Part shown: piece by piece, positions 1 to 64,000 of the stretch
Position numbering within the stretch: the stretch's first letter is position 1
Layout of the letters: each line of letters opens with the position of its first letter
From: Cyanophora paradoxa CCMP329
Taxonomy: Eukaryota > Plantae > Glaucophyta
NCBI GenBank assembly: GCA_004431415.1
Contig: QPMI01000672.1
Coordinates: 1-64,000, forward strand
Direction of reading: 5' to 3'
DNA length: 64,000 nucleotides
Program-made: the position numbers and the translations under genes
The notes under the pieces: generated by a model
Databases searched by the model: none
What the model was told of the DNA's origin: nothing
What the model saw: only the letters and a program-made list of their open reading frames with translations

Positions 1-2
1 CT

Positions 3-1495
3 CGATTGCTGTTTGCAATCGCACGTGAAGAACTTACGCTCTCACAAACAGCATCGGTTCTCAGGCAGCCTGCGAACGATCCAGAGGAGCTTTGGCCTCT
101 TCAAGTACAGACTCTTGTCGACGATATCATGAGAGTCTTTGGTGCGTTTTTCGAATTACACACGCACATGATCAAAACATGACCAACATACGTGCGCATG
201 ACAAAAAACAATCAGACGTCTCGAACACGATCTTCGGCGGCCGTCCACAAGTCCCTGTAGACTTCAAGGCAACGCTGGAGGCTTCAGTGCGGCTTCTGAT
301 TGGGACCGTTGAATATCAGAGCCGCAGACACCAGTCATCCGCGATGGCTGTTCGCTTTCTTCATGTCCTTATGACGGATTCATTTTTTTTGATGAAATCC
401 GTGTCGGCAGCGTGAAGCTCTTCTTGCACTCTTCGCGAAGCTCCGAGAAAACAGCTACGACACTGCGCTTCCTGTGGGCGTTGATTGCGTGGCCATCACG
501 CATGGTTCGGATTTGCATTCACCATTCAGTTCAGATTTCCATTCAGTTTCCATTGCAAAACGCCCAACCACGCTCAGGTTTCTCTTTCCTCGGAAGGCGC
601 GACGAAAGAATCCACGAGTCTTCATTCACAATGCTCGGTCTCCTTTTATTCGTATCAATTTTATGGTATATCTTCAGGCCATTTGGGACGCACTTGGGCA
701 ACCCATTTGGCTTGAGATGAAAACATCGTACAGCAGTGCGAATCGCTTTTTCGGAATATGATATCTTTTTTAAATTCCGATGGTCCGCTACAGAGCTGAT
801 TCAACGCATCCTTCTCGCCCTCAAGTACACCTGTTGCACAATGACAGCAAACGGCGTTTATCCTGAAGGAGTTCCAGACGGAAATCCAGCACCGGTTCAT
901 ATCTTTGTTTTCCTCATCATCATCATTCACCGACATACCACGTCAGGAGCCGTTCACGGAAAAGGTTGTGACGGAATGGCTAAAGGGTCACGTTAGATAT
1001 CTTGTTCAAAGTCGCACCACGGAATGGAGGACTACTGTGGCTGTGTGCCAGCCATTATCTTAAATGTGCTGTCCACGGTTTTCTCATTCTTGCGACAGAA
1101 CGGCGCAACCTTGTATAATGGCCCGAAAAAGATGAAACGCATGCAGAAACGAGAAGTCGAGCGGGCAAAAGAGGTTGATAAGTTCTCTAAGCAAATCATC
1201 AGCCCCGGAGACTTCAGTACTTGTTGTTCATTTTTCGATATCTTGACGTACCTGATTTCGTTTCGCAGTGAATCCGTTCCTTGCTGCACCGGAAGCGATT
1301 CCTAACAGTCTGATGCGCTTCAACAAGTTCGAGCTGGTGGACTTGATGCACGTTGGGGCTCCGAATGCGACAGCCGAGATAGTCGGGACAGGGTTGTACG
1401 TCGGCCGTGTGGATTTATCATTCGTCAATCCGCAGCTTGTACGGGCCAACCTGTTTGAATTGGAGGAGGTGCATGCGTTGAATACTACCTTATGA
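3..1495 (+). pseudogene. Putative spliced, decayed CACTA-type transposase
   Basis: Exon-like fragments CDGMAKGSR*ISCSKSHHGMEDYCGC (resembles DxxAxxxxxxxKxHxGxxxC) and NPFL...ELVDLMHVG (DxMH). In-frame stop at 994-996. Confidence 0.45.
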
Positions 1496-2415
1496 GCGCC
1501 AGTAATCGTGTTCTCGTGACGAGGCCCTTTGCGATGCCGTACAGAGCGCCCACGATCTGGTTGTCGTGACATCTGTTTGTCCAACTTGGGTTCAGAAACA
1601 GATTCCATACTTCTACATGAAGAAAGGCGTCGCAAAAGAGATCGCGGTGCAGATGGTCAGTCAGAATTCTTGGATTGTGTGCAGCACGTGGAACCGGACT
1701 GATTGACGCCGCGCAGGTTGTAAGTCACGTAGTCTTTCCAAGATGGTTTTCGTTGCTACTTTGATGACTGCGGTCCCGGTGCAGCCGAACATGCAAGTGG
1801 CGAACGGAGCGAAACGAGCGATTTTCTGGGCAGGAAATCTTCTTCAAAAGAGCACTGCTAACACGAGTGCATCCGAGCCAACATCTGGCCTGCTTCTGAT
1901 GCATCACGTCCGTTATATCTTAATTGTATCGATCCCATTAATCGAATCGATCCACCGATGCAGGAGGAGCTCGAGTCCGAAGCAAATAGTGCCGTCGCCT
2001 CCAAAAAGCCGAGGATCAAGGCATCTGCAGCTGGTGCCGGGAACAAGCATGCTGGTGCCGGGAACAAGCATGCTGGCGCGGCCAGCAAGGGGAAACAAGG
2101 AGGGGGAGGAGGAAGGAGGGCTCGAAGAGATCAGTGAGCAATTTTTCTTCGGTCGTGTCAATCGACATATTTACATAAATGCTGCTCATAATTTGCGTGT
2201 CATTAATGAACCAATGAATAGGGATCAGGACGATGATGGTGACGAAGCCTCTGTGAAAAACGTGTGCCCTCTGTCAATTTCTCTTCACACGCTGTCTTTG
2301 CTCTTCATCCCTTCTTTCCATCTATCTAGATGTTCATGCAAAAGCGTGCCTGCACATTGCTCTCGCGCTTGCGTTTTTGCAGATAACAACACCATCAGAG
2401 CCATTTTGACAGAGC

Positions 2416-3300
2416 CAGGTCCGGAACCCGGCAACCTGACCGGTGCAGCTAGGTGTTCGAGATGGACGGCGTACGCCCGGGCCTCTGCAGAGAGAGGAAG
2501 TCGACTGCAAAGAGAGGAAGTCGACACGTGCACGGGCAGGTCCGGAACCCGGCAACCTGACCGGTGCAGCTAGGTGTTCGAGATGGAGGGCGTACGCCCG
2601 GGCCTCTGCAAAGAGAGGAAGTCGACACGTGCACAGGCAGGTCCGGAACCGGCAACCTGACCGGTGCAGCTAGGTGTTCGAGATGGACGGCGTACGCCCG
2701 GGCCTCTGCAAAGAGAAGAGGAAGTCGACACGTGCACGGGCAGGTCCGGAACCCGGCAACCTGACCGGTGCAGCTAGGTGTTCGAGATGGAGGGCGTACG
2801 CCCGGGCCTCTGCAAAGAGAGGAAGTCGACACGTGCACAGGCAGGTCCGGAACCCGGCAACCTGACCGGTGCAGCTAGGTGTTCGAGATGGACGGCGTAC
2901 GCCCGGGCCTCTGCAAAGAGAAGAGGAAGTCGACACGTGCACGGGCAGGTCCGGAACCCGGCAACCTGACCGGTGCAGCTAGGTGTTCGAGATGGACGGC
3001 GTACGCCCGGGCCTCTGCAAAGAGAGGAAGTCGACACGTGCACAGGCAGGTCCGGAACCCGGCAACCTGACCGGTGCAGCTAGGTGTTCGAGATGGACGG
3101 CGTACGCCCGGGCCTCTGCAAAGAGAGGAAGTCGACACGTGCACGGGCAGGTCCGGAACCCGGCAACCTGACCGGTGCAGCTAGGTGTTCGAGATGGACG
3201 GCGTACGCCCGGGCCTCTGCAAAGAGAGGAAGTCGACACGTGCACGGGCAGGTCCGGAACCCGGCAACCTGACCGGTGCAGCTAGGTGTTCGAGATGGAC
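2416..3300. repeat. Tandem repeat, 101-104-bp unit, about 8.5 copies
   Basis: Unit CAGGTCCGGAACCCGGCAACCTGACCGGTGCAGCTAGG...GTCGACACGTGCAC starts near 2416, 2537, 2638, 2741, 2842, 2947, 3047, 3148 and 3249. Confidence 0.97.
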
Positions 3301-3573
3301 GCAGTCGCTCAAGTCACATTTGCGAATTCACTTGCGTCTCAATTGCCGCTTTGCGCTTTTGCTTTGCGAGCGTTTTGCACTTCTTATTTTGTCATGCGGT
3401 TTTCGAGGGTTCTCTTTCGGGATTTTCTCTTTCGGGGGGGGGGGGGGGGGGGGGGGGCTGATCACGATTCGCTGAATTCCAGTTCGACATTGGCGGTGTG
3501 GGTGAAACTTGCCGGCTGCATATGTCTGCTTATTGACTTGCATATGCCGCTTATTGACTTGCATATGCCGCAG

Positions 3574-4966
3574 ATGGAGGCTCCGAAAGCCAAGCGAAGC
3601 AAGACGGAAGACCAGCGAATCCGTCGCGATGTGCTAGCTGCTCTCAAGCTCAAAGACGAGTTGGAATTCGACTCTCAGAAAGTGCACAACGAGGCGAATG
3701 GGGAGCGGAATCAGCGGGTCCTCGTCAAACTCCCCGTTTCAGCCGCCCGCCGCCAGCCGGGATCTCCGGGATCTGGATCTGGAAAAGTGCACGAGGCCGA
3801 GCCCCCTTCTGGTCAGAAGACGCTATTCGTACTGAACTCCGGCTGGAGTACAAACTCGAGGAACGGACCCTGGCGGCGTTCTCGTTACGCACTGGAGAAG
3901 ACCGAGAAAGGCTTCCTTGTTCCCGCTTTCCTCGGATTCCGCACGAAGCCAGGCCATTTCATGTTTGGGGGTCGTGCGCCATTCAATTGTTGTCTTTCTC
4001 GCAATCAAGCATTATGTTTATGATTTTCCAATGCAGGTACGCGCCATGCTTGCAAGAATACGATCTTCAAGAGTATCCATCCTACGGAAGTGTATACTCC
4101 TCTGAAAGACACAGTCGCGGATCAGGATATGATGTGATTGCGCATCAATAATGCAAAAATCCGCGACATGTTTGACGTCTTTTGTTCAGGGCATACTGGC
4201 TTGGAGTTTCGCCGACGCCACCGACTTTGGTCGCTGATAAGCTCGGATTCGGCTCAAGCAACAAGCTGCACGATTTGCTGGCAAAGAGTCGCAGTGACGT
4301 GGTAAGAAGTATATGAAAATACTGGACGGCTAGCACTTTGACTCATGATTCCGTAGATTCATGTGCCTGGTGACTGGGTCATTGAGCAATGGGTGTACCG
4401 CGACGCCTTTGAAGCCGAAAAGGAAGAGCGGAAGGACAAGAGGCAGCTGGAGGAGGAAGAGATGAGAGCAAAGTCGAACGCAGCCAGCCAAGACAGTCAG
4501 AATTCGAATGATGAGGACATGAAGAAGCTTCAGGCTGAGCAGGCCGAGCAGCAATCTCGGCATCGACAGAACGAGGCTGATGAGGCAGAGATCGCGCGCC
4601 GATTTGAAGCCGATTCTTCGCTCCATCGCGTTCAGAATCCCGAGTTCGAAAGAGCGACTGCCGATTACGGTCGCTTCTTCAAGGACGCTAATGTCCGTCT
4701 CCTGGTTCGTTCATTCTTTAACTCTCCTCTCCTTGTGTCGCTGCTGCAACATCATGATGCAGGAGGAGACTGCAATGGACGTGACACTTCAGCAAGGATC
4801 TTCATCACGTTCAGAGCCACTGGACCTGCTGGTCACACTTGCCACAGGGAAATCAGCTGCAGCAGTGGCATCAAATATTCCTGATGGGGATGAGTCCGGC
4901 TTGTCGTCGGACGAGGAGGAGATGACTACGCACCGCAGCCAGGTTGGTGGAGATGAGCTTGATTAA
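3574..4966 (+). CDS. Putative spliced accessory ORF of the transposon (TnpA-like position), charged and coiled-coil
   Basis: MEAPKAKRSKTEDQRIRR... and EAEKEERKDKRQLEEEEMR... segments separated by intron-like stretches. No recognisable domain. Confidence 0.35.
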
Positions 4967-5203
4967 TGACCTGCCAGGCTGGTGCGCATCCCGCCAGTCC
5001 GCATGCGCACGCAAATAAGAAGAATTCCGTCCCAGCTGCAGATTTCAGGAATACGAAGCATTCATCAAACCGATTAGCTAGCTCTAGGATAGAGCTCGCG
5101 CGCAGTATCGCTTGAAGATGGGCTGCTATAGATAGCTTTTACAGAAAAAATAAAAAAAAGCAAAAAAAACGTAAAAAAGTGAACCGCTGCACCGAAACCA
5201 ACA

Positions 5204-5400
5204 TTACCTCGGCGAGTTTACCCCGACGTCTTTACCTCGCCAACTTTACCTCGGCGAGTTTACACCGACGTCTTTACCCCGCTTTTCACAACTTTACCAC
5301 CCTGACTTTACCCCGGCGACTTTACCCTGGTGACTTTACAGTGGTGTAACGCAAACAGCACAACTTTACCACACCCTAAGTTTACCATATGGTAAACTTA
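5204..5400. repeat. Subterminal TTTACC repeats ending in a perfect 24-bp palindrome
   Basis: About 12 TTTAC(C) motifs. TAAGTTTACCAT-ATGGTAAACTTA at 5377-5400. Confidence 0.85.
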
Positions 5401-5417
5401 ATTTCTGGCTCCCAGTG

Positions 5418-8400
5418 GCGGCCGCCCCGCGGCTCCACCCCGCGCCCCGCCCCGGCGCACCGAACAGCGATGCTGCCGTCGACGAGTTCGTGCTCATCGT
5501 GCTTGACGCGGCGCCCGGTGTGAAGTCAGGCGCCGCGCCCGTCACGGTCCCCGCGTACGCCGTCAGATTGGCCCCGCTGCACGTGATCGTGTACGACGCG
5601 CCCATCTCGGGGAGCCCCAAGACGGTCACGCTGGCGCTCGTCGCCCCAGCCGTGATCGTGCCGCTCGCCAGGGAGCCCGTCCGCGTCACGCCGGCCCCGG
5701 AGCAGCTCACCTCCAGCGGCCCGTACGTCGGCGCCACGTTGTCCCCGCTGTACCCCACCGCCGAGAGCGCCCAGCTCACGGGCACCGTCACCGACGTCGT
5801 CGACTGCGGGATCGGCGTCCCCACCGTCACGTTCTCCACCGTCTTTGCGTGCACTGCGCCCCACGCCCCGCGTCAGCCTCCATCCCAGGACCCGCAAAAA
5901 AGTGTCTGCCGTGGCTCCACGCACCCGTCGAGTACGCCGTGGCGCTCGACGCCACCCCCAGGTACGAGTAGTACACCGTCGCCGCGCAGCTCGTCACGTG
6001 CGACTGCACCTGCCACCTCCCGGAGCCCGCGCTGACCAGCACCGTGGCCGAGCCCGTCCCCGTCTCCGAGGCCACTGTCGCGTTCGAGGCCGAGTCCGCC
6101 ACGCCGTTGCTCGAGCAGCTCACGGTCACGTTCGCGTACGCCGGCTCCGTGCCCGACGCCCCCGTCGTATTCCAGGACACCGCCGCCAAAACAGCGTCCG
6201 CCCGCTCGACGAGACCGTCACCGATGGCGGCCCACCGACTTGGCTGCGAGCAGGCGTCAGGGCCCAGCGCGACGCGGCCGCCCGCGGCTCCACCCCGCGC
6301 CCCGCCCCGCGCACCGAACAGCGATGCTGCCGTCGACGAGTTCGTGCTCATCGTGCTTGACGCGGCGCCCGGTGTGAAGTCAGGCGCCGCGCCCGTCACG
6401 GTCCCCGCGTACGCCGTCAGATTGGCCCGCTGCACGTGATCGTGTACGACGCGCCCATCTCGGGGAGCCCCAAGACGGTCACGTTGGCGCTCGTCGCCCC
6501 AGCCGTGATCGTGCCGCTCGCCAGGGAGCCCGTCCGCGTCACGCCGGCCCCGGAGCAGCTCACCTCCAGCGGCCCGTACGTCGGCGCCACGTTGTCCCCG
6601 CTGTACCCACCGCCGAGAGCGCCCAGCTCACGGGCACCGTCACCGACGTCGTCGACTGCGGGATCGGCGTCCCCACCGTCACGTTCTCCACCGTCTTTGC
6701 GTGCACTGCGCCCACGCCCCGCGTCAGCCTCCATCCCAGGACCCGCAAAAAAGTGTCTGCCGTGGCCCCACGCACCCGTCGAGTACGCCGTGGCGCTCGA
6801 CGCCACCCCCAGGTACGAGTAGTACACCGTCGCCGCGCAGCTCGTCACGTGCGACTGCACCTGCCACCTCCCGGAGCCCGCGCTGACCAGCACCGTGGCC
6901 GAGCCCGTCCCCGTCTCCGAGGCCACTGTCGCGTTCGAGGCCGAGTCCGCCACGCCGTTGCTCGAGCAGCTCACGGTCACGTTCGCGTACGCCGGCTCCG
7001 TGCCCGACGCCCCCGTCGTATTCCAGGACACCGCCGCCAAAACAGCGTCCGCCCCGCTCGACGAGACCGTCACCGACGGCGGCCCCACCGACTTGGCTGC
7101 GAGCAGGCGTCAGGGCCCAGCGCGACGCGGCCGCCCCGCGGCTCCACCCCGCGCCCCGCCCCGCGCACCGAACAGCGATGCTGCCGTCGAAGAGTTCGTG
7201 CTCATCGTGCTTGACGCGGCGCCCGGTGTGAAGTCAGGCGCCGCGCCCGTCACGGTCCCCGCGTACGCCGTCAGATTGGCCCCGCTGCACGTGATCGTGT
7301 ACGACGCGCCCATCTCGGGGAGCCCCAAGACGGTCACGTTGGCGCTCGTCGCCCCAGCCGTGATCGTGCCGCTCGCCAGGGAGCCCGTCCGCGTCACGCC
7401 GGCCCCGGAGCAGCTCACCTCCAGCGGCCCGTACGTCGGCGCCACGTTGTCCCCGCTGTACCCCACCGCCGAGAGCGCCCAGCTCACGGGCACCGTCACC
7501 GACGTCGTCGACTGCGGGATCGGCGTCCCCACCGTCACGTTCTCCACCGTCTTTGCGTGCACTGCGCCCCACGCCCCGCGTCAGCCTCCATCCCAGGACC
7601 CGCAAAAAAGTGTCTGCCGTGGCCCCACGCACCCGTCGAGTACGCCGTGGCGCTCGACGCCACCCCCAGGTACGAGTAGTACACCGTCGCCGCGCAGCTC
7701 GTCACGTGCGACTGCACCTGCCACCTCCCGGAGCCCGCGCTGACCAGCACCGTGGCCGAGCCCGTCCCGTCTCCGAGGCCACTGTCGCGTTCGAGGCCGA
7801 GTCCGCCACGCCGTTGCTCGAGCAGCTCACGGTCACGTTCGCGTACGCCGGCTCCGTGCCCGACGCCCCCGTCGTATTCCAGGACACCGCCGCCAAAACA
7901 GCGTCCGCCCCGCTCGACGAGACCGTCACCGACGGCGGCCCCACCGACTTGGCTGCGAGCAGGCGTCAGGGCCCAGCGCGACGCGGCCGCCCCGCGGCTC
8001 CACCCCGCGCCCCGCCCCCGCGCACCGAACAGCGATGCTGCCGTCGACGAGTTCGTGCTCATCGTGCTTGACGCGGCGCCCGGTGTGAAGTCAGGCGCCG
8101 CGCCCGTCACGGTCCCCGCGTACGCCGTCAGATTGGCCCCGCTGCACGTGATCGTGTACGACGCGCCCATCTCGGGGAGCCCCAAGACGGTCACGTTGGC
8201 GCTCGTCGCCCCAGCCGTGATCGTGCCGCTCGCCAGGGAGCCCGTCCGCGTCACGCCGGCCCGGAGCAGCTCACCTCCAGCGGCCCGTACGTCGGCGCCA
8301 CGTTGTCCCCGCTGTACCCCACCGCCGAGAGCGCCCAGCTCACGGGCACCGTCACCGACGTCGTCGACTGCGGGATCGGCGTCCCCACCGTCACGTTCTC

Positions 8401-11400
8401 CACCGTCTTTGCGTGCACTGCGCCCCACGCCCCGCGTCAGCCTCCATCCAGGACCCGCAAAAAAGTGTCTGCCGTGGCCCCACGCACCCGTCGAGTACGC
8501 CGTGGCGCTCGACGCCACCCCCAGGTACGAGTAGTACACCGTCGCCGCGCAGCTCGTCACGTGCGACTGCACCTGCCACCTCCCGGAGCCCGCGCTGACC
8601 AGCACCGTGGCCGAGCCCGTCCCCGTCTCCGAGGCCACTGTCGTGTTCGAGGCCGAGTCCGCCACGCCGTTGCTCGAGCAGCTCACGGTCACGTTCGCGT
8701 ACGCCGGCTCCGTGCCCGACGCCCCCGTCGTATTCCAGGACACCGCCGCCAAAACAGCGTCCGCCCCGCTCGACGAGACCGTCACCGACGGCGGCCCCAC
8801 CGACTTGGCTGCGAGCAGGCGTCAGGGCCCAGCGCGACGCGGCCGCCCCGCGGCTCCACCCCGCGCCCCGCCCCCGCGCACCGAACAGCGATGCTGCCGT
8901 CGACGAGTTCGTGCTCATCGTGCTTGACGCGGCGCCCGGTGTGAAGTCAGGCGCCGCGCCCGTCACGGTCCCCGCGTACGCCGTCAGATTGGCCCCGCTG
9001 CACGTGATCGTGTACGACGCGCCCATCTCGGGGAGCCCCAAGACGGTCACGCTGGCGCTCGTCGCCCCAGCCGTGATCGTGCCGCTCGCCAGGGAGCCCG
9101 TCCGCGTCACGCCGGCCCCGGAGCAGCTCACCTCCAGCGGCCCGTACGTCGGCGCCACGTTGTCCCCGCTGTACCCCACCGCCGAGAGCGCCCAGCTCAC
9201 GGGCACCGTCACCGACGTCGTCGACTGCGGGATCGGCGTCCCCACCGTCACGTTCTCCACCGTCTTTGCGTGCACTGCGCCCCACGCCCCGCGTCAGCCT
9301 CCATCCAGGACCCGCAAAAAAGTGTCTGCCGTGGCCCCACGCACCCGTCGAGTACGCCGTGGCGCTCGACGCCACCCCAGGTACGAGTAGTACACCGTCG
9401 CCGCGCAGCTCGTCACGTGCGACTGCACCTGCCACCTCCCGGAGCCCGCGCTGACCAGCACCGTGGCCGAGCCCGTCCCCGTCTCCGAGGCCACTGTCGC
9501 GTTCGAGGCCGAGTCCGCCACGCCGTTGCTCGAGCAGCTCACGGTCACGTTCGCGTACGCCGGCTCCGTGCCCGACGCCCCCGTCGTATTCCAGGACACC
9601 GCCGCCAAAACAGCGTCCGCCCCGCTCGACGAGACCGTCACCGACGGCGGCCCCACCGACTTGGCTGCGAGCAGGCGTCAGGGCCCAGCGCGACGCGGCC
9701 GCCCCGCGGCTCCACCCCGCGCCCCGCCCCGCGCACCGAACAGCGATGCTGCCGTCGACGAGTTCGTGCTCATCGTGCTTGACGCGGCGCCCGGTGTGAA
9801 GTCAGGCGCCGCGCCCGTCACGGTCCCCGCGTACGCCGTCAGATTGGCCCCGCTGCACGTGATCGTGTACGACGCGCCCATCTCGGGGAGCCCCAAGACG
9901 GTCACGTTGGCGCTCGTCGCCCCAGCCGTGATCGTGCCGCTCGCCAGGGAGCCCGTCCGCGTCACGCCGGCCCCGGAGCAGCTCACCTCCAGCGGCCCGT
10001 ACGTCGGCGCCACGTTGTCCCCGCTGTACCCACCGCCGAGAGCGCCCAGCTCACGGGCACCGTCACCGACGTCGTCGACTGCGGGATCGGCGTCCCACCG
10101 TCACGTTCTCCACCGTCTTTGCGTGCACTGCGCCCCACGCCCCGCGTCAGCCTCCATCCCAGGACCGCAAAAAAGTGTCTGCCGTGGCCCCACGCACCCG
10201 TCGAGTACGCCGTGGCGCTCGACGCCACCCCCAGGTACGAGTAGTACACCGTCGCCGCGCAGCTCGTCACGTGCGACTGCACCTGCCACCTCCCGGAGCC
10301 CGCGCTGACCAGCACCGTGGCCGAGCCCGTCCCCGTCTCCGAGGCCACTGTCGCGTTCGAGGCCGAGTCCGCCACGCCGTTGCTCGAGCAGCTCACGGTC
10401 ACGTTCGCGTACGCCGGCTCCGTGCCCGAAGCCCCGTCGTATTCCAGGACACCGCCGCCAAAACAGCGTCCGCCCCGCTCGACGAGACCGTCACCGACGG
10501 CGGCCCCACCGACTTGGCTGCGAGCAGGCGTCAGGGCCCAGCGCGACGCGGCCGCCCCGCGGCTCCACCCCGCGCCCCGCCCCGCGCACCGAACAGCGAT
10601 GCTGCCGTCGACGAGTTCGTGCTCATCGTGCTTGACGCGGCGCCCGGTGTGAAGTCAGGCGCCGCGCCCGTCACGGTCCCCGCGTACGCCGTCAGATTGG
10701 CCCCGCTGCACGTGATCGTGTACGACGCGCCCATCTCGGGGAGCCCCAAGACGGTCACGTTGGCGCTCGTCGCCCCAGCCGTGATCGTGCCGCTCGCCAG
10801 GGAGCCCGTCCGCGTCACGCCGGCCCCGGAGCAGCTCACCTCCAGCGGCCCGTACGTCGGCGCCACGTTGTCCCCGCTGTACCCCACCGCCGAGAGCGCC
10901 CAGCTCACGGGCACCGTCACCGACGTCGTCGACTGCGGGATCGGCGTCCCCACCGTCACGTTCTCCACCGTCTTTGCGTGCACTGCGCCCCACGCCCCGC
11001 GTCAGCCTCCATCCAGGACCCGCAAAAAAGTGTCTGCCGTGGCCCCACGCACCCGTCGAGTACGCCGTGGCGCTCGACGCCACCCCCAGGTACGAGTAGT
11101 ACACCGTCGCCGCGCAGCTCGTCACGTGCGACTGCACCTGCCACCTCCCGGAGCCCGCGCTGACCAGCACCGTGGCCGAGCCCGTCCCCGTCTCCGAGGC
11201 CACTGTCGCGTTCGAGGCCGAGTCCGCCACGCCGTTGCTCGAGCAGCTCACGGTCACGTTCGCGTACGCCGGCTCCGTGCCCGACGCCCCCGTCGTATTC
11301 CAGGACACCGCCGCCAAAACAGCGCAAAAAAGTGGCAGTACATCTGCGATCAGGCGCGGGGCGCAGTCGCGCTGATAGAACGCAAGAAGCTCACCGCGAA

Positions 11401-14400
11401 CGAGGCCTGCTACCTTGTCGAGGCCGTAGTGCAGGCCCGCATCTCGTACGGCCTGAAGCTCATGACCCTGAGCGAGAGTCAGTGCCAGGAACTCGATCGT
11501 ATTTGGATGAGGGTCGTCAAGCACCACGGGAACCTCGCCGCCTCGACGACGAATTACGCAATCTGGAGCCACGGGGGGTACAGCCTCAAACGAACAGCCC
11601 ACCTGCAAGCGGAGGCGCAAATCACAGAGGCTCAGATCCGGCTCTGCGCGCCCGAGGGCTCGCTGCTGGCTCGGGGGGTACGGCACCGGGTGCGCGCACT
11701 GCAGGAGAAGCTTGGGGTGCCTCTGCTCCCGACCGAGTTCCTAAACGCGCCCATCTCCAGCGAACTCGCCCGCGGGAACTCCCTGGCGGCGATCATGCCG
11801 CAAATGCAGCGCCGTAAGTACCGGCTGATGTCGAATCACGCGCGCTATGCGGCGTTCCGCACCTTGCCCGGGGCGGAGCCTTGGCCTGACCCGGAGCGCC
11901 TCGACCGGCGCTACGTCGTGGCAATGCACATCCAAGATCCGTCTTCAGCGTCGCGGCCCTGCCCTGTACGGGGCGGGCGTGACGACCATGGACGCGGTGA
12001 CGGCAGCGGACGGCGAGACCCTGCGAACCTGGCAGGACCTGTACATGGGCGCGCCCAAGGGGACGCTGCAGAAGAGCGAGCCTGCGTGGTGGCGTGAGGT
12101 AGCGAACGCGCTCGCGGTTGATGGGAAGCAGCTGCGGCACCCGATGCGGCGGGCAGGAGAGCGCGCGTCAGCCATGGCCTCGCTCCCTGGCGGGCCCGGA
12201 AGGTGAAGTGGGCAAAGGACGCGTTCGTAGCCGTATTTGAGGCGGAGCAACTGCACGATGAATCTGCCGAGCCCCACGTGGGGCGAGTCGTTACGTTCAA
12301 ATCCGAGACGGGCAGCATATTAGCGTCGGAGTACCTGCTGGAGCACTGGGTGCCGGTGCCGAAGGGCGCGGACCCCGACGCGGAGAAAGAGGGACTCTAC
12401 TGCCGGTGCGACGGTCACTGCCGGCACCCCGAAATAGAGGGCGGACGAGCACGTACACGGCGGTGCAGGGGACAGGGAAGCAGTACTGGCACCATGACGA
12501 CCGGTGCACGCGCAATGCTCCATCGCGCTGCCCCGAAATGAGTCAGTGCGACGGCTCGTGGACGCACGGGAAGGGCTGGTGGAGGAGGAGGATACCCTCC
12601 TCGCCTTGGAAGGCGAACCGACGGAGGAGACGCCGGCGGTAGCGGCGGGTCAGGAGACGAAGTCGAAGCGCGGGCGCAAGCAGGTCGCCCTGCGACCGAC
12701 CTTGGAGTACTACGACCCGGGCCTGCGCACGCAAGACGACGAGAAACGCAGGGCGCTGCTTCTCCAGGCCCGCGTGAAAGCCGTACAGGATGGTGACGAG
12801 CGCTTCCTCCGCGAACAGCTGAGCCCGGAGGCCGAGGCTGAGCTGCAGGCCGCGCTGGAAGTGGCTGCGGCGGCGACGCCGGGCGCCGAGCCGCGGGACG
12901 AGGCACAACCTGTGTCAGATTCAGCAGAGCAGAGCGAACTCTACTACGCGGCGGAGCGCCGCGCCACTGGGACTCCCGGGCGGCGCAGGAAGGGTCACCC
13001 TCACCGTTTACTGGCAGCACATGCTGGCAAATTGGAGCAGATCGAAGAGGCGGAACTCGCGAAGCTCGGCCGTCGCCCGGGAAACTCGAGCAGTGGATAT
13101 GGACGGACGGGAGCCTGAAGAAGGGTCAAACGGAAGGGGCGCACGCGGGCCTCGGCGTCGTGAGCCCGGCTGAGTTCCCGGACGGGACCGTGGCGAACCA
13201 CCCGGAATGGGCAGGCACGTACGTTGGCAGGCTGCGCGGGCTTCAAGAGAACAACAAGGCTGAGCTCCAGGCTGCGATCGTCGCCGACGTGCTCGCGGCG
13301 CAGGGGTGCGCCTGCACACGGACAGTCAGAACGTCTGCACGTGGTTCGATAAGTTCGTGCTGAATGCGCACGATATGCACATGCGAGACTACATCCGGAA
13401 CACGTGCAGCGCTGAGCTGTACGCGTGGTCCAAGTTCCGCGCCCTGGTGATGGGACGGGATCGGCAGCGGCCGGCTGCGGTTATCAAGGTCAAGGCGCAC
13501 AGCGACGAGGATATGCACGAGCTAAACGACGCCGCCGACAGAGCGGCCGATCAAGGCGCGCACCTGGAACAGGAGGAACTGGACGAGAACATCTTCCTGC
13601 CGCCCGAGTTCAGCATGCCGGCAGTGCTGACGATCGAGGACCGACCGGGATAGTCAGGCGAGTCGAAGGCGACCCTCGCGGCACGCCGCTGTGCTTCACG
13701 CGCACCACACGCACTTCGCGTGGGCGAACCAGCTCAAGGCCGGGGAGTGGCTACGGCTGCCAGTGGATCACGGCGCAGTATACGATCAGATGGCTATGGG
13801 GCCCCGCCGAGTCGGAGTGAGCCGAGAGAGCAACTGCTTCCGGGGTACGCACATGAAACTCGTTTTGGGTACGGTGGCGACGGCCCTCGTCCGCAAGCGA
13901 GACGCGCCCGAGCTCTACAGCGAAGTGAACCCGGCAGGACTCTGTGCGCTCTGCAGCACACGGGAAATCGATGGCGACGGCCGGCCCCAGCTTGTGACTG
14001 GGCCCGAGGAGACGCTGGAGCACGTCCTCACCTGCCCCAGCGCGGTGGCGACGGAGGCGCGCACCGCTGCGGAAGCACGCATCGCAGCGACGGTCAGCGA
14101 GGCCCTCGAAGGCGCGCAGAAGCGGTCAGTGCCACACGCGCTCTCCAGCTCCCTGAAGGTCACGAGAGTAAACGACCCGACGCTCACGGCAGCTGAACGG
14201 CAGGCGCAGATGTGCGTGCTACGGGGGCTGCCCCGGCGGGCCTCACCGATATGATTCGCGAGACCGTCACGGACGCCAAGAAAGCTGCCCAGGTCGTGCG
14301 CAAGCTGACGACGGCCATAGGCGAGCAGGCCCATAAAACGTGGGCCGCCAGATGCCAGGCGTACGCGGAGTGGGAGAAGGCGTGCGGGATCACGAAGGTC

Positions 14401-17400
14401 ATGAAAGAACGTCGCGCCAAGGCGAAGCGCACTGAGGCGCGCGGGCGCGAGGCCGACGCGCCGCCTGACGATACGGCTGGCAACGCTCGCAGGAAGCGCG
14501 CGGATCCGGAGCCCCGGCAGCGGGAACGCTGCAGGGAGTGCGGTGCCCTCGAGTCCCGCCACCAAGGCGGGGAAACCCTAGCCCTCTCACACCTGAGCTG
14601 CCCGCCAGACGACTACGGCTGGGTCCGGGCTTCAGCGGCCATGCAAGTATACGACCATACGAACAGGTATGCTTGGGGCGTGGGCACACAGAGGGCGCGC
14701 CCGCGCTAGAGGGAGACACTGGGGGATTGCGGTCTGGGGCGGGCCGGAGGACGCAACACCAACAAATGGAGGCGGCGGAGGCGACGGCAGGAGGCGGCCA
14801 GTAGCCCAATCTACTGGGCTGGCGAGGAGCCTGGCACACGGCGCGGCGAGGCCCTTGGGCAGCGCTGGCGGCGGACATACCATGATTGGGAGTCTTTTGT
14901 AGAGATAGGACCTCGTAGCCGGGAGTTTAGGTTGGTTTAGAAATCGATACAGCTAGCTTCCACATCATTAGTATTAGTTAGAAACCTCCTTAGCTAGATA
15001 TCTAGACACGAAACCTTCAAACCTTTCGTTCATTTTGTACTTTCTAAAGCACAGCATACGACGGTCCTCGATAGTATCTAGTCGGAGAGATTTATTGGGC
15101 GATGTGAAACTCATTGTAGTTGTGTTGTGTGCTAATGCAAGAGATTTTAGTCGGCCCGTACGTCGGCGCCACGTTGTCCCCGCTGTACCCCACCGCCGAG
15201 AGCGCCCAGCTCACGGGCACCGTCACCGACGTCGTCGACTGCGGGATCGGCGTCCCCACCGTCACGTTCTCCACCGTCTTTGCGTGCACTGCGCCCCACG
15301 CCCCGCGTCAGCCTCCATCCCAGGACCCGCAAAAAAGTGTCTGCCGTGGCCCCACGCACCCGTCGAGTACGCCGTGGCGCTCGACGCCACCCCCAGGTAC
15401 GAGTAGTACACCGTCGCCGCGCAGCTCGTCACGTGCGACTGCACCTGCCACCTCCCGGAGCCCGCGCTGACCAGCACCGTGGCCGAGCCCGTCCCCGTCT
15501 CCGAGGCCACTGTCGCGTTCGAGGCCGAGTCCGCCACGCCGTTGCTCGAGCAGCTCACGGTCACGTTCGCGTACGCCGGCTCCGTGCCCGACGCCCCCGT
15601 CGTATTCCAGGACACCGCCGCCAAAACAGCGTCCGCCCCGCTCGACGAGACCGTCACCGACGGCGGCCCCACCGACTTGGCTGCGAGCAGGCGTCAGGGC
15701 CCAGCGCGACGCGGCCGCCCCGCGGCTCCACCCCGCGCCCCGCCCCCGCGCACCGAACAGCGATGCTGCCGTCGACGAGTTCGTGCTCATCGTGCTTGAC
15801 GCGGCGCCCGGTGTGAAGTCAGGCGCCGCGCCCGTCACGGTCCCCGCGTACGCCGTCAGATTGGCCCCGCTGCACGTGATCGTGTACGACGCGCCCATCT
15901 CGGGGAGCCCCAAGACGGTCACGTTGGCGCTCGTCGCCCCAGCCGTGATCGTGCCGCTCGCCAGGGAGCCCGTCCGCGTCACGCCGGCCCCGGAGCAGCT
16001 CACCTCCAGCGGCCCGTACGTCGGCGCCACGGTGTCCCCGCTGTACCCCACCGCCGAGAGCGCCCAGCTCACGGGCACCGTCACCGACGTCGTCGACTGC
16101 GGGATCGGCGTCCCCACCGTCACGTTCTCCACCGTCTTTGCGTGCACTGCGCCCCACGCCCCGCGTCAGCCTCCATCCCAGGACCCGCAAAAAAGTGTCT
16201 GCCGTGGCCCCACGCACCCGTCGAGTACGCCGTGGCGCTCGACGCCACCCCCAGGTACGAGTAGTACACCGTCGCCGCGCAGCTCGTCACGTGCGACTGC
16301 ACCTGCCACCTCCCGGAGCCCGCGCTGACCAGCACCGTGGCCGAGCCCGTCCCCGTCTCCGAGGCCACTGTCGCGTTCGAGGCCGAGTCCGCCACGCCGT
16401 TGCTCGAGCAGCTCACGGTCACGTTCGCGTACGCCGGCTCCGTGCCCGACGCCCCCGTCGTATTCCAGGACACCGCCGCCAAAACAGCGTCCGCCCCGCT
16501 CGACGAGACCGTCACCGACGGCGGCCCCACCGACTTGGCTGCGAGCAGGCGTCAGGGCCCAGCGCGACGCGGCCGCCCCGCGGCTCCACCCGCGCCCCGC
16601 CCCGCGCACCGAACAGCGATGCTGCCGTCGACGAGTTCGTGCTCATCGTGCTTGACGCGGCGCCCGGTGTGAAGTCAGGCGCCGCGCCCGTCACGGTCCC
16701 CGCGTACGCCGTCAGATTGGCCCCGCTGCACGTGATCGTGTACGACGCGCCCATCTCGGGGAGCCCCAAGACGGTCACGTTGGCGCTCGTCGCCCCAGCC
16801 GTGATCGTGCCGCTCGCCAGGGAGCCCGTCCGCGTCACGCCGGCCCGGAGCAGCTCACCTCCAGCGGCCCGTACGTCGGCGCCACGTTGTCCCCGCTGTA
16901 CCCCACCGCCGAGAGCGCCCAGCTCACGGGCACCGTCACCGACGTCGTCGACTGCGGGATCGGCGTCCCCACCGTCACGTTCTCCACCGTCTTTGCGTGC
17001 ACTGCGCCCCACGCCCCGCGTCAGCCTCCATCCCAGGACCCGCAAAAAGTGTCTGCCGTGGCCCCACGCACCCGTCGAGTACGCCGTGGCGCTCGACGCC
17101 ACCCCCAGGTACGAGTAGTACACCGTCGCCGCGCAGCTCGTCACGTGCGACTGCACCTGCCACCTCCCGGAGCCCGCGCTGACCAGCACCGTGGCCGAGC
17201 CCGTCCCCGTCTCCGAGGCCACTGTCGCGTTCGAGGCCGAGTCCGCCACGCCGTTGCTCGAGCAGCTCACGGTCACGTTCGCGTACGCCGGCTCCGTGCC
17301 CGACGCCCCCGTCGTATTCCAGGACACCGCCGCCAAAACAGCGTCCGCCCCGCTCGACGAGACCGTCACCGACGGCGGCCCACCGACTTGGCTGCGAGCA

Positions 17401-20400
17401 GGCGTCAGGGCCCAGCGCGACGCGGCCGCCCCGCGGCTCCACCCCGCGCCCCGCCCCGCGCACCGAACAGCGATGCTGCCGTCGACGAGTTCGTGCTCAT
17501 CGTGCTTGACGCGGCGCCCGGTGTGAAGTCAGGCGCCGCGCCCGTCACGGTCCCCGCGTACGCCGTCAGATTGGCCCCGCTGCACGTGATCGTGTACGAC
17601 GCGCCCATCTCGGGGAGCCCCAAGACGGTCACGTTGGCGCTCGTCGCCCCAGCCGTGATCGTGCCGCTCGCCAGGGAGCCCGTCCGCGTCACGCCGGCCC
17701 CGGAGCAGCTCACCTCCAGCGGCCCGTACGTCGGCGCCACGTTGTCCCCGCTGTACCCCACCGCCGAGAGCGCCCAGCTCACGGGCACCGTCACCGACGT
17801 CGTCGACTGCGGGATCGGCGTCCCCACCGTCACGTTCTCCACCGTCTTTGCGTGCACTGCGCCCCACGCCCCGCGTCAGCCTCCATCCCAGGACCCGCAA
17901 AAAGTGTCTGCCGTGGCCCCACGCACCCGTCGAGTACGCCGTGGCGCTCGACGCCACCCCCAGGTACGAGTAGTACACCGTCGCCGCGCAGCTCGTCACG
18001 TGCGACTGCACCTGCCACCTCCCGGAGCCCGCGCTGACCAGCACCGTGGCCGAGCCCGTCCCCGTCTCCGAGGCCACTGTCGCGTTCGAGGCCGAGTCCG
18101 CCACGCCGTTGCTCGAGCAGCTCACGGTCACGTTCGCGTACGCCGGCTCCGTGCCCGACGCCCCGTCGTATTCCAGGACACCGCCGCCAAAACAGCGTCC
18201 GCCCCGCTCGACGAGACCGTCACCGACGGCGGCCCCACCGACTTGGCTGCGAGCAGGCGTCAGGGCCCAGCGCGACGCGGCCGCCCCGCGGCTCCACCCC
18301 GCGCCCCGCCCCGCGCACCGAACAGCGATGCTGCCGTCGACGAGTTCGTGCTCATCGTGCTTGACGCGGCGCCCGGTGTGAAGTCAGGCGCCGCGCCCGT
18401 CACGGTCCCCGCGTACGCCGTCAGATTGGCCCCGCTGCACGTGATCGTGTACGACGCGCCCATCTCGGGGAGCCCCAAGACGGTCACGCTGGCGCTCGTC
18501 GCCCCAGCCGTGATCGTGCCGCTCGCCAGGGAGCCCGTCCGCGTCACGCCGGCCCCGGAGCAGCTCACCTCCAGCGGCCCGTACGTCGGCGCCACGTTGT
18601 CCCCGCTGTACCCCACCGCCGAGAGCGCCCAGCTCACGGGCACCGTCACCGACGTCGTCGACTGCGGGATCGGCGTCCCCACCGTCACGTTCTCCACCGT
18701 CTTTGCGTGCACTGCGCCCCACGCCCCGCGTCAGCCTCCATCCCAGGACCCGCAAAAAAGTGTCTGCCGTGGCCCCACGCACCCGTCGAGTACGCCGTGG
18801 CGCTCGACGCCACCCCCAGGTACGAGTAGTACACCGTCGCCGCGCAGCTCGTCACGTGCGACTGCACCTGCCACCTCCCGGAGCCCGCGCTGACCAGCAC
18901 CGTGGCCGAGCCCGTCCCCGTCTCCGAGGCCACTGTCGCGTTCGAGGCCGAGTCCGCCACGCCGTTGCTCGAGCAGCTCACGGTCACGTTCGCGTACGCC
19001 GGCTCCGTGCCCGACGCCCCCGTCGTATTCCAGGACACCGCCGCCAAAACAGCGTCCGCCCCGCTCGACGAGACCGTCACCGACGGCGGCCCCACCGACT
19101 TGGCTGCGAGCAGGCGTCAGGGCCCAGCGCGACGCGGCCGCCCCGCGGCTCCACCCCGCGCCCCGCCCCGCGCACCGAACAGCGATGCTGCCGTCGACGA
19201 GTTCGTGCTCATCGTGCTTGACGCGGCGCCCGGTGTGAAGTCAGGCGCCGCGCCCGTCACGGTCCCCGCGTACGCCGTCAGATTGGCCCCGCTGCACGTG
19301 ATCGTGTACGACGCGCCCATCTCGGGAGCCCCAAGACGGTCACGTTGGCGCTCGTCGCCCCAGCCGTGATCGTGCCGCTCGCCAGGGAGCCCGTCCGCGT
19401 CACGCCGGCCCCGGAGCAGCTCACCTCCAGCGGCCCGTACGTCGGCGCCACGTTGTCCCCGCTGTACCCCACCGCCGAGAGCGCCCAGCTCACGGGCACC
19501 GTCACCGACGTCGTCGACTGCGGATCGGCGTCCCCACCGTCACGTTCTCCACCGTCTTTGCGTGCACTGCGCCCCACGCCCCGCGTCAGCCTCCATCCCA
19601 GGACCCGCAAAAAAGTGTCTGCCGTGGCCCCACGCACCCGTCGAGTACGCCGTGGCGCTCGACGCCACCCCCAGGTACGAGTAGTACACCGTCGCCGCGC
19701 AGCTCGTCACGTGCGACTGCACCTGCCACCTCCCGGAGCCCGCGCTGACCAGCACCGTGGCCGAGCCCGTCCCCGTCTCCGAGGCCACTGTCGCGTTCGA
19801 GGCCGAGTCCGCCACGCCGTTGCTCGAGCAGCTCACGGTCACGTTCGCGTACGCCGGCTCCGTGCCCGACGCCCCCGTCGTATTCCAGGACACCGCCGCC
19901 AAAACAGCGTCCGCCCGCTCGACGAGACCGTCACCGACGGCGGCCCCACCGACTTGCTGCGAGCAGGCGTCAGGGCCCAGCGCGACGCGGCCGCCCCGCG
20001 GCTCCACCCCGCGCCCCGCCCCGCGCACCGAACAGCGATGCTGCCGTCGACGAGTTCGTGCTCATCGTGCTTGACGCGGCGCCCGGTGTGAAGTCAGGCG
20101 CCGCGCCCGTCACGGTCCCCGCGTACGCCGTCAGATTGGCCCCGCTGCACGTGATCGTGTACGACGCGCCCATCTCGGGGAGCCCCAAGACGGTCACGTT
20201 GGCGCTCGTCGCCCCAGCCGTGATCGTGCCGCTCGCCAGGGAGCCCGTCCGCGTCACGCCGGCCCCGGAGCAGCTCACCTCCAGCGGCCCGTACGTCGGC
20301 GCCACGTTGTCCCCGCTGTACCCCACCGCCGAGAGCGCCCAGCTCACGGGCACCGTCACCGACGTCGTCGACTGCGGGATCGGCGTCCCCACCGTCACGT

Positions 20401-23400
20401 TCTCCACCGTCTTTGCGTGCACTGCGCCCCACGCCCCGCGTCAGCCTCCATCCCAGGACCCGCAAAAAAGTGTCTGCCGTGGCCCCACGCACCCGTCGAG
20501 TACGCCGTGGCGCTCGACGCCACCCCAGGTACGAGTAGTACACCGTCGCCGCGCAGCTCGTCACGTGCGACTGCACCTGCCACCTCCCGGAGCCCGCGCT
20601 GACCACACCGTGGCCGAGCCCGTCCCCGTCTCCGAGGCCACTGTCGCGTTCGAGGCCGAGCCGCCACGCCGTTGCTCGAGCAGCTCACGGTCACGTTCGC
20701 GTACGCCGGCTCCGTGCCCGACGCCCCGTCGTATTCCAGGACACCGCCGCCAAAACAGCGTCCGCCCGCTCGACGAGACCGTCACCGACGGCGGCCCCAC
20801 CGACTTGGCTGCGAGCAGGCGTCAGGGCCCAGCGCGACGCGGCCGCCCCGCGGCTCCACCCCGCGCCCCGCCCCCGCGCACCGAACAGCGATGCTGCCGT
20901 CGACGAGTTCGTGCTCATCGTGCTTGACGCGGCGCCCGGTGTGAAGTCAGGCGCCGTGCCCGTCACGGTCCCCGCGTACGCCGTCAGATTGGCCCCGCTG
21001 CACGTGATCGTGTACGACGCGCCCATCTCGGGGAGCCCCAAGACGGTCACGTTGGCGCTCGTCGCCCCAGCCGTGATCGTGCCGCTCGCCAGGGAGCCCG
21101 TCCGCGTCACGCCGGCCCCGGAGCAGCTCACCTCCAGCGGCCCGTACGTCGGCGCCACGTTGTCCCCGCTGTACCCCACCGCCGAGAGCGCCCAGCTCAC
21201 GGGCACCGTCACCGACGTCGTCGACTGCGGGATCGGCGTCCCCACCGTCACGTTCTCCACCGTCTTTGCGTGCACTGCGCCCCACGCCCCGCGTCAGCCT
21301 CCATCCCAGGACCCGCAAAAAAGTGTCTGCCGTGGCCCCACGCACCCGTCGAGTACGCCGTGGCGCTCGACGCCACCCCCAGGTACGAGTAGTACACCGT
21401 CGCCGCGCAGCTCGTCACGTGCGACTGCACCTGCCACCTCCCGGAGCCCGCGCTGACCAGCACCGTGGCCGAGCCCGTCCCCGTCTCCGAGGCCACTGTC
21501 GCGTTCGAGGCCGAGTCCGCCACGCCGTTGCTCGAGCAGCTCACGGTCACGTTCGCGTACGCCGGCTCCGTGCCCGACGCCCCCGTCGTATTCCAGGACA
21601 CCGCCGCCAAAACAGCGTCCGCCCCGCTCGACGAGACCGTCACCGACGGCGGCCCCACCGACTTGGCTGCGAGCAGGCGTCAGGGCCCAGCGCGACGCGG
21701 CCGCCCCGCGGCTCCACCCCGCGCCCCGCCCCCGCGCACCGAACAGCGATGCTGCCGTCGACGAGTTCGTGCTCATCGTGCTTGACGCGGCGCCCGGTGT
21801 GAAGTCAGGCGCCGTGCCCGTCACGGTCCCCGCGTACGCCGTCAGATTGGCCCCGCTGCACGTGATCGTGTACGACGCGCCCATCTCGGGGAGCCCCAAG
21901 ACGGTCACGTTGGCGCTCGTCGCCCCAGCCGTGATCGTGCCGCTCGCCAGGGAGCCCGTCCGCGTCACGCCGGCCCCGGAGCAGCTCACCTCCAGCGGCC
22001 CGTACGTCGGCGCCACGTTGTCCCCGCTGTACCCCACCGCCGAGAGCGCCCAGCTCACGGGCACCGTCACCGACGTCGTCGACTGCGGGATCGGCGTCCC
22101 CACCGTCACGTTCTCCACCGTCTTTGCGTGCACTGCGCCCCACGCCCCGCGTCAGCCTCCATCCCAGGACCCGCAAAAAAGTGTCTGCCGTGGCCCCACG
22201 CACCCGTCGAGTACGCCGTGGCGCTCGACGCCACCCCCAGGTACGAGTAGTACACCGTCGCCGCGCAGCTCGTCACGTGCGACTGCACCTGCCACCTCCC
22301 GGAGCCCGCGCTGACCAGCACCGTGGCCGAGCCCGTCCCCGTCTCCGAGGCCACTGTCGCGTTCGAGGCCGAGTCCGCCACGCCGTTGCTCGAGCAGCTC
22401 ACGGTCACGTTCGCGTACGCCGGCTCCGTGCCCGACGCCCCCGTCGTATTCCAGGACACCGCCGCCAAAACAGCGTCCGCCCCGCTCGACGAGACCGTCA
22501 CCGACGGCGGCCCCACCGACTTGGCTGCGAGCAGGCGTCAGGGCCCAGCGCGACGCGGCCGCCCCGCGGCTCCACCCCGCGCCCCGCCCCCGCGCACCGA
22601 ACAGCGATGCTGCCGTCGACGAGTTCGTGCTCATCGTGCTTGACGCGGCGCCCGGTGTGAAGTCAGGCGCCGCGCCCGTCACGGTCCCCGCGTACGCCGT
22701 CAGATTGGCCCCGCTGCACGTGATCGTGTACGACGCGCCCATCTCGGGGAGCCCAAGACGGTCACGTTGGCGCTCGTCGCCCCAGCCGTGATCGTGCCGC
22801 TCGCCAGGGAGCCCGTCCGCGTCACGCCGGCCCCGGAGCAGCTCACCTCCAGCGGCCCGTACGTCGGCGCCACGTTGTCCCGCTGTACCCCACCGCCGAG
22901 AGCGCCCAGCTCACGGGCACCGTCACCGACGTCGTCGACTGCGGGATCGGCGTCCCCACCGTCACGTTCTCCACCGTCTTTGCGTGCACTGCGCCCCACG
23001 CCCCGCGTCAGCCTCCATCCCAGGACCCGCAAAAAAGTGTCTGCCGTGGCCCCACGCACCCGTCGAGTACGCCGTGGCGCTCGACGCCACCCCCAGGTAC
23101 GAGTAGTACACCGTCGCCGCGCAGCTCGTCACGTGCGACTGCACCTGCCACCTCCCGGAGCCCGCGCTGACCAACACCGTGGCCGAGCCCGTCCCCGTCT
23201 CCGAGGCCACTGTCGCGTTCGAGGCCGAGCCCGCCACGCCGTTGCTCGAGCAGCTCACGGTCACGTTCGCGTACGCCGGCTCCGTGCCCGACGCCCCCGT
23301 CGTATTCCAGGACACCGCCGCCAAAACAGCGTCCGCCCCGCTCGACGAGACCGTCACCGACGGCGGCCCCACCGACTTGGCTGCGAGTAGGCGTCAGGGC

Positions 23401-24237
23401 CCAGCGCGACGCGGCCGCCCCGCGGCTCCACCCCGCGCCCCGCCCCCGCGCACCGAACAGCGATGCTGCCGTCGACGAGTTCGTGCTCATCGTGCTTGAC
23501 GCGGCGCCCGGTGTGAAGTCAGGCGCCGCGCCCGTCACGGTCCCCGCGTACGCCGTCAGATTGGCCCCGCTGCACGTGATCGTGTACGACGCGCCCATCT
23601 CGGGGAGCCCCAAGACGGTCACGTTGGCGCTCGTCGCCCCAGCCGTGATCGTGCCGCTCGCCAGGGAGCCCGTCCGCGTCACGCCGGCCCCGGAGCAGCT
23701 CACCTCCAGCGGCCCGTACGTCAGCGCCACACTGCTTGAGTTGTATCCAACCGTCGAGAGCGCCCAGCTCACGGGCACCGTCACCGACGTCGTCGACTGC
23801 GGGATCGGCGTCCCCACCGTCATGCCCGCCACAGTTCTTATATTCACTGTTTTCGGCACCCCGCGTCAGCCCGCGCCCCGCGCTCCACGCCCATTCCCGA
23901 CTGCGGCCCCACGCACCCGTCGAGTACGCCGTGGCGCTCGACGCCACCCCCAGGTACGAGTAGTACACCGTCGCCGCGCAGCTCGTCACGTGCGACTGCA
24001 CCTGCCACCTCCCGGAGCCCGCGCTGACCAGCACCATGGCCGAGCCCGTCCCCGTCTCCGAGGCCACTGTTGCATTCGAGGCCGAGCCCGCCACGCCGTT
24101 GCTCGAGCAGCTCACGGTCACGTTCGCGTACGCCGGCTCCGTGCCCGACGCCCCCGTCGTATTCCAGGACACCGCCGCCAAAACAGCGTCCGCCCCGCTC
24201 AACGAGACCGTCACCAACGGCGTCCCCACTGACTTAG
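5418..24237. repeat. Tandem array of ~858-bp units, about 17 full copies plus partials
   Basis: Example unit: exon A 21346-21666, intron 21275-21345, exon B 20882-21274, intron 20809-20881. Copies are nearly identical, including the introns. Confidence 0.98.
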
Positions 24238-25735
24238 CTGCGGGCGTGGATCAGCTTGGTGTGCAGTTTCAGACACTGCGACGAGGCGAGCTGATACGGA
24301 CCGTAGAGAGACGCCGCTGTAGCCATTCCCGTCGAGGTGATGGCTGCCCTGCTCTCCGTCACAACATTAACAGGCCAGCCTGTTGCAGTCCCCGTCGAGA
24401 AAACAAGATACGCCGCTGAGCACGAGATGTTGTAGGGAGAGCTCATCTCGGGTAGCCCAGTCACCGTCAGAGATGCGCTGCTTGCGCCGTCCAGTGGAAC
24501 GGCGCTCGCTGTCCTCGTGACGCCACTTCCCGAGCACGTCACGTTCAAAGTGCTGTTTGTTGGAGAAAGCGCATATCCCGCAGACAGCGTCCAAGTGAAA
24601 GGAACGATAATCGAAGTGGTCGATGCAGGGGTTATTGTACCGAAAACCAGGCCCGACGCAGTCTTCAATGGCACTGCAGCAGCGGTCAGGCAAGCAATCG
24701 ATCACAGTGCGCGCCAAAGAAAGGGCGCACGTGTCGTCGAGCCTGCAGAGCTGGTGATTGAGCCATTGTACGAGTACGTAACTGTGACCCTGCAGCTGAC
24801 AGGGTAAGACGAAGTGTCCCAGAATGCTGATGATACGTCGATTTGTGCGGTTTGAGTTGCGTTGTTGGCAAGCACGGTCGAATTGGTTGCCGAAACGGCG
24901 TTGCTAGTACAAGTGACGGATTGGCTCACGTTACTGTATGCCTCCGTCTGGCTTGCGGACTGCGTGAGAGTCACTGATCCAACTGCTATGCTTGTGCTGG
25001 TCGTCGTAGCAATCGTTGGCGTCATGATTGCGGTGATTGTTCTCGCTGCGAACGAGTGGCGCATCAGGAAGAGAACAGACAGATTTTTTTTGAATGTATT
25101 GATTTTTTCAAAGCAAATCGAACGAGCTCGAGGCCACCTGCAGGAAGTGATACGATGATTGAATTCACGCAGCTCGTGCATGTAGAAATAGAAGTGGTGC
25201 TGCATCCAGCACATATCATAGGGTTTTTGCAACCGGTGTCGGAGCATGTGGCAGTGTAGTCGAAAGAGCAGGAGATGTTGAAGGAAATTGGCGCCTCCGG
25301 AAAGGGACCGAATGTGGAGCTCAAATCATACGTGTAGAGCCTGGACCCTGGGGGAGGTGCAGTCCCAGTGCTGGGTGGGTACGTCTGCATCACCGTCCAG
25401 TCGGCGCCGTACGGATGCGTGCAGGTGCCTGATATGGAGGTCATGTTTATGATTGTGTTGGCCACGTCTGTCCACGAAAGCTGCCATTGAATCGACGCTG
25501 TCGTCGTGGTAACGGTGCTGCCAGAGTGCGCAAACGAGACCGTTGTTGTTCCAGGTGCCCCTCCAGGTGGTCCACCTCCAACGCCCCCAGGTGGTCCTTG
25601 GGATGTTGCAACGTCCACTCGAAGCAGCAGAAGAAGGCAGATCACGGCACTGAGCGGTGTAGGCTGCCGGCGTCGGAAGGTGGGACGCCCTTGGCCTTGT
25701 GGACGTGAACTCTGCGTCGAGCTATGCGTCTGCAA
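5418..25735 (-). CDS. Giant multi-exon secreted/surface protein with tandem Ig/FN3-like beta-sandwich modules; interrupted by a LINE, 3' end outside the window
   Basis: Exon 1 (25735-25138) has a hydrophobic signal-like segment LSAVICLLLLLRVDVATS. Exon 2 is 25045-24731 and exon 3 is 24673-24302. Alternating exons A (107 aa) and B (131 aa) follow, all joined by phase-1 GT-AG introns. Each module has Trp plus two Cys and is S/T/V/A-rich. Confidence 0.8.
11325..15151 (+). mobile_element. 5'-truncated non-LTR retrotransposon with RNase H (RT thumb - RNase H - zinc knuckle)
   Basis: Thumb-like ARISYG...GGYSL; RNase H motifs WIWTDGS, NNKAEL, HTDSQ and KVKAHS..NDAAD; CALC...ETLEHVLTCP. Several frameshifts. 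AT-richer 3' UTR. No short TSD. Confidence 0.88.
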
Positions 25736-25919
25736 TTTTTGGGAATTGGGTGAGAGGGGGGAATTGGGTGAGAGGGGGAGAAGGATGCTAAGTGGGGGAA
25801 GGGTGAATGGGAGGGGGAGGGTAAGTGGGGGAAGGGTGGGGAACAGGAGGGAGAGTCTGGTTTTTCAACCAACCCCTTGCCCCATTTTCTCTAGTCCATC
25901 TCTAACTAACCCTGAGGAA

Positions 25920-26270
25920 GGGAGGTAGGGAGCAGGGGGGGGGGGGAGGGGGGGCGGGGGAAAGGGGGGGGAGGAGGGGGAAGGGGAGGGGGAAGGGGAG
26001 GGGGAAGGGGAGGGGGGAGGGACGGGGAGCGGGCGGTGGAGAAGGGGGGGAGGGGACTTCAGCCGTAGCACGTCTCTAACCCTGAGGAGGGAGGGAGAGT
26101 GTAGGGAGGGGAGGGGGAAGGGGGGAGGGGAAGGGGAGGCGGGGGGAAGGAAGGAGAGAGAAGGCTTCGGGGGGACGAGAGAGGGATGAGAGACGGAGAG
26201 GCTGCGCGCAGGGAGGGGGGGGAGGGGGGCGGCGAGGGGGGGGAACGAAGAGGAGAGGGGGAAGGATGGA
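25920..26270. repeat. Polypurine/G-rich low-complexity tract upstream of the giant gene
   Basis: GGGGAA/GGGGAG runs with G-quadruplex potential. Confidence 0.8.
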
Positions 26271-27553
26271 AGGCAAAGTGGCTCACCCTCTTGCCAAATG
26301 ATGGTGGCAGCCTGGTCCGTTTCTTCCATACATCTGCAGACCATTCTCCATCTGCAGGACAAAGTTTGGGTGTGCACGTCTGCGACAGGCCCGAGCCGCA
26401 CGGCGACCGGTACGCGCACGTGTGCAGGAACAATGACTTGAACGGGCGGCCTCGCGGTCGGGATCCTTGTGCCTTCGTCGCCTACGCCGAGGTTCGCGCG
26501 CCACGTCACGCCTCGGATCTGAGCCCGCGCCGCGGACGCTTGGCATGGGGGCGTCGCCTCCGGCCAGTGGCCGTGGCCCTCGCGCGGGCAGCGTGGGCCT
26601 TGGAGTGGCTCCGGATCGCCGCTCAGCATCTCCCGCAGCCGGCTGCAGTCGGCAGCTGCGAGGCGCAAGGAAGTTGTCAGTGAGCAGTAGCTACGACAAG
26701 AAGGCGAGGCTGGGGCACCAGGACCTCATTGCGGCCGAGACGACTCCGCGGCAGCCGCACGTGGTTGCGCTCCGGCTGCGGAACGTCACCTCCGGCGGAA
26801 CCCTGAGAGGAGGGACAGGCGCAGGCGCACGCTGCGGTCTATAGCTAGGAGCTCCTCGCCGCTTGCATGGTCATGAATTCGATGCAGGCCTTAGCTGCGA
26901 TCTGGCGCGGGGAGGCTCGCGTTAGCTATCATAGTATGAGATCTGCAGACACGCGCGTGCCTCGCCGCCGAGGCCTAGCTATAGAGGCGTGCACGTGCTT
27001 CGGCGTCCGGCGGCTGTATCCAGGTCCCCCGGAGAGCAATCCCTGCTTCAACGCCCGACGGGCGTGTTCTCGTTGTCCGGGGCGCTTGCAACGCGCCGAT
27101 GGCGATGGCGCTACGAGATGGCAGCGGAGTCAACACGAAGGTCGATGTCAGGAGGAGCGCCGCGGCCGCGGATCTGCGTGATGGCGCTCTTCTGAGACTC
27201 CACTGCCTGCGGGCGCGCCGCACGATCACGGTGAGCGACAGGTCGACGCGCCGCACCGACCATCGACCGGACCGGTATCATCGAACGGAAGCGCACCTCA
27301 AGCCTCGCAAACCAGGTGATGTAGCTAAGAACTGCACACCGCTAGCACGCTTTAGCTAACCGCCAACGCCGGCCCCCTAGCTGGCCTGCTAACTAGTACA
27401 GTACTTCTGTGTCGAGGCCGCACCGTGAGCGCGAGCTATTTGGCAGGCTGGATCGTAGGTGCGTCGCGGCGGCCGCTCCCCACATGCACAGCCTGAGAGA
27501 GGCGCGTCGACGGTCGACGTCGACGTCCCTCCGGCGCCTCCGCTGCTTTCTTC

Positions 27554-28286
27554 TCAACCCTAGCGAGTTTACTCTTAGCAATAGAGGGGTACACTCCCCG
27601 CAGTGCTGTGAGCTCTGCGTCGCTAGCATGGTCATATGCTAATCTAGTATATGCATACACAACTCGAAATGGGTGCCAAGAAGGGGACTGCCTCGGGCCT
27701 GTGAAAATCCTGAGCGTGAAACTGGGCTAGAGTCCGTAGCAGGCAGAGGGGTACGTGAACTAGGGCTAGTTCGCAACACCTGTCCTGGGTACGGCAGTCT
27801 GGCCTAGGGTACGCGAAGCAGGGGAGAGGCAGGACCAAGGCGCCGTATACATAGGGTAGGGTCGGGTGGGAGAGCTCGAGGCGCGACGGCGCACTCGGGG
27901 TACAACAACTGAAGAGGGGCGGGCAGTCGTGCCTCGGGTACAGCTGCTCTACGTCTACTCGCGGGTTGACCTAAGTAAACTACTTTACTATCAATCAACC
28001 CTAGCGAGTTTACTCTTAGCAATAGAGGGGTACACTCCCCGCAGTGCTGTGAGCTCTGCGTCGCTAGCATGGTCATATGCTAATCTAGTATATGCATACA
28101 CAACTCGAAATGGGTGCCAAGAAGGGGACTGCCTCGGGCCTGTGAAAATCCTGAGCGTGAAACTGGGCTAGAGTCCGTAGCAGGCAGAGGGGTACGTGAA
28201 CTAGGGCTAGTTCGCAACACCTGTCCTGGGTACGGCAGTCTGGCCTAGGGTACGCGAAGCAGGGGAGAGGCAGGACCAAGGCGCCG
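27554..28286. repeat. 3' repeat block B1-A2-B2 (B = 292 bp twice, A = 125 bp)
   Basis: 27554-27845 matches 27995-28286, and 27871-27995 matches 33515-33639. Confidence 0.97.
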
Positions 28287-28357
28287 AGGCGGGCGGCGGC
28301 TGCGAAGTGGGCGCCGCGCGCTGGCACCCATGGAGAGAGGTGTGTGATGAATGAAGG

Positions 28358-29165
28358 TCAGCTGGAGGGCACTGCGGCTGGGGGCGCGTGGCTGCTGGCG
28401 AGGAGGAGGCCCCGCTGGCGGCGGACGAGCTCGGGGTGCGCACGGATGTACAGCTGGAAAGCGTCGGACCGCCAGCGGCCGAGGAGCTGGATAGCGTAGT
28501 CAGGGAGGCCGGCCTCGAACGCCGCGGTGGCGGCGCCGATGCGGAAGCTGTGCGGCAGCAGACATGGGGAATGTCGACGTCACAGCCCTGGCCTCGCTGA
28601 TCGGTCTTCGACTTCTTCAGGCGGAGGCGGGCGAAGCTCTCGCCCTCGTCCGTGAAGAAGCGGAGGTCGCGGCGCTGGAAGAGCCGGGCCGGGTCGGGCA
28701 CAGGGAGGCGGACAGCACAGACCTCGCTGCAGCGGAAGAAGCCGAAGAAGGCGGTGGAAAAGGCGGCCCAGAGGAGCCGCGTCTCAGGTGACGGGTGGGC
28801 GGCTGCATACTGGGCGAGGTCACTGAGCTGTCCGCGCGTGATCGGGTCGCGGCGGAGTTTGGGGCGAGGGTCGGCCACGCGGGCGATGCCCTCGAGGAGC
28901 CGGGCGAGGCGCGGCATGGAGCCCCAGAAAGTGCTGAAGCCGGAGTCGACGTGCAGCGACTGCACGGCCGTGATGTACGTGCGGATGGATGGCGGGGCGA
29001 CGCCGCCACGGCGGAAGAGGTGCGCCGCGAAGAAGCAGAGTGTAGCCTCCGACGCCGGCAGGACCAAGCCCTGCCTGTCGTGCAGACCCGCTGGAGGCAG
29101 AACTCGATGAACTCGCGCTGCGGGTACGAGTAGCTCCTGCGGGTGCTGGCCGCTAAGCCGGACAT
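28358..29165 (-). pseudogene. Tyrosine recombinase, frameshifted and internally deleted
   Basis: FFGFFRCSE, KKSKTDQ and HSFRIGAAT...GRWRSDAFQLYIR motifs. Stop at 28358-28360. Confidence 0.9.
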
Positions 29166-30781
29166 GTAGAGGTGCGTGGCGAGGGCGGCAAGGGGTCGAT
29201 CGACGGCCAGCAGGCGGGGGTCGGCAAAGAATCCGCTGACCGGTGCAGTCGGCGGAACTGCTCGATCTGGAGGCGGGAGAGGGGGTCGGCCAGGACGTTA
29301 GACAGGCCAGCGATGTGCGTGGCGCGAAACTCGAAAGAGTGGAGGACGGAAAGGGCATAGAGGGTGCGGAGGAGGGTGGCGAAGCCGGGGCGGGGGGAGT
29401 AGCCGTTGGCAATGGCAAGGGCAACCGGCTCGCAGTCGGTGTGGAAGTTAATCCGCCGGCGGTGCCACTGGGGGCCCCACGTGGCGGCGGCGATGACGAT
29501 CGCCATGAGCTCGCGCCAGGGCATGCTGGCAGGGATGTCGGGGTGGTCGGCCCAGGCGCCGAAGAGCCAGGCGTCGCCAAAGACGGCGCCAAAGCCCACG
29601 CCGCTGGCATCAGTCTCCAGGCGTAGCTCCCGCGAGTCGGCCCAGCGGGCTGAGGCGGGGAGGAGGCGGACGCCGTGCCGCTCGGCAAGCAGGAAGCGCC
29701 ACCAACGGAGGTCTGCGTGGAAGCCGGGGTGGAGCGTGGCACGGTGGTGGTCCTCGCGCAGGGCAGAGATGAGACTCAGCACGCGCTGGAGGAAGAAGCG
29801 GCCGGGGGGAATGACGGCGGTGGCGGAGGTGAGGAGACCGGCGAGGGACTGGAGGTCATGCCGGGTGGCGTGCCGCTTTCCCTCCCAGCTGCCGAGGAGC
29901 AAGACGAGGTCCTCGTAGCGGCCGGCCGAGAGGCGCGCCTCCATCGCGTCGGTGTCGAGCTCGATGCCGAGGAAGACGAGGCGGAAGGCGGGCCCCTCCA
30001 GCTTCTCCGCAGCCAGCGGGATGCCCAGGTGGGAGCAGATGGCCTGGAGGGCCTCCATCGACCGTGCACACTCGGCAGTGCCGGGGCGCCCGAGCACGAG
30101 GATGTCGTCGACGTAGCGCAGGAAGAGGACGCCCCCCGACGGAGGGCGTGGTCGAGGCCTGACCGAGGTCCTCGAACGTGCGCGGGAGGAGCGGCCACCG
30201 AATGGGAGAGCCATGTCGTAGTAGAAGTCGTACGCGCCGGGGCGGGCGGGATCCTCGGAGGGGAGGGCGGCACCCAGCAGCCAGTAGTCCTCCGGGCGGA
30301 CCGGCAGGAGGCGGAAGGCGTCCCGCACGTCGGCCTTGCCCAGCTGCGTGAGCCGGCCCAGGGAGATGATGAGCTCGATCGCGTCTGCCACCGAAGGGGA
30401 GGTGTAGTGAAGGGGAGCATTGTCGATGCCGCGGTTGACGCTGAAGCCGCGAAACCGGGGATAGGATAGGTCTGTGATGCGCCGCCACTTGGGTGGGTTG
30501 GAGCGCTTCTTCGGCACGGCGCCGAGTGGCGAGGCGACGAAGGGGGCGAAGGGCGGATGCGGGAAAGGGCCGGCCATGCGTCCCGCCGCCCGCTCCTTGG
30601 CGACGTCCGCCCGCACGGCGTCGAGATGTACCAGCGCCGTGGGATGGGGCCTGTGGACCGCCGAGTAAGGCGGCCCGCGGTAGAGCAGAGGGAAGCCGCG
30701 GGTGAAGCCCTGGGCCAGGCGGGTAGCGAGCGTGGGGTCTGGATGGTCGGCCAGCGCGGCCAGAAGGTTGGGGAGGTGCAC
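29153..30781 (-). CDS. Reverse transcriptase-RNase H of the YR retrotransposon
   Basis: KWRRITDLS, KADVRDAFRLLP, LPFG, YVDD, ETDAS, WRELMA, HTDC and LADPLSR motifs. The ORF may extend upstream. Confidence 0.93.
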   Translation of the reverse strand: MHLPNLLAALADHPDPTLATRLAQGFTRGFPLLYRGPPYSAVHRPHPTALVHLDAVRADVAKERAAGRMAGPFPHPPFAPFVASPLGAVPKKRSNPPKWRRITDLSYPRFRGFSVNRGIDNAPLHYTSPSVADAIELIISLGRLTQLGKADVRDAFRLLPVRPEDYWLLGAALPSEDPARPGAYDFYYDMALPFGGRSSRARSRTSVRPRPRPPSGGVLFLRYVDDILVLGRPGTAECARSMEALQAICSHLGIPLAAEKLEGPAFRLVFLGIELDTDAMEARLSAGRYEDLVLLLGSWEGKRHATRHDLQSLAGLLTSATAVIPPGRFFLQRVLSLISALREDHHRATLHPGFHADLRWWRFLLAERHGVRLLPASARWADSRELRLETDASGVGFGAVFGDAWLFGAWADHPDIPASMPWRELMAIVIAAATWGPQWHRRRINFHTDCEPVALAIANGYSPRPGFATLLRTLYALSVLHSFEFRATHIAGLSNVLADPLSRLQIEQFRRLHRSADSLPTPACWPSIDPLPPSPRTSTCPA

Positions 30782-31495
30782 CGGCGTGGGCGCCAGTCCC
30801 GACGGGAGCGGGGCGCCGCCGACAGCACTCGTGGGGTAGGTCGGGACAGTCGTGTCGAAAGGGGGGCCAGCGGTTGCTTGCGGATGCGCGTGTGCGCGCG
30901 GGCGCGCGTGCCCGCGGGCGCGGCGGCGTCAGCGACTGCGGAAGTGGGCCGCTCCGGAGTCGAAGAGGCGAAAGAGGACCCGGCGGGAATCGAGCGCGGG
31001 TCGGGAGCGTGGGCGGCGGCGCCGGCGGTCGCTGTGGAAACGGGCCGCTCCGGAGCCGAAGCAGCGAAAGAGGACCCGGCGGGAATCGAGCGCGGGTCGT
31101 GGGGGGGGTCGACGGCGGTCGCCGTGGAAACGCGCCTCTCCGGAATCGAAGCGGCGGAAGTGGACCCGGTCGGACTCGAACTGCGGGTCTCGGAGACAAC
31201 AGACACGACGTCCTGTCCGCTAAGCCGCTGAACGCAACGGCCCGGGACAGCGAACGCCGGTCCAAAACCGGGTGCCCGGACGGGCGAAGCCCGGGGGGAA
31301 GATGCCGAGGGGGGGGCGAGCGGACTTAGCCGCGGGAGGGCCGCGACCGAGACCGAAGGGGGCGGAGGCGGGGACGGCGGCGATGGGCGCACCGCTGCCG
31401 CCAGAGGGGGCGCCACCGCCTCCGGAGGGCTCCTATGATGCTCCGCGTCTGGCGCGCCGCAGGGAGCGGGAACTGCGGCCGCCTGCGGGGGGTGC

Positions 31496-33489
31496 TCAGG
31501 AAGGGCCGACGGCGCCGGCGCCGGTGGCGGTACGGCGCGCGCAGTCGGTGTGGTCCCGGCTGTGGCACTGGGCGCAGATGTGGCGCCCGAAGAAGCAGAC
31601 GCCGTCGCTGACGGCGTTCTTGCAGATGCCCTGGTTGAAGCACCAACAGATGGCTGGGCTGACGCCGAAGTAGCGCGGGTCCTCGGTGTGCCAGACGGCG
31701 CCACGGTCGAGGGCATCCTGCACGGCCCGGGAACGCGAGCGGCCGGAGCCGGAGGCGGCCCGAGTGTCGCCGCTGGGCGCGGTGCCGGGCGGGGACGCGA
31801 GCGCGGCGACCGCCGAGGCCGCGGCGGGGCGCGCCGCGGCGCTGGCGCGCGACGCCCGGCCGCCGCCGGCCGGACGGGCGGCTGCATCGACGGCGGCGGC
31901 CGAGGCCACGATGCTGCCGGCGTGAAAGGGGAGGGGGCCCCCGAGCCCGAGCCCCCCCTCGGGCAGGCTGCGCGCGAGGAGAGCCATGCTGTGGTGGCCA
32001 AGGGCGCGGTACCGGCCGTCGGCGTCCTCGGCGCAGGCGAGGGCGTCAGCAAGGTGATGCTGCACCCACGGGAAGACCCGCTCCCACGGAAGCGTGCGGG
32101 CAAGGACGATGATCTCGTACTGCAGCCGGGACAGGGCCTCGAGGCGGCGGCAGCGCTCCTCCGCCGGCAGCATGGTGTCCGTGGAGATCTGGAAGGCGAG
32201 GAGCTGAAGGCACAGGAGGAGGTCGGGGAAGGCGAGCTGCTCGCGCTGTGTGCCGGTGCTGGACGAGGCGGAGTGCGCCTGGAGGACCAGCCGGCCCGAG
32301 ACGGGGTCGAGGGACACCGCGATGGCGTCCGCGGCGGAGGACGCGAGGCCCGACTGGGTGGCGGAGGGGGAGAAGACGGGGTCTAGAAAGAGCCTACGGA
32401 GCTCGAAAGGCCCCCCCGCCCGAATCGCCGCTACGAGGCGCTCACCGGCCGGGCCTGTGAAGATGCGCGCGGGAAGGGTGCTGACGCGAGCGCTCCCGTC
32501 GGTCGAGGGGGGCGCAGCGCCGGCACCCCGAACGCGAAGCCGGCCCCTGCGAGCGCCGCAGGCAGGGCGCGCGCCAGCGCCTGCGACACCGCCTGAGAGA
32601 TATCGACATCGGTCTGCGATGTGGGCGGCGGGTCGGCGGCGGCGCCGTGCACGAAGGGGCGGGACGGTGCGCTCCGCGGGACGAATACAGCACCAGGGAC
32701 GGCGGCGGTCGCCGTGGGGACGTGGTGGGACAGGGCCGCGCCGGCGGGGTGCCGGGGGCCGGCAGCGGGGCAGGGGCCTCGAGCGGCAGGTGCGTGACCT
32801 GGGCTGGGGCGGGCCGCTGCGCGTGCTCGAGCAGGCTCTGGTGCTGCGCCAGCACCATGCGCTGCTGGTCGACGGCGCTCACGAGGGCGCTGAGGTCGCG
32901 CGTCAGGGGAGCAACCGCTGCCGCGACCGCTGAGGCGGTCGCCTGCTGCACGCTCGCCGCGAGCTGCTGGGTCAGCATCGGGCCGAGCTGTGACAGATCC
33001 ACCACGGGGGCCGGCGATCCGGGGCCGGGCAGGACTGCGAGGGGTCCCGCCGCGGCGCGCGCGAAGCTCGGGCCTCCGGCATGCGAGGTGCGAGCACGGG
33101 GGCGGGCTGAGGCGGCGCGGATCCGGATGCCGGGGTCGACGGCGCGGCCGCGGAACCCCGCCCGCGGGTGCGGGGGGGGCGGCAGCCGCGTGCGAAGTCT
33201 GCTGCAGCAGCCTCGCTGTCGACGCAGGAGGAGCGGCGGGGCCGCCGGGATGCTGCTGCTCGGCCTGCGCGGAGTGCGAGGCGAGCCCTGGCGCAGGGGC
33301 GATCCCGACGGGCGGCTGCAGATCTGAGGTCGTCTGCAGCTGCGAGCCCGCATCTCCTACCGCTGTAGCTACCGGTGTAGCTGCTGGCGCCTCCGGTTGG
33401 CGCGGGTCGGGAGGTGCACTCTGGAACCGCGATGGTCCCGCCTCCGAGGCTGCGCGAGTGGCCGTGCGGCCACGGGTCTCGACAACCAT
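31496..33489 (-). CDS. Gag-like ORF1 (frameshifted) with C-terminal Cys/His fingers
   Basis: Starts MVVETRGR at 33489. C-terminal CWCFNQGIC..C..H.C..C...H..C. Confidence 0.75.
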
Positions 33490-33514
33490 GTTGCGTACGG
33501 CCGGAACGCTCTGC

Positions 33515-33639
33515 AGAGCTCGAGGCGCGACGGCGCACTCGGGGTACAACAACTGAAGAGGGGCGGGCAGTCGTGCCTCGGGTACAGCTGCTCTACGTCT
33601 ACTCGCGGGTTGACCTAAGTAAACTACTTTACTATCAAT
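33515..33639. repeat. 5' repeat A1 of the YR retrotransposon
   Basis: Matches 27871-27995. Confidence 0.97.
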
Positions 33640-35500
33640 TAAGTGCGGGGTACACCCCTAAGTGGGGCTCTAAGACTTGATTGATCATGACACGCGAAGA
33701 CTCTGAGACAAATTAACTTCAGCACTAGCGCACTAGCGCTAGCCCCGGCGCCGGCGCTGGGCCGGGCTCGGCGCCGGCGCCGAGCCCCGCCCGGCCGCCC
33801 GCGCCGCGCCAGCCGCACTAAGTATTGCTCATGATCAGCCGCCTCAGCGGCTTGCAAATTGCGCTCGCTCGACGTCAATCGCGACGACTCATGATCATGA
33901 TCATCAGCCGCTGAGCCGCTGAGCCTGGCCCAGTGGCAGGTTTAAGATTGCGAATTGCCACTGGGCCCAATTGATCGCATGCGCATGCGGGGCCGGGCGC
34001 CTTGAGCTCAGCGCAGCGGCTTGACTGTCACAGTGTACATGTGGAAAGCTTGGAGCTCTCGAGCTCGTCCGACGGTCGGCCTTCCAAGCAAGCTTAAGTT
34101 TCATGATCTTTGGCTAAAGGCTCTCATTGCATGTTGCCTGTGCGCATGCTGGGCCCTGTCACAGTGTCACAGTGTGGCCATGGCCCCCGCCGCCTGTGCG
34201 CATGCAGCATTCCACCGGATCCCCGGAGCCTCGGAGAGTCTGAAAGCATCGACCTTACTGCAGCTGTGAGTCAAGCTCGGACGTCGACTGAGTGAATTAA
34301 AGCATCGGCCCGGCGGAAGATGGGTAAAGCCTGAGCTCAGTGGGCCTCGGAGCCTCGGAGCTCACACATGCCATGATGTGGGTTGCCAAGCTGTACATGT
34401 CTATGTCAGAACAGAAGACGTCAACATTCTTCTGTAGGCTGCAGGCCTAAGCGGCTTCTCCATCACAACTTAACTACGAACAAGCAGGGGGGCTCCGCCC
34501 CCCCGCACCCCCCCAGTGTTATTTAGGAATCTTTGATTTCTTGTGGTCTATTCTTCTTCTTCTACGTACTACTACTACTACTTATTAATTGACCTCCTGC
34601 ACCAGCTTCTGGCGTTCTCAATGATGATGCTGATGCTCCCAGCTCGCCTCCGCTCTCTCCTCAAGTGATTATTGACCTCCTTGATCCCGAACTTGAAGCT
34701 GATTTATTTCTTTCTTCTCCTGAAATTGCTGCTGATATTACTGAGGATGCTCCCAATGTTGGGGGCCATTCGTCGTCTCTTCCTTCTTCCTCTGTTCCTA
34801 TGGACACTGATCCTGTCTTGGCTCCTGATTTCAACCTGAAGCGCCGTCGACCCTCTACCCCTGCTCCTCCTTGCCTCTCGGATGCCTATGGTTACCCAAA
34901 CGGTACTATTGACCCATCTTTTCTTCCTTCCGTTAAACGTTTGCATCTTTCCTCTCCTGCTGACCTTTCGGTTCTAAGTGATGATTCGGGTTCTCCTGTG
35001 GTGCTCATTGACTATGATGCTGAAACTGATGCCATGGACCTTTAATTTCTCTCCTCGACTGGGGTTTAAAGCTCTAAACAGGATCGGGAATACCCCAGGC
35101 CGGCATTAGGAAGAGGCCCGCATTGGGATTTCGCCGATTGTTTTCCAGGTTTGCGTGTATGAGCGCCGGACCGCCGGGGCATACATGGTGAACTGTATAG
35201 GCGCCCGTCTGCGAAGAAGAAGAGTATGTATAAGACACGCCCAAGCCGGCTGTACGGTTATGACGAAAGGCGAAGGACCCGAAGGCCCGAAGCACAATCG
35301 ACAGTGAACCAACCAGACAAGGGTAGTGGCGGCGCAGACAGGCGCCTATACAGTTCACCATGTATGCCCCGGCGGTCCGGCGCTCATACACGCAAACCTG
35401 GAAAACAATCGGCGAAATCCCAATGCGGGCCTCTTCCTAATGCCGGCCTGGGGTATTCCCGATCCTGTTTAGAGCTTTAAACCCCAGTCGAGGAGAGAAA

Positions 35501-38500
35501 TTAAAGGTCCATGGCATCAGCTTCAGTATCATAGTCAATGAGCACCACAGGAGAACCCGAATCATCACTGAGAACCGAAAGGTCAGCAGGAGAGGAAAGA
35601 TGCAAACGTTTAACGGAAGGAAGAAAAGATGGGTCAATAGTACCGTCTGGGTAACCATAGGCATCCGAGAGGCAAGGAGGAGCAGGGGTAGAGGGTCGAC
35701 GGCGCTTCAGGTTGAAATCAGGAGCCAAGACAGGATCAGTGTCCATAGGAACAGAGGAAGAAGGAAGAGACGACGAATGGCCCCCAACATTGGGAGCATC
35801 CGCAGTAATATCAGCAGCAATTTCAGGGGAAGAAAGAAATAAATCAGCTTCAAGTTCGGGATCAAGGAGGTCAATAATAACTTGAGGAGAGAGCGGAGGC
35901 GAGCTGGGATCATCAGCATCATCATCGAGAACGCCAGGAGCTGGCGCAGGAGGGTCCAAAGCATCGACACGGCGACGGCGAAGAGGCGGCTCGTCCTCAG
36001 TGTCAAAGTCCGGCGGGGGGTGAGGGGGAGTGTGAGAGGGCGATGGAGGCAGAGGAAGTAGAGGGTCAGGAGCAGGAGCACGGTCCGGTGCCTCAGGAGG
36101 GTCGTCGTCATCCGAAGAGGAGCTTGTAGAAGAATCATCAGGTTCATCAGGGCCCAGGTCGGAAAGCTCTGAGGAGTCTGATCCAGTGTCAGGGGGGGAT
36201 TCATAGCCTTCAAGATCCTCTTTTTCGAGCCGCTGCAATAGAACAGGCCGTGCACTGGCATAGGCAAACTGAGCAACAAGGGAGCTAGGAGCTAAATCGG
36301 GGCTAGGGGCAGGCTGAGTGATATGCTCGCAGAGCTCAAAAGAGGCTAGGGAATGGTCATAAACACGAGCCGCGTCCAAGAGATTAGAACAAAATGAAGA
36401 GTGAGATGGGTCAGCTGTAGAGATGAAACGGAAGTCCCGACGGACGTAAGTTACTTTGAAACGAGGTAAACGGCGAGGGAGCATGTCCATGAAATCGTCG
36501 AGCTCGCGAAACAGGGCAGATATCAGAGTGGCTGTTTTCAAACCTGTTTTGGAGGAAGGAGTAAGTGGCAGCTGTATGTCAGGGTCCATCGCAAATGTAG
36601 CAGCAGCTTCAGAGCGACCTGTACGATAGGCCAGAGAGTACGAGCGGAAAATAACATGCAATCCAAGAATCCGAACAACCTGCCACTCCCAGTTCTGTAG
36701 AAACATCCAAGTATCCGCGAAACGGACCGAGCCAGTGAGCAACCAGGCAACGAAGCGTGCAGAAGGAATGGGCATCGGCTGGAGCTGCAGGGCATGGAAG
36801 ATGAGCGACCAGAACTGCTGTACTACGGGGCAAAGAGCAAAAACGTGCAGTGCATTGCAGCGCCGGTGGCAGACCGGACATAGCGAGGAGAGAAGCTCAC
36901 TGTCAAGCAAATTCGCCGAAGCGGGACGCTGAAGATCACGCGCAGCCATAGCAGCGATGCGGGACGATGTGCGGAGGGCGTTGTAGCGCAGAGCAAAGTA
37001 GCCGTCAAGGACGCGCTGCGTGAGAGCGTAGCGCAGGTCGGGGATAACCGTATTGAACCAGGGAAAGCGATCGGTGCGCGCGTCGTAGCCCGGCGGCCAG
37101 AGGAACTTTGGAGAGAGATCAGCACACCACTTAGCCTCAGCGGTCGTCGGCGCCATGAAAGCGTGGGAGGATAGGTACTTGTACACGTTGTGAACCGTGA
37201 AACGTGACGGGGCAGCAGGCAGCTTGTACGCAACCGATTTAGAGAGGCGCAGCTCTTCCTTTGAACGATCGTTGATGTTCTCGCGGTCAGAGTAGAACGC
37301 AAACGTACGGGAAGACGACGGTGGCAGCGGGCGAAGGGCAAGGTCGGAGAGCTGCACCGAATTCATGAGGAACCGGATGAGTACGGGCATGGAGGACAAC
37401 TTGCAAGCGTTCTTAACAAGGCTAAGCGCATGCGCAGGCACGGGAATGAAGTCGATCGCACGGGCCGCGGGTCGGATCGCAAGCACATCAGGGAGGGCGA
37501 CGGGATTGTCAATCGAAGCACTGCAGGGCACGTCAATCTCATGGAAAGCAAGCTGTGTGTCAGGAAGAAGGCGAACGCGACAGAGAGCTACTCCCTGGAG
37601 CGAAAGGCGCTCAGCAGCAAGTTTCGAGAAAGGGCCAATAGCGAGACCGCCAGGTTCGTGTTTCCAGTCTGCAGTGCGACCACAGCGCCAAACCTCTTGA
37701 GCAAGTCGATTATTGAGCGCATGCAGCTGATTGCGCAGTTGCTCAGGATAAGTGGGCTCAACAAAGAGAGTATGTTCTCCAGAGAAATCCCAGATTTGAT
37801 AGTTGAAACGGAAGCCGAGACGGAAGAGCAAAGTGAAAGTGAAATCACGCTCATAGTACGTGTCTTTCTTATACCAAGGGTGCATGATAGGCATACGCAG
37901 GAAATCCCAAGCGCAGCGGGGCCTTTTGACATCGAAAATAGTCCGCCAGGCTTCAAAGATGGCAAAGAACGGGTCAGCAGGAGGGGGCCATAATGGCTTC
38001 ACCAAGCGATCAGTTCTGTTGAGAAAGGGGAGCCAAAGCCCGAAACCACCGTTCTCCGTAAATGCTTCAATAATTTCTCGACCAGGAAGCGCAGCTGGGG
38101 AAGTGAGCCATGATTCCAAAGAATTTGCAGCAAAAGCCAGCTGAGAATGGAGAAGAGACGGCGCTCCAAGACCACCAAGAGATACTGGCCGACACGAGGC
38201 AGTGGTCATTCCCTGAGGGGGTAATATGAAAGCATCGGAATAAGAGGAACGCTTCCAGACAAAGGTCTGCAAGATTTTCGAAATTGCCCTGAGAATCAGA
38301 GGGGGCGCTGGAACTGCTCGAATATAAAAGCTTAGTACTCCCTGACAGAAAGCATACGCTATGCGACCTCGTCCAAGAAGGGAGGACTGGAAGTCAACAG
38401 CTGTCTCCATAAAGAAGGTTGCTTTATGCTGAATCATATTCCACGATTGACGGTGTTCGCGATCAAGAAGAAGCTGATGAGGAAATCCAAGCTGCTTATG

Positions 38501-41116
38501 AGAGGCAGGGTCAAGCTCAGAAGCACGGAGAACAGGGAAAGGTAGGGGATCAACAGGATCGATATCCAATGGTGAAGCAGCAGGTTCCCGCAGAACAATA
38601 GCAAGAGATTTCTCCATAGATAAGTGTTGACCAGAGAGAGGTTTGAAAGACCCAAAACGCGCATGGATAGTCAGAAGAGAGTCACGCAGAGACAGCCCCT
38701 GAGGGCGGAGCAAGAACAGTTGATAAATATCGTCAGCAAACTGGACAAGGGGGGTGCCAACAGGACGGGGAATATCAGTAAGTGAAAGCAAAAGGGAACG
38801 GAGAGGGCTAATTGAAAGGATGAAGGAGACTGGGCTCCAGGGGCCGCCTTGAATAGTTCCCACAAAACGTGAGAACGCAGAGGAGAAGAGCCCGTTCGCA
38901 AACACACGTGCACGGAGGGGAGTTCTAGGGTTGTACAGACAGTGGTGCATTCGTCGAATAAGCCAGGGCCACTGTTGAACATGGAGGACGAGCGCCATAA
39001 TGACCCAAAGCAACAGATCATATGCAGATTTAAGATCCGAGTCGAACCCAATCACGCAATCATAACCGGCGTAGCGGATGCGAGTATATGTTGCCAGCAC
39101 TGCAAAGATATTTTTATGAACGTCGCGGCCTTGAACAAATCCAAATTGATCTTCAGGAATGATAAATTGCAAGATCGGGTTCGCGAGTGTCACCATAGTC
39201 CGCTCAAAGAGGCGCAAGAGCGTGTTAGAGACTCCAATAGGTCGATACTTCGAGGCATCTGTGGGGAGGCCAGACCGCTTCCAGATGAAAGTGTAGGTCA
39301 ACTCGCGCATAAAATCAGGAAGGAAGCCTTGAACAACGACCTTCTGGAAATAGGCAGCCAGGAAAACAGACCAGGGTTTAGTGTGCAGCTTAAAGACGCC
39401 AACGGGAATCCCATCCGGGCCAGGCGCCCCATGGGCATATGCTTTACTGATAGAAAAAGCTACGTCATCAGGTGAAATTTTAGACTGGGTGCGCCACGCA
39501 GGGGGAACAATGCCCTGAACATGGGGCAAGAGGTCGTCCACAAATTGCTGAGTGAGAGCGGCAGCGGAAGGATTATCCCAGGATGTCGGAAAGGGGACAT
39601 CGAGAAGAGGGTCCACGGGAGGTTCATGAGGGGGGCAAAGAGCGTCGAGGATAGAGGACTGAGTCAACAAGAAGGCAGGGGTAGGGGCGCCCAGTTCCTC
39701 AAGCTTTTTGGCCAGGTAGTTCGCAACCGCAGCGGGCTCAACAGCGACAGCAGTGGGACCATCTGAGGTAAAGTGCAACGGTGGAGGGACAACGGAGGAG
39801 GGCTTGGCGAGCCGCGTCCAGTCACGCTTAGAGCCGCTTTCGAACGTAAGCCGGTGCTGGAGCCTGGCGAGCTGACGATTGGTGAGAGAGACCTTCTTCT
39901 GAAGTTCGCGTAGGGATTCAAGCCTCTGGGAGCGCTCCCGGTACAGGGCGACAGCATCGGAGCCGGGCGGCAGGCGGTAGATCTTCATCTCGACGTCGCC
40001 CAGCGCTTTGTATGCTGCGCGCTCATGCGTATAGAGCTTGCTAATCACATGTGCTCTGTGCTTATGCGCCATCTTGCAGAGTCGCTTGGAGAACGAACGC
40101 CACGTGTCATCAAAGGTGGCGGCATCTATAACTACCTCACCGTCACCGTGTGCTTGAAGGACAGTGTCCAGATATTGCGTCAAGTGTGTTTCCGTGCGCT
40201 TGCGCAGAGCGGGGTCAAGGCAGATTGGGTCGCCGCGCTGAGAATATTGTCCCGGCAGATTGCTGACGAAATCGTACGGGAATGCTTGCACACGGGAGCG
40301 GGGCAAGTGACGATGCACACGCGGACCAGAGAAAGAGAGAACAACGATGCGATGGTCAAGCTGGAGGTGGAGCGCGTCAAACGGGGCCAGGAGCGAATAC
40401 GAAGCAAGGCGGCGCTGGAACCATTTGGTTGCAAGTGCAAAGTCTAGGCGCGAGTTAACAGCTTTAAGGCTAACAATACGCGAATAAGTAGGGGCAAAAG
40501 CTGAAGCAGTCCCGCCGACAGGAGGCGGTGGAGCATGGTTCGCGAGATCATCAAGTTGGTGTGAAGCCATCGTCGCATATAGGTAAGAGCGTTGCAAGGA
40601 ACTAGATTTAGGGGCGCGGTGGTTCCAGTCCCCAATAAGAAGCATCGGCATAGTAGCAGAAAGATACCCAGCCTGCACACAAGATTGCCACCACTCACGG
40701 CGGTCCCTGTTGTCACTAGCGGGGGCATAAACACAAGCCAAGAGCACTTTCGTAGCAGGGAAAGAGCCAGCTGCCTTATACGCAATAGAGACGGAAATAA
40801 AGCGCCCATCAGAATCCTGTCGCGCAAGCGTAACCTCATGTTCTGCAGCGAAGAAGGGCGTGACCAGAATGGCCACACCAGTGGAGCGGGATTGAGTCGG
40901 AGCAGAGTGGAAGAACGGGCCACGCCAGGCAGCTGCAATCTTTTCAAGTTTTCCTAAGGGGTGACCAGCGTCATCAAAGTCTCGCAGCTTAGTTTCCTGT
41001 AAGCAGAAAATGTCTATCTTGTGAGCAACGGCAAACTTCCTGCAACGTTCCACAAAGGTCTGCAGCTTGCTGGGACTGTTGAGCCCTCCCACATTTAATG
41101 ATGCAATGTTAACCAT
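35501..41116 (-). CDS. LINE ORF2: APE endonuclease, RT, CCHC finger, acidic Pro-rich tail (1871 aa, intact)
   Basis: SLNVGGL, LQET, GDWN, SRLD, DH; APGPDG, YRPI, DLKSAYD, QGGPWSP, QFADD; CPVC..NALHVFALCP. Confidence 0.97.
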   Translation of the reverse strand: MVNIASLNVGGLNSPSKLQTFVERCRKFAVAHKIDIFCLQETKLRDFDDAGHPLGKLEKIAAAWRGPFFHSAPTQSRSTGVAILVTPFFAAEHEVTLARQDSDGRFISVSIAYKAAGSFPATKVLLACVYAPASDNRDRREWWQSCVQAGYLSATMPMLLIGDWNHRAPKSSSLQRSYLYATMASHQLDDLANHAPPPPVGGTASAFAPTYSRIVSLKAVNSRLDFALATKWFQRRLASYSLLAPFDALHLQLDHRIVVLSFSGPRVHRHLPRSRVQAFPYDFVSNLPGQYSQRGDPICLDPALRKRTETHLTQYLDTVLQAHGDGEVVIDAATFDDTWRSFSKRLCKMAHKHRAHVISKLYTHERAAYKALGDVEMKIYRLPPGSDAVALYRERSQRLESLRELQKKVSLTNRQLARLQHRLTFESGSKRDWTRLAKPSSVVPPPLHFTSDGPTAVAVEPAAVANYLAKKLEELGAPTPAFLLTQSSILDALCPPHEPPVDPLLDVPFPTSWDNPSAAALTQQFVDDLLPHVQGIVPPAWRTQSKISPDDVAFSISKAYAHGAPGPDGIPVGVFKLHTKPWSVFLAAYFQKVVVQGFLPDFMRELTYTFIWKRSGLPTDASKYRPIGVSNTLLRLFERTMVTLANPILQFIIPEDQFGFVQGRDVHKNIFAVLATYTRIRYAGYDCVIGFDSDLKSAYDLLLWVIMALVLHVQQWPWLIRRMHHCLYNPRTPLRARVFANGLFSSAFSRFVGTIQGGPWSPVSFILSISPLRSLLLSLTDIPRPVGTPLVQFADDIYQLFLLRPQGLSLRDSLLTIHARFGSFKPLSGQHLSMEKSLAIVLREPAASPLDIDPVDPLPFPVLRASELDPASHKQLGFPHQLLLDREHRQSWNMIQHKATFFMETAVDFQSSLLGRGRIAYAFCQGVLSFYIRAVPAPPLILRAISKILQTFVWKRSSYSDAFILPPQGMTTASCRPVSLGGLGAPSLLHSQLAFAANSLESWLTSPAALPGREIIEAFTENGGFGLWLPFLNRTDRLVKPLWPPPADPFFAIFEAWRTIFDVKRPRCAWDFLRMPIMHPWYKKDTYYERDFTFTLLFRLGFRFNYQIWDFSGEHTLFVEPTYPEQLRNQLHALNNRLAQEVWRCGRTADWKHEPGGLAIGPFSKLAAERLSLQGVALCRVRLLPDTQLAFHEIDVPCSASIDNPVALPDVLAIRPAARAIDFIPVPAHALSLVKNACKLSSMPVLIRFLMNSVQLSDLALRPLPPSSSRTFAFYSDRENINDRSKEELRLSKSVAYKLPAAPSRFTVHNVYKYLSSHAFMAPTTAEAKWCADLSPKFLWPPGYDARTDRFPWFNTVIPDLRYALTQRVLDGYFALRYNALRTSSRIAAMAARDLQRPASANLLDSELLSSLCPVCHRRCNALHVFALCPVVQQFWSLIFHALQLQPMPIPSARFVAWLLTGSVRFADTWMFLQNWEWQVVRILGLHVIFRSYSLAYRTGRSEAAATFAMDPDIQLPLTPSSKTGLKTATLISALFRELDDFMDMLPRRLPRFKVTYVRRDFRFISTADPSHSSFCSNLLDAARVYDHSLASFELCEHITQPAPSPDLAPSSLVAQFAYASARPVLLQRLEKEDLEGYESPPDTGSDSSELSDLGPDEPDDSSTSSSSDDDDPPEAPDRAPAPDPLLPLPPSPSHTPPHPPPDFDTEDEPPLRRRRVDALDPPAPAPGVLDDDADDPSSPPLSPQVIIDLLDPELEADLFLSSPEIAADITADAPNVGGHSSSLPSSSVPMDTDPVLAPDFNLKRRRPSTPAPPCLSDAYGYPDGTIDPSFLPSVKRLHLSSPADLSVLSDDSGSPVVLIDYDTEADAMDL

Positions 41117-41118
41117 AT

Positions 41119-43398
41119 TTAATCAGGCCACGGGGGTGCACGCATGGGATGTTTCGGGCGTGGGGGGCTGGGCTCAGGAAGCAGTGGGCAGCGAGGCAAG
41201 GAAGGTGCATTGCAATTGGAAGCCAGGAGAAAATTCAAAATAAGATCATGCGCAGTTAAAAGGCTACTTCTGTGGCTGGTTGACAAGGGCTGCATAGTAG
41301 CTGCGAGTTTCAATGGAATCACCTGGGGTCTCAGCTGTCGAACCAGAGGGCTTCGCAGGTTTAATCTGACCACTTTTACTGAGAGAGCAGCAGGTAAAGT
41401 CAGGGAGGAGAAGGCAGATTCACAGGAGAGGACAGACCGAGCAGGAGGAGCTGCAAGGACTTGCACCGAACGTGGTTTCATGGAGGATGTGGATGTCACT
41501 TGTGTCTTTTGCGGAGGTGCCGCAGACGGAGGAGCATCAGGCAACTCAGAAGCAGTGGGCTCGAGGTCGGAGTCACGAGTGCGCTTGGGTCCTTCACGTG
41601 ACCCAGCAGGTGAAACGGTAGAGGAGGGAGCAGCAGGACCAGATGGAGACAGGGCAGCAGAAACCAGGCGTCCGTGGGTCATCAAGAAGTTTGCAATAGC
41701 AGGATTGGTGGCAGCCAGAGCAGCGAGTTGAGCGGGGTCCAAGGCTTTAACAACTGCAAGCAGCATGGGATCCGGAGGCGAGCCAGCAAACGGGGCAGAA
41801 GCCGGAGCTGGAGCTGGCTGCACAGCAGACGCAGACGGAGCGGCAGGCGGTGAGGCAGCTGACGAAGCAGGAGCCGCAGTACGTGCACGTGCACCCGATG
41901 GCAGAACAGGAGCAGCAGCAGGGCGAGGGAGGGCAGGAAATGGATCTGGAGGGGCCACAGCCGGTTTGTCCAAAATACCATGATGCTGGAGGATTTCATT
42001 CTGCATGTTCACAGGTAGCTGATAGATGACAGGGTCACGGTGAACATGGTAAAAGAAAGTGTCCTCGCCCGTTGAGGGGATAAGGCAGAAACGCTTGTCC
42101 GCAAACTCGCAGTTGCAAGAATAGAAAGGAGTGTAGTTGCAGGGAGCCTGGGACTGGGGTGGCGGTTTGGAGCTGGTACATGCCAGTCCAAGGTTGTACA
42201 AGACAGAGGGGTACTCGGCGTCCAAGAAGTTGAGATTGAAGGCAAGCAGTCGGTCCCCGATAGGGAAGAGAACAGATTTGATCGTGTTAGTCCCAAGAGG
42301 ACTGGAGCGGTCATGCTGGACAAAGGACTGGACCAGAAGATTTGATACTGGCACAGAAACAAGCAAGAGGATTGGAGTGACGGGGCGATTCTCAACAAGG
42401 TTTGCCTCACGGCTCCCCGTTTCCACACGCAGAGGAAAAGCCGGATCCACCAGTACAGGGTCACACTTAAAAGTAAAGTTGTACTCGGGGCGTTTAGTTG
42501 ATGGATCACGGCGGTCATAATAAACAGGGTCATGGTCCACAGCAAAATCAGCCAGTTTCTGAGCAGCCACAGCACAAAGTATAGTTGGGGTGTTCATTGA
42601 AAGGGGTAAGAACATTGTGTGGTCGCCAAGAGTAATGTTGGGGTTCGCAGATGCAAGCTCAATTTTTTGAAAAAGCATGTCTGTGTCAATCTCTGTTGGG
42701 GCCTTGCTGGAGACCAGGACGTTGTTAGGTTGGGTGAACGCATGCTGAATTGAGACAAGGACAGTCTGAATAAACTCATCAGACTCCATAGTAGCTGCAG
42801 TATAAAAGGAATGGTGCGGTGGGGCCGATGGAGGGAGGCTGATAGAAAGTTCGACCAAGACACGGGGCTCAGGATCAGTGGGCGCCATTTCTTTGCTGAA
42901 AGCTGGTACAGAGCCGGGGAGGCAAGAGGCAGAGTTTGCACGGACAAAATCAGTGACAAAGTCCATGTCAGAGAAAAGCAATTCACGTTTGCTGAGAGAG
43001 TCGCGTTCAACGCGCACAGAGGGGAAAGCGTCCAGGATTTTGTCCAAGGTTCCATGGTGCGCCACGAACGACTGGTAGGCGCCGTGGTCGGGGCAGTGGA
43101 AGTCCAGAGTCATGTCAACAGCATTCTTTTCAGTGTTAGAGCGGGCCTCAATGGTAATTCCAGGAGTGTGACCGTGCACACGGTTGCCCTTCCAATCGGT
43201 TGTGTATATCCGGCGCTGAAAAGGAGGAGTTTGGTAGTGCTGAGTCATAGCTTTGATGCGGGTGAGCATGTGTTTCTGTCGAACGGAGCCTTGGACTGCT
43301 GACACATCGCGGGCTTCCGTGAAACGAGCGGCACCAGGGTTTAACGGGAAACGAAGACGCATTTGACGAGAGACCCCGTCGGCATGGAGCAGTTCCAT
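41119..43398 (-). CDS. LINE ORF1 (759 aa)
   Basis: Long ORF ending 2 nt before the ORF2 ATG, with a Cys cluster and a Pro/Ala-rich C-terminus. True start may be further upstream. Confidence 0.8.
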   Translation of the reverse strand: MELLHADGVSRQMRLRFPLNPGAARFTEARDVSAVQGSVRQKHMLTRIKAMTQHYQTPPFQRRIYTTDWKGNRVHGHTPGITIEARSNTEKNAVDMTLDFHCPDHGAYQSFVAHHGTLDKILDAFPSVRVERDSLSKRELLFSDMDFVTDFVRANSASCLPGSVPAFSKEMAPTDPEPRVLVELSISLPPSAPPHHSFYTAATMESDEFIQTVLVSIQHAFTQPNNVLVSSKAPTEIDTDMLFQKIELASANPNITLGDHTMFLPLSMNTPTILCAVAAQKLADFAVDHDPVYYDRRDPSTKRPEYNFTFKCDPVLVDPAFPLRVETGSREANLVENRPVTPILLLVSVPVSNLLVQSFVQHDRSSPLGTNTIKSVLFPIGDRLLAFNLNFLDAEYPSVLYNLGLACTSSKPPPQSQAPCNYTPFYSCNCEFADKRFCLIPSTGEDTFFYHVHRDPVIYQLPVNMQNEILQHHGILDKPAVAPPDPFPALPRPAAAPVLPSGARARTAAPASSAASPPAAPSASAVQPAPAPASAPFAGSPPDPMLLAVVKALDPAQLAALAATNPAIANFLMTHGRLVSAALSPSGPAAPSSTVSPAGSREGPKRTRDSDLEPTASELPDAPPSAAPPQKTQVTSTSSMKPRSVQVLAAPPARSVLSCESAFSSLTLPAALSVKVVRLNLRSPLVRQLRPQVIPLKLAATMQPLSTSHRSSLLTAHDLILNFLLASNCNAPSLPRCPLLPEPSPPRPKHPMRAPPWPD

Positions 43399-45207
43399 CT
43401 TTGTAAGGTACTTCTGAGCGGCCGGCGCGGCACCAAAGGCGTCCTGCTCACGACGGGCGTCACCACGGTGCAGAGACCGATAAAACGAGGCCGTTGATCA
43501 GGCTTCTGGAGCTTTTGAGAAGCGTCACGCTGCGCAGCCAGTTTCCATTTTTGTACGTTCGCCATAACGGTCAGAGCTCTACGCGCGACGCAAGCGTCAG
43601 GAACAGGCATAGAGGTAGGCGCAAAACGTAGTAAACTATGCGTATAGATAGAAGGATCAGCGATTTGTGCCCGAGGGCAGAGAGTTTGCGCCATACGGCA
43701 GAAAGTTTGCGCCCGAAGGCAGGAGAGTCCCAGAATCACGCAAAGGGTAAGAAAAGGTGCGTACCACGCTCCGCGCTGCTGCCGCTGTGCTGCTACGTGC
43801 CTCGCCAGGTTCCGGGAGGTGCGCCCGTCTGCGCCGCCACTACCCTTGTCTGGTTGGTTCACTGTCGATTGTGCTTCGGGCCTTCGGGTCCTTCGCCTTT
43901 CGTCAAAACCGCACAACCGGCTTGGGCGTGTCTTATACATACTCTTCTTCTTTTATTAATTGAACAAAGAATGAGACTGAAGTACTAAAGTTGTGAAGAC
44001 AGAACAGAAGAAGCTGAAGCACTGAACATGAAGAACAGAACAGATCTGAGTGCATGAAAGATGTAGAAAGTAAACACTGATCATGTAATCAGGAAACAAT
44101 GCACAAGATGCTATGTAGTCCAAAGCTAGGCTTCATCATTTATGGCTTGTCATGAAACATAGTGCTTTGCAATTTGTGTTTAATTCATGATTCTTGGCTG
44201 GCAAAGAAATTAAAGGGCGATTTGATATTCTTAGCTATAGCTATATATATAGCTTTAGCCAGGAAGATGAGAAGAAGAGCTAAAGCACTGAACAATTGCA
44301 AGAAGTTTGAAACTGCATGCATGAATCTCTTGTGGTTCAATCGTATTACAAAGAAGGAAAATGAAGCTGAAGCACTGAAGAAGAGAGCATTTCAGAACAG
44401 ATCCAGAAACAATGAAGTGATCACAAAACAATACAAAAGAAGCACATGCAATGTATTTCAAAGGTTTGATCATTTATGTTCTAGATCTGTCATCAAATAT
44501 CGAGTTTTGGTGTTAAATACTGGCCATGGCTGGCAAAGCAAGGGCAATTCTTAGCAGGAAAGTGGGCAAGAAGCTTGAACGTTAACATTTATTGCAGCAG
44601 TGATATATATATATATACTGTCCAAGTCCCTGTAGCTTTGTACCCCTGTACCTCAGTCTGCCTGTACCCCCAATACACCACCTTGCCAGCTATCTAGCCT
44701 GGCAATACATTGCAGCACTGATCATGAACAATTGCAAGAAGCTTAAGAATTGAACACTTCAATTGACAACTTGGCAAAAACAACCTGGCAAGGTTGTAGA
44801 AGAATTGATCATGAACAAGTCAATCATTGATCATTTCATTTCATGCATGTAACATGCAACAATATTTTATGCATGCAATGATGCCATGATGAATAATGCA
44901 TGCATCATGATCAATATAAAGATCTAGATGCCACTGGGCCATTGTTGTTGTTGTTGAAACTCCTAGTAGTTGTTGTTGTGTGCTAATGCAAATCGTTTGC
45001 CATCTAGAAAAGAATGTTGTTTGTTTTGTGAAACAAAAAATGCCAAGTACAATCTCTTCAATTTCAATTTGGCAAGTTTCTGTTTTGTTTGTTGTGAATG
45101 TGTGAACGTTGTGCTGGTGTTGTGTTTTTTTTTGTCTTGTTTTGTTGTTTGTACATTGTGGAACATATGCTTTTCTTTTTGTTGTACATGCCAAGCTGTT
45201 TAGTGTA

Positions 45208-47021
45208 CAAGCAGGGGGGCTCCGCCCCCCCGCACCCCCCCAGTGTTATTTAGGAGTCTTTGATTTCTTGTGGTCTATTCTTCTTCTTCTACGTACTACT
45301 TCTACTACTACTACTTATTAATTGAACAAAGAATGAGAATGAAGTACTAAAGTTGTAAAGACAGAACAGAAGAAGCTGAAGCACTGAACATAAAGAACAC
45401 AGATGTGAGTGCATGGAAGATGTAGAAATTAAACACTGATCATGTAATCTGGAAACAATGCACGAGATGCAATGTAGTCCAAAGCGAGGCTTCATCATTT
45501 ATGGTTTGTCATGAAACACAGTGCTTTGCAATTGGTGTTTAATTCTTGGCTGGCAAAGAAATTAAAGGGCGATTTGATATTCTTAGCTATAGCTATAGCT
45601 TTAGCCAGGAAGATGAGAAGAAGAGCTAAAGCACTGAACAATTGCAAGAAGTTTGAAACTGCATGCATGAATCTCTTGTGGTTCATGATCAATCGTATTA
45701 CAAAGAACGAAAATGAAGCTGAAGCACTGAAGAAGAGAGCATTTCAGAACAGATCCAGAAACAATGAAGTGATCACAAAACAATACAAAAGAAGCACATG
45801 CAATGTATACGTATTTCAAAGTTTTGATCATTTATGTTCTAGATCTGTCATCGAACATCGAGTTTTGGTGTTAAATACTGGCCATGGCTGGCAAAGCAAG
45901 GGCAATCCTTAGCAGGAAAGTGGGCAAGAAGCTTGAACGTTAACATGTATTGCAGCAGTGATATACTGTCGAAGTCCCTGTAGCTTTGTACCCCTGTACC
46001 TCAGTCTGCCTGTACCCCCAATACACCACCTTGCCAGCTATCTAGCCTGGCAACACATTGCGGCACTGATCATGAACAATTGCAAGAAGCTTAAGAATTG
46101 AACACTTCAATTGGCAACTTGGCAAAAACAACCTGGCAAGGTTGTAGAAGAATTGATCATGAACAAGTCAATCATTGATCATTTTATTTCATGCATGTAA
46201 CACGCAACAATATTTTATGCATGCAATGATGCCATGATGAATAATGCATGCATCATGATCAATGTAAAGATCTAGATGCCACTGATCTAGATGTTAAACA
46301 AACAATGCAAGTACAATCTCTTCAATTTCAATTTGGCAAGTTTCTGTTTTGTTTGTTGTGAATGTGTGAACGTTGTGTTAGTGTTGTGTTTTTTTGTTTT
46401 TTGTCTTGTTTTGTTGTTTGTACATTGTGGAACATATGCTTTTCTTTTTGTTGTACATGCCAAGATGTTTAATGTATTATTTATTGTTTGCCAAGAATCG
46501 AACTGGTTCTGAATCGGCACTGAGCAATCAAGTGCACCACAGCACTAAAGGGACTTTCCATTGACAGAACTGCCGGATACCCAATTTCAGCCACAAAACT
46601 CCACTCTGTGGCAGATCTTCCCACTTCATACTTCCAAGCTCACTGGCAAGGGCAGCGGCTGCCGCTACTTTTTTTAAGAAGTCACAGAGTCATACATCAC
46701 TCAGTGACTTTTCCTTCTCATGTGGAGCCTGTCTCAGTGACCACAGTGAGTCAAGGCAGCACTGGCAGCCTTCAAGTGCATATCGAATTGAGTATACCAA
46801 TGAGAGCGACAACTCAACCACTGGCCTGCGATTCACAAGTTCCCCACTTACCAAACATGCTGGCACGACTGTTGGCAGCCCAGGCTGGACCACCCATGGA
46901 GCACAGTCCAGTCAGTGACTTTGACTGTTCGCACCGCTCTCAATGCTGGCAGTTTGAGTCTGCCGTAGTACTAAACGGAATTTTCTTCCAAGGGGAACAT
47001 GGGTTAATCTACTATGTAGCA
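45208..47021 (-). mobile_element. Helitron-like copy 2 (1814 bp, LINE-free, diverged), inserted in copy 1
   Basis: Interrupts GTGTA|TTATATA, which is intact near 49455-49466. Confidence 0.8.
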
Positions 47022-47352
47022 TTATATATTGTTTGCCAAGAATCGAACCGGTTCTGAATCGGCACTGAGCAGTCAAGTGCACCACAGCACTTCAGGAAGA
47101 AAAAAGGAAAAAAAGGGACTTTCCATTGACAGAACTGCCGGATACCCAATTTGAGCCACAAAACTCCACTCTGTGGCAGATCTTCCCACTTCATACTTCC
47201 AAGCTCACTGGCAAGGGCAGCGGCTGCCGCTACTTTTTTTAAGAAGTCACAGAGTCATACATCACTCAGTGACTTTTCCTTCTCATGTGGAGCCTGTCTC
47301 AGTGACCACAGTGAGTCAAGGCAGCACTGGCAGCCTTCAAGTGCATATCGAA

Positions 47353-50023
47353 CAAGCAGGGGGGCTCCGCCCCCCCGCACCCCCCCAGTGTTATTTAGGA
47401 ATCTTTGATTTCTTGTGGTCTATTCTTCTTCTTCTACGTACTACTACTACTACTTATTAATTGACCTCCTGCACCAGCTTCTGGCGTTCTCAATGATGAT
47501 GCTGATGCTCCCAGCTCGCCTCCGCTCTCTCCTCAAGTGATTATTGACCTCCTTGATCCCGAACTTGAAGCTGATTTATTTCTTTCTTCTCCTGAAATTG
47601 CTGCTGATATTACTGAGGATGCTCCCAATGTTGGGGCCATTCGTCGTCTCTTCCTTCTTCCTCTGTTCCTATGGACACTGATCCTGTCTTGGCTCCTGAT
47701 TTCAACCTGAAGCGCCGTCGACCCTCTACCCCTGCTCCTCCTTGCCTCTCGGATGCCTATGGTTACCCAAACGGTACTATTGACCCATCTTTTCTTCCTT
47801 CCGTTAAACGTTTGCATCTTTCCTCTCCTGCTGACCTTTCGGTTCTAAGTGATGATTCGGGTTCTCCTGTGGTGCTCATTGACTATGATGCTGAAACTGA
47901 TGCCATGGACCTTTAATTTCTCTCCTCGACTGGGGTTTAAAGCTCTAAACAGGATCGGGAATACCCCAGGCCGGCATTAGGAAGAGGCCCGCATTGGGAT
48001 TTCGCCGATTGTTTTCCAGGTTTGCGTGTATGAGCGCCGGACCGCCGGGGCATACATGGTGAACTGTATAGGCGCCCGTCTGCGCCGCCACTACCCTTGT
48101 CTGGTTGGTTCACTGTCGATTGTGCTTCGGGCCTTCGGGTCCTTCGCCTTTCGTCAAAACCGCACAACCGGCTTGGGCGTGTCTTATACATACTCTTCTT
48201 CTTTTATTAATTGAACAAAGAATGAGACTGAAGTACTAAAGTTGTGAAGACAGAACAGAAGAAGCTGAAGCACTGAACATGAAGAACAGAACAGATCTGA
48301 GTGCATGAAAGATGTAGAAAGTAAACACTGATCATGTAATCAGGAAACAATGCACAAGATGCTATGTAGTCCAAAGCTAGGCTTCATCATTTATGGCTTG
48401 TCATGAAACATAGTGCTTTGCAATTTGTGTTTAATTCATGATTCTTGGCTGGCAAAGAAATTAAAGGGCGATTTGATATTCTTAGCTATAGCTATATATA
48501 TAGCTTTAGCCAGGAAGATGAGAAGAAGAGCTAAAGCACTGAACAATTGCAAGAAGTTTGAAACTGCATGCATGAATCTCTTGTGGTTCAATCGTATTAC
48601 AAAGAAGGAAAATGAAGCTGAAGCACTGAAGAAGAGAGCATTTCAGAACAGATCCAGAAACAATGAAGTGATCACAAAACAATACAAAAGAAGCACATGC
48701 AATGTATTTCAAAGGTTTGATCATTTATGTTCTAGATCTGTCATCAAATATCGAGTTTTGGTGTTAAATACTGGCCATGGCTGGCAAAGCAAGGGCAATT
48801 CTTAGCAGGAAAGTGGGCAAGAAGCTTGAACGTTAACATTTATTGCAGCAGTGATATATATATATATACTGTCCAAGTCCCTGTAGCTTTGTACCCCTGT
48901 ACCTCAGTCTGCCTGTACCCCCAATACACCACCTTGCCAGCTATCTAGCCTGGCAATACATTGCAGCACTGATCATGAACAATTGCAAGAAGCTTAAGAA
49001 TTGAACACTTCAATTGACAACTTGGCAAAAACAACCTGGCAAGGTTGTAGAAGAATTGATCATGAACAAGTCAATCATTGATCATTTCATTTCATGCATG
49101 TAACATGCAACAATATTTTATGCATGCAATGATGCCATGATGAATAATGCATGCATCATGATCAATATAAAGATCTAGATGCCACTGGGCCATTGTTGTT
49201 GTTGTTGAAACTCCTAGTAGTTGTTGTTGTGTGCTAATGCAAATCGTTTGCCATCTAGAAAAGAATGTTGTTTGTTTTGTGAAACAAAAAATGCCAAGTA
49301 CAATCTCTTCAATTTCAATTTGGCAAGTTTCTGTTTTGTTTGTTGTGAATGTGTGAACGTTGTGCTGGTGTTGTGTTTTTTTTTGTCTTGTTTTGTTGTT
49401 TGTACATTGTGGAACATATGCTTTTCTTTTTGTTGTACATGCCAAGCTGTTTAGTGTATTATATATTGTTTGCCAAGAATCGAACCGGTTCTGAATCGGC
49501 ACTGAGCAGTCAAGTGCACCACAGCACTTCAGGAAGAAAAAAGGGAAAAAAGGGACTTTCCATTGACAGAACTGCCGGATACCCAATTTGAGCCACAAAA
49601 CTCCACTCTGTGGCAGATCTTCCCACTTCATACTTCCAAGCTCACTGGCAAGGGCAGCGGCTGCCGCTACTTTTTTTAAGAAGTCACAGAGTCATACATC
49701 ACTCAGTGACTTTTCCTTCTCATGTGGAGCCTGTCTCAGTGACCACAGTGAGTCAAGGCAGCACTGGCAGCCTTCAAGTGCATATCGAATTGAGTATACC
49801 AATGAGAGCGACAACTCAACCACTGGCCTGCGATTCACAAGTTCCCCACTTACCAAACATGCTGGCACGACTGTTGGCAGCCCAGGCTGGACCACCCATG
49901 GAGCACAGTCCAGTCAGTGACTTTGACTGTTCGCACCGCTCTCAATGCTGGCAGTTTGAGTCTGCCGTAGTACTAAACGGAATTTTCTTCCAAGGGGAAC
50001 ATGGGTTAATCTACTATGTAGCA
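47353..50023 (-). mobile_element. Helitron-like copy 3 (2671 bp) carrying the truncated LINE, inserted in copy 1
   Basis: Interrupts ATCGAA|TTGAGT, which is intact near 46782-46793 and 49784-49795. Confidence 0.8.
47465..48203 (+). mobile_element. Same 5'-truncated LINE, uninterrupted
   Basis: TSD TTATTAATTGA at 47454-47464 and 48204-48214. Single GCGCCCGTCTGCG site at 48072-48084. Confidence 0.93.
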
Positions 50024-50343
50024 TTGAGTATACCAATGAGAGCGACAACTCAACCACTGGCCTGCGATTCACAAGTTCCCCACTTACCAAACATGCTGGC
50101 ACGACTGTTGGCAGCCCAGGCTGGACCACCCATGGAGCACAGTCCAGTCAGTGACTTTGACTGTTCGCACCGCTCTCAATGCTGGCAGTTTGAGTCTGCC
50201 GTAGTACTAAACGGAATTTTCTTCCAAGGGGAACATGGGTTAATCTACTATGTAGCAGAGAATTTAAAGCCAGAAATACTAACTAACTAGTCCTGAAGCC
50301 GGACTCCGGGAAGCTTGAAGAACAGAGGTCGAACCAGCTCACT

Positions 50344-53300
50344 TCAATTGGCCTCGCGCGACGATGTCGACTCGGCGGATCACACGTCACCGAGGAGGCG
50401 GGCGCGGGAGAGGCTCTGGGAGCCGCCCTTGCGGAGGGCCCCGCCGCCTCCCCCCGAGCCGAAGGAGTCGCCGAGGGCCGCCGGCGCCTCCCCCGCCTTG
50501 GGCGTGTGCATGGAGCTGCGGGGCGGGGCCGCCGGCGCGACTCAGTGGACGGTTACCCAGGGGCTGGGAGCTTGAAGGGAGCGGGGCGGGGCGGGGCGGG
50601 GCGGGGGCGCACTCGAGGACTGCGGCCTCGAGGGAGTCGACGGAGGAGACGACGGCGGCGGCGCGCTGCTGGATGCTCCGCAGCGTCGCCGAGATCGCCC
50701 CGGGGTTCAGCCGCCCGCTCCCCGACCCCCGCCCCGCCTCCCCGACCCCCTCCCGCCCCCCCCACGCCCCGCCTCGCCCCCGCCGCCCCCGCGTCGGCGA
50801 GCGGCGCCCCGTGCGCGACGGGGAGCGGTTGGGGCGGTGGCCCGCACGCCCGCCGTCGAGCGGGGGCAGGACGGCGACGCCGTAGTAGGAGGGGGGGCGG
50901 AGGCCGGCGTGGGGGAGTGCGGGGGGCCGGCGGGGGCGGAGGGGATGGCGGGGAGCAGGCGGGCGGCCTGCCCCACGGAGGAGGAGGCCGAGCGGGCCAT
51001 GGCCGGCGGCGGGGAGCGGCGGGCGGGCCCCTGCGGCGGGCTCCCCGGCGAGGAGGCCCCCGGGGCCGCCGCGCTCGCGATCGCCACCAGCTCGTCGGTC
51101 ACGTGCCGCCCCGCCCGCGCCGCCTCCTGCGCCCTCGCCCCGTCACCCCGGCCCGGCCGGCCCCGCGCGAGAGAGCGGCGCACGGTGGCGCGGGCGTGGG
51201 CCTTGGGCGGCGTCGCGCCGTACGGCGACTCCTCCGCCAGCTGCGGGGGCGATCGGGCGGCGCCGGCGGGCGGGCGGCCGTGCTGGCGAGGCGCACCCGC
51301 GCGGCGGCCGCGCGGTCGGCGGGCGAGGGACCCGCGTACCGCGAGCGCTGCGAGCGCTGGCCCCGGTCCGACTGGCCTGCGGCGGCGCGCTCCGAGTGCC
51401 GCCCCGCGCGCGCCCGCCGCTCCCGCAGCGCCGCCGCGAGCCTGCCGGGGCCTCGGCGCGGGCGCGGCGAGCGAGGGCGGGGGGCGCACAGGCGGGCGGC
51501 GCGGGCGCGGAAGGCGGCCTGGATGCGGGCGGCGGCGTGCTCGGCGACGGCGTAGAAGCCCATGCCGGCCCGCCGCCGCGCCGTCGCCCACCCCACGCCC
51601 CGCGCCACGCTCCCCGCCAGCGCCTTGATCTCCGCCCCCGCCCGCCGCGCCAGCTCCCGCCGCCGCGCCGGCCACCCCGGCAGCAGCGCCCGCCGCTCCC
51701 GCCGCGCCCGCAGCGCCCGCGCGGCACTCTGGAGGACGGCGGCGGCGCGGTCGAGGCGGAGGCGGGCGGCGCGGGAGCGGGCCCGCCGCGCGAGGCGCCG
51801 CCGGACGGCCGCCTGCAGCAGCACAACCGCCCGCGCCCGCATCTGTGCGGCGCGGTCGGCGCGGCGGCGGCGGCGGGGAGGGCGCGGGGACGGGGCGGAC
51901 GGCGCGGCGGGCGACCTCCTCCTCCCCCCGGGCGCGCGCCTCCGCCCGCCCCTGCTCCAGCGACCGTAGCAGCTGCCGGCGAGTCAGGCGGCGCTCAAGA
52001 GGCCGCGGGGCGGGGGCCGGGGCGGGCCTGGATCTCGGAGCGGCGCTGCTGGGCGGTCTCGAGCTCGGCGGGGCGCGGGAGGACGAAGACGGGCACCGAG
52101 GCCCGCCCGACCGCGACGAGCTCTGCGCCTGCCGCCCCCTGAGCGCGGGAGGCGCAGGCCGTCGCTGCGCGCACCAGGATCCGCGCGCTCGCGCCCCCGA
52201 CGGTCTGCGCGTGCGGGATGCGCGCGAAGGCGGGGGACGGAGTGGGGGCCGGGGCGGGGGCGGTGGGGCGGCCGGGCAGGGGGTGGTGCCCCGGTGGCGG
52301 GGCGGAGGGGCGGAGGGGATGGGGGCGGCGGGCCGGGGCTCGGGCCGCGGGGCGGGGGACGGGGACGGGGCGGGGCTCGGGGCGGCGCGGGAGCGGACGG
52401 AGGATGTGGAGGCGGCCTGCTGGGCGGCGAGCTGCCGCTGGAGCAGCCGCTGGCGCTGCAGCAGCAGCCGGAAGCGCCGCGAGAGGAGCGCCCGCCACGC
52501 CGACTGACGCGGGGCGTCGGGCGGCGAGGCGGCGAGTAAAGGCGGGAGCGCTCGCCTGGATGCGGACGGCGGCGAAGGCGCGGGCCTTCTGCCGGAGGAA
52601 CGGGGGCGGGGGCGTCCTCTTGAGGCTCTGCAGGGCCCGCCGGGCGGCCCGGCGCCGCACGCAGGCCTGGATGCGCTTCGCGGCCCGCTCGAGGATCGGC
52701 TGCGAGGAGCGGGAGCGTGAGGGGCGGGAGAGGGCGCGGTGGTGCCCGGAGGGCGGCACCGCCATCTCAGCGCGGACGCGGGCCTCCTCGGCCTCCCGGC
52801 GCCCCCGCTCCGCCCGCGCCTCCTCCCGCTCCCGCACGAACGCCCTCTGCGCGGGCCGCGCCCGTCGGACGGGGGCCGGGGCGGGCGGGGCGGGGCGGGG
52901 GCGGGGCGCGGACCCGCTGGCGGAGGGCGCGGTAGGCGGCGGCGATGGCGGCGGCGGCGCGGTGCCGCCGGCGCGCCTCGCGGAAGGGCAGCATCGCCCG
53001 GTACGACCGCAGCCTCCGCCACACCTGCCCCCCCCTCGCACCCGGCCCGGTGCCGGCCGCGCGGTACGCGGCACGCGCGCACGGCCTGGATCTTGGCGGC
53101 GGCTCGGAAGGCCCGCGCCCGCGCGAAGTGGCCCCGCAGCTTGTAGCGCGTCTGGAAGAGGGCGGTGAGGGGCCGGGCCGGGGCGGGGAGGGGGCCGGGG
53201 CGCACGAAGAGGCCGCGCAGCGCCGGCGCGATGATCTTCGCCGCGCTCGAGCGCTCCGCGGCGGGGTACGGCTGCCCCCGCCGTGAGCGAGGGCCCGGCC

Positions 53301-54934
53301 GAGCCCGCACGGCGCCCGCGCACCCCCGCGATGCGCTGGTCCTTCAAGAAGTCCCACCAGACCGGCACGGGCTCGCCCGCGGGCCCCGGCACCTGCCCCG
53401 CGGGGCGCCGTGAGGGCCGGGGGCGGGCGGGGGAGGGGAGGAGGGGCGTGCGGCGATGTCGAGGGCGGGGGAGATGGCGAGGTAGCGGCTGGCGCGGGCG
53501 TAGTCCTCGTCCGTCCCCCGCAGGCCCCGCGCCACCGCAGCCCGTATCCGCACGATCTGCGCCCCGCTGTCAGCCCGGAGCGCGCGGGGCGGCGAGGACA
53601 GGCGGGCGGCGCGCCTTGCCGCGCATGGGCACGTCGGACGGGTGCTGCCGCGTCGTCACGCCCGTCTGGGGGTTCTGCGAGGGGCTCAGCGGGGGCCGGG
53701 GGCGGGCGCGCGCTCGCGGGGCCACGCGCGTGGTAGTAGGGCCCGTAGTCGTCCTCGTGCTCTGCGCGACGTCAGCGAGGGGAGGAGGGGCGGGGGTCGG
53801 GGGTGGGCGGGCCGGTCCAGGGGGCGGGGAGGCCGGCGGCGAGGGCGTCGCGGGCGAGCCAGAGGAGGTGCGGCTCGTGCTCCGGGTGCACGCCCAGGAA
53901 GCGCCCCATGTCCCGCACCTCCCGCCCCCGTCAGCGAGCCCGGGGCGAGGGCGGCGGGGCCGGCACCTCGTCGGGGGTGCACATCTTGGAGGGGGCGACC
54001 GAGGGCCCCCCGCCGCCGCCAGCGCCCCCGCTCGCCAGCGCCGCCCGCACGCCCGCCATCACCTCCTTCTTCTTCTCCCTGCCGCCCCGCGCCCCGCTCG
54101 GCGCGTCCAGGGCCGGGGCGGGCCGGGGCCGGGGCGGGCGCACTCGCGCTTGGCCTCCTCGAGCTGGCGCTGGCGCTCCTGCTTCGCGTCCCGCTTCGCC
54201 TTCAGGTCCTTGATCATCTCCCTGCGCCCCCCCCGGCGCTCGCCCGCCGCGCCGCTCGGGCGCGGGGCGGGGCCCGGAGCACAGCACCTGAAGATGCCGT
54301 CGGCGGGGTGCTCCGGCTGGCTCGTGTCCGTCTTCTCGTGGTAGTAGAAGATCTTGCCCCCCGGCGCCACGTGCTCGCTCCAGCCCTCTGCCCCCCGGCC
54401 CGCCCTCCTGTCAGGCGCCGGCGCCCCCCCGCGGGGGCACGGGGCGGACCGGGGAGCGGGGCGAGGATCGCCTGCTCCGCGACCCACACCAGCGCCGCGT
54501 CCTCGGGGTACTTGAGCCCTGGCGCGCGTTCGGGGCTCGGGGCGGCGCGAGAGCGCGCGCGGGGGGAGGAGGGGGGTACCGAGGTAGAGGCCGTACTGGG
54601 CGATCTCGGTGGCGGAGGGGGTGCCGCCATGGGGCACGCGCTTCGGGGCGGCGGCGGCGCCGCCGGAGGCCTCGCGGAGGAGGCGGAGGCCCTCGCGCTC
54701 GTCCCTTTCAAACGTGTCCTCCTCCCCCTTCACCTGCCCGCCCCGCCCCCTCAGCCGCCGCCGCTGCACGGCCCCGCCGCCCCCGCGGCGCCTGCGAGCC
54801 TTCTTCAGCATCGTCCCCATGGACTTGCGGCGGTTCGATGTGCCCCACTTGACGTCGCCCCCCGCCCCCTCCGCCGCCGTCGCCGGGACCGCCTTTCGCT
54901 TCTGCGCATCGTCGGGCCCGCCCATCGCCACCAT
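50344..54934 (-). CDS. Multi-exon protein with a CEP164-N-like/WW domain and multiple IQ motifs
   Basis: EIAQYGLYLG|LKYPEDAALVWVAEQAILAPLP|EGWSEH..GKIFYYH..SQPEHPAD. IQ motifs AAKRIQACVRR, AVVLLQAAVRR, AAARIQAAFRA and others. The 3' end is approximate. Confidence 0.7.
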
Positions 54935-55917
54935 AGAGTGCCGACAGCGCCTTAGCTACTGCACGCCGCGCGGCAGCAGGCCCCCGAGGTCCGCACGAGG
55001 CGGGGCAGCCCGCCTGCGTAACAGATGAGCCTCCGTGACCGAGGTGCAGGGAAGGCGCGGCAGGGACGGCGGTGACCGCACTTCGCAGGACCGACAGCAG
55101 CTGCCACAGTCACGCTGGAAGCTGCTAGGCTAGCTAATCGGGCGCGGGGCGATCCTGGACGTTTGCTGCCCCTGCTGCGCCGCTGGATCGCGCTCCTTGC
55201 CGGAACCACGGTGTACTCTCTGTGCGAACGCGGCCTGCAAGACAGCGGAGGCGTGCTGTGTGCTTCCTCTTGGAAGTCGGAGGTCTTAACGATGCCCAGC
55301 TAGGATCCGCGCTCCGCCGGCAGGGAGCTATTGCATTACGGGTGCCTCCTGGCCATGCCTCTTCTCCAGCCCGGACCTCACGCCGTGCAGACCTTAATTG
55401 CTGGTCCTTGCAACCTCTGGGGGTAGTCCATATGCTGCGGCTGGGAACTCGCTTGCAATTGCAATTGACCGCGGCCGTCGTCGAGAGAGACGTCGGCAAA
55501 GCGACAGCGACGGCGAAGCGACGCGGCCGCCGCATTGTCAAGTAACGATGCCGCTGGCTTTCCGAAGTTCGCGGCGTTACGTTACAGCTATAGCTAGCTA
55601 TGTAGCGACTGCAGCGACTATAGCTAGTTATAGCTAGCCGCTGAGCTATAGCTCGTGCGCGGGAGGGGCATGCAGCTAGCTATAGCTAGCTACATGCATA
55701 TGTACAGCGCGTCGACGTCGACTGAGCGGCTTGCGCCGCATGCAACGTCGACGTCGTGCCGCAGTGCACGTGCGCGTGACTGAGTGCACATGCAGCACGA
55801 TGCGTCGTCTAACCACACAGTCGCCGACGCCGCGGCGCAGCCATGGCTACCGCCAGCAAAACCACCTCGGAGCTTACTTGGTGAGCTTCCTGTTTGGGCC
55901 GGACGGGGCGTGCGATG

Positions 55918-55989
55918 TGCGACCGGCGGGGGTCGAACCCGCGACAGCTGGCTCATAAGACCAGCGCTCTACCTCTGAGCTACGGAAGC
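55918..55989 (-). tRNA. tRNA-Ile(UAU), intronless, with two acceptor-stem mismatches
   Basis: GCTTCCG TA GCTC AGAGGTA GAGC G CTGGT CTTATGA GCCAG CTGTC GCGGG TTCGACC CCCGC CGGTCGC A. Confidence 0.85.
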
Positions 55990-56576
55990 ATACTGATTTT
56001 CGAAATTTCGGAGTCGGTACTAGTCGCTTAGCAGCCCATCCGCATGCGTGTCGATCTCGCCGAGCCCGAAAGGTTTGCCTTCACGGAGTCCGGCCCACTG
56101 CTTTCTGTGCTCGAGCTCATGATCAGGGGCTAGTGCTTAGCGCGTGTCTCGAGTGCGGCTGGCACATAGATAGCTCGAGCCGGCGCCGCGCCGCCGCAGG
56201 CTCGAGCTCCATCCTGCGCGCGGGCCCCCATATGCATCCTGCAAAATCCCACCGCTGATCCCGATCCACCGTGGCACCTGTGCTAGCGCTTGCTAACTGG
56301 TGCTGCAACCTACGGCACTGCATCCAGGCCGGAGCCTCGGAGAGGGCGCACTCCCTCGCTAGCTAGATAGCCGCTCTCGCGGTGGATGGCGGGCTGGGCC
56401 TACTCGCCGTGGTTGCATCCCACCGTACGCGTGGCACGGCGTCGCCCCTGGGCTGGCCCCGGAGCCCGTCTCTAAATCCATGCGAGGAAGCTCGCATTCC
56501 GATTTTCTCCTAACGTCCGGCCTCGCGCAAGTGGTGCGTGCCGTGGCCATCGTGGCACGGGCACCGCTGCAGGGCG

Positions 56577-59122
56577 CTACTTGGAGGTGGCCTTGGTGTT
56601 GGCGCCGCGCCAGCCGCTCTTGACGCCGAGGCGCCGCATCTCGATGCCCCGCCGCGGCGTCGCCCACGCGTCCGCCCCGCCCTCCGCCTCCCAGCGCCCG
56701 CCGTAGCCCGGCTCCTCCTCGCTCGGCCCGCCGTCGCTCCCCGGCCGCCGCGCGCTCCTCGCCCCGTTCTCCTTCCCCGCACCCTCCGCGCCCAGCACGA
56801 GGCCCGGGGGGAACCCGTGGCCGCGCCCGCCGCCGGGGGCCCCCAGGCCGCCCCCGCCGCCTCTCCTGCCCTTCTCCATCATCGCCCTGCGGGGCGCGGC
56901 GCTCAGCTCCGCGCAGCAGCCCAACCCAGCTCGGGCGGGCGGGGGGGCACCGGTCGACGAGCTCCTGGTACTCGCGGGCGAGCAGGGACGTCTTCTCGAG
57001 CAGCTCCCGCCGCACGGCCGCCTCCGTCCTGCCCGGGCGCGTCGTGCGCGCTCACCCGCCGCACCTCGGAGCGGCGGCGGGCCACGCACTCGACGCGCAC
57101 GCGCTCGCACTCGGCGGCCAGGGTCTGCCGCTCCTCCGCCCGCACCTTCTCCACCTGCCGTGCGCTTCAGCGCGGCCCGGGGCGGCCCGGGGCGGGGCGG
57201 GGAGGAGCGCCGCGGCGCGCCTCGATCTCGAGGGTGCGGCAGCGCTCCTTCAGCGCCTCCTGCAGAGCGGGGGCCGGGTGAGAGTTGCGAGGGGCTCCCG
57301 AGGTGCGGCGGGGCGGGGCGGACGAAGGCGGCGACGTAGACCTCCATCTCCTTGCCCCGCATGCGCTCCGCCTGCTGCTGCTGCTCGAAGCGTGCCCGCG
57401 CCTCGATCGCCTCCGACTCCCGCTTCAGCTGCCGCGCGTGGCCCGTCCGCTCTGCCTCCAGCTGCCCCCCCGCTGAGGCCGGCCCGGGGCGGGGCGGGGG
57501 CGCGGGGCGGGGGACCTTGGTCTCGAACTCGCCGCGCATCTTGCCGATGCGCTCCTCGTACTCGGCCTTGAGGCGCCCGATGCGCTCCTCGTACTCGGCG
57601 CGCACCGTCGCGAGGCGCGTGTTGCTCGCCTTCTCCGCCTCCGCCCGGATCGCCTCCCCCTGCTCCCGCCTCGCCTGCCCCCGCCCCGGCCTCGGCGGCG
57701 CGCCGGGGGCGCCGGGCGCCTCCCGAGGGCGCGCACCCGCTCGACGACCTCGCGGATGGCGAGCTCCGCCTTCTCCCGCGCGATCCGCGACCGCGCCTCC
57801 TCCTCGCGCCGCGCCGCGTCGGCGGCGATGAGGTACTGCGGAGGGGGTGAGGCGGGCGGCCCCGGGACAAGGCGGCGGCGGCGGCGGCGGCGGGCGCACC
57901 CCGATGGCCTCCTTCTCGCGGTCGCCCTCCACCGAGGCCTTCATCCTGCGGCCCCCGCGCGTGGGGAGGGGCGGGGCGGGCTCTCCTCGGGCTCGGGCGG
58001 GGGGCGGACCGCTTGAGGGCGGCCTCCTCGGCGTCGGCGCGGGCGCGGTCGGCCATCTTGCGCGCCTCGGCGACCGAGACGTAGCCCTCCCCCGCCGGCT
58101 GCACCAGCGCCCCGTTCGGGTCCACCCCCAGCAGGTGCGCCCTGATCTCCCGCTCGTACTTCTTCAGGAAGGTCTGCGCGGCGCCGGCGCGGCGCGGCGT
58201 CGGCGCTGGGGGCGCGGGGCGGGGCGCGGGGCGGACGACGAGGAAGCGGTAGTAGCGGTCGTGCGGGTGCTCGAAGGCCGACTTGTCCTCCAGCGCGTTG
58301 TAGTAGTACCTGCGCCCAACGCCGCGCCTCGGCCCCGCCGGCCCCGCCGCCCCCTCGGCGCGGCATCACGCACACTTGGCCTTCTTCCGTGAAGTGCTGC
58401 GACCAGCCGTCTGCGGGAGGGGCTCGCTCCGCGCCCCCGGGGAGGGGCGCGGGGCGGGGCGGCCGGCGCACCGGGCAGGGGCTCGTTGATGCCCACCTCG
58501 GCGACCCAGAGCCACCGCGTGTCCCGCTCGGGGTTCAGCCCTGCGCGCGGTGAGGCCCCGCCCACGACGAGATTCTGCGCAGGCCCACACGCCGCCCGCC
58601 CAGCGCACCTATGTAGACCCCGAAGTCCCTGGCGCGAGGATCAGTGATCCGGAGGCGGGGGCGGAGCTCCCGGCCTCACTCACCTCACGTCCTCGGACGA
58701 CGGCTTGGGGCCCAGGTTCAGGCCGTTCTTGGGCGCGCCGTCGCCCGGCAAGGGGACGGCGATGTGGGACTTGGCGGCGGCGCCCGGCTGCGGCGCGCGG
58801 GCGGCGAGGCTCAGCGGCGCCGCCGCGGCGCCGCCGCTGCGGGAGGCACCTTCTCAGCGAAGTACGCAGCAGCTATGGAGGAAGTGAGCTGCGCGCCGGG
58901 CGAGCTCGGCCTCGACTCCTTCCTCTGGGCTCCAAGCGCGCTAAGGACTGCGTCCGTGCAGCGTCTCGCGGCGGGTCCGAGATATGCCGGCAGCAGCCGC
59001 GCACCGTTCTCAGAGCCCAGAGCCTTGCCGCGCAGGGCGCCGGTGTTCCGGGCGCTCAGGATCTTCCGCTCCTCGCTCATCGAGACAGCGATCTGCTTCG
59101 ACGCCCATCCCGTGTTCTTCAT
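56577..59122 (-). CDS. Multi-exon protein with a CEP164-N-like/WW domain and a long coiled coil
   Basis: DFGVYIG|LNPERDTRWLWVAEVGINEPLP|DGWSQHFTEEGQ|VYYYN..SAFEHPHD followed by an E/R/A-rich coiled coil. Confidence 0.72.
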
Positions 59123-59516
59123 CCTGGACGCCGGAAGCCAATCTTAGCTAAGCGGACGCCGCTTAGCTGCCCGCCGCCCCCGCTGCAGGAGCGAAGGCGA
59201 ATAGACTGAAGTGGCTCGTAGAGCTGCCGCCGGGGCTATGTATACGGCCGCATCGGGCGGCCCTTGCCTGGAGCTGAGCGGTGCTGATTGAGCTTACACT
59301 ATCTATCCCTTCAACCGCAACCGTGGGGTTTGTACGCCCCGCTTCAGCGTCAGGTAGCCGCTCCGATTCCTGTACCGGTCTGTCATGGACGGCACGTACC
59401 CCCGTGTTCGCGCAAAAACTTAGTGAAGTCCATCCACGAATCAGCCTGTCGTCCCGGAGAATCGCTAAAGCGTGGATTGCATTCTTGATCGATCCCGCCG
59501 GCCGGGGGCTTGAAGG
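59123..59516. promoter_or_regulatory. Probable bidirectional promoter region
   Basis: 394 bp between two divergent start codons. Confidence 0.4.
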
Positions 59517-62500
59517 ATGCCGCCCAAAGCGGCCGCAAAGCCCGCGACGGGCATGCTGAGCATCAGCAGCTACTTTACAAAGAAGCCAGCGGCACCGTCG
59601 GACGCGACGAAGGCACCGCAGGCGGCACCGGCGTCCGCGAGCCCAGCCAAGCCGGCGGCGTCGCTCATCTCGCCCCCGCCACCGCGGAAGGCAGAACCGT
59701 CTTCTGCAACTTCCTCTGCCACCTCGAGCGGCGCGCGCGAGCGCCCCGCGAAGACGGTAAGGCCACAGTGAATTCGAATTTGGCGCGCTCGGGGTGACCG
59801 GGTGCCTTCGATCGGCAGCTCCCGCGCACGTCGGAACCCGCGCCCGAACCAAAGCAGAAGGCGCAGCCGAAGCGCGCGAAGGCGGATGAGGACGACGAGG
59901 AGGATGACGGGATGCTGGCGCCCCGACGGAAGCGGCTCGTGAAGCGGGCGGTGGTCGACAGCGACGAGGAGGCCGATGCGGGGGAGGAGGACGTGACGCC
60001 GGCGAAGCGGCTGCGCAACGAGGAGCCGGCGGCCGGAGCGGGGAAGGCGTCGCCCGCGGACGCGGCGGTCTCGCCGGCGCGCGCCAAGGCGGACCCGATG
60101 GAGGTGGACCTGACCGCGAGCAGTGCGCGAGCGGCCGGCGCGCGCGCGCGCGAGTCTCTCGGGCCGCCGCCGACGCCGCGCAGGCCCCGAGGACGCCTCC
60201 CCCAGCGACGGCCCGGCGGGCAAGGCGAAGCGGCGGCCGGCGCGCGCCAAGGGCAAGGGCAAGGAGCCGCAGCGCGGCGGCGGCGAGTCGAGCGGCAGCG
60301 AGGACGGCGGGGAGGAGGCGAATGCGGAGGAGGGCGGGGGCGCGGCGGGCCCGTCGGGAGGGGCGGCGGAGGAGGGGCAGTTCAAGCCCGACCTCGCGAA
60401 GCGCTCTCGCTTCAAGAAGATCCTCGGGCCGGGCAAGGCCGCCGGCGCGGCGCGCGCCGCTGCGGCGGCGGAGGGCTCGGAGGGGGCGCCGCGGGCGCGC
60501 GGCGTGGCGCTGAGCGGGGAGCGCTACACCGACATCCTGGCGCGGGCGCGCGAGAAGAAGAGCGGCTACACGCCCCTCGTGCGCACGCCGGCCCGCGGGC
60601 CTGCCCCCCGCCGGCGGCCGGCGGCGCGGGCCGACGGGCGTCGCCTTGGCCGCGCAGGAGGTGCAGTGGCTGGAGGTGAAGGCGGCGCACCCGGACACGG
60701 TGCTCTTCCTCGAGTGCGGCTACAAGTTCAAGTTCCTGGACCGGGACGCGGAGGTGGCGGCGCGCGTCCTCTCGATCTTCGCCTCGCACGACAAGCACTT
60801 CAGGACGGCCAGCATCCCCGTGCACCGCCTCACCGTCCACGCCCGGCGCCTCGTCGAGGCCGGCTACAAGGTCGGCGTCATCCGCCAGATGGAGACCGCC
60901 GCCCTCAAGAAGGCCGGCGAGAACAAGTGCGGCGCCCCCTCCCGCCCCGCCCGCCCGCCCGCCCTCCCGTGACGCGCGGGGCGGGCAGGTCCGGCGTCTT
61001 CCAGCGCGAGCTCGCCGCCCTGTACACCAAGGGCACCCTCATCGGCGACGGTCCGCCGCCCGCCGCCCGCCCTCGCGTCGCCCCGCCGCGGTTGCGATGG
61101 CGGGCGGGGCAGGGCTGGACCCGCTGAGCAGCGGGAGCGGGGCGGAGGGCGGGGCGGGGCTGGCGCGCTACATCGTCTGCTGCTGCGAGGAGCGGGCCTC
61201 GACCGTGCAGAGCGCGCTCGAGGAGCAGGAGAAGGTCGTCATCTGCCTCGTCGTGCGGCCCGGGCCCGCCCCGCCCGCCCCGCCCCGCCCGCCCTCGGGG
61301 CGCCGATGCCCGCGCAGGCGGTCGACGCCGGCACGGGCGACGTCGTCTTCGACCGGTGCGGCCGGCGGGCGCGGCGCCGGCAGCCCTCCGGCCGACGCGG
61401 GGGGGGCCGGGTGCAGGTTCCAGGACGGGATGCTGCGGGGGGAGCTGGAGACGCGGCTGCGGTACCTGCAGCCGGTGGAGGTGGTGGTGCCGGAGCGGGG
61501 CCAGCTCTCCTCCCACACCGAGAAGCTCCTCCGCCTCGCCGGCGCCTTCGAGGAGGACGGCGAGCCGCCCGCCGGCGGCGTCCGCCTCGAGCGGTACCCC
61601 TCCGCCGACTTCGCGTACGCCGCCGCCGTCGAGCGCCTCTCCGCACTCTTCGCCGCGCCCCAGTGCGCCGCGCCGCGCCCCGCCCCGCCGCTCCGGGCCC
61701 GGCGCCGCCGACGGGCGGGGGCGCAGGGAGGGGCGGGAGAAGGGGAAGGGGGCGGCGCTGGAGCTGCAGGAGGCGCTGCAGATGCCGCAGGGCTGCGTGC
61801 GCTGCGTGGGCGTCCTGGCGCGCCACCTCGCCGCCTTCGGCCTCTCCGACGTCCTCCGCCTCCCCGCCTCCCCGGCGGCCGCCCCGGGGGCCGCCCCGGG
61901 GGCCCCCTTCCGCCACTTCTCCAGCCGCACCTCCATGCTCCTCTCCGCCTCCGCCCTCGCCAACCTCGAGGCCCGCCCCCGCACGCCCCCGCCCCCCGCC
62001 GGCCATGACGCCCCGCGTCCCGCAGATCCTGCGCAACTCGACGGACGGGTCGGAGCGGGGCTCGCTCGCGGCGCTGCTGGCGTCGCAGCGGGGCGGGCCG
62101 CAGACGGCGTTCGGGGCGCGGCAGCTGCGCGCGTGGGTGACGCGGCCGCTGCTGCAGCGGGGCGAGATCGTGGCGCGGCAGGAGGCGGTCCAGGAGCTCC
62201 TCGAGGGGGCCCTCGCGCCGCTCCTCGAGGCGCTGCGCAACCTGCCCGACCTCGAGCGCGGCCTCGCCCGCATCGCCTACCGCAAGATCGTCCCCTCCGA
62301 GTTCTCCACCCTCATGAACGCCTTCCTCCGGTGCCCCCGCGAGGCAGCGCCCCGCCGTGCGCGAGGGCGCATGACCGACGGGCCGGCGGCGCAGGCTGGC
62401 GCGGGCGGCGCCGGAGGGCCCGGAGCCGGCGTCGGCGCTGCTGCGGGAGTGGGCGGACGGGGAGATGCTGCGGGCGGCGGGGCGGGCGGCGGAGGAGGCG

Positions 62501-64000
62501 CTGGGGCGGCTGGACGCGCGGGCCGCCTCGAAGAACGAGAAGGAGGCGCTCTTCGGGCCCTCGCTGGAGGAGTGGCCCGAGGTCGCCGCCGCCGTCGCCG
62601 AGATCGCGGAGACGGAGGAGGAGCTCGCCGCCGAGCTGCAGGCCATCCGCAAGAAGCTCCAGCGCTCCGACCTTGAGTGGACCAAGGTCAACGGCGAGGA
62701 GGTGCCCCGCCCCCCGCTCCCCGCGCGCTCCTCCCGCCGCCCCCGACGCGCCCCGCGGCAGTACACCATCGAGCTGGGGAAGAGCGAGCCGGCCGTGGGC
62801 CGCGCCGAGCGCGCCGGCTACCAGACCGTCGTCACGTGCGCCGCCCGCCGCCTCGCCTCGCGCGCCCGGCCCGGCCCGAGCGGGGCGGGCGCAGGCTGGC
62901 GAAGGTCTCGCGGTTCCGGTCGCCGCTGGTGGCGAACGAGCTGCTGCCGCGGATGCAGCGCGCACGCGAGGGGCTTCAGATCGCCGCGGAGCGCGCATGG
63001 GCGCAGTTCCTGACGGGGCTCGCGGAGGGCCCCGCCTTCCCCGCCCTCCGCGCCCTCGTCCGCAACGCCGCGCACCTCGACGCCGCCGCCGCCCTCGCCG
63101 CCTGCGCCCGCCTGCCGGGCTACGTGCGGCCGAGCATCGCGGACCCGGCCGGGGGGCAGCAGCTGGTGGTGCGGGGCGGGCGGCACCCGATGGTGGAGGC
63201 GGCGATGGCCGGCGCCGCGTACGTCCCCAACGACGTCGAGCTCCGCGCCGACGGGCCCCGCTGCCTCATCCTCACCGGGCCCAACGTCCGCCCGCACCCA
63301 CCCCGCCCCCTCCCCCGCCCCCTCTCACCCCGCCCCGCCCCAGATGGGCGGCAAGTCCTCGTACATCCGGCAGACGGCGCTGCTGGTGGTGCTGGCGCAG
63401 ATCGGGGCCTGGGTCCCCGCCGACGAGTGCACCCTCACGCCCTTCGACGCCGTGCACACCCGCATGGGCGCCTCCGACGACATCGGCAAGGGGTCCGCTG
63501 CCCCCCCGCCTCCCCCCTGCAACGCCCGCTGAGGCGTGGGGCAGGCTCTCGACGTTCATGGTGGAGCTGCAGGAGGCGAGCGCCATCCTGCGGGCCGCCA
63601 CCCGCCGCTCCCTCGTCATCCTCGACGAGGCCCGCCCGCCGCCCGCGCCCCGGGTCGGGGGGGAGGCCTCTGACGGCCCCGCGCAGCTGGGGCGGGGGAC
63701 GTCGACGCACGACGGGACGGCGATCGCGTTCGCGACGCTGCGGCACCTCGTCGCCTCGGTGCAGTGCGCGACGCTCTTCGTCACGCACTACCCGCTCGTC
63801 GGGGCCCTCGAGCGCGAGCTCCCCGGCCGCGTCCTCAACGCCCACATGGCCTTCCTCGAGGCGCCCGCCCCCGCCCCCCCCCCCCCCCCCCCCCCCCCCC
63901 CCCTGCCCGCCCGCCCCGTCCCCGCCGCCCCTCACGCGCCGGCCCCCGCAGCACGACGAGGACGAGGGGACGGGCAGCAGAAGCAGGCGGGCCTCAAGCG
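59517..64000 (+). CDS. MSH3: DNA mismatch repair protein MSH3 (about 16 introns in the window; runs off the 3' edge)
   Basis: PIP-like LSISSYF; YTPLEVQ; ECGYKFKF; ASIPVHRL; GYKVGV.RQ.ETAALK; [14 protein letters not shown]; STFMVEL; [14 protein letters not shown]; LFVTHYP. Confidence 0.95.

Follow-up and report, generated by a model that had tools for sequence, protein, structure and literature searches.

A tandem array of two-exon units in Cyanophora paradoxa as the probable body of a very large gene for a predicted surface glycoprotein

Results

A tandem array of near-identical two-exon units

The window (the whole 64-kb stretch of Cyanophora paradoxa DNA that was analysed) contains on its minus strand, from position 24237 to 5418 (19 kb), 18 tandem units of 857-858 bp each. 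Direct repeats were spaced at 851-858 bp from 5418 to about 24250, and local alignment of the minus strand recovered 18 copies of exon A and 18 copies of exon B, including one truncated copy of each. The preliminary description had counted about 17 near-identical 858-bp units. The layout of the array and of a reference unit is as follows:

15152-24237, minus strand: array part 1, units U01 to U10 and U11 (exon A whole, exon B cut after 137 nt)
5418-11324, minus strand: array part 2, units U12 (exon A without its first 49 nt) to U18
22524-21667, minus strand: reference unit U03, whole
22524-22204, minus strand: U03 exon A, 321 nt
22203-22133, minus strand: U03 intron between exons A and B, 71 nt
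22132-21740, minus strand: U03 exon B, 393 nt
21739-21667, minus strand: U03 second intron, 73 nt

All array introns are of the GT-AG type and in phase 1, and within the complete copies every acceptor reads ..GCAG and every donor GTGCGT or GTGCGC, so that the two exons and phase-1 introns per unit that had been described before were recovered throughout. The exons are phase 1-1, as each length is divisible by 3 and a split codon contributes one base at the point where the frame enters. With the introns counted in, the identity of units U02-U18 is 99.65-100% (ungapped columns), which agrees with the homogenised introns noted earlier; that of U01 is 93%. In U18 the array stops 43 nt into intron 2. 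If a multi-exon coding macrosatellite is taken to consist of in-frame, near-identical tandem units of exons plus introns, then 18 such units are present here.

Every unit specifies 7 N-glycosylation sequons (3 in exon A, 4 in exon B) and 4 cysteines (2 per exon), the same counts as in the preliminary description, and exon B further includes a linker rich in Ser/Thr. GC3 jumps from 0.6 in the upstream exons to 0.95 in the array, a jump that is common to the introns. The public BRAKER1/Augustus models share the A-to-B and B-to-A junctions with our reading of the array, which that annotation splits into about 20 small and partly garbled models (tig00021723_g23231-g23250).

Exons upstream of the array

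Three exons precede the array, and a candidate for a fourth was found by by-eye reading and translation:

24302-24673, minus strand: exon B0, diverged B-type module, 372 nt, phase 1-1, GC3 0.61
24731-25045, minus strand: exon A0, diverged A-type module, 315 nt, phase 1-1, GC3 0.59
25138-25649, minus strand: exon E1, unique, 170 codons, ends in phase 1
26287-26351, minus strand: candidate first coding exon

A0 shares 47% identity with exon A (E 1e-10) and B0 46% with exon B (E 3e-26), which accounts for two of the three unique modules claimed before; the third, a possible and very diverged module within E1, is suggestive, as its match to the module profile was not significant (E 0.5). E1 consists of a hydrophobic start (mean Kyte-Doolittle hydropathy of 3.56 over its first 9 residues), a Pro/Gly-rich stretch, this possible module and a Cys-rich tail (9 Cys). 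The hydrophobic start fits the signal-peptide-like exon of the preliminary description, but no in-frame ATG was found in E1. A word search, published gene models included, retrieved no homolog of E1; Pfam gave no match and the ESM Atlas feature search was blank. The candidate exon further upstream opens with an ATG at 26351, spans 21 codons and 2 further nt, and is followed by a donor GT (26286-26285); the phase 2 of this exon suits an acceptor AG at 25651-25650, and it may, speculatively, be the first coding exon.

Frame breaks in the assembly

As assembled, 14 of the 34 complete exon copies have a length that is not a multiple of 3 and are out of frame. The array contains 33 indels, all of them single-base deletions (23 exonic) and none an insertion, and 31 of these lie within homopolymer runs of at least 3 bases, mostly G4 or G5. 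Per G-run base, exons and introns carry indels at about the same density, a parity that is also expected under neutral decay; the deletions recur at identical sites in non-adjacent units, and the array holds only 11 substitution variants, with no nonsense substitutions seen. The assembly was made from PacBio RSII reads with Canu 1.0, followed by Quiver and Illumina majority correction, the inserts being ~15 kb (PMC6704402). Given the spectrum of deletions largely confined to homopolymers, the exon/intron parity, the recurrence of sites and the scarcity of substitutions, we infer that the frameshifts are assembly errors. The copy number as assembled is probably real, because neither sub-array (9.1 and 5.9 kb) reaches the length of the inserts.

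Mobile elements in and around the array

Three stretches of mobile-element character were delineated:

1-5417, no strand assigned: DNA-transposon-like sequence, interrupts the last visible intron of the array
11325-15151, plus strand (antisense to the gene): insertion of 3,827 bp, breakpoints by alignment
27554-33642, minus strand: retroelement-rich flank, upstream, with a reverse transcriptase (RT) ORF at 29153-30781 and 292-bp perfect direct repeats

Where the 3,827-bp insertion lies, one exon B has lost its end and one exon A its start, together with an intron. The insertion has an AT-rich 3' end (about 14900-15151), its ORFs yielded a weak RNase H match alone in Pfam (plus strand, 13306-13653, E 0.004), and no second copy was present in the window; it is probably a 5'-truncated, degenerate retroelement. 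In the sequence at 1-5417 a CACTG... terminus is accompanied by subterminal repeats of 14 bp (5198-5339), and a tandem repeat of 101 bp lies further inside (2505-3301). Elements of the CACTA/EnSpm type encode a transposase, carry terminal inverted repeats paired as CACTA/CACTG and create a 3-bp target duplication. A second inverted-repeat end was searched for in the window and was absent, and Pfam recognised no transposase domain in the ORFs of this sequence. As all exons are phase 1-1, insertions at the array are tolerable as intronic sequence. The array locus is embedded among transposons; Rfam recovered one tRNA only in the whole window.

A module family found in Cyanophora paradoxa only

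Exons were searched and folded singly, and the multi-exon proteins considered are published models only. None of the exons A, B, A0, B0 and E1 had a significant Pfam family; the 24 modules of the family together gave scattered insignificant Pfam matches only, with no fn3 even at E up to 1-10. The family profile found nothing below E 0.9 among PDB sequences, and the ESM Atlas feature search with exon B gave no usable match. A profile of B and B0 run against 1.84 billion proteins had 12 matches, every one from Cyanophora paradoxa. Modules occur in about 20 fragmentary models on the same contig and in paralogs on four other contigs (among them tig00020539_g10417, tig00020944_g16349 and tig00000396_g24903), the paralog modules being 23-37% identical to exon B. 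The preliminary description had not recognised the family either, and we regard it as a lineage-specific, FN3-like family without a Pfam entry.

In the alignment of the 24 modules W27, P41, C50 and C91 are invariant or nearly so. The same paralog modules were matched by both the A and the B profile, and hhalign aligned A with B at E 1.9e-4 with both cysteines in register. The conservation of modules at 23-46% identity in paralogs and diverged copies, with the Trp, the Pro and the two Cys kept, identifies the minus strand as the coding strand.

Some paralogs are informative on architecture: in P0011 a near-identical four-module block of about 453 aa is repeated, and its C-terminus consists of a hydrophobic, transmembrane helix of ~21 residues with a 6-residue tail; P0018 and P0017 also have a hydrophobic tail at their end, and in P0018 Kelch repeats are interleaved with the modules. 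A search for the 3' end of the array gene, as had been suggested, was made with the C-terminal, transmembrane-bearing part of P0011 as word query and revealed no counterpart, the match being only to a neighbour of P0011. Within the window no start codon, 3' end or membrane anchor was found for the array gene, whose 3' end and possible anchor are located beyond it.

Fold of the module

AlphaFold2 run on exon B with the 24-module alignment gave a model with a pLDDT of 74 and 8 strand segments (5-10, 14-17, 20-29, 43-52, 55-61, 72-78, 89-98 and 101-105); a run on two sequences alone (pLDDT 51) was discarded. The best structural matches of the model were mostly FN3 domains (NCAM, Ihog, integrin beta4 and Robo; Z 8.0-8.6, rmsd about 3 A over about 100 residues), where a Z near 8 is middling for beta-sandwiches and exon B is the one module that was modelled well. 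Structural matches in the ESM Atlas were to fn3 clusters (TM 0.52-0.59), and the FN3 matches by Foldseek were weak. One exon corresponds to one domain plus linker, and the predicted model supports, with moderate strength, a beta-sandwich of seven to eight strands that is closest to FN3.

In the classical Ig domain the two sheets are linked by a disulfide between strands B and F. The conserved cysteines of the module are located on predicted strand C (C50, in 43-52) and strand F (C91, in 89-98), which are neighbours in one sheet, and the sum of their residue positions would fit the register of direct cross-strand neighbours. With this placement a strict Ig domain is not supported. From the Ig/FN3-like fold that had been proposed before, the FN3-like sandwich was therefore retained and the strict Ig part dropped.

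Discussion

A predicted surface glycoprotein and the alternatives

We consider it reasonably probable that the array is the body of one very large multi-exon gene on the minus strand of Cyanophora paradoxa, and, judged from the sequence, this gene probably encodes a surface glycoprotein some 4,400 aa long. Such a gene would comprise a unique N-terminal exon, an old and diverged A0/B0 pair, and then the two-exon unit amplified to 18 copies, which unequal crossing-over or gene conversion would keep near-identical, introns too. Each exon would encode one FN3-like domain in which two Cys are conserved and 3-4 N-glycosylation sequons are present, and splicing at the GT-AG sites would yield about 4,445 residues (170 + 105 + 124 + 17 x 238), i.e. 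a glycosylated rod of about 37 domains. Splicing of the exon A donor at 15359 to the exon B acceptor at 10983 would remove the insertion within an intron of 4.4 kb and preserve the frame. For a continuous product of >4,000 aa, the 23 exonic deletions must be errors and splicing must proceed past the 3.8-kb insertion. The extracellular location that had been suggested earlier is plausible in view of the sequons, the paired cysteines and the C-terminal transmembrane helix of paralog P0011; display on the cell or flagellar surface would be most likely, with anchoring as in this transmembrane-ended paralog and a putative role as spacer, coat or adhesin. Tuning of the length by unequal crossover or exon skipping, another earlier proposal, is compatible with the symmetric phases.

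The most serious alternative, which we hold to be rather unlikely, is that the locus is a dying gene, i.e. the relic of a surface-protein gene that was recently amplified and is now inactive, with real frameshifts, a retroelement, a transposon at 5417 and a lost first exon. The 14 frame-broken exon copies, the two exons wrecked by the 3.8-kb insertion, the transposon end within the last visible intron, the lack of an ATG in E1, the transposon-rich neighbourhood and the equal density of indels in exons and introns are all in line with decay, as is the lack of an entry for tig00021723, and of expression evidence, in those parts of the genome-paper supplements and literature that were searched. 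Natural decay would not typically produce 33 single-base deletions, 31 of them homopolymeric, next to 0 insertions and 11 substitution variants, a spectrum that is typical of PacBio consensus error; moreover, nonsense substitutions were not seen, and both insertions are tolerable as intronic between exons that are all phase 1-1. Misassembly of the copy number, the unit order or the insertion and transposon junctions (collapse, expansion or a chimera with contig tig00021616) is improbable in our view. Contig tig00021616 carries the same units (g22909), there are consensus errors inside the array and Canu 1.0 was applied to RSII reads, but the sub-arrays are flanked by unique sequence and stay below the insert length, and substitution variants common to the adjacent units U03 and U04 look like real structure. 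That the array would be a non-coding, GC-rich satellite with open frames and GT-AG sites by chance is hardly credible: high GC does produce long open frames on both strands and Pfam matches are absent, but A0, B0 and the paralog modules on four other contigs keep W, P, C and C at 23-46% identity, and the module alignment gives a confident beta-sandwich. The profile matches to paralogs and the conserved W/P/C/C alignment thus contradict such a chance-frame origin.

Implications

For the single large gene that we prefer, a more far-reaching version can be formulated in which the gene is live, the array varies in length and evolves concertedly, the product forms a rod of >130 nm on the wall-less cell surface or in flagellar hairs, and the GC3 jump is the result of GC-biased gene conversion; taken as a whole this version is unlikely. 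One phase 1-1 exon per extracellular module is usually tied to animal exon shuffling, and if the gene were indeed live, this architecture would have arisen independently in Archaeplastida. At present the biological weight is modest. The public annotation can be corrected in that the about 20 models g23231-g23250 most likely merge into one gene, and an FN3-like module family that is specific for Cyanophora and absent from Pfam has been defined. The array also illustrates how homopolymer errors in GC-rich long-read assemblies fragment repeat genes, and would be a compact case of concerted evolution of exons and introns, of transposon tolerance via symmetric phases and of GC enrichment by conversion.

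Comparison with known systems

The human LPA gene contains a multi-exon coding VNTR, KIV-2 (kringle IV type 2), with a unit of 5.5-5.6 kb (PMC6314250, PMC4378929). It resembles the array, which we read as a coding macrosatellite of the KIV-2 kind, in that a unit holds two exons plus introns, the units are near-identical and each unit extends the frame. The array unit is much shorter (0.86 kb against 5.5-5.6 kb) and each of its two exons is a whole domain, whereas in KIV-2 one kringle is spread over two exons; fold and kingdom also differ, and the array is known from one assembly. Within Cyanophora, paralog P0011 shares with the array the module family and the repetition of a near-identical block, whereas P0018 differs by its interleaved Kelch repeats. 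The FN3 arrays of animals (NCAM, Robo, integrin beta4, titin) have in common with the predicted product a beta-sandwich of ~100 residues and seven core strands, in which strand B bears a Trp and strand F, preceded by a G-L-P turn, a Tyr, as well as one phase 1-1 exon per domain and domains strung as a rod. Unlike animal FN3, the array module matches neither Pfam fn3 (PF00041) nor PDB sequences, has two conserved cysteines on the predicted C and F strands, and belongs to a family found in one glaucophyte only.

Anatomy of the array

The region from 5418 to ~24250 is filled by direct repeats with a spacing of 851-858 bp. One unit was delimited by eye on the minus strand and its parts were then aligned across the entire region, which gave two exons per unit (A and B), preceded by a unique exon (E1) and a diverged A-type/B-type pair (A0/B0):

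25649-25138, minus strand: unique exon E1
25045-24731, minus strand: exon A0, 47% identical to exon A
24673-24302, minus strand: exon B0, 46% identical to exon B
array, minus strand: exon A, 321 nt, 18 copies (alignment)
array, minus strand: exon B, 393 nt, 18 copies (alignment)

The introns between the array exons measure 71 and 73 nt, and a ..GCAG acceptor and a GTGCGT or GTGCGC donor are kept in every complete exon copy. The exon lengths are divisible by three and each exon begins by supplying the final two bases of a split codon, so the array exons are symmetric (phase 1-1); A0 and B0 have the same phases. Numbered in gene order, units U02-U18 are 99.65-100% identical and their introns are as uniform as their exons (multiple alignment and pairwise counts); U01 is 93% identical, with differences mostly in intron 1 and in the first 30 nt of exon B. 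The near-identical two-exon units, phase-1 GT-AG introns and homogenised introns of the preliminary description were thus borne out by the alignment (n = 18 for each exon), and its seven sequons per unit and two cysteines per module were confirmed as well: exon A encodes two cysteines and three N-x-S/T sequons, exon B two cysteines and four sequons.

Only 11 substitution variants occur among U02-U18, none of them nonsense, and the adjacent units U03 and U04 have variants in common. The non-adjacent units U07, U14 and U18 share an AAC-to-AGC change (Asn to Ser, unit consensus position 615) that abolishes one N-glycosylation sequon of exon B and looks like one of the few genuine variants in the array. 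The repeats form two sub-arrays, 24237-15152 (9.1 kb) and 11324-5418 (5.9 kb), each bounded by unique sequence and shorter than the reported ~15-kb inserts. Identical units are also present on a second contig, tig00021616 (g22909), which could be a continuation of the same gene or a second locus.

The A0/B0 pair is an older module pair, and the introns in the E1/A0/B0 region measure 57-92 nt. The start of E1 is hydrophobic (mean hydropathy 3.56 over nine residues), as the proposed signal-peptide-like exon would be; the frame of E1 has no upstream ATG. Only as a guess can a first exon be put forward: starting with the ATG at 26351, it would hold 21 codons plus two bases up to a GTGAGC donor at 26286, and by eye it would join in phase to the AG at 25651-25650. 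Immediately upstream of E1 lies a 0.5-kb low-complexity tract (25740-26260), C-rich on the minus strand, that holds a short unique motif twice (motif end ...CAGGGTTAG) and would be located within the putative first intron or promoter.

Insertions and flanking elements

A foreign segment of 3,827 bp (11325-15151) interrupts the array and takes the place of an intron together with the final 256 nt of one exon B and the initial 49 nt of one exon A. Its plus strand shows broken open frames, an AT-rich end and one weak RNase H match (E 0.004), and we read it as a degenerate, 5'-truncated retroelement, antisense to the gene. Because all exons are phase 1-1, retroelement and truncated exons would be removable in frame: if the donor of exon A at 15359 were spliced to the acceptor of exon B at 10983, the retroelement and both truncated exons would be lost as a 4.4-kb intron and the frame would be kept. 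At the other end, the array breaks off after the first 43 nt of U18 intron 2, where a transposon-like sequence starting CACTGGGAG takes over, so that the 3' end of the gene is not visible in the window. This element carries 14-bp subterminal repeats; its other end was not found within the window, and its spliced-looking plus-strand open frames at 3286-4966 gave no Pfam match. The transposon, at 5417, sits inside an intron, and both events could be silent for the protein. A 101-bp tandem repeat (2505-3301; 7.8 copies, 96% matches) is located inside the transposon-like sequence.

The 5' flank contains a further retroelement:

27554-33642: retroelement with a reverse-transcriptase ORF
29153-30781, minus strand: RVT_1 match (E 8e-6)

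This element contains a pair of perfect direct repeats of 292 bp (27554-27845 and 27995-28286), and a 128-bp segment is repeated at 33515-33642. Farther along the window we found a perfect 234-bp tandem duplication (49789-50257) at the edge of an AT-rich block (34-50 kb) and a single tRNA-Ile, anticodon TAT, on the minus strand (55917-55989) in a region of ~70-75% GC (Rfam 59.8 bits; ARAGORN).

Frameshifts and base composition

In the assembly, 14 of 34 complete copies of the exons are frame-broken (316, 319, 320, 391 or 392 nt). All 33 indels with respect to the unit consensus are single-base deletions, without a single insertion, and 31 of these fall within homopolymer runs at least three bases long, for the most part G4 and G5; the runs that are hit recur across non-adjacent units. 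The assembly was made from PacBio RSII reads with Canu 1.0 and two rounds of Quiver, after which an Illumina majority-rule correction was applied and uncovered areas were kept as PacBio sequence (PMC6704402). Since short reads lack a unique placement in a tandem array of 72% GC, residual homopolymer under-calls are expected there. Counted per base of G runs at least three long, homopolymer deletions are about equally frequent in exons (21 per 84) and introns (10 per 37), and this equal density is also compatible with neutral decay, in which case the array may have become a pseudogene. We consider it quite probable that the frameshifts are an assembly artefact. The Augustus models split the array into about 20 genes, with introns read through or frames shifted, and show what such homopolymer errors cost; in clean-frame stretches the published models use exactly the inferred A-to-B and B-to-A junctions.

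Base composition steps sharply at the edge of the homogenised array (24238-25649 versus 5418-24237). The array has 72% GC, with GC3 of 0.94-0.96 in exons and 70-86% GC in introns; E1, A0 and B0 have a GC3 of 0.58-0.61 and introns of 43-61% GC. Elsewhere in the window GC ranges from 38 to 81%, and the genome average is 67.6% (PMC6704402). Because the introns shift along with the exons, the cause is regional and not codon selection; GC-biased gene conversion in a recombining array is one candidate explanation.

Module family and predicted fold

Exon queries were run singly, not as a joined spliced protein, and Pfam gave no match for any of the exons. A HMMER profile of B and B0 matched 12 proteins among 1.84 billion representative proteins, all 12 from Cyanophora paradoxa: fragment models of this contig (tig00021723_g23231 to g23250) and paralogs on tig00020539, tig00020944 and tig00000396. 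All module-matching proteins carry EukProt accession EP00741 (Cyanophora paradoxa) and a Canu-style gene name. On these sequence searches the family appears limited to one glaucophyte, and no description of it was found in a literature search. The A and B profiles match the same set of modules in the paralogs and hhalign aligns A to B with E 1.9e-4 and both cysteines in register, which makes A and B two subtypes of one domain family. In the alignment of 24 modules a Trp follows the S/T-rich first strand, P-x-Y precedes the first Cys, and a G-L-P turn and Y-x-I-x-C are also present, a pattern that resembles the FN3 signature; the family profile gave no match among PDB sequences, and the modules gave none with Pfam fn3.

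AlphaFold2 on only two sequences was uninformative (pLDDT 51). With the 24-module alignment exon B reached pLDDT 74 (core blocks 78-90); residues 5-105 are predicted to contain eight strand segments, and residues 114-130 a Ser/Thr-rich tail that is disordered. A structural search with this model retrieved mostly FN3 domains (NCAM, Ihog, integrin beta4, Robo, gp130, ROS1), as well as the TMEM106B luminal domain, at Z scores of 8.0-8.6, with about 100 residues superposed at an rmsd of about 3 A; ESM Atlas fn3 clusters had TM 0.52-0.59 and Foldseek gave weak FN3 and Ig-like rows. The scores are middling and the match list is coherent. We conclude from the model that exon B probably encodes an FN3-like beta-sandwich plus linker, and by homology exon A too. 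Of the predicted strands, C and F carry the two cysteines, in a register where they would be cross-strand neighbours; this suggests a disulfide that differs from the B-F bond found in Ig domains. Of the Ig/FN3-like modules proposed earlier, the FN3-like reading is the better supported.

Predicted product

Seven sequons and four cysteines per 238 residues argue, at the level of sequence, for the secretory pathway. The paralog P0011 (tig00020539_g10417; 1,950 aa) has the same modules, arranged as several nearly identical copies of a four-module block (~453 aa), and a C-terminal hydrophobic helix of ~21 residues with a six-residue tail; in P0018 (tig00020944_g16349; 2,491 aa) the modules alternate with Kelch repeats three times before a hydrophobic tail. 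Both published models appear truncated at the N-terminus. The near-identical higher-order repeats in these paralogs make repeated array formation a trait of the whole family, which, given both proteins, looks like one of large surface proteins. A word search for a C-terminal anchor of this gene found none.

If E1, A0, B0 and 17 A+B pairs are counted and the two truncated exons are left out, the exon lengths sum to about 4,445 residues, with about 37 domains. An FN3 domain is roughly 3.5 nm long, at which the predicted rod would measure about 130 nm. Cyanophora is without a wall; the surface of its plasma membrane is knobbly, and its flagellar hairs are of two kinds (PMC6704402). The product may serve as a coat, a spacer, an adhesin or a hair subunit.

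Comparison with known systems

By sequence the Cyanophora modules are not members of Pfam fn3; in predicted fold and in exon logic they are like the animal FN3 arrays. In mechanism the array is like the human LPA KIV-2 repeat, which is also a multi-exon coding macrosatellite (PMC6314250, PMC4378929).
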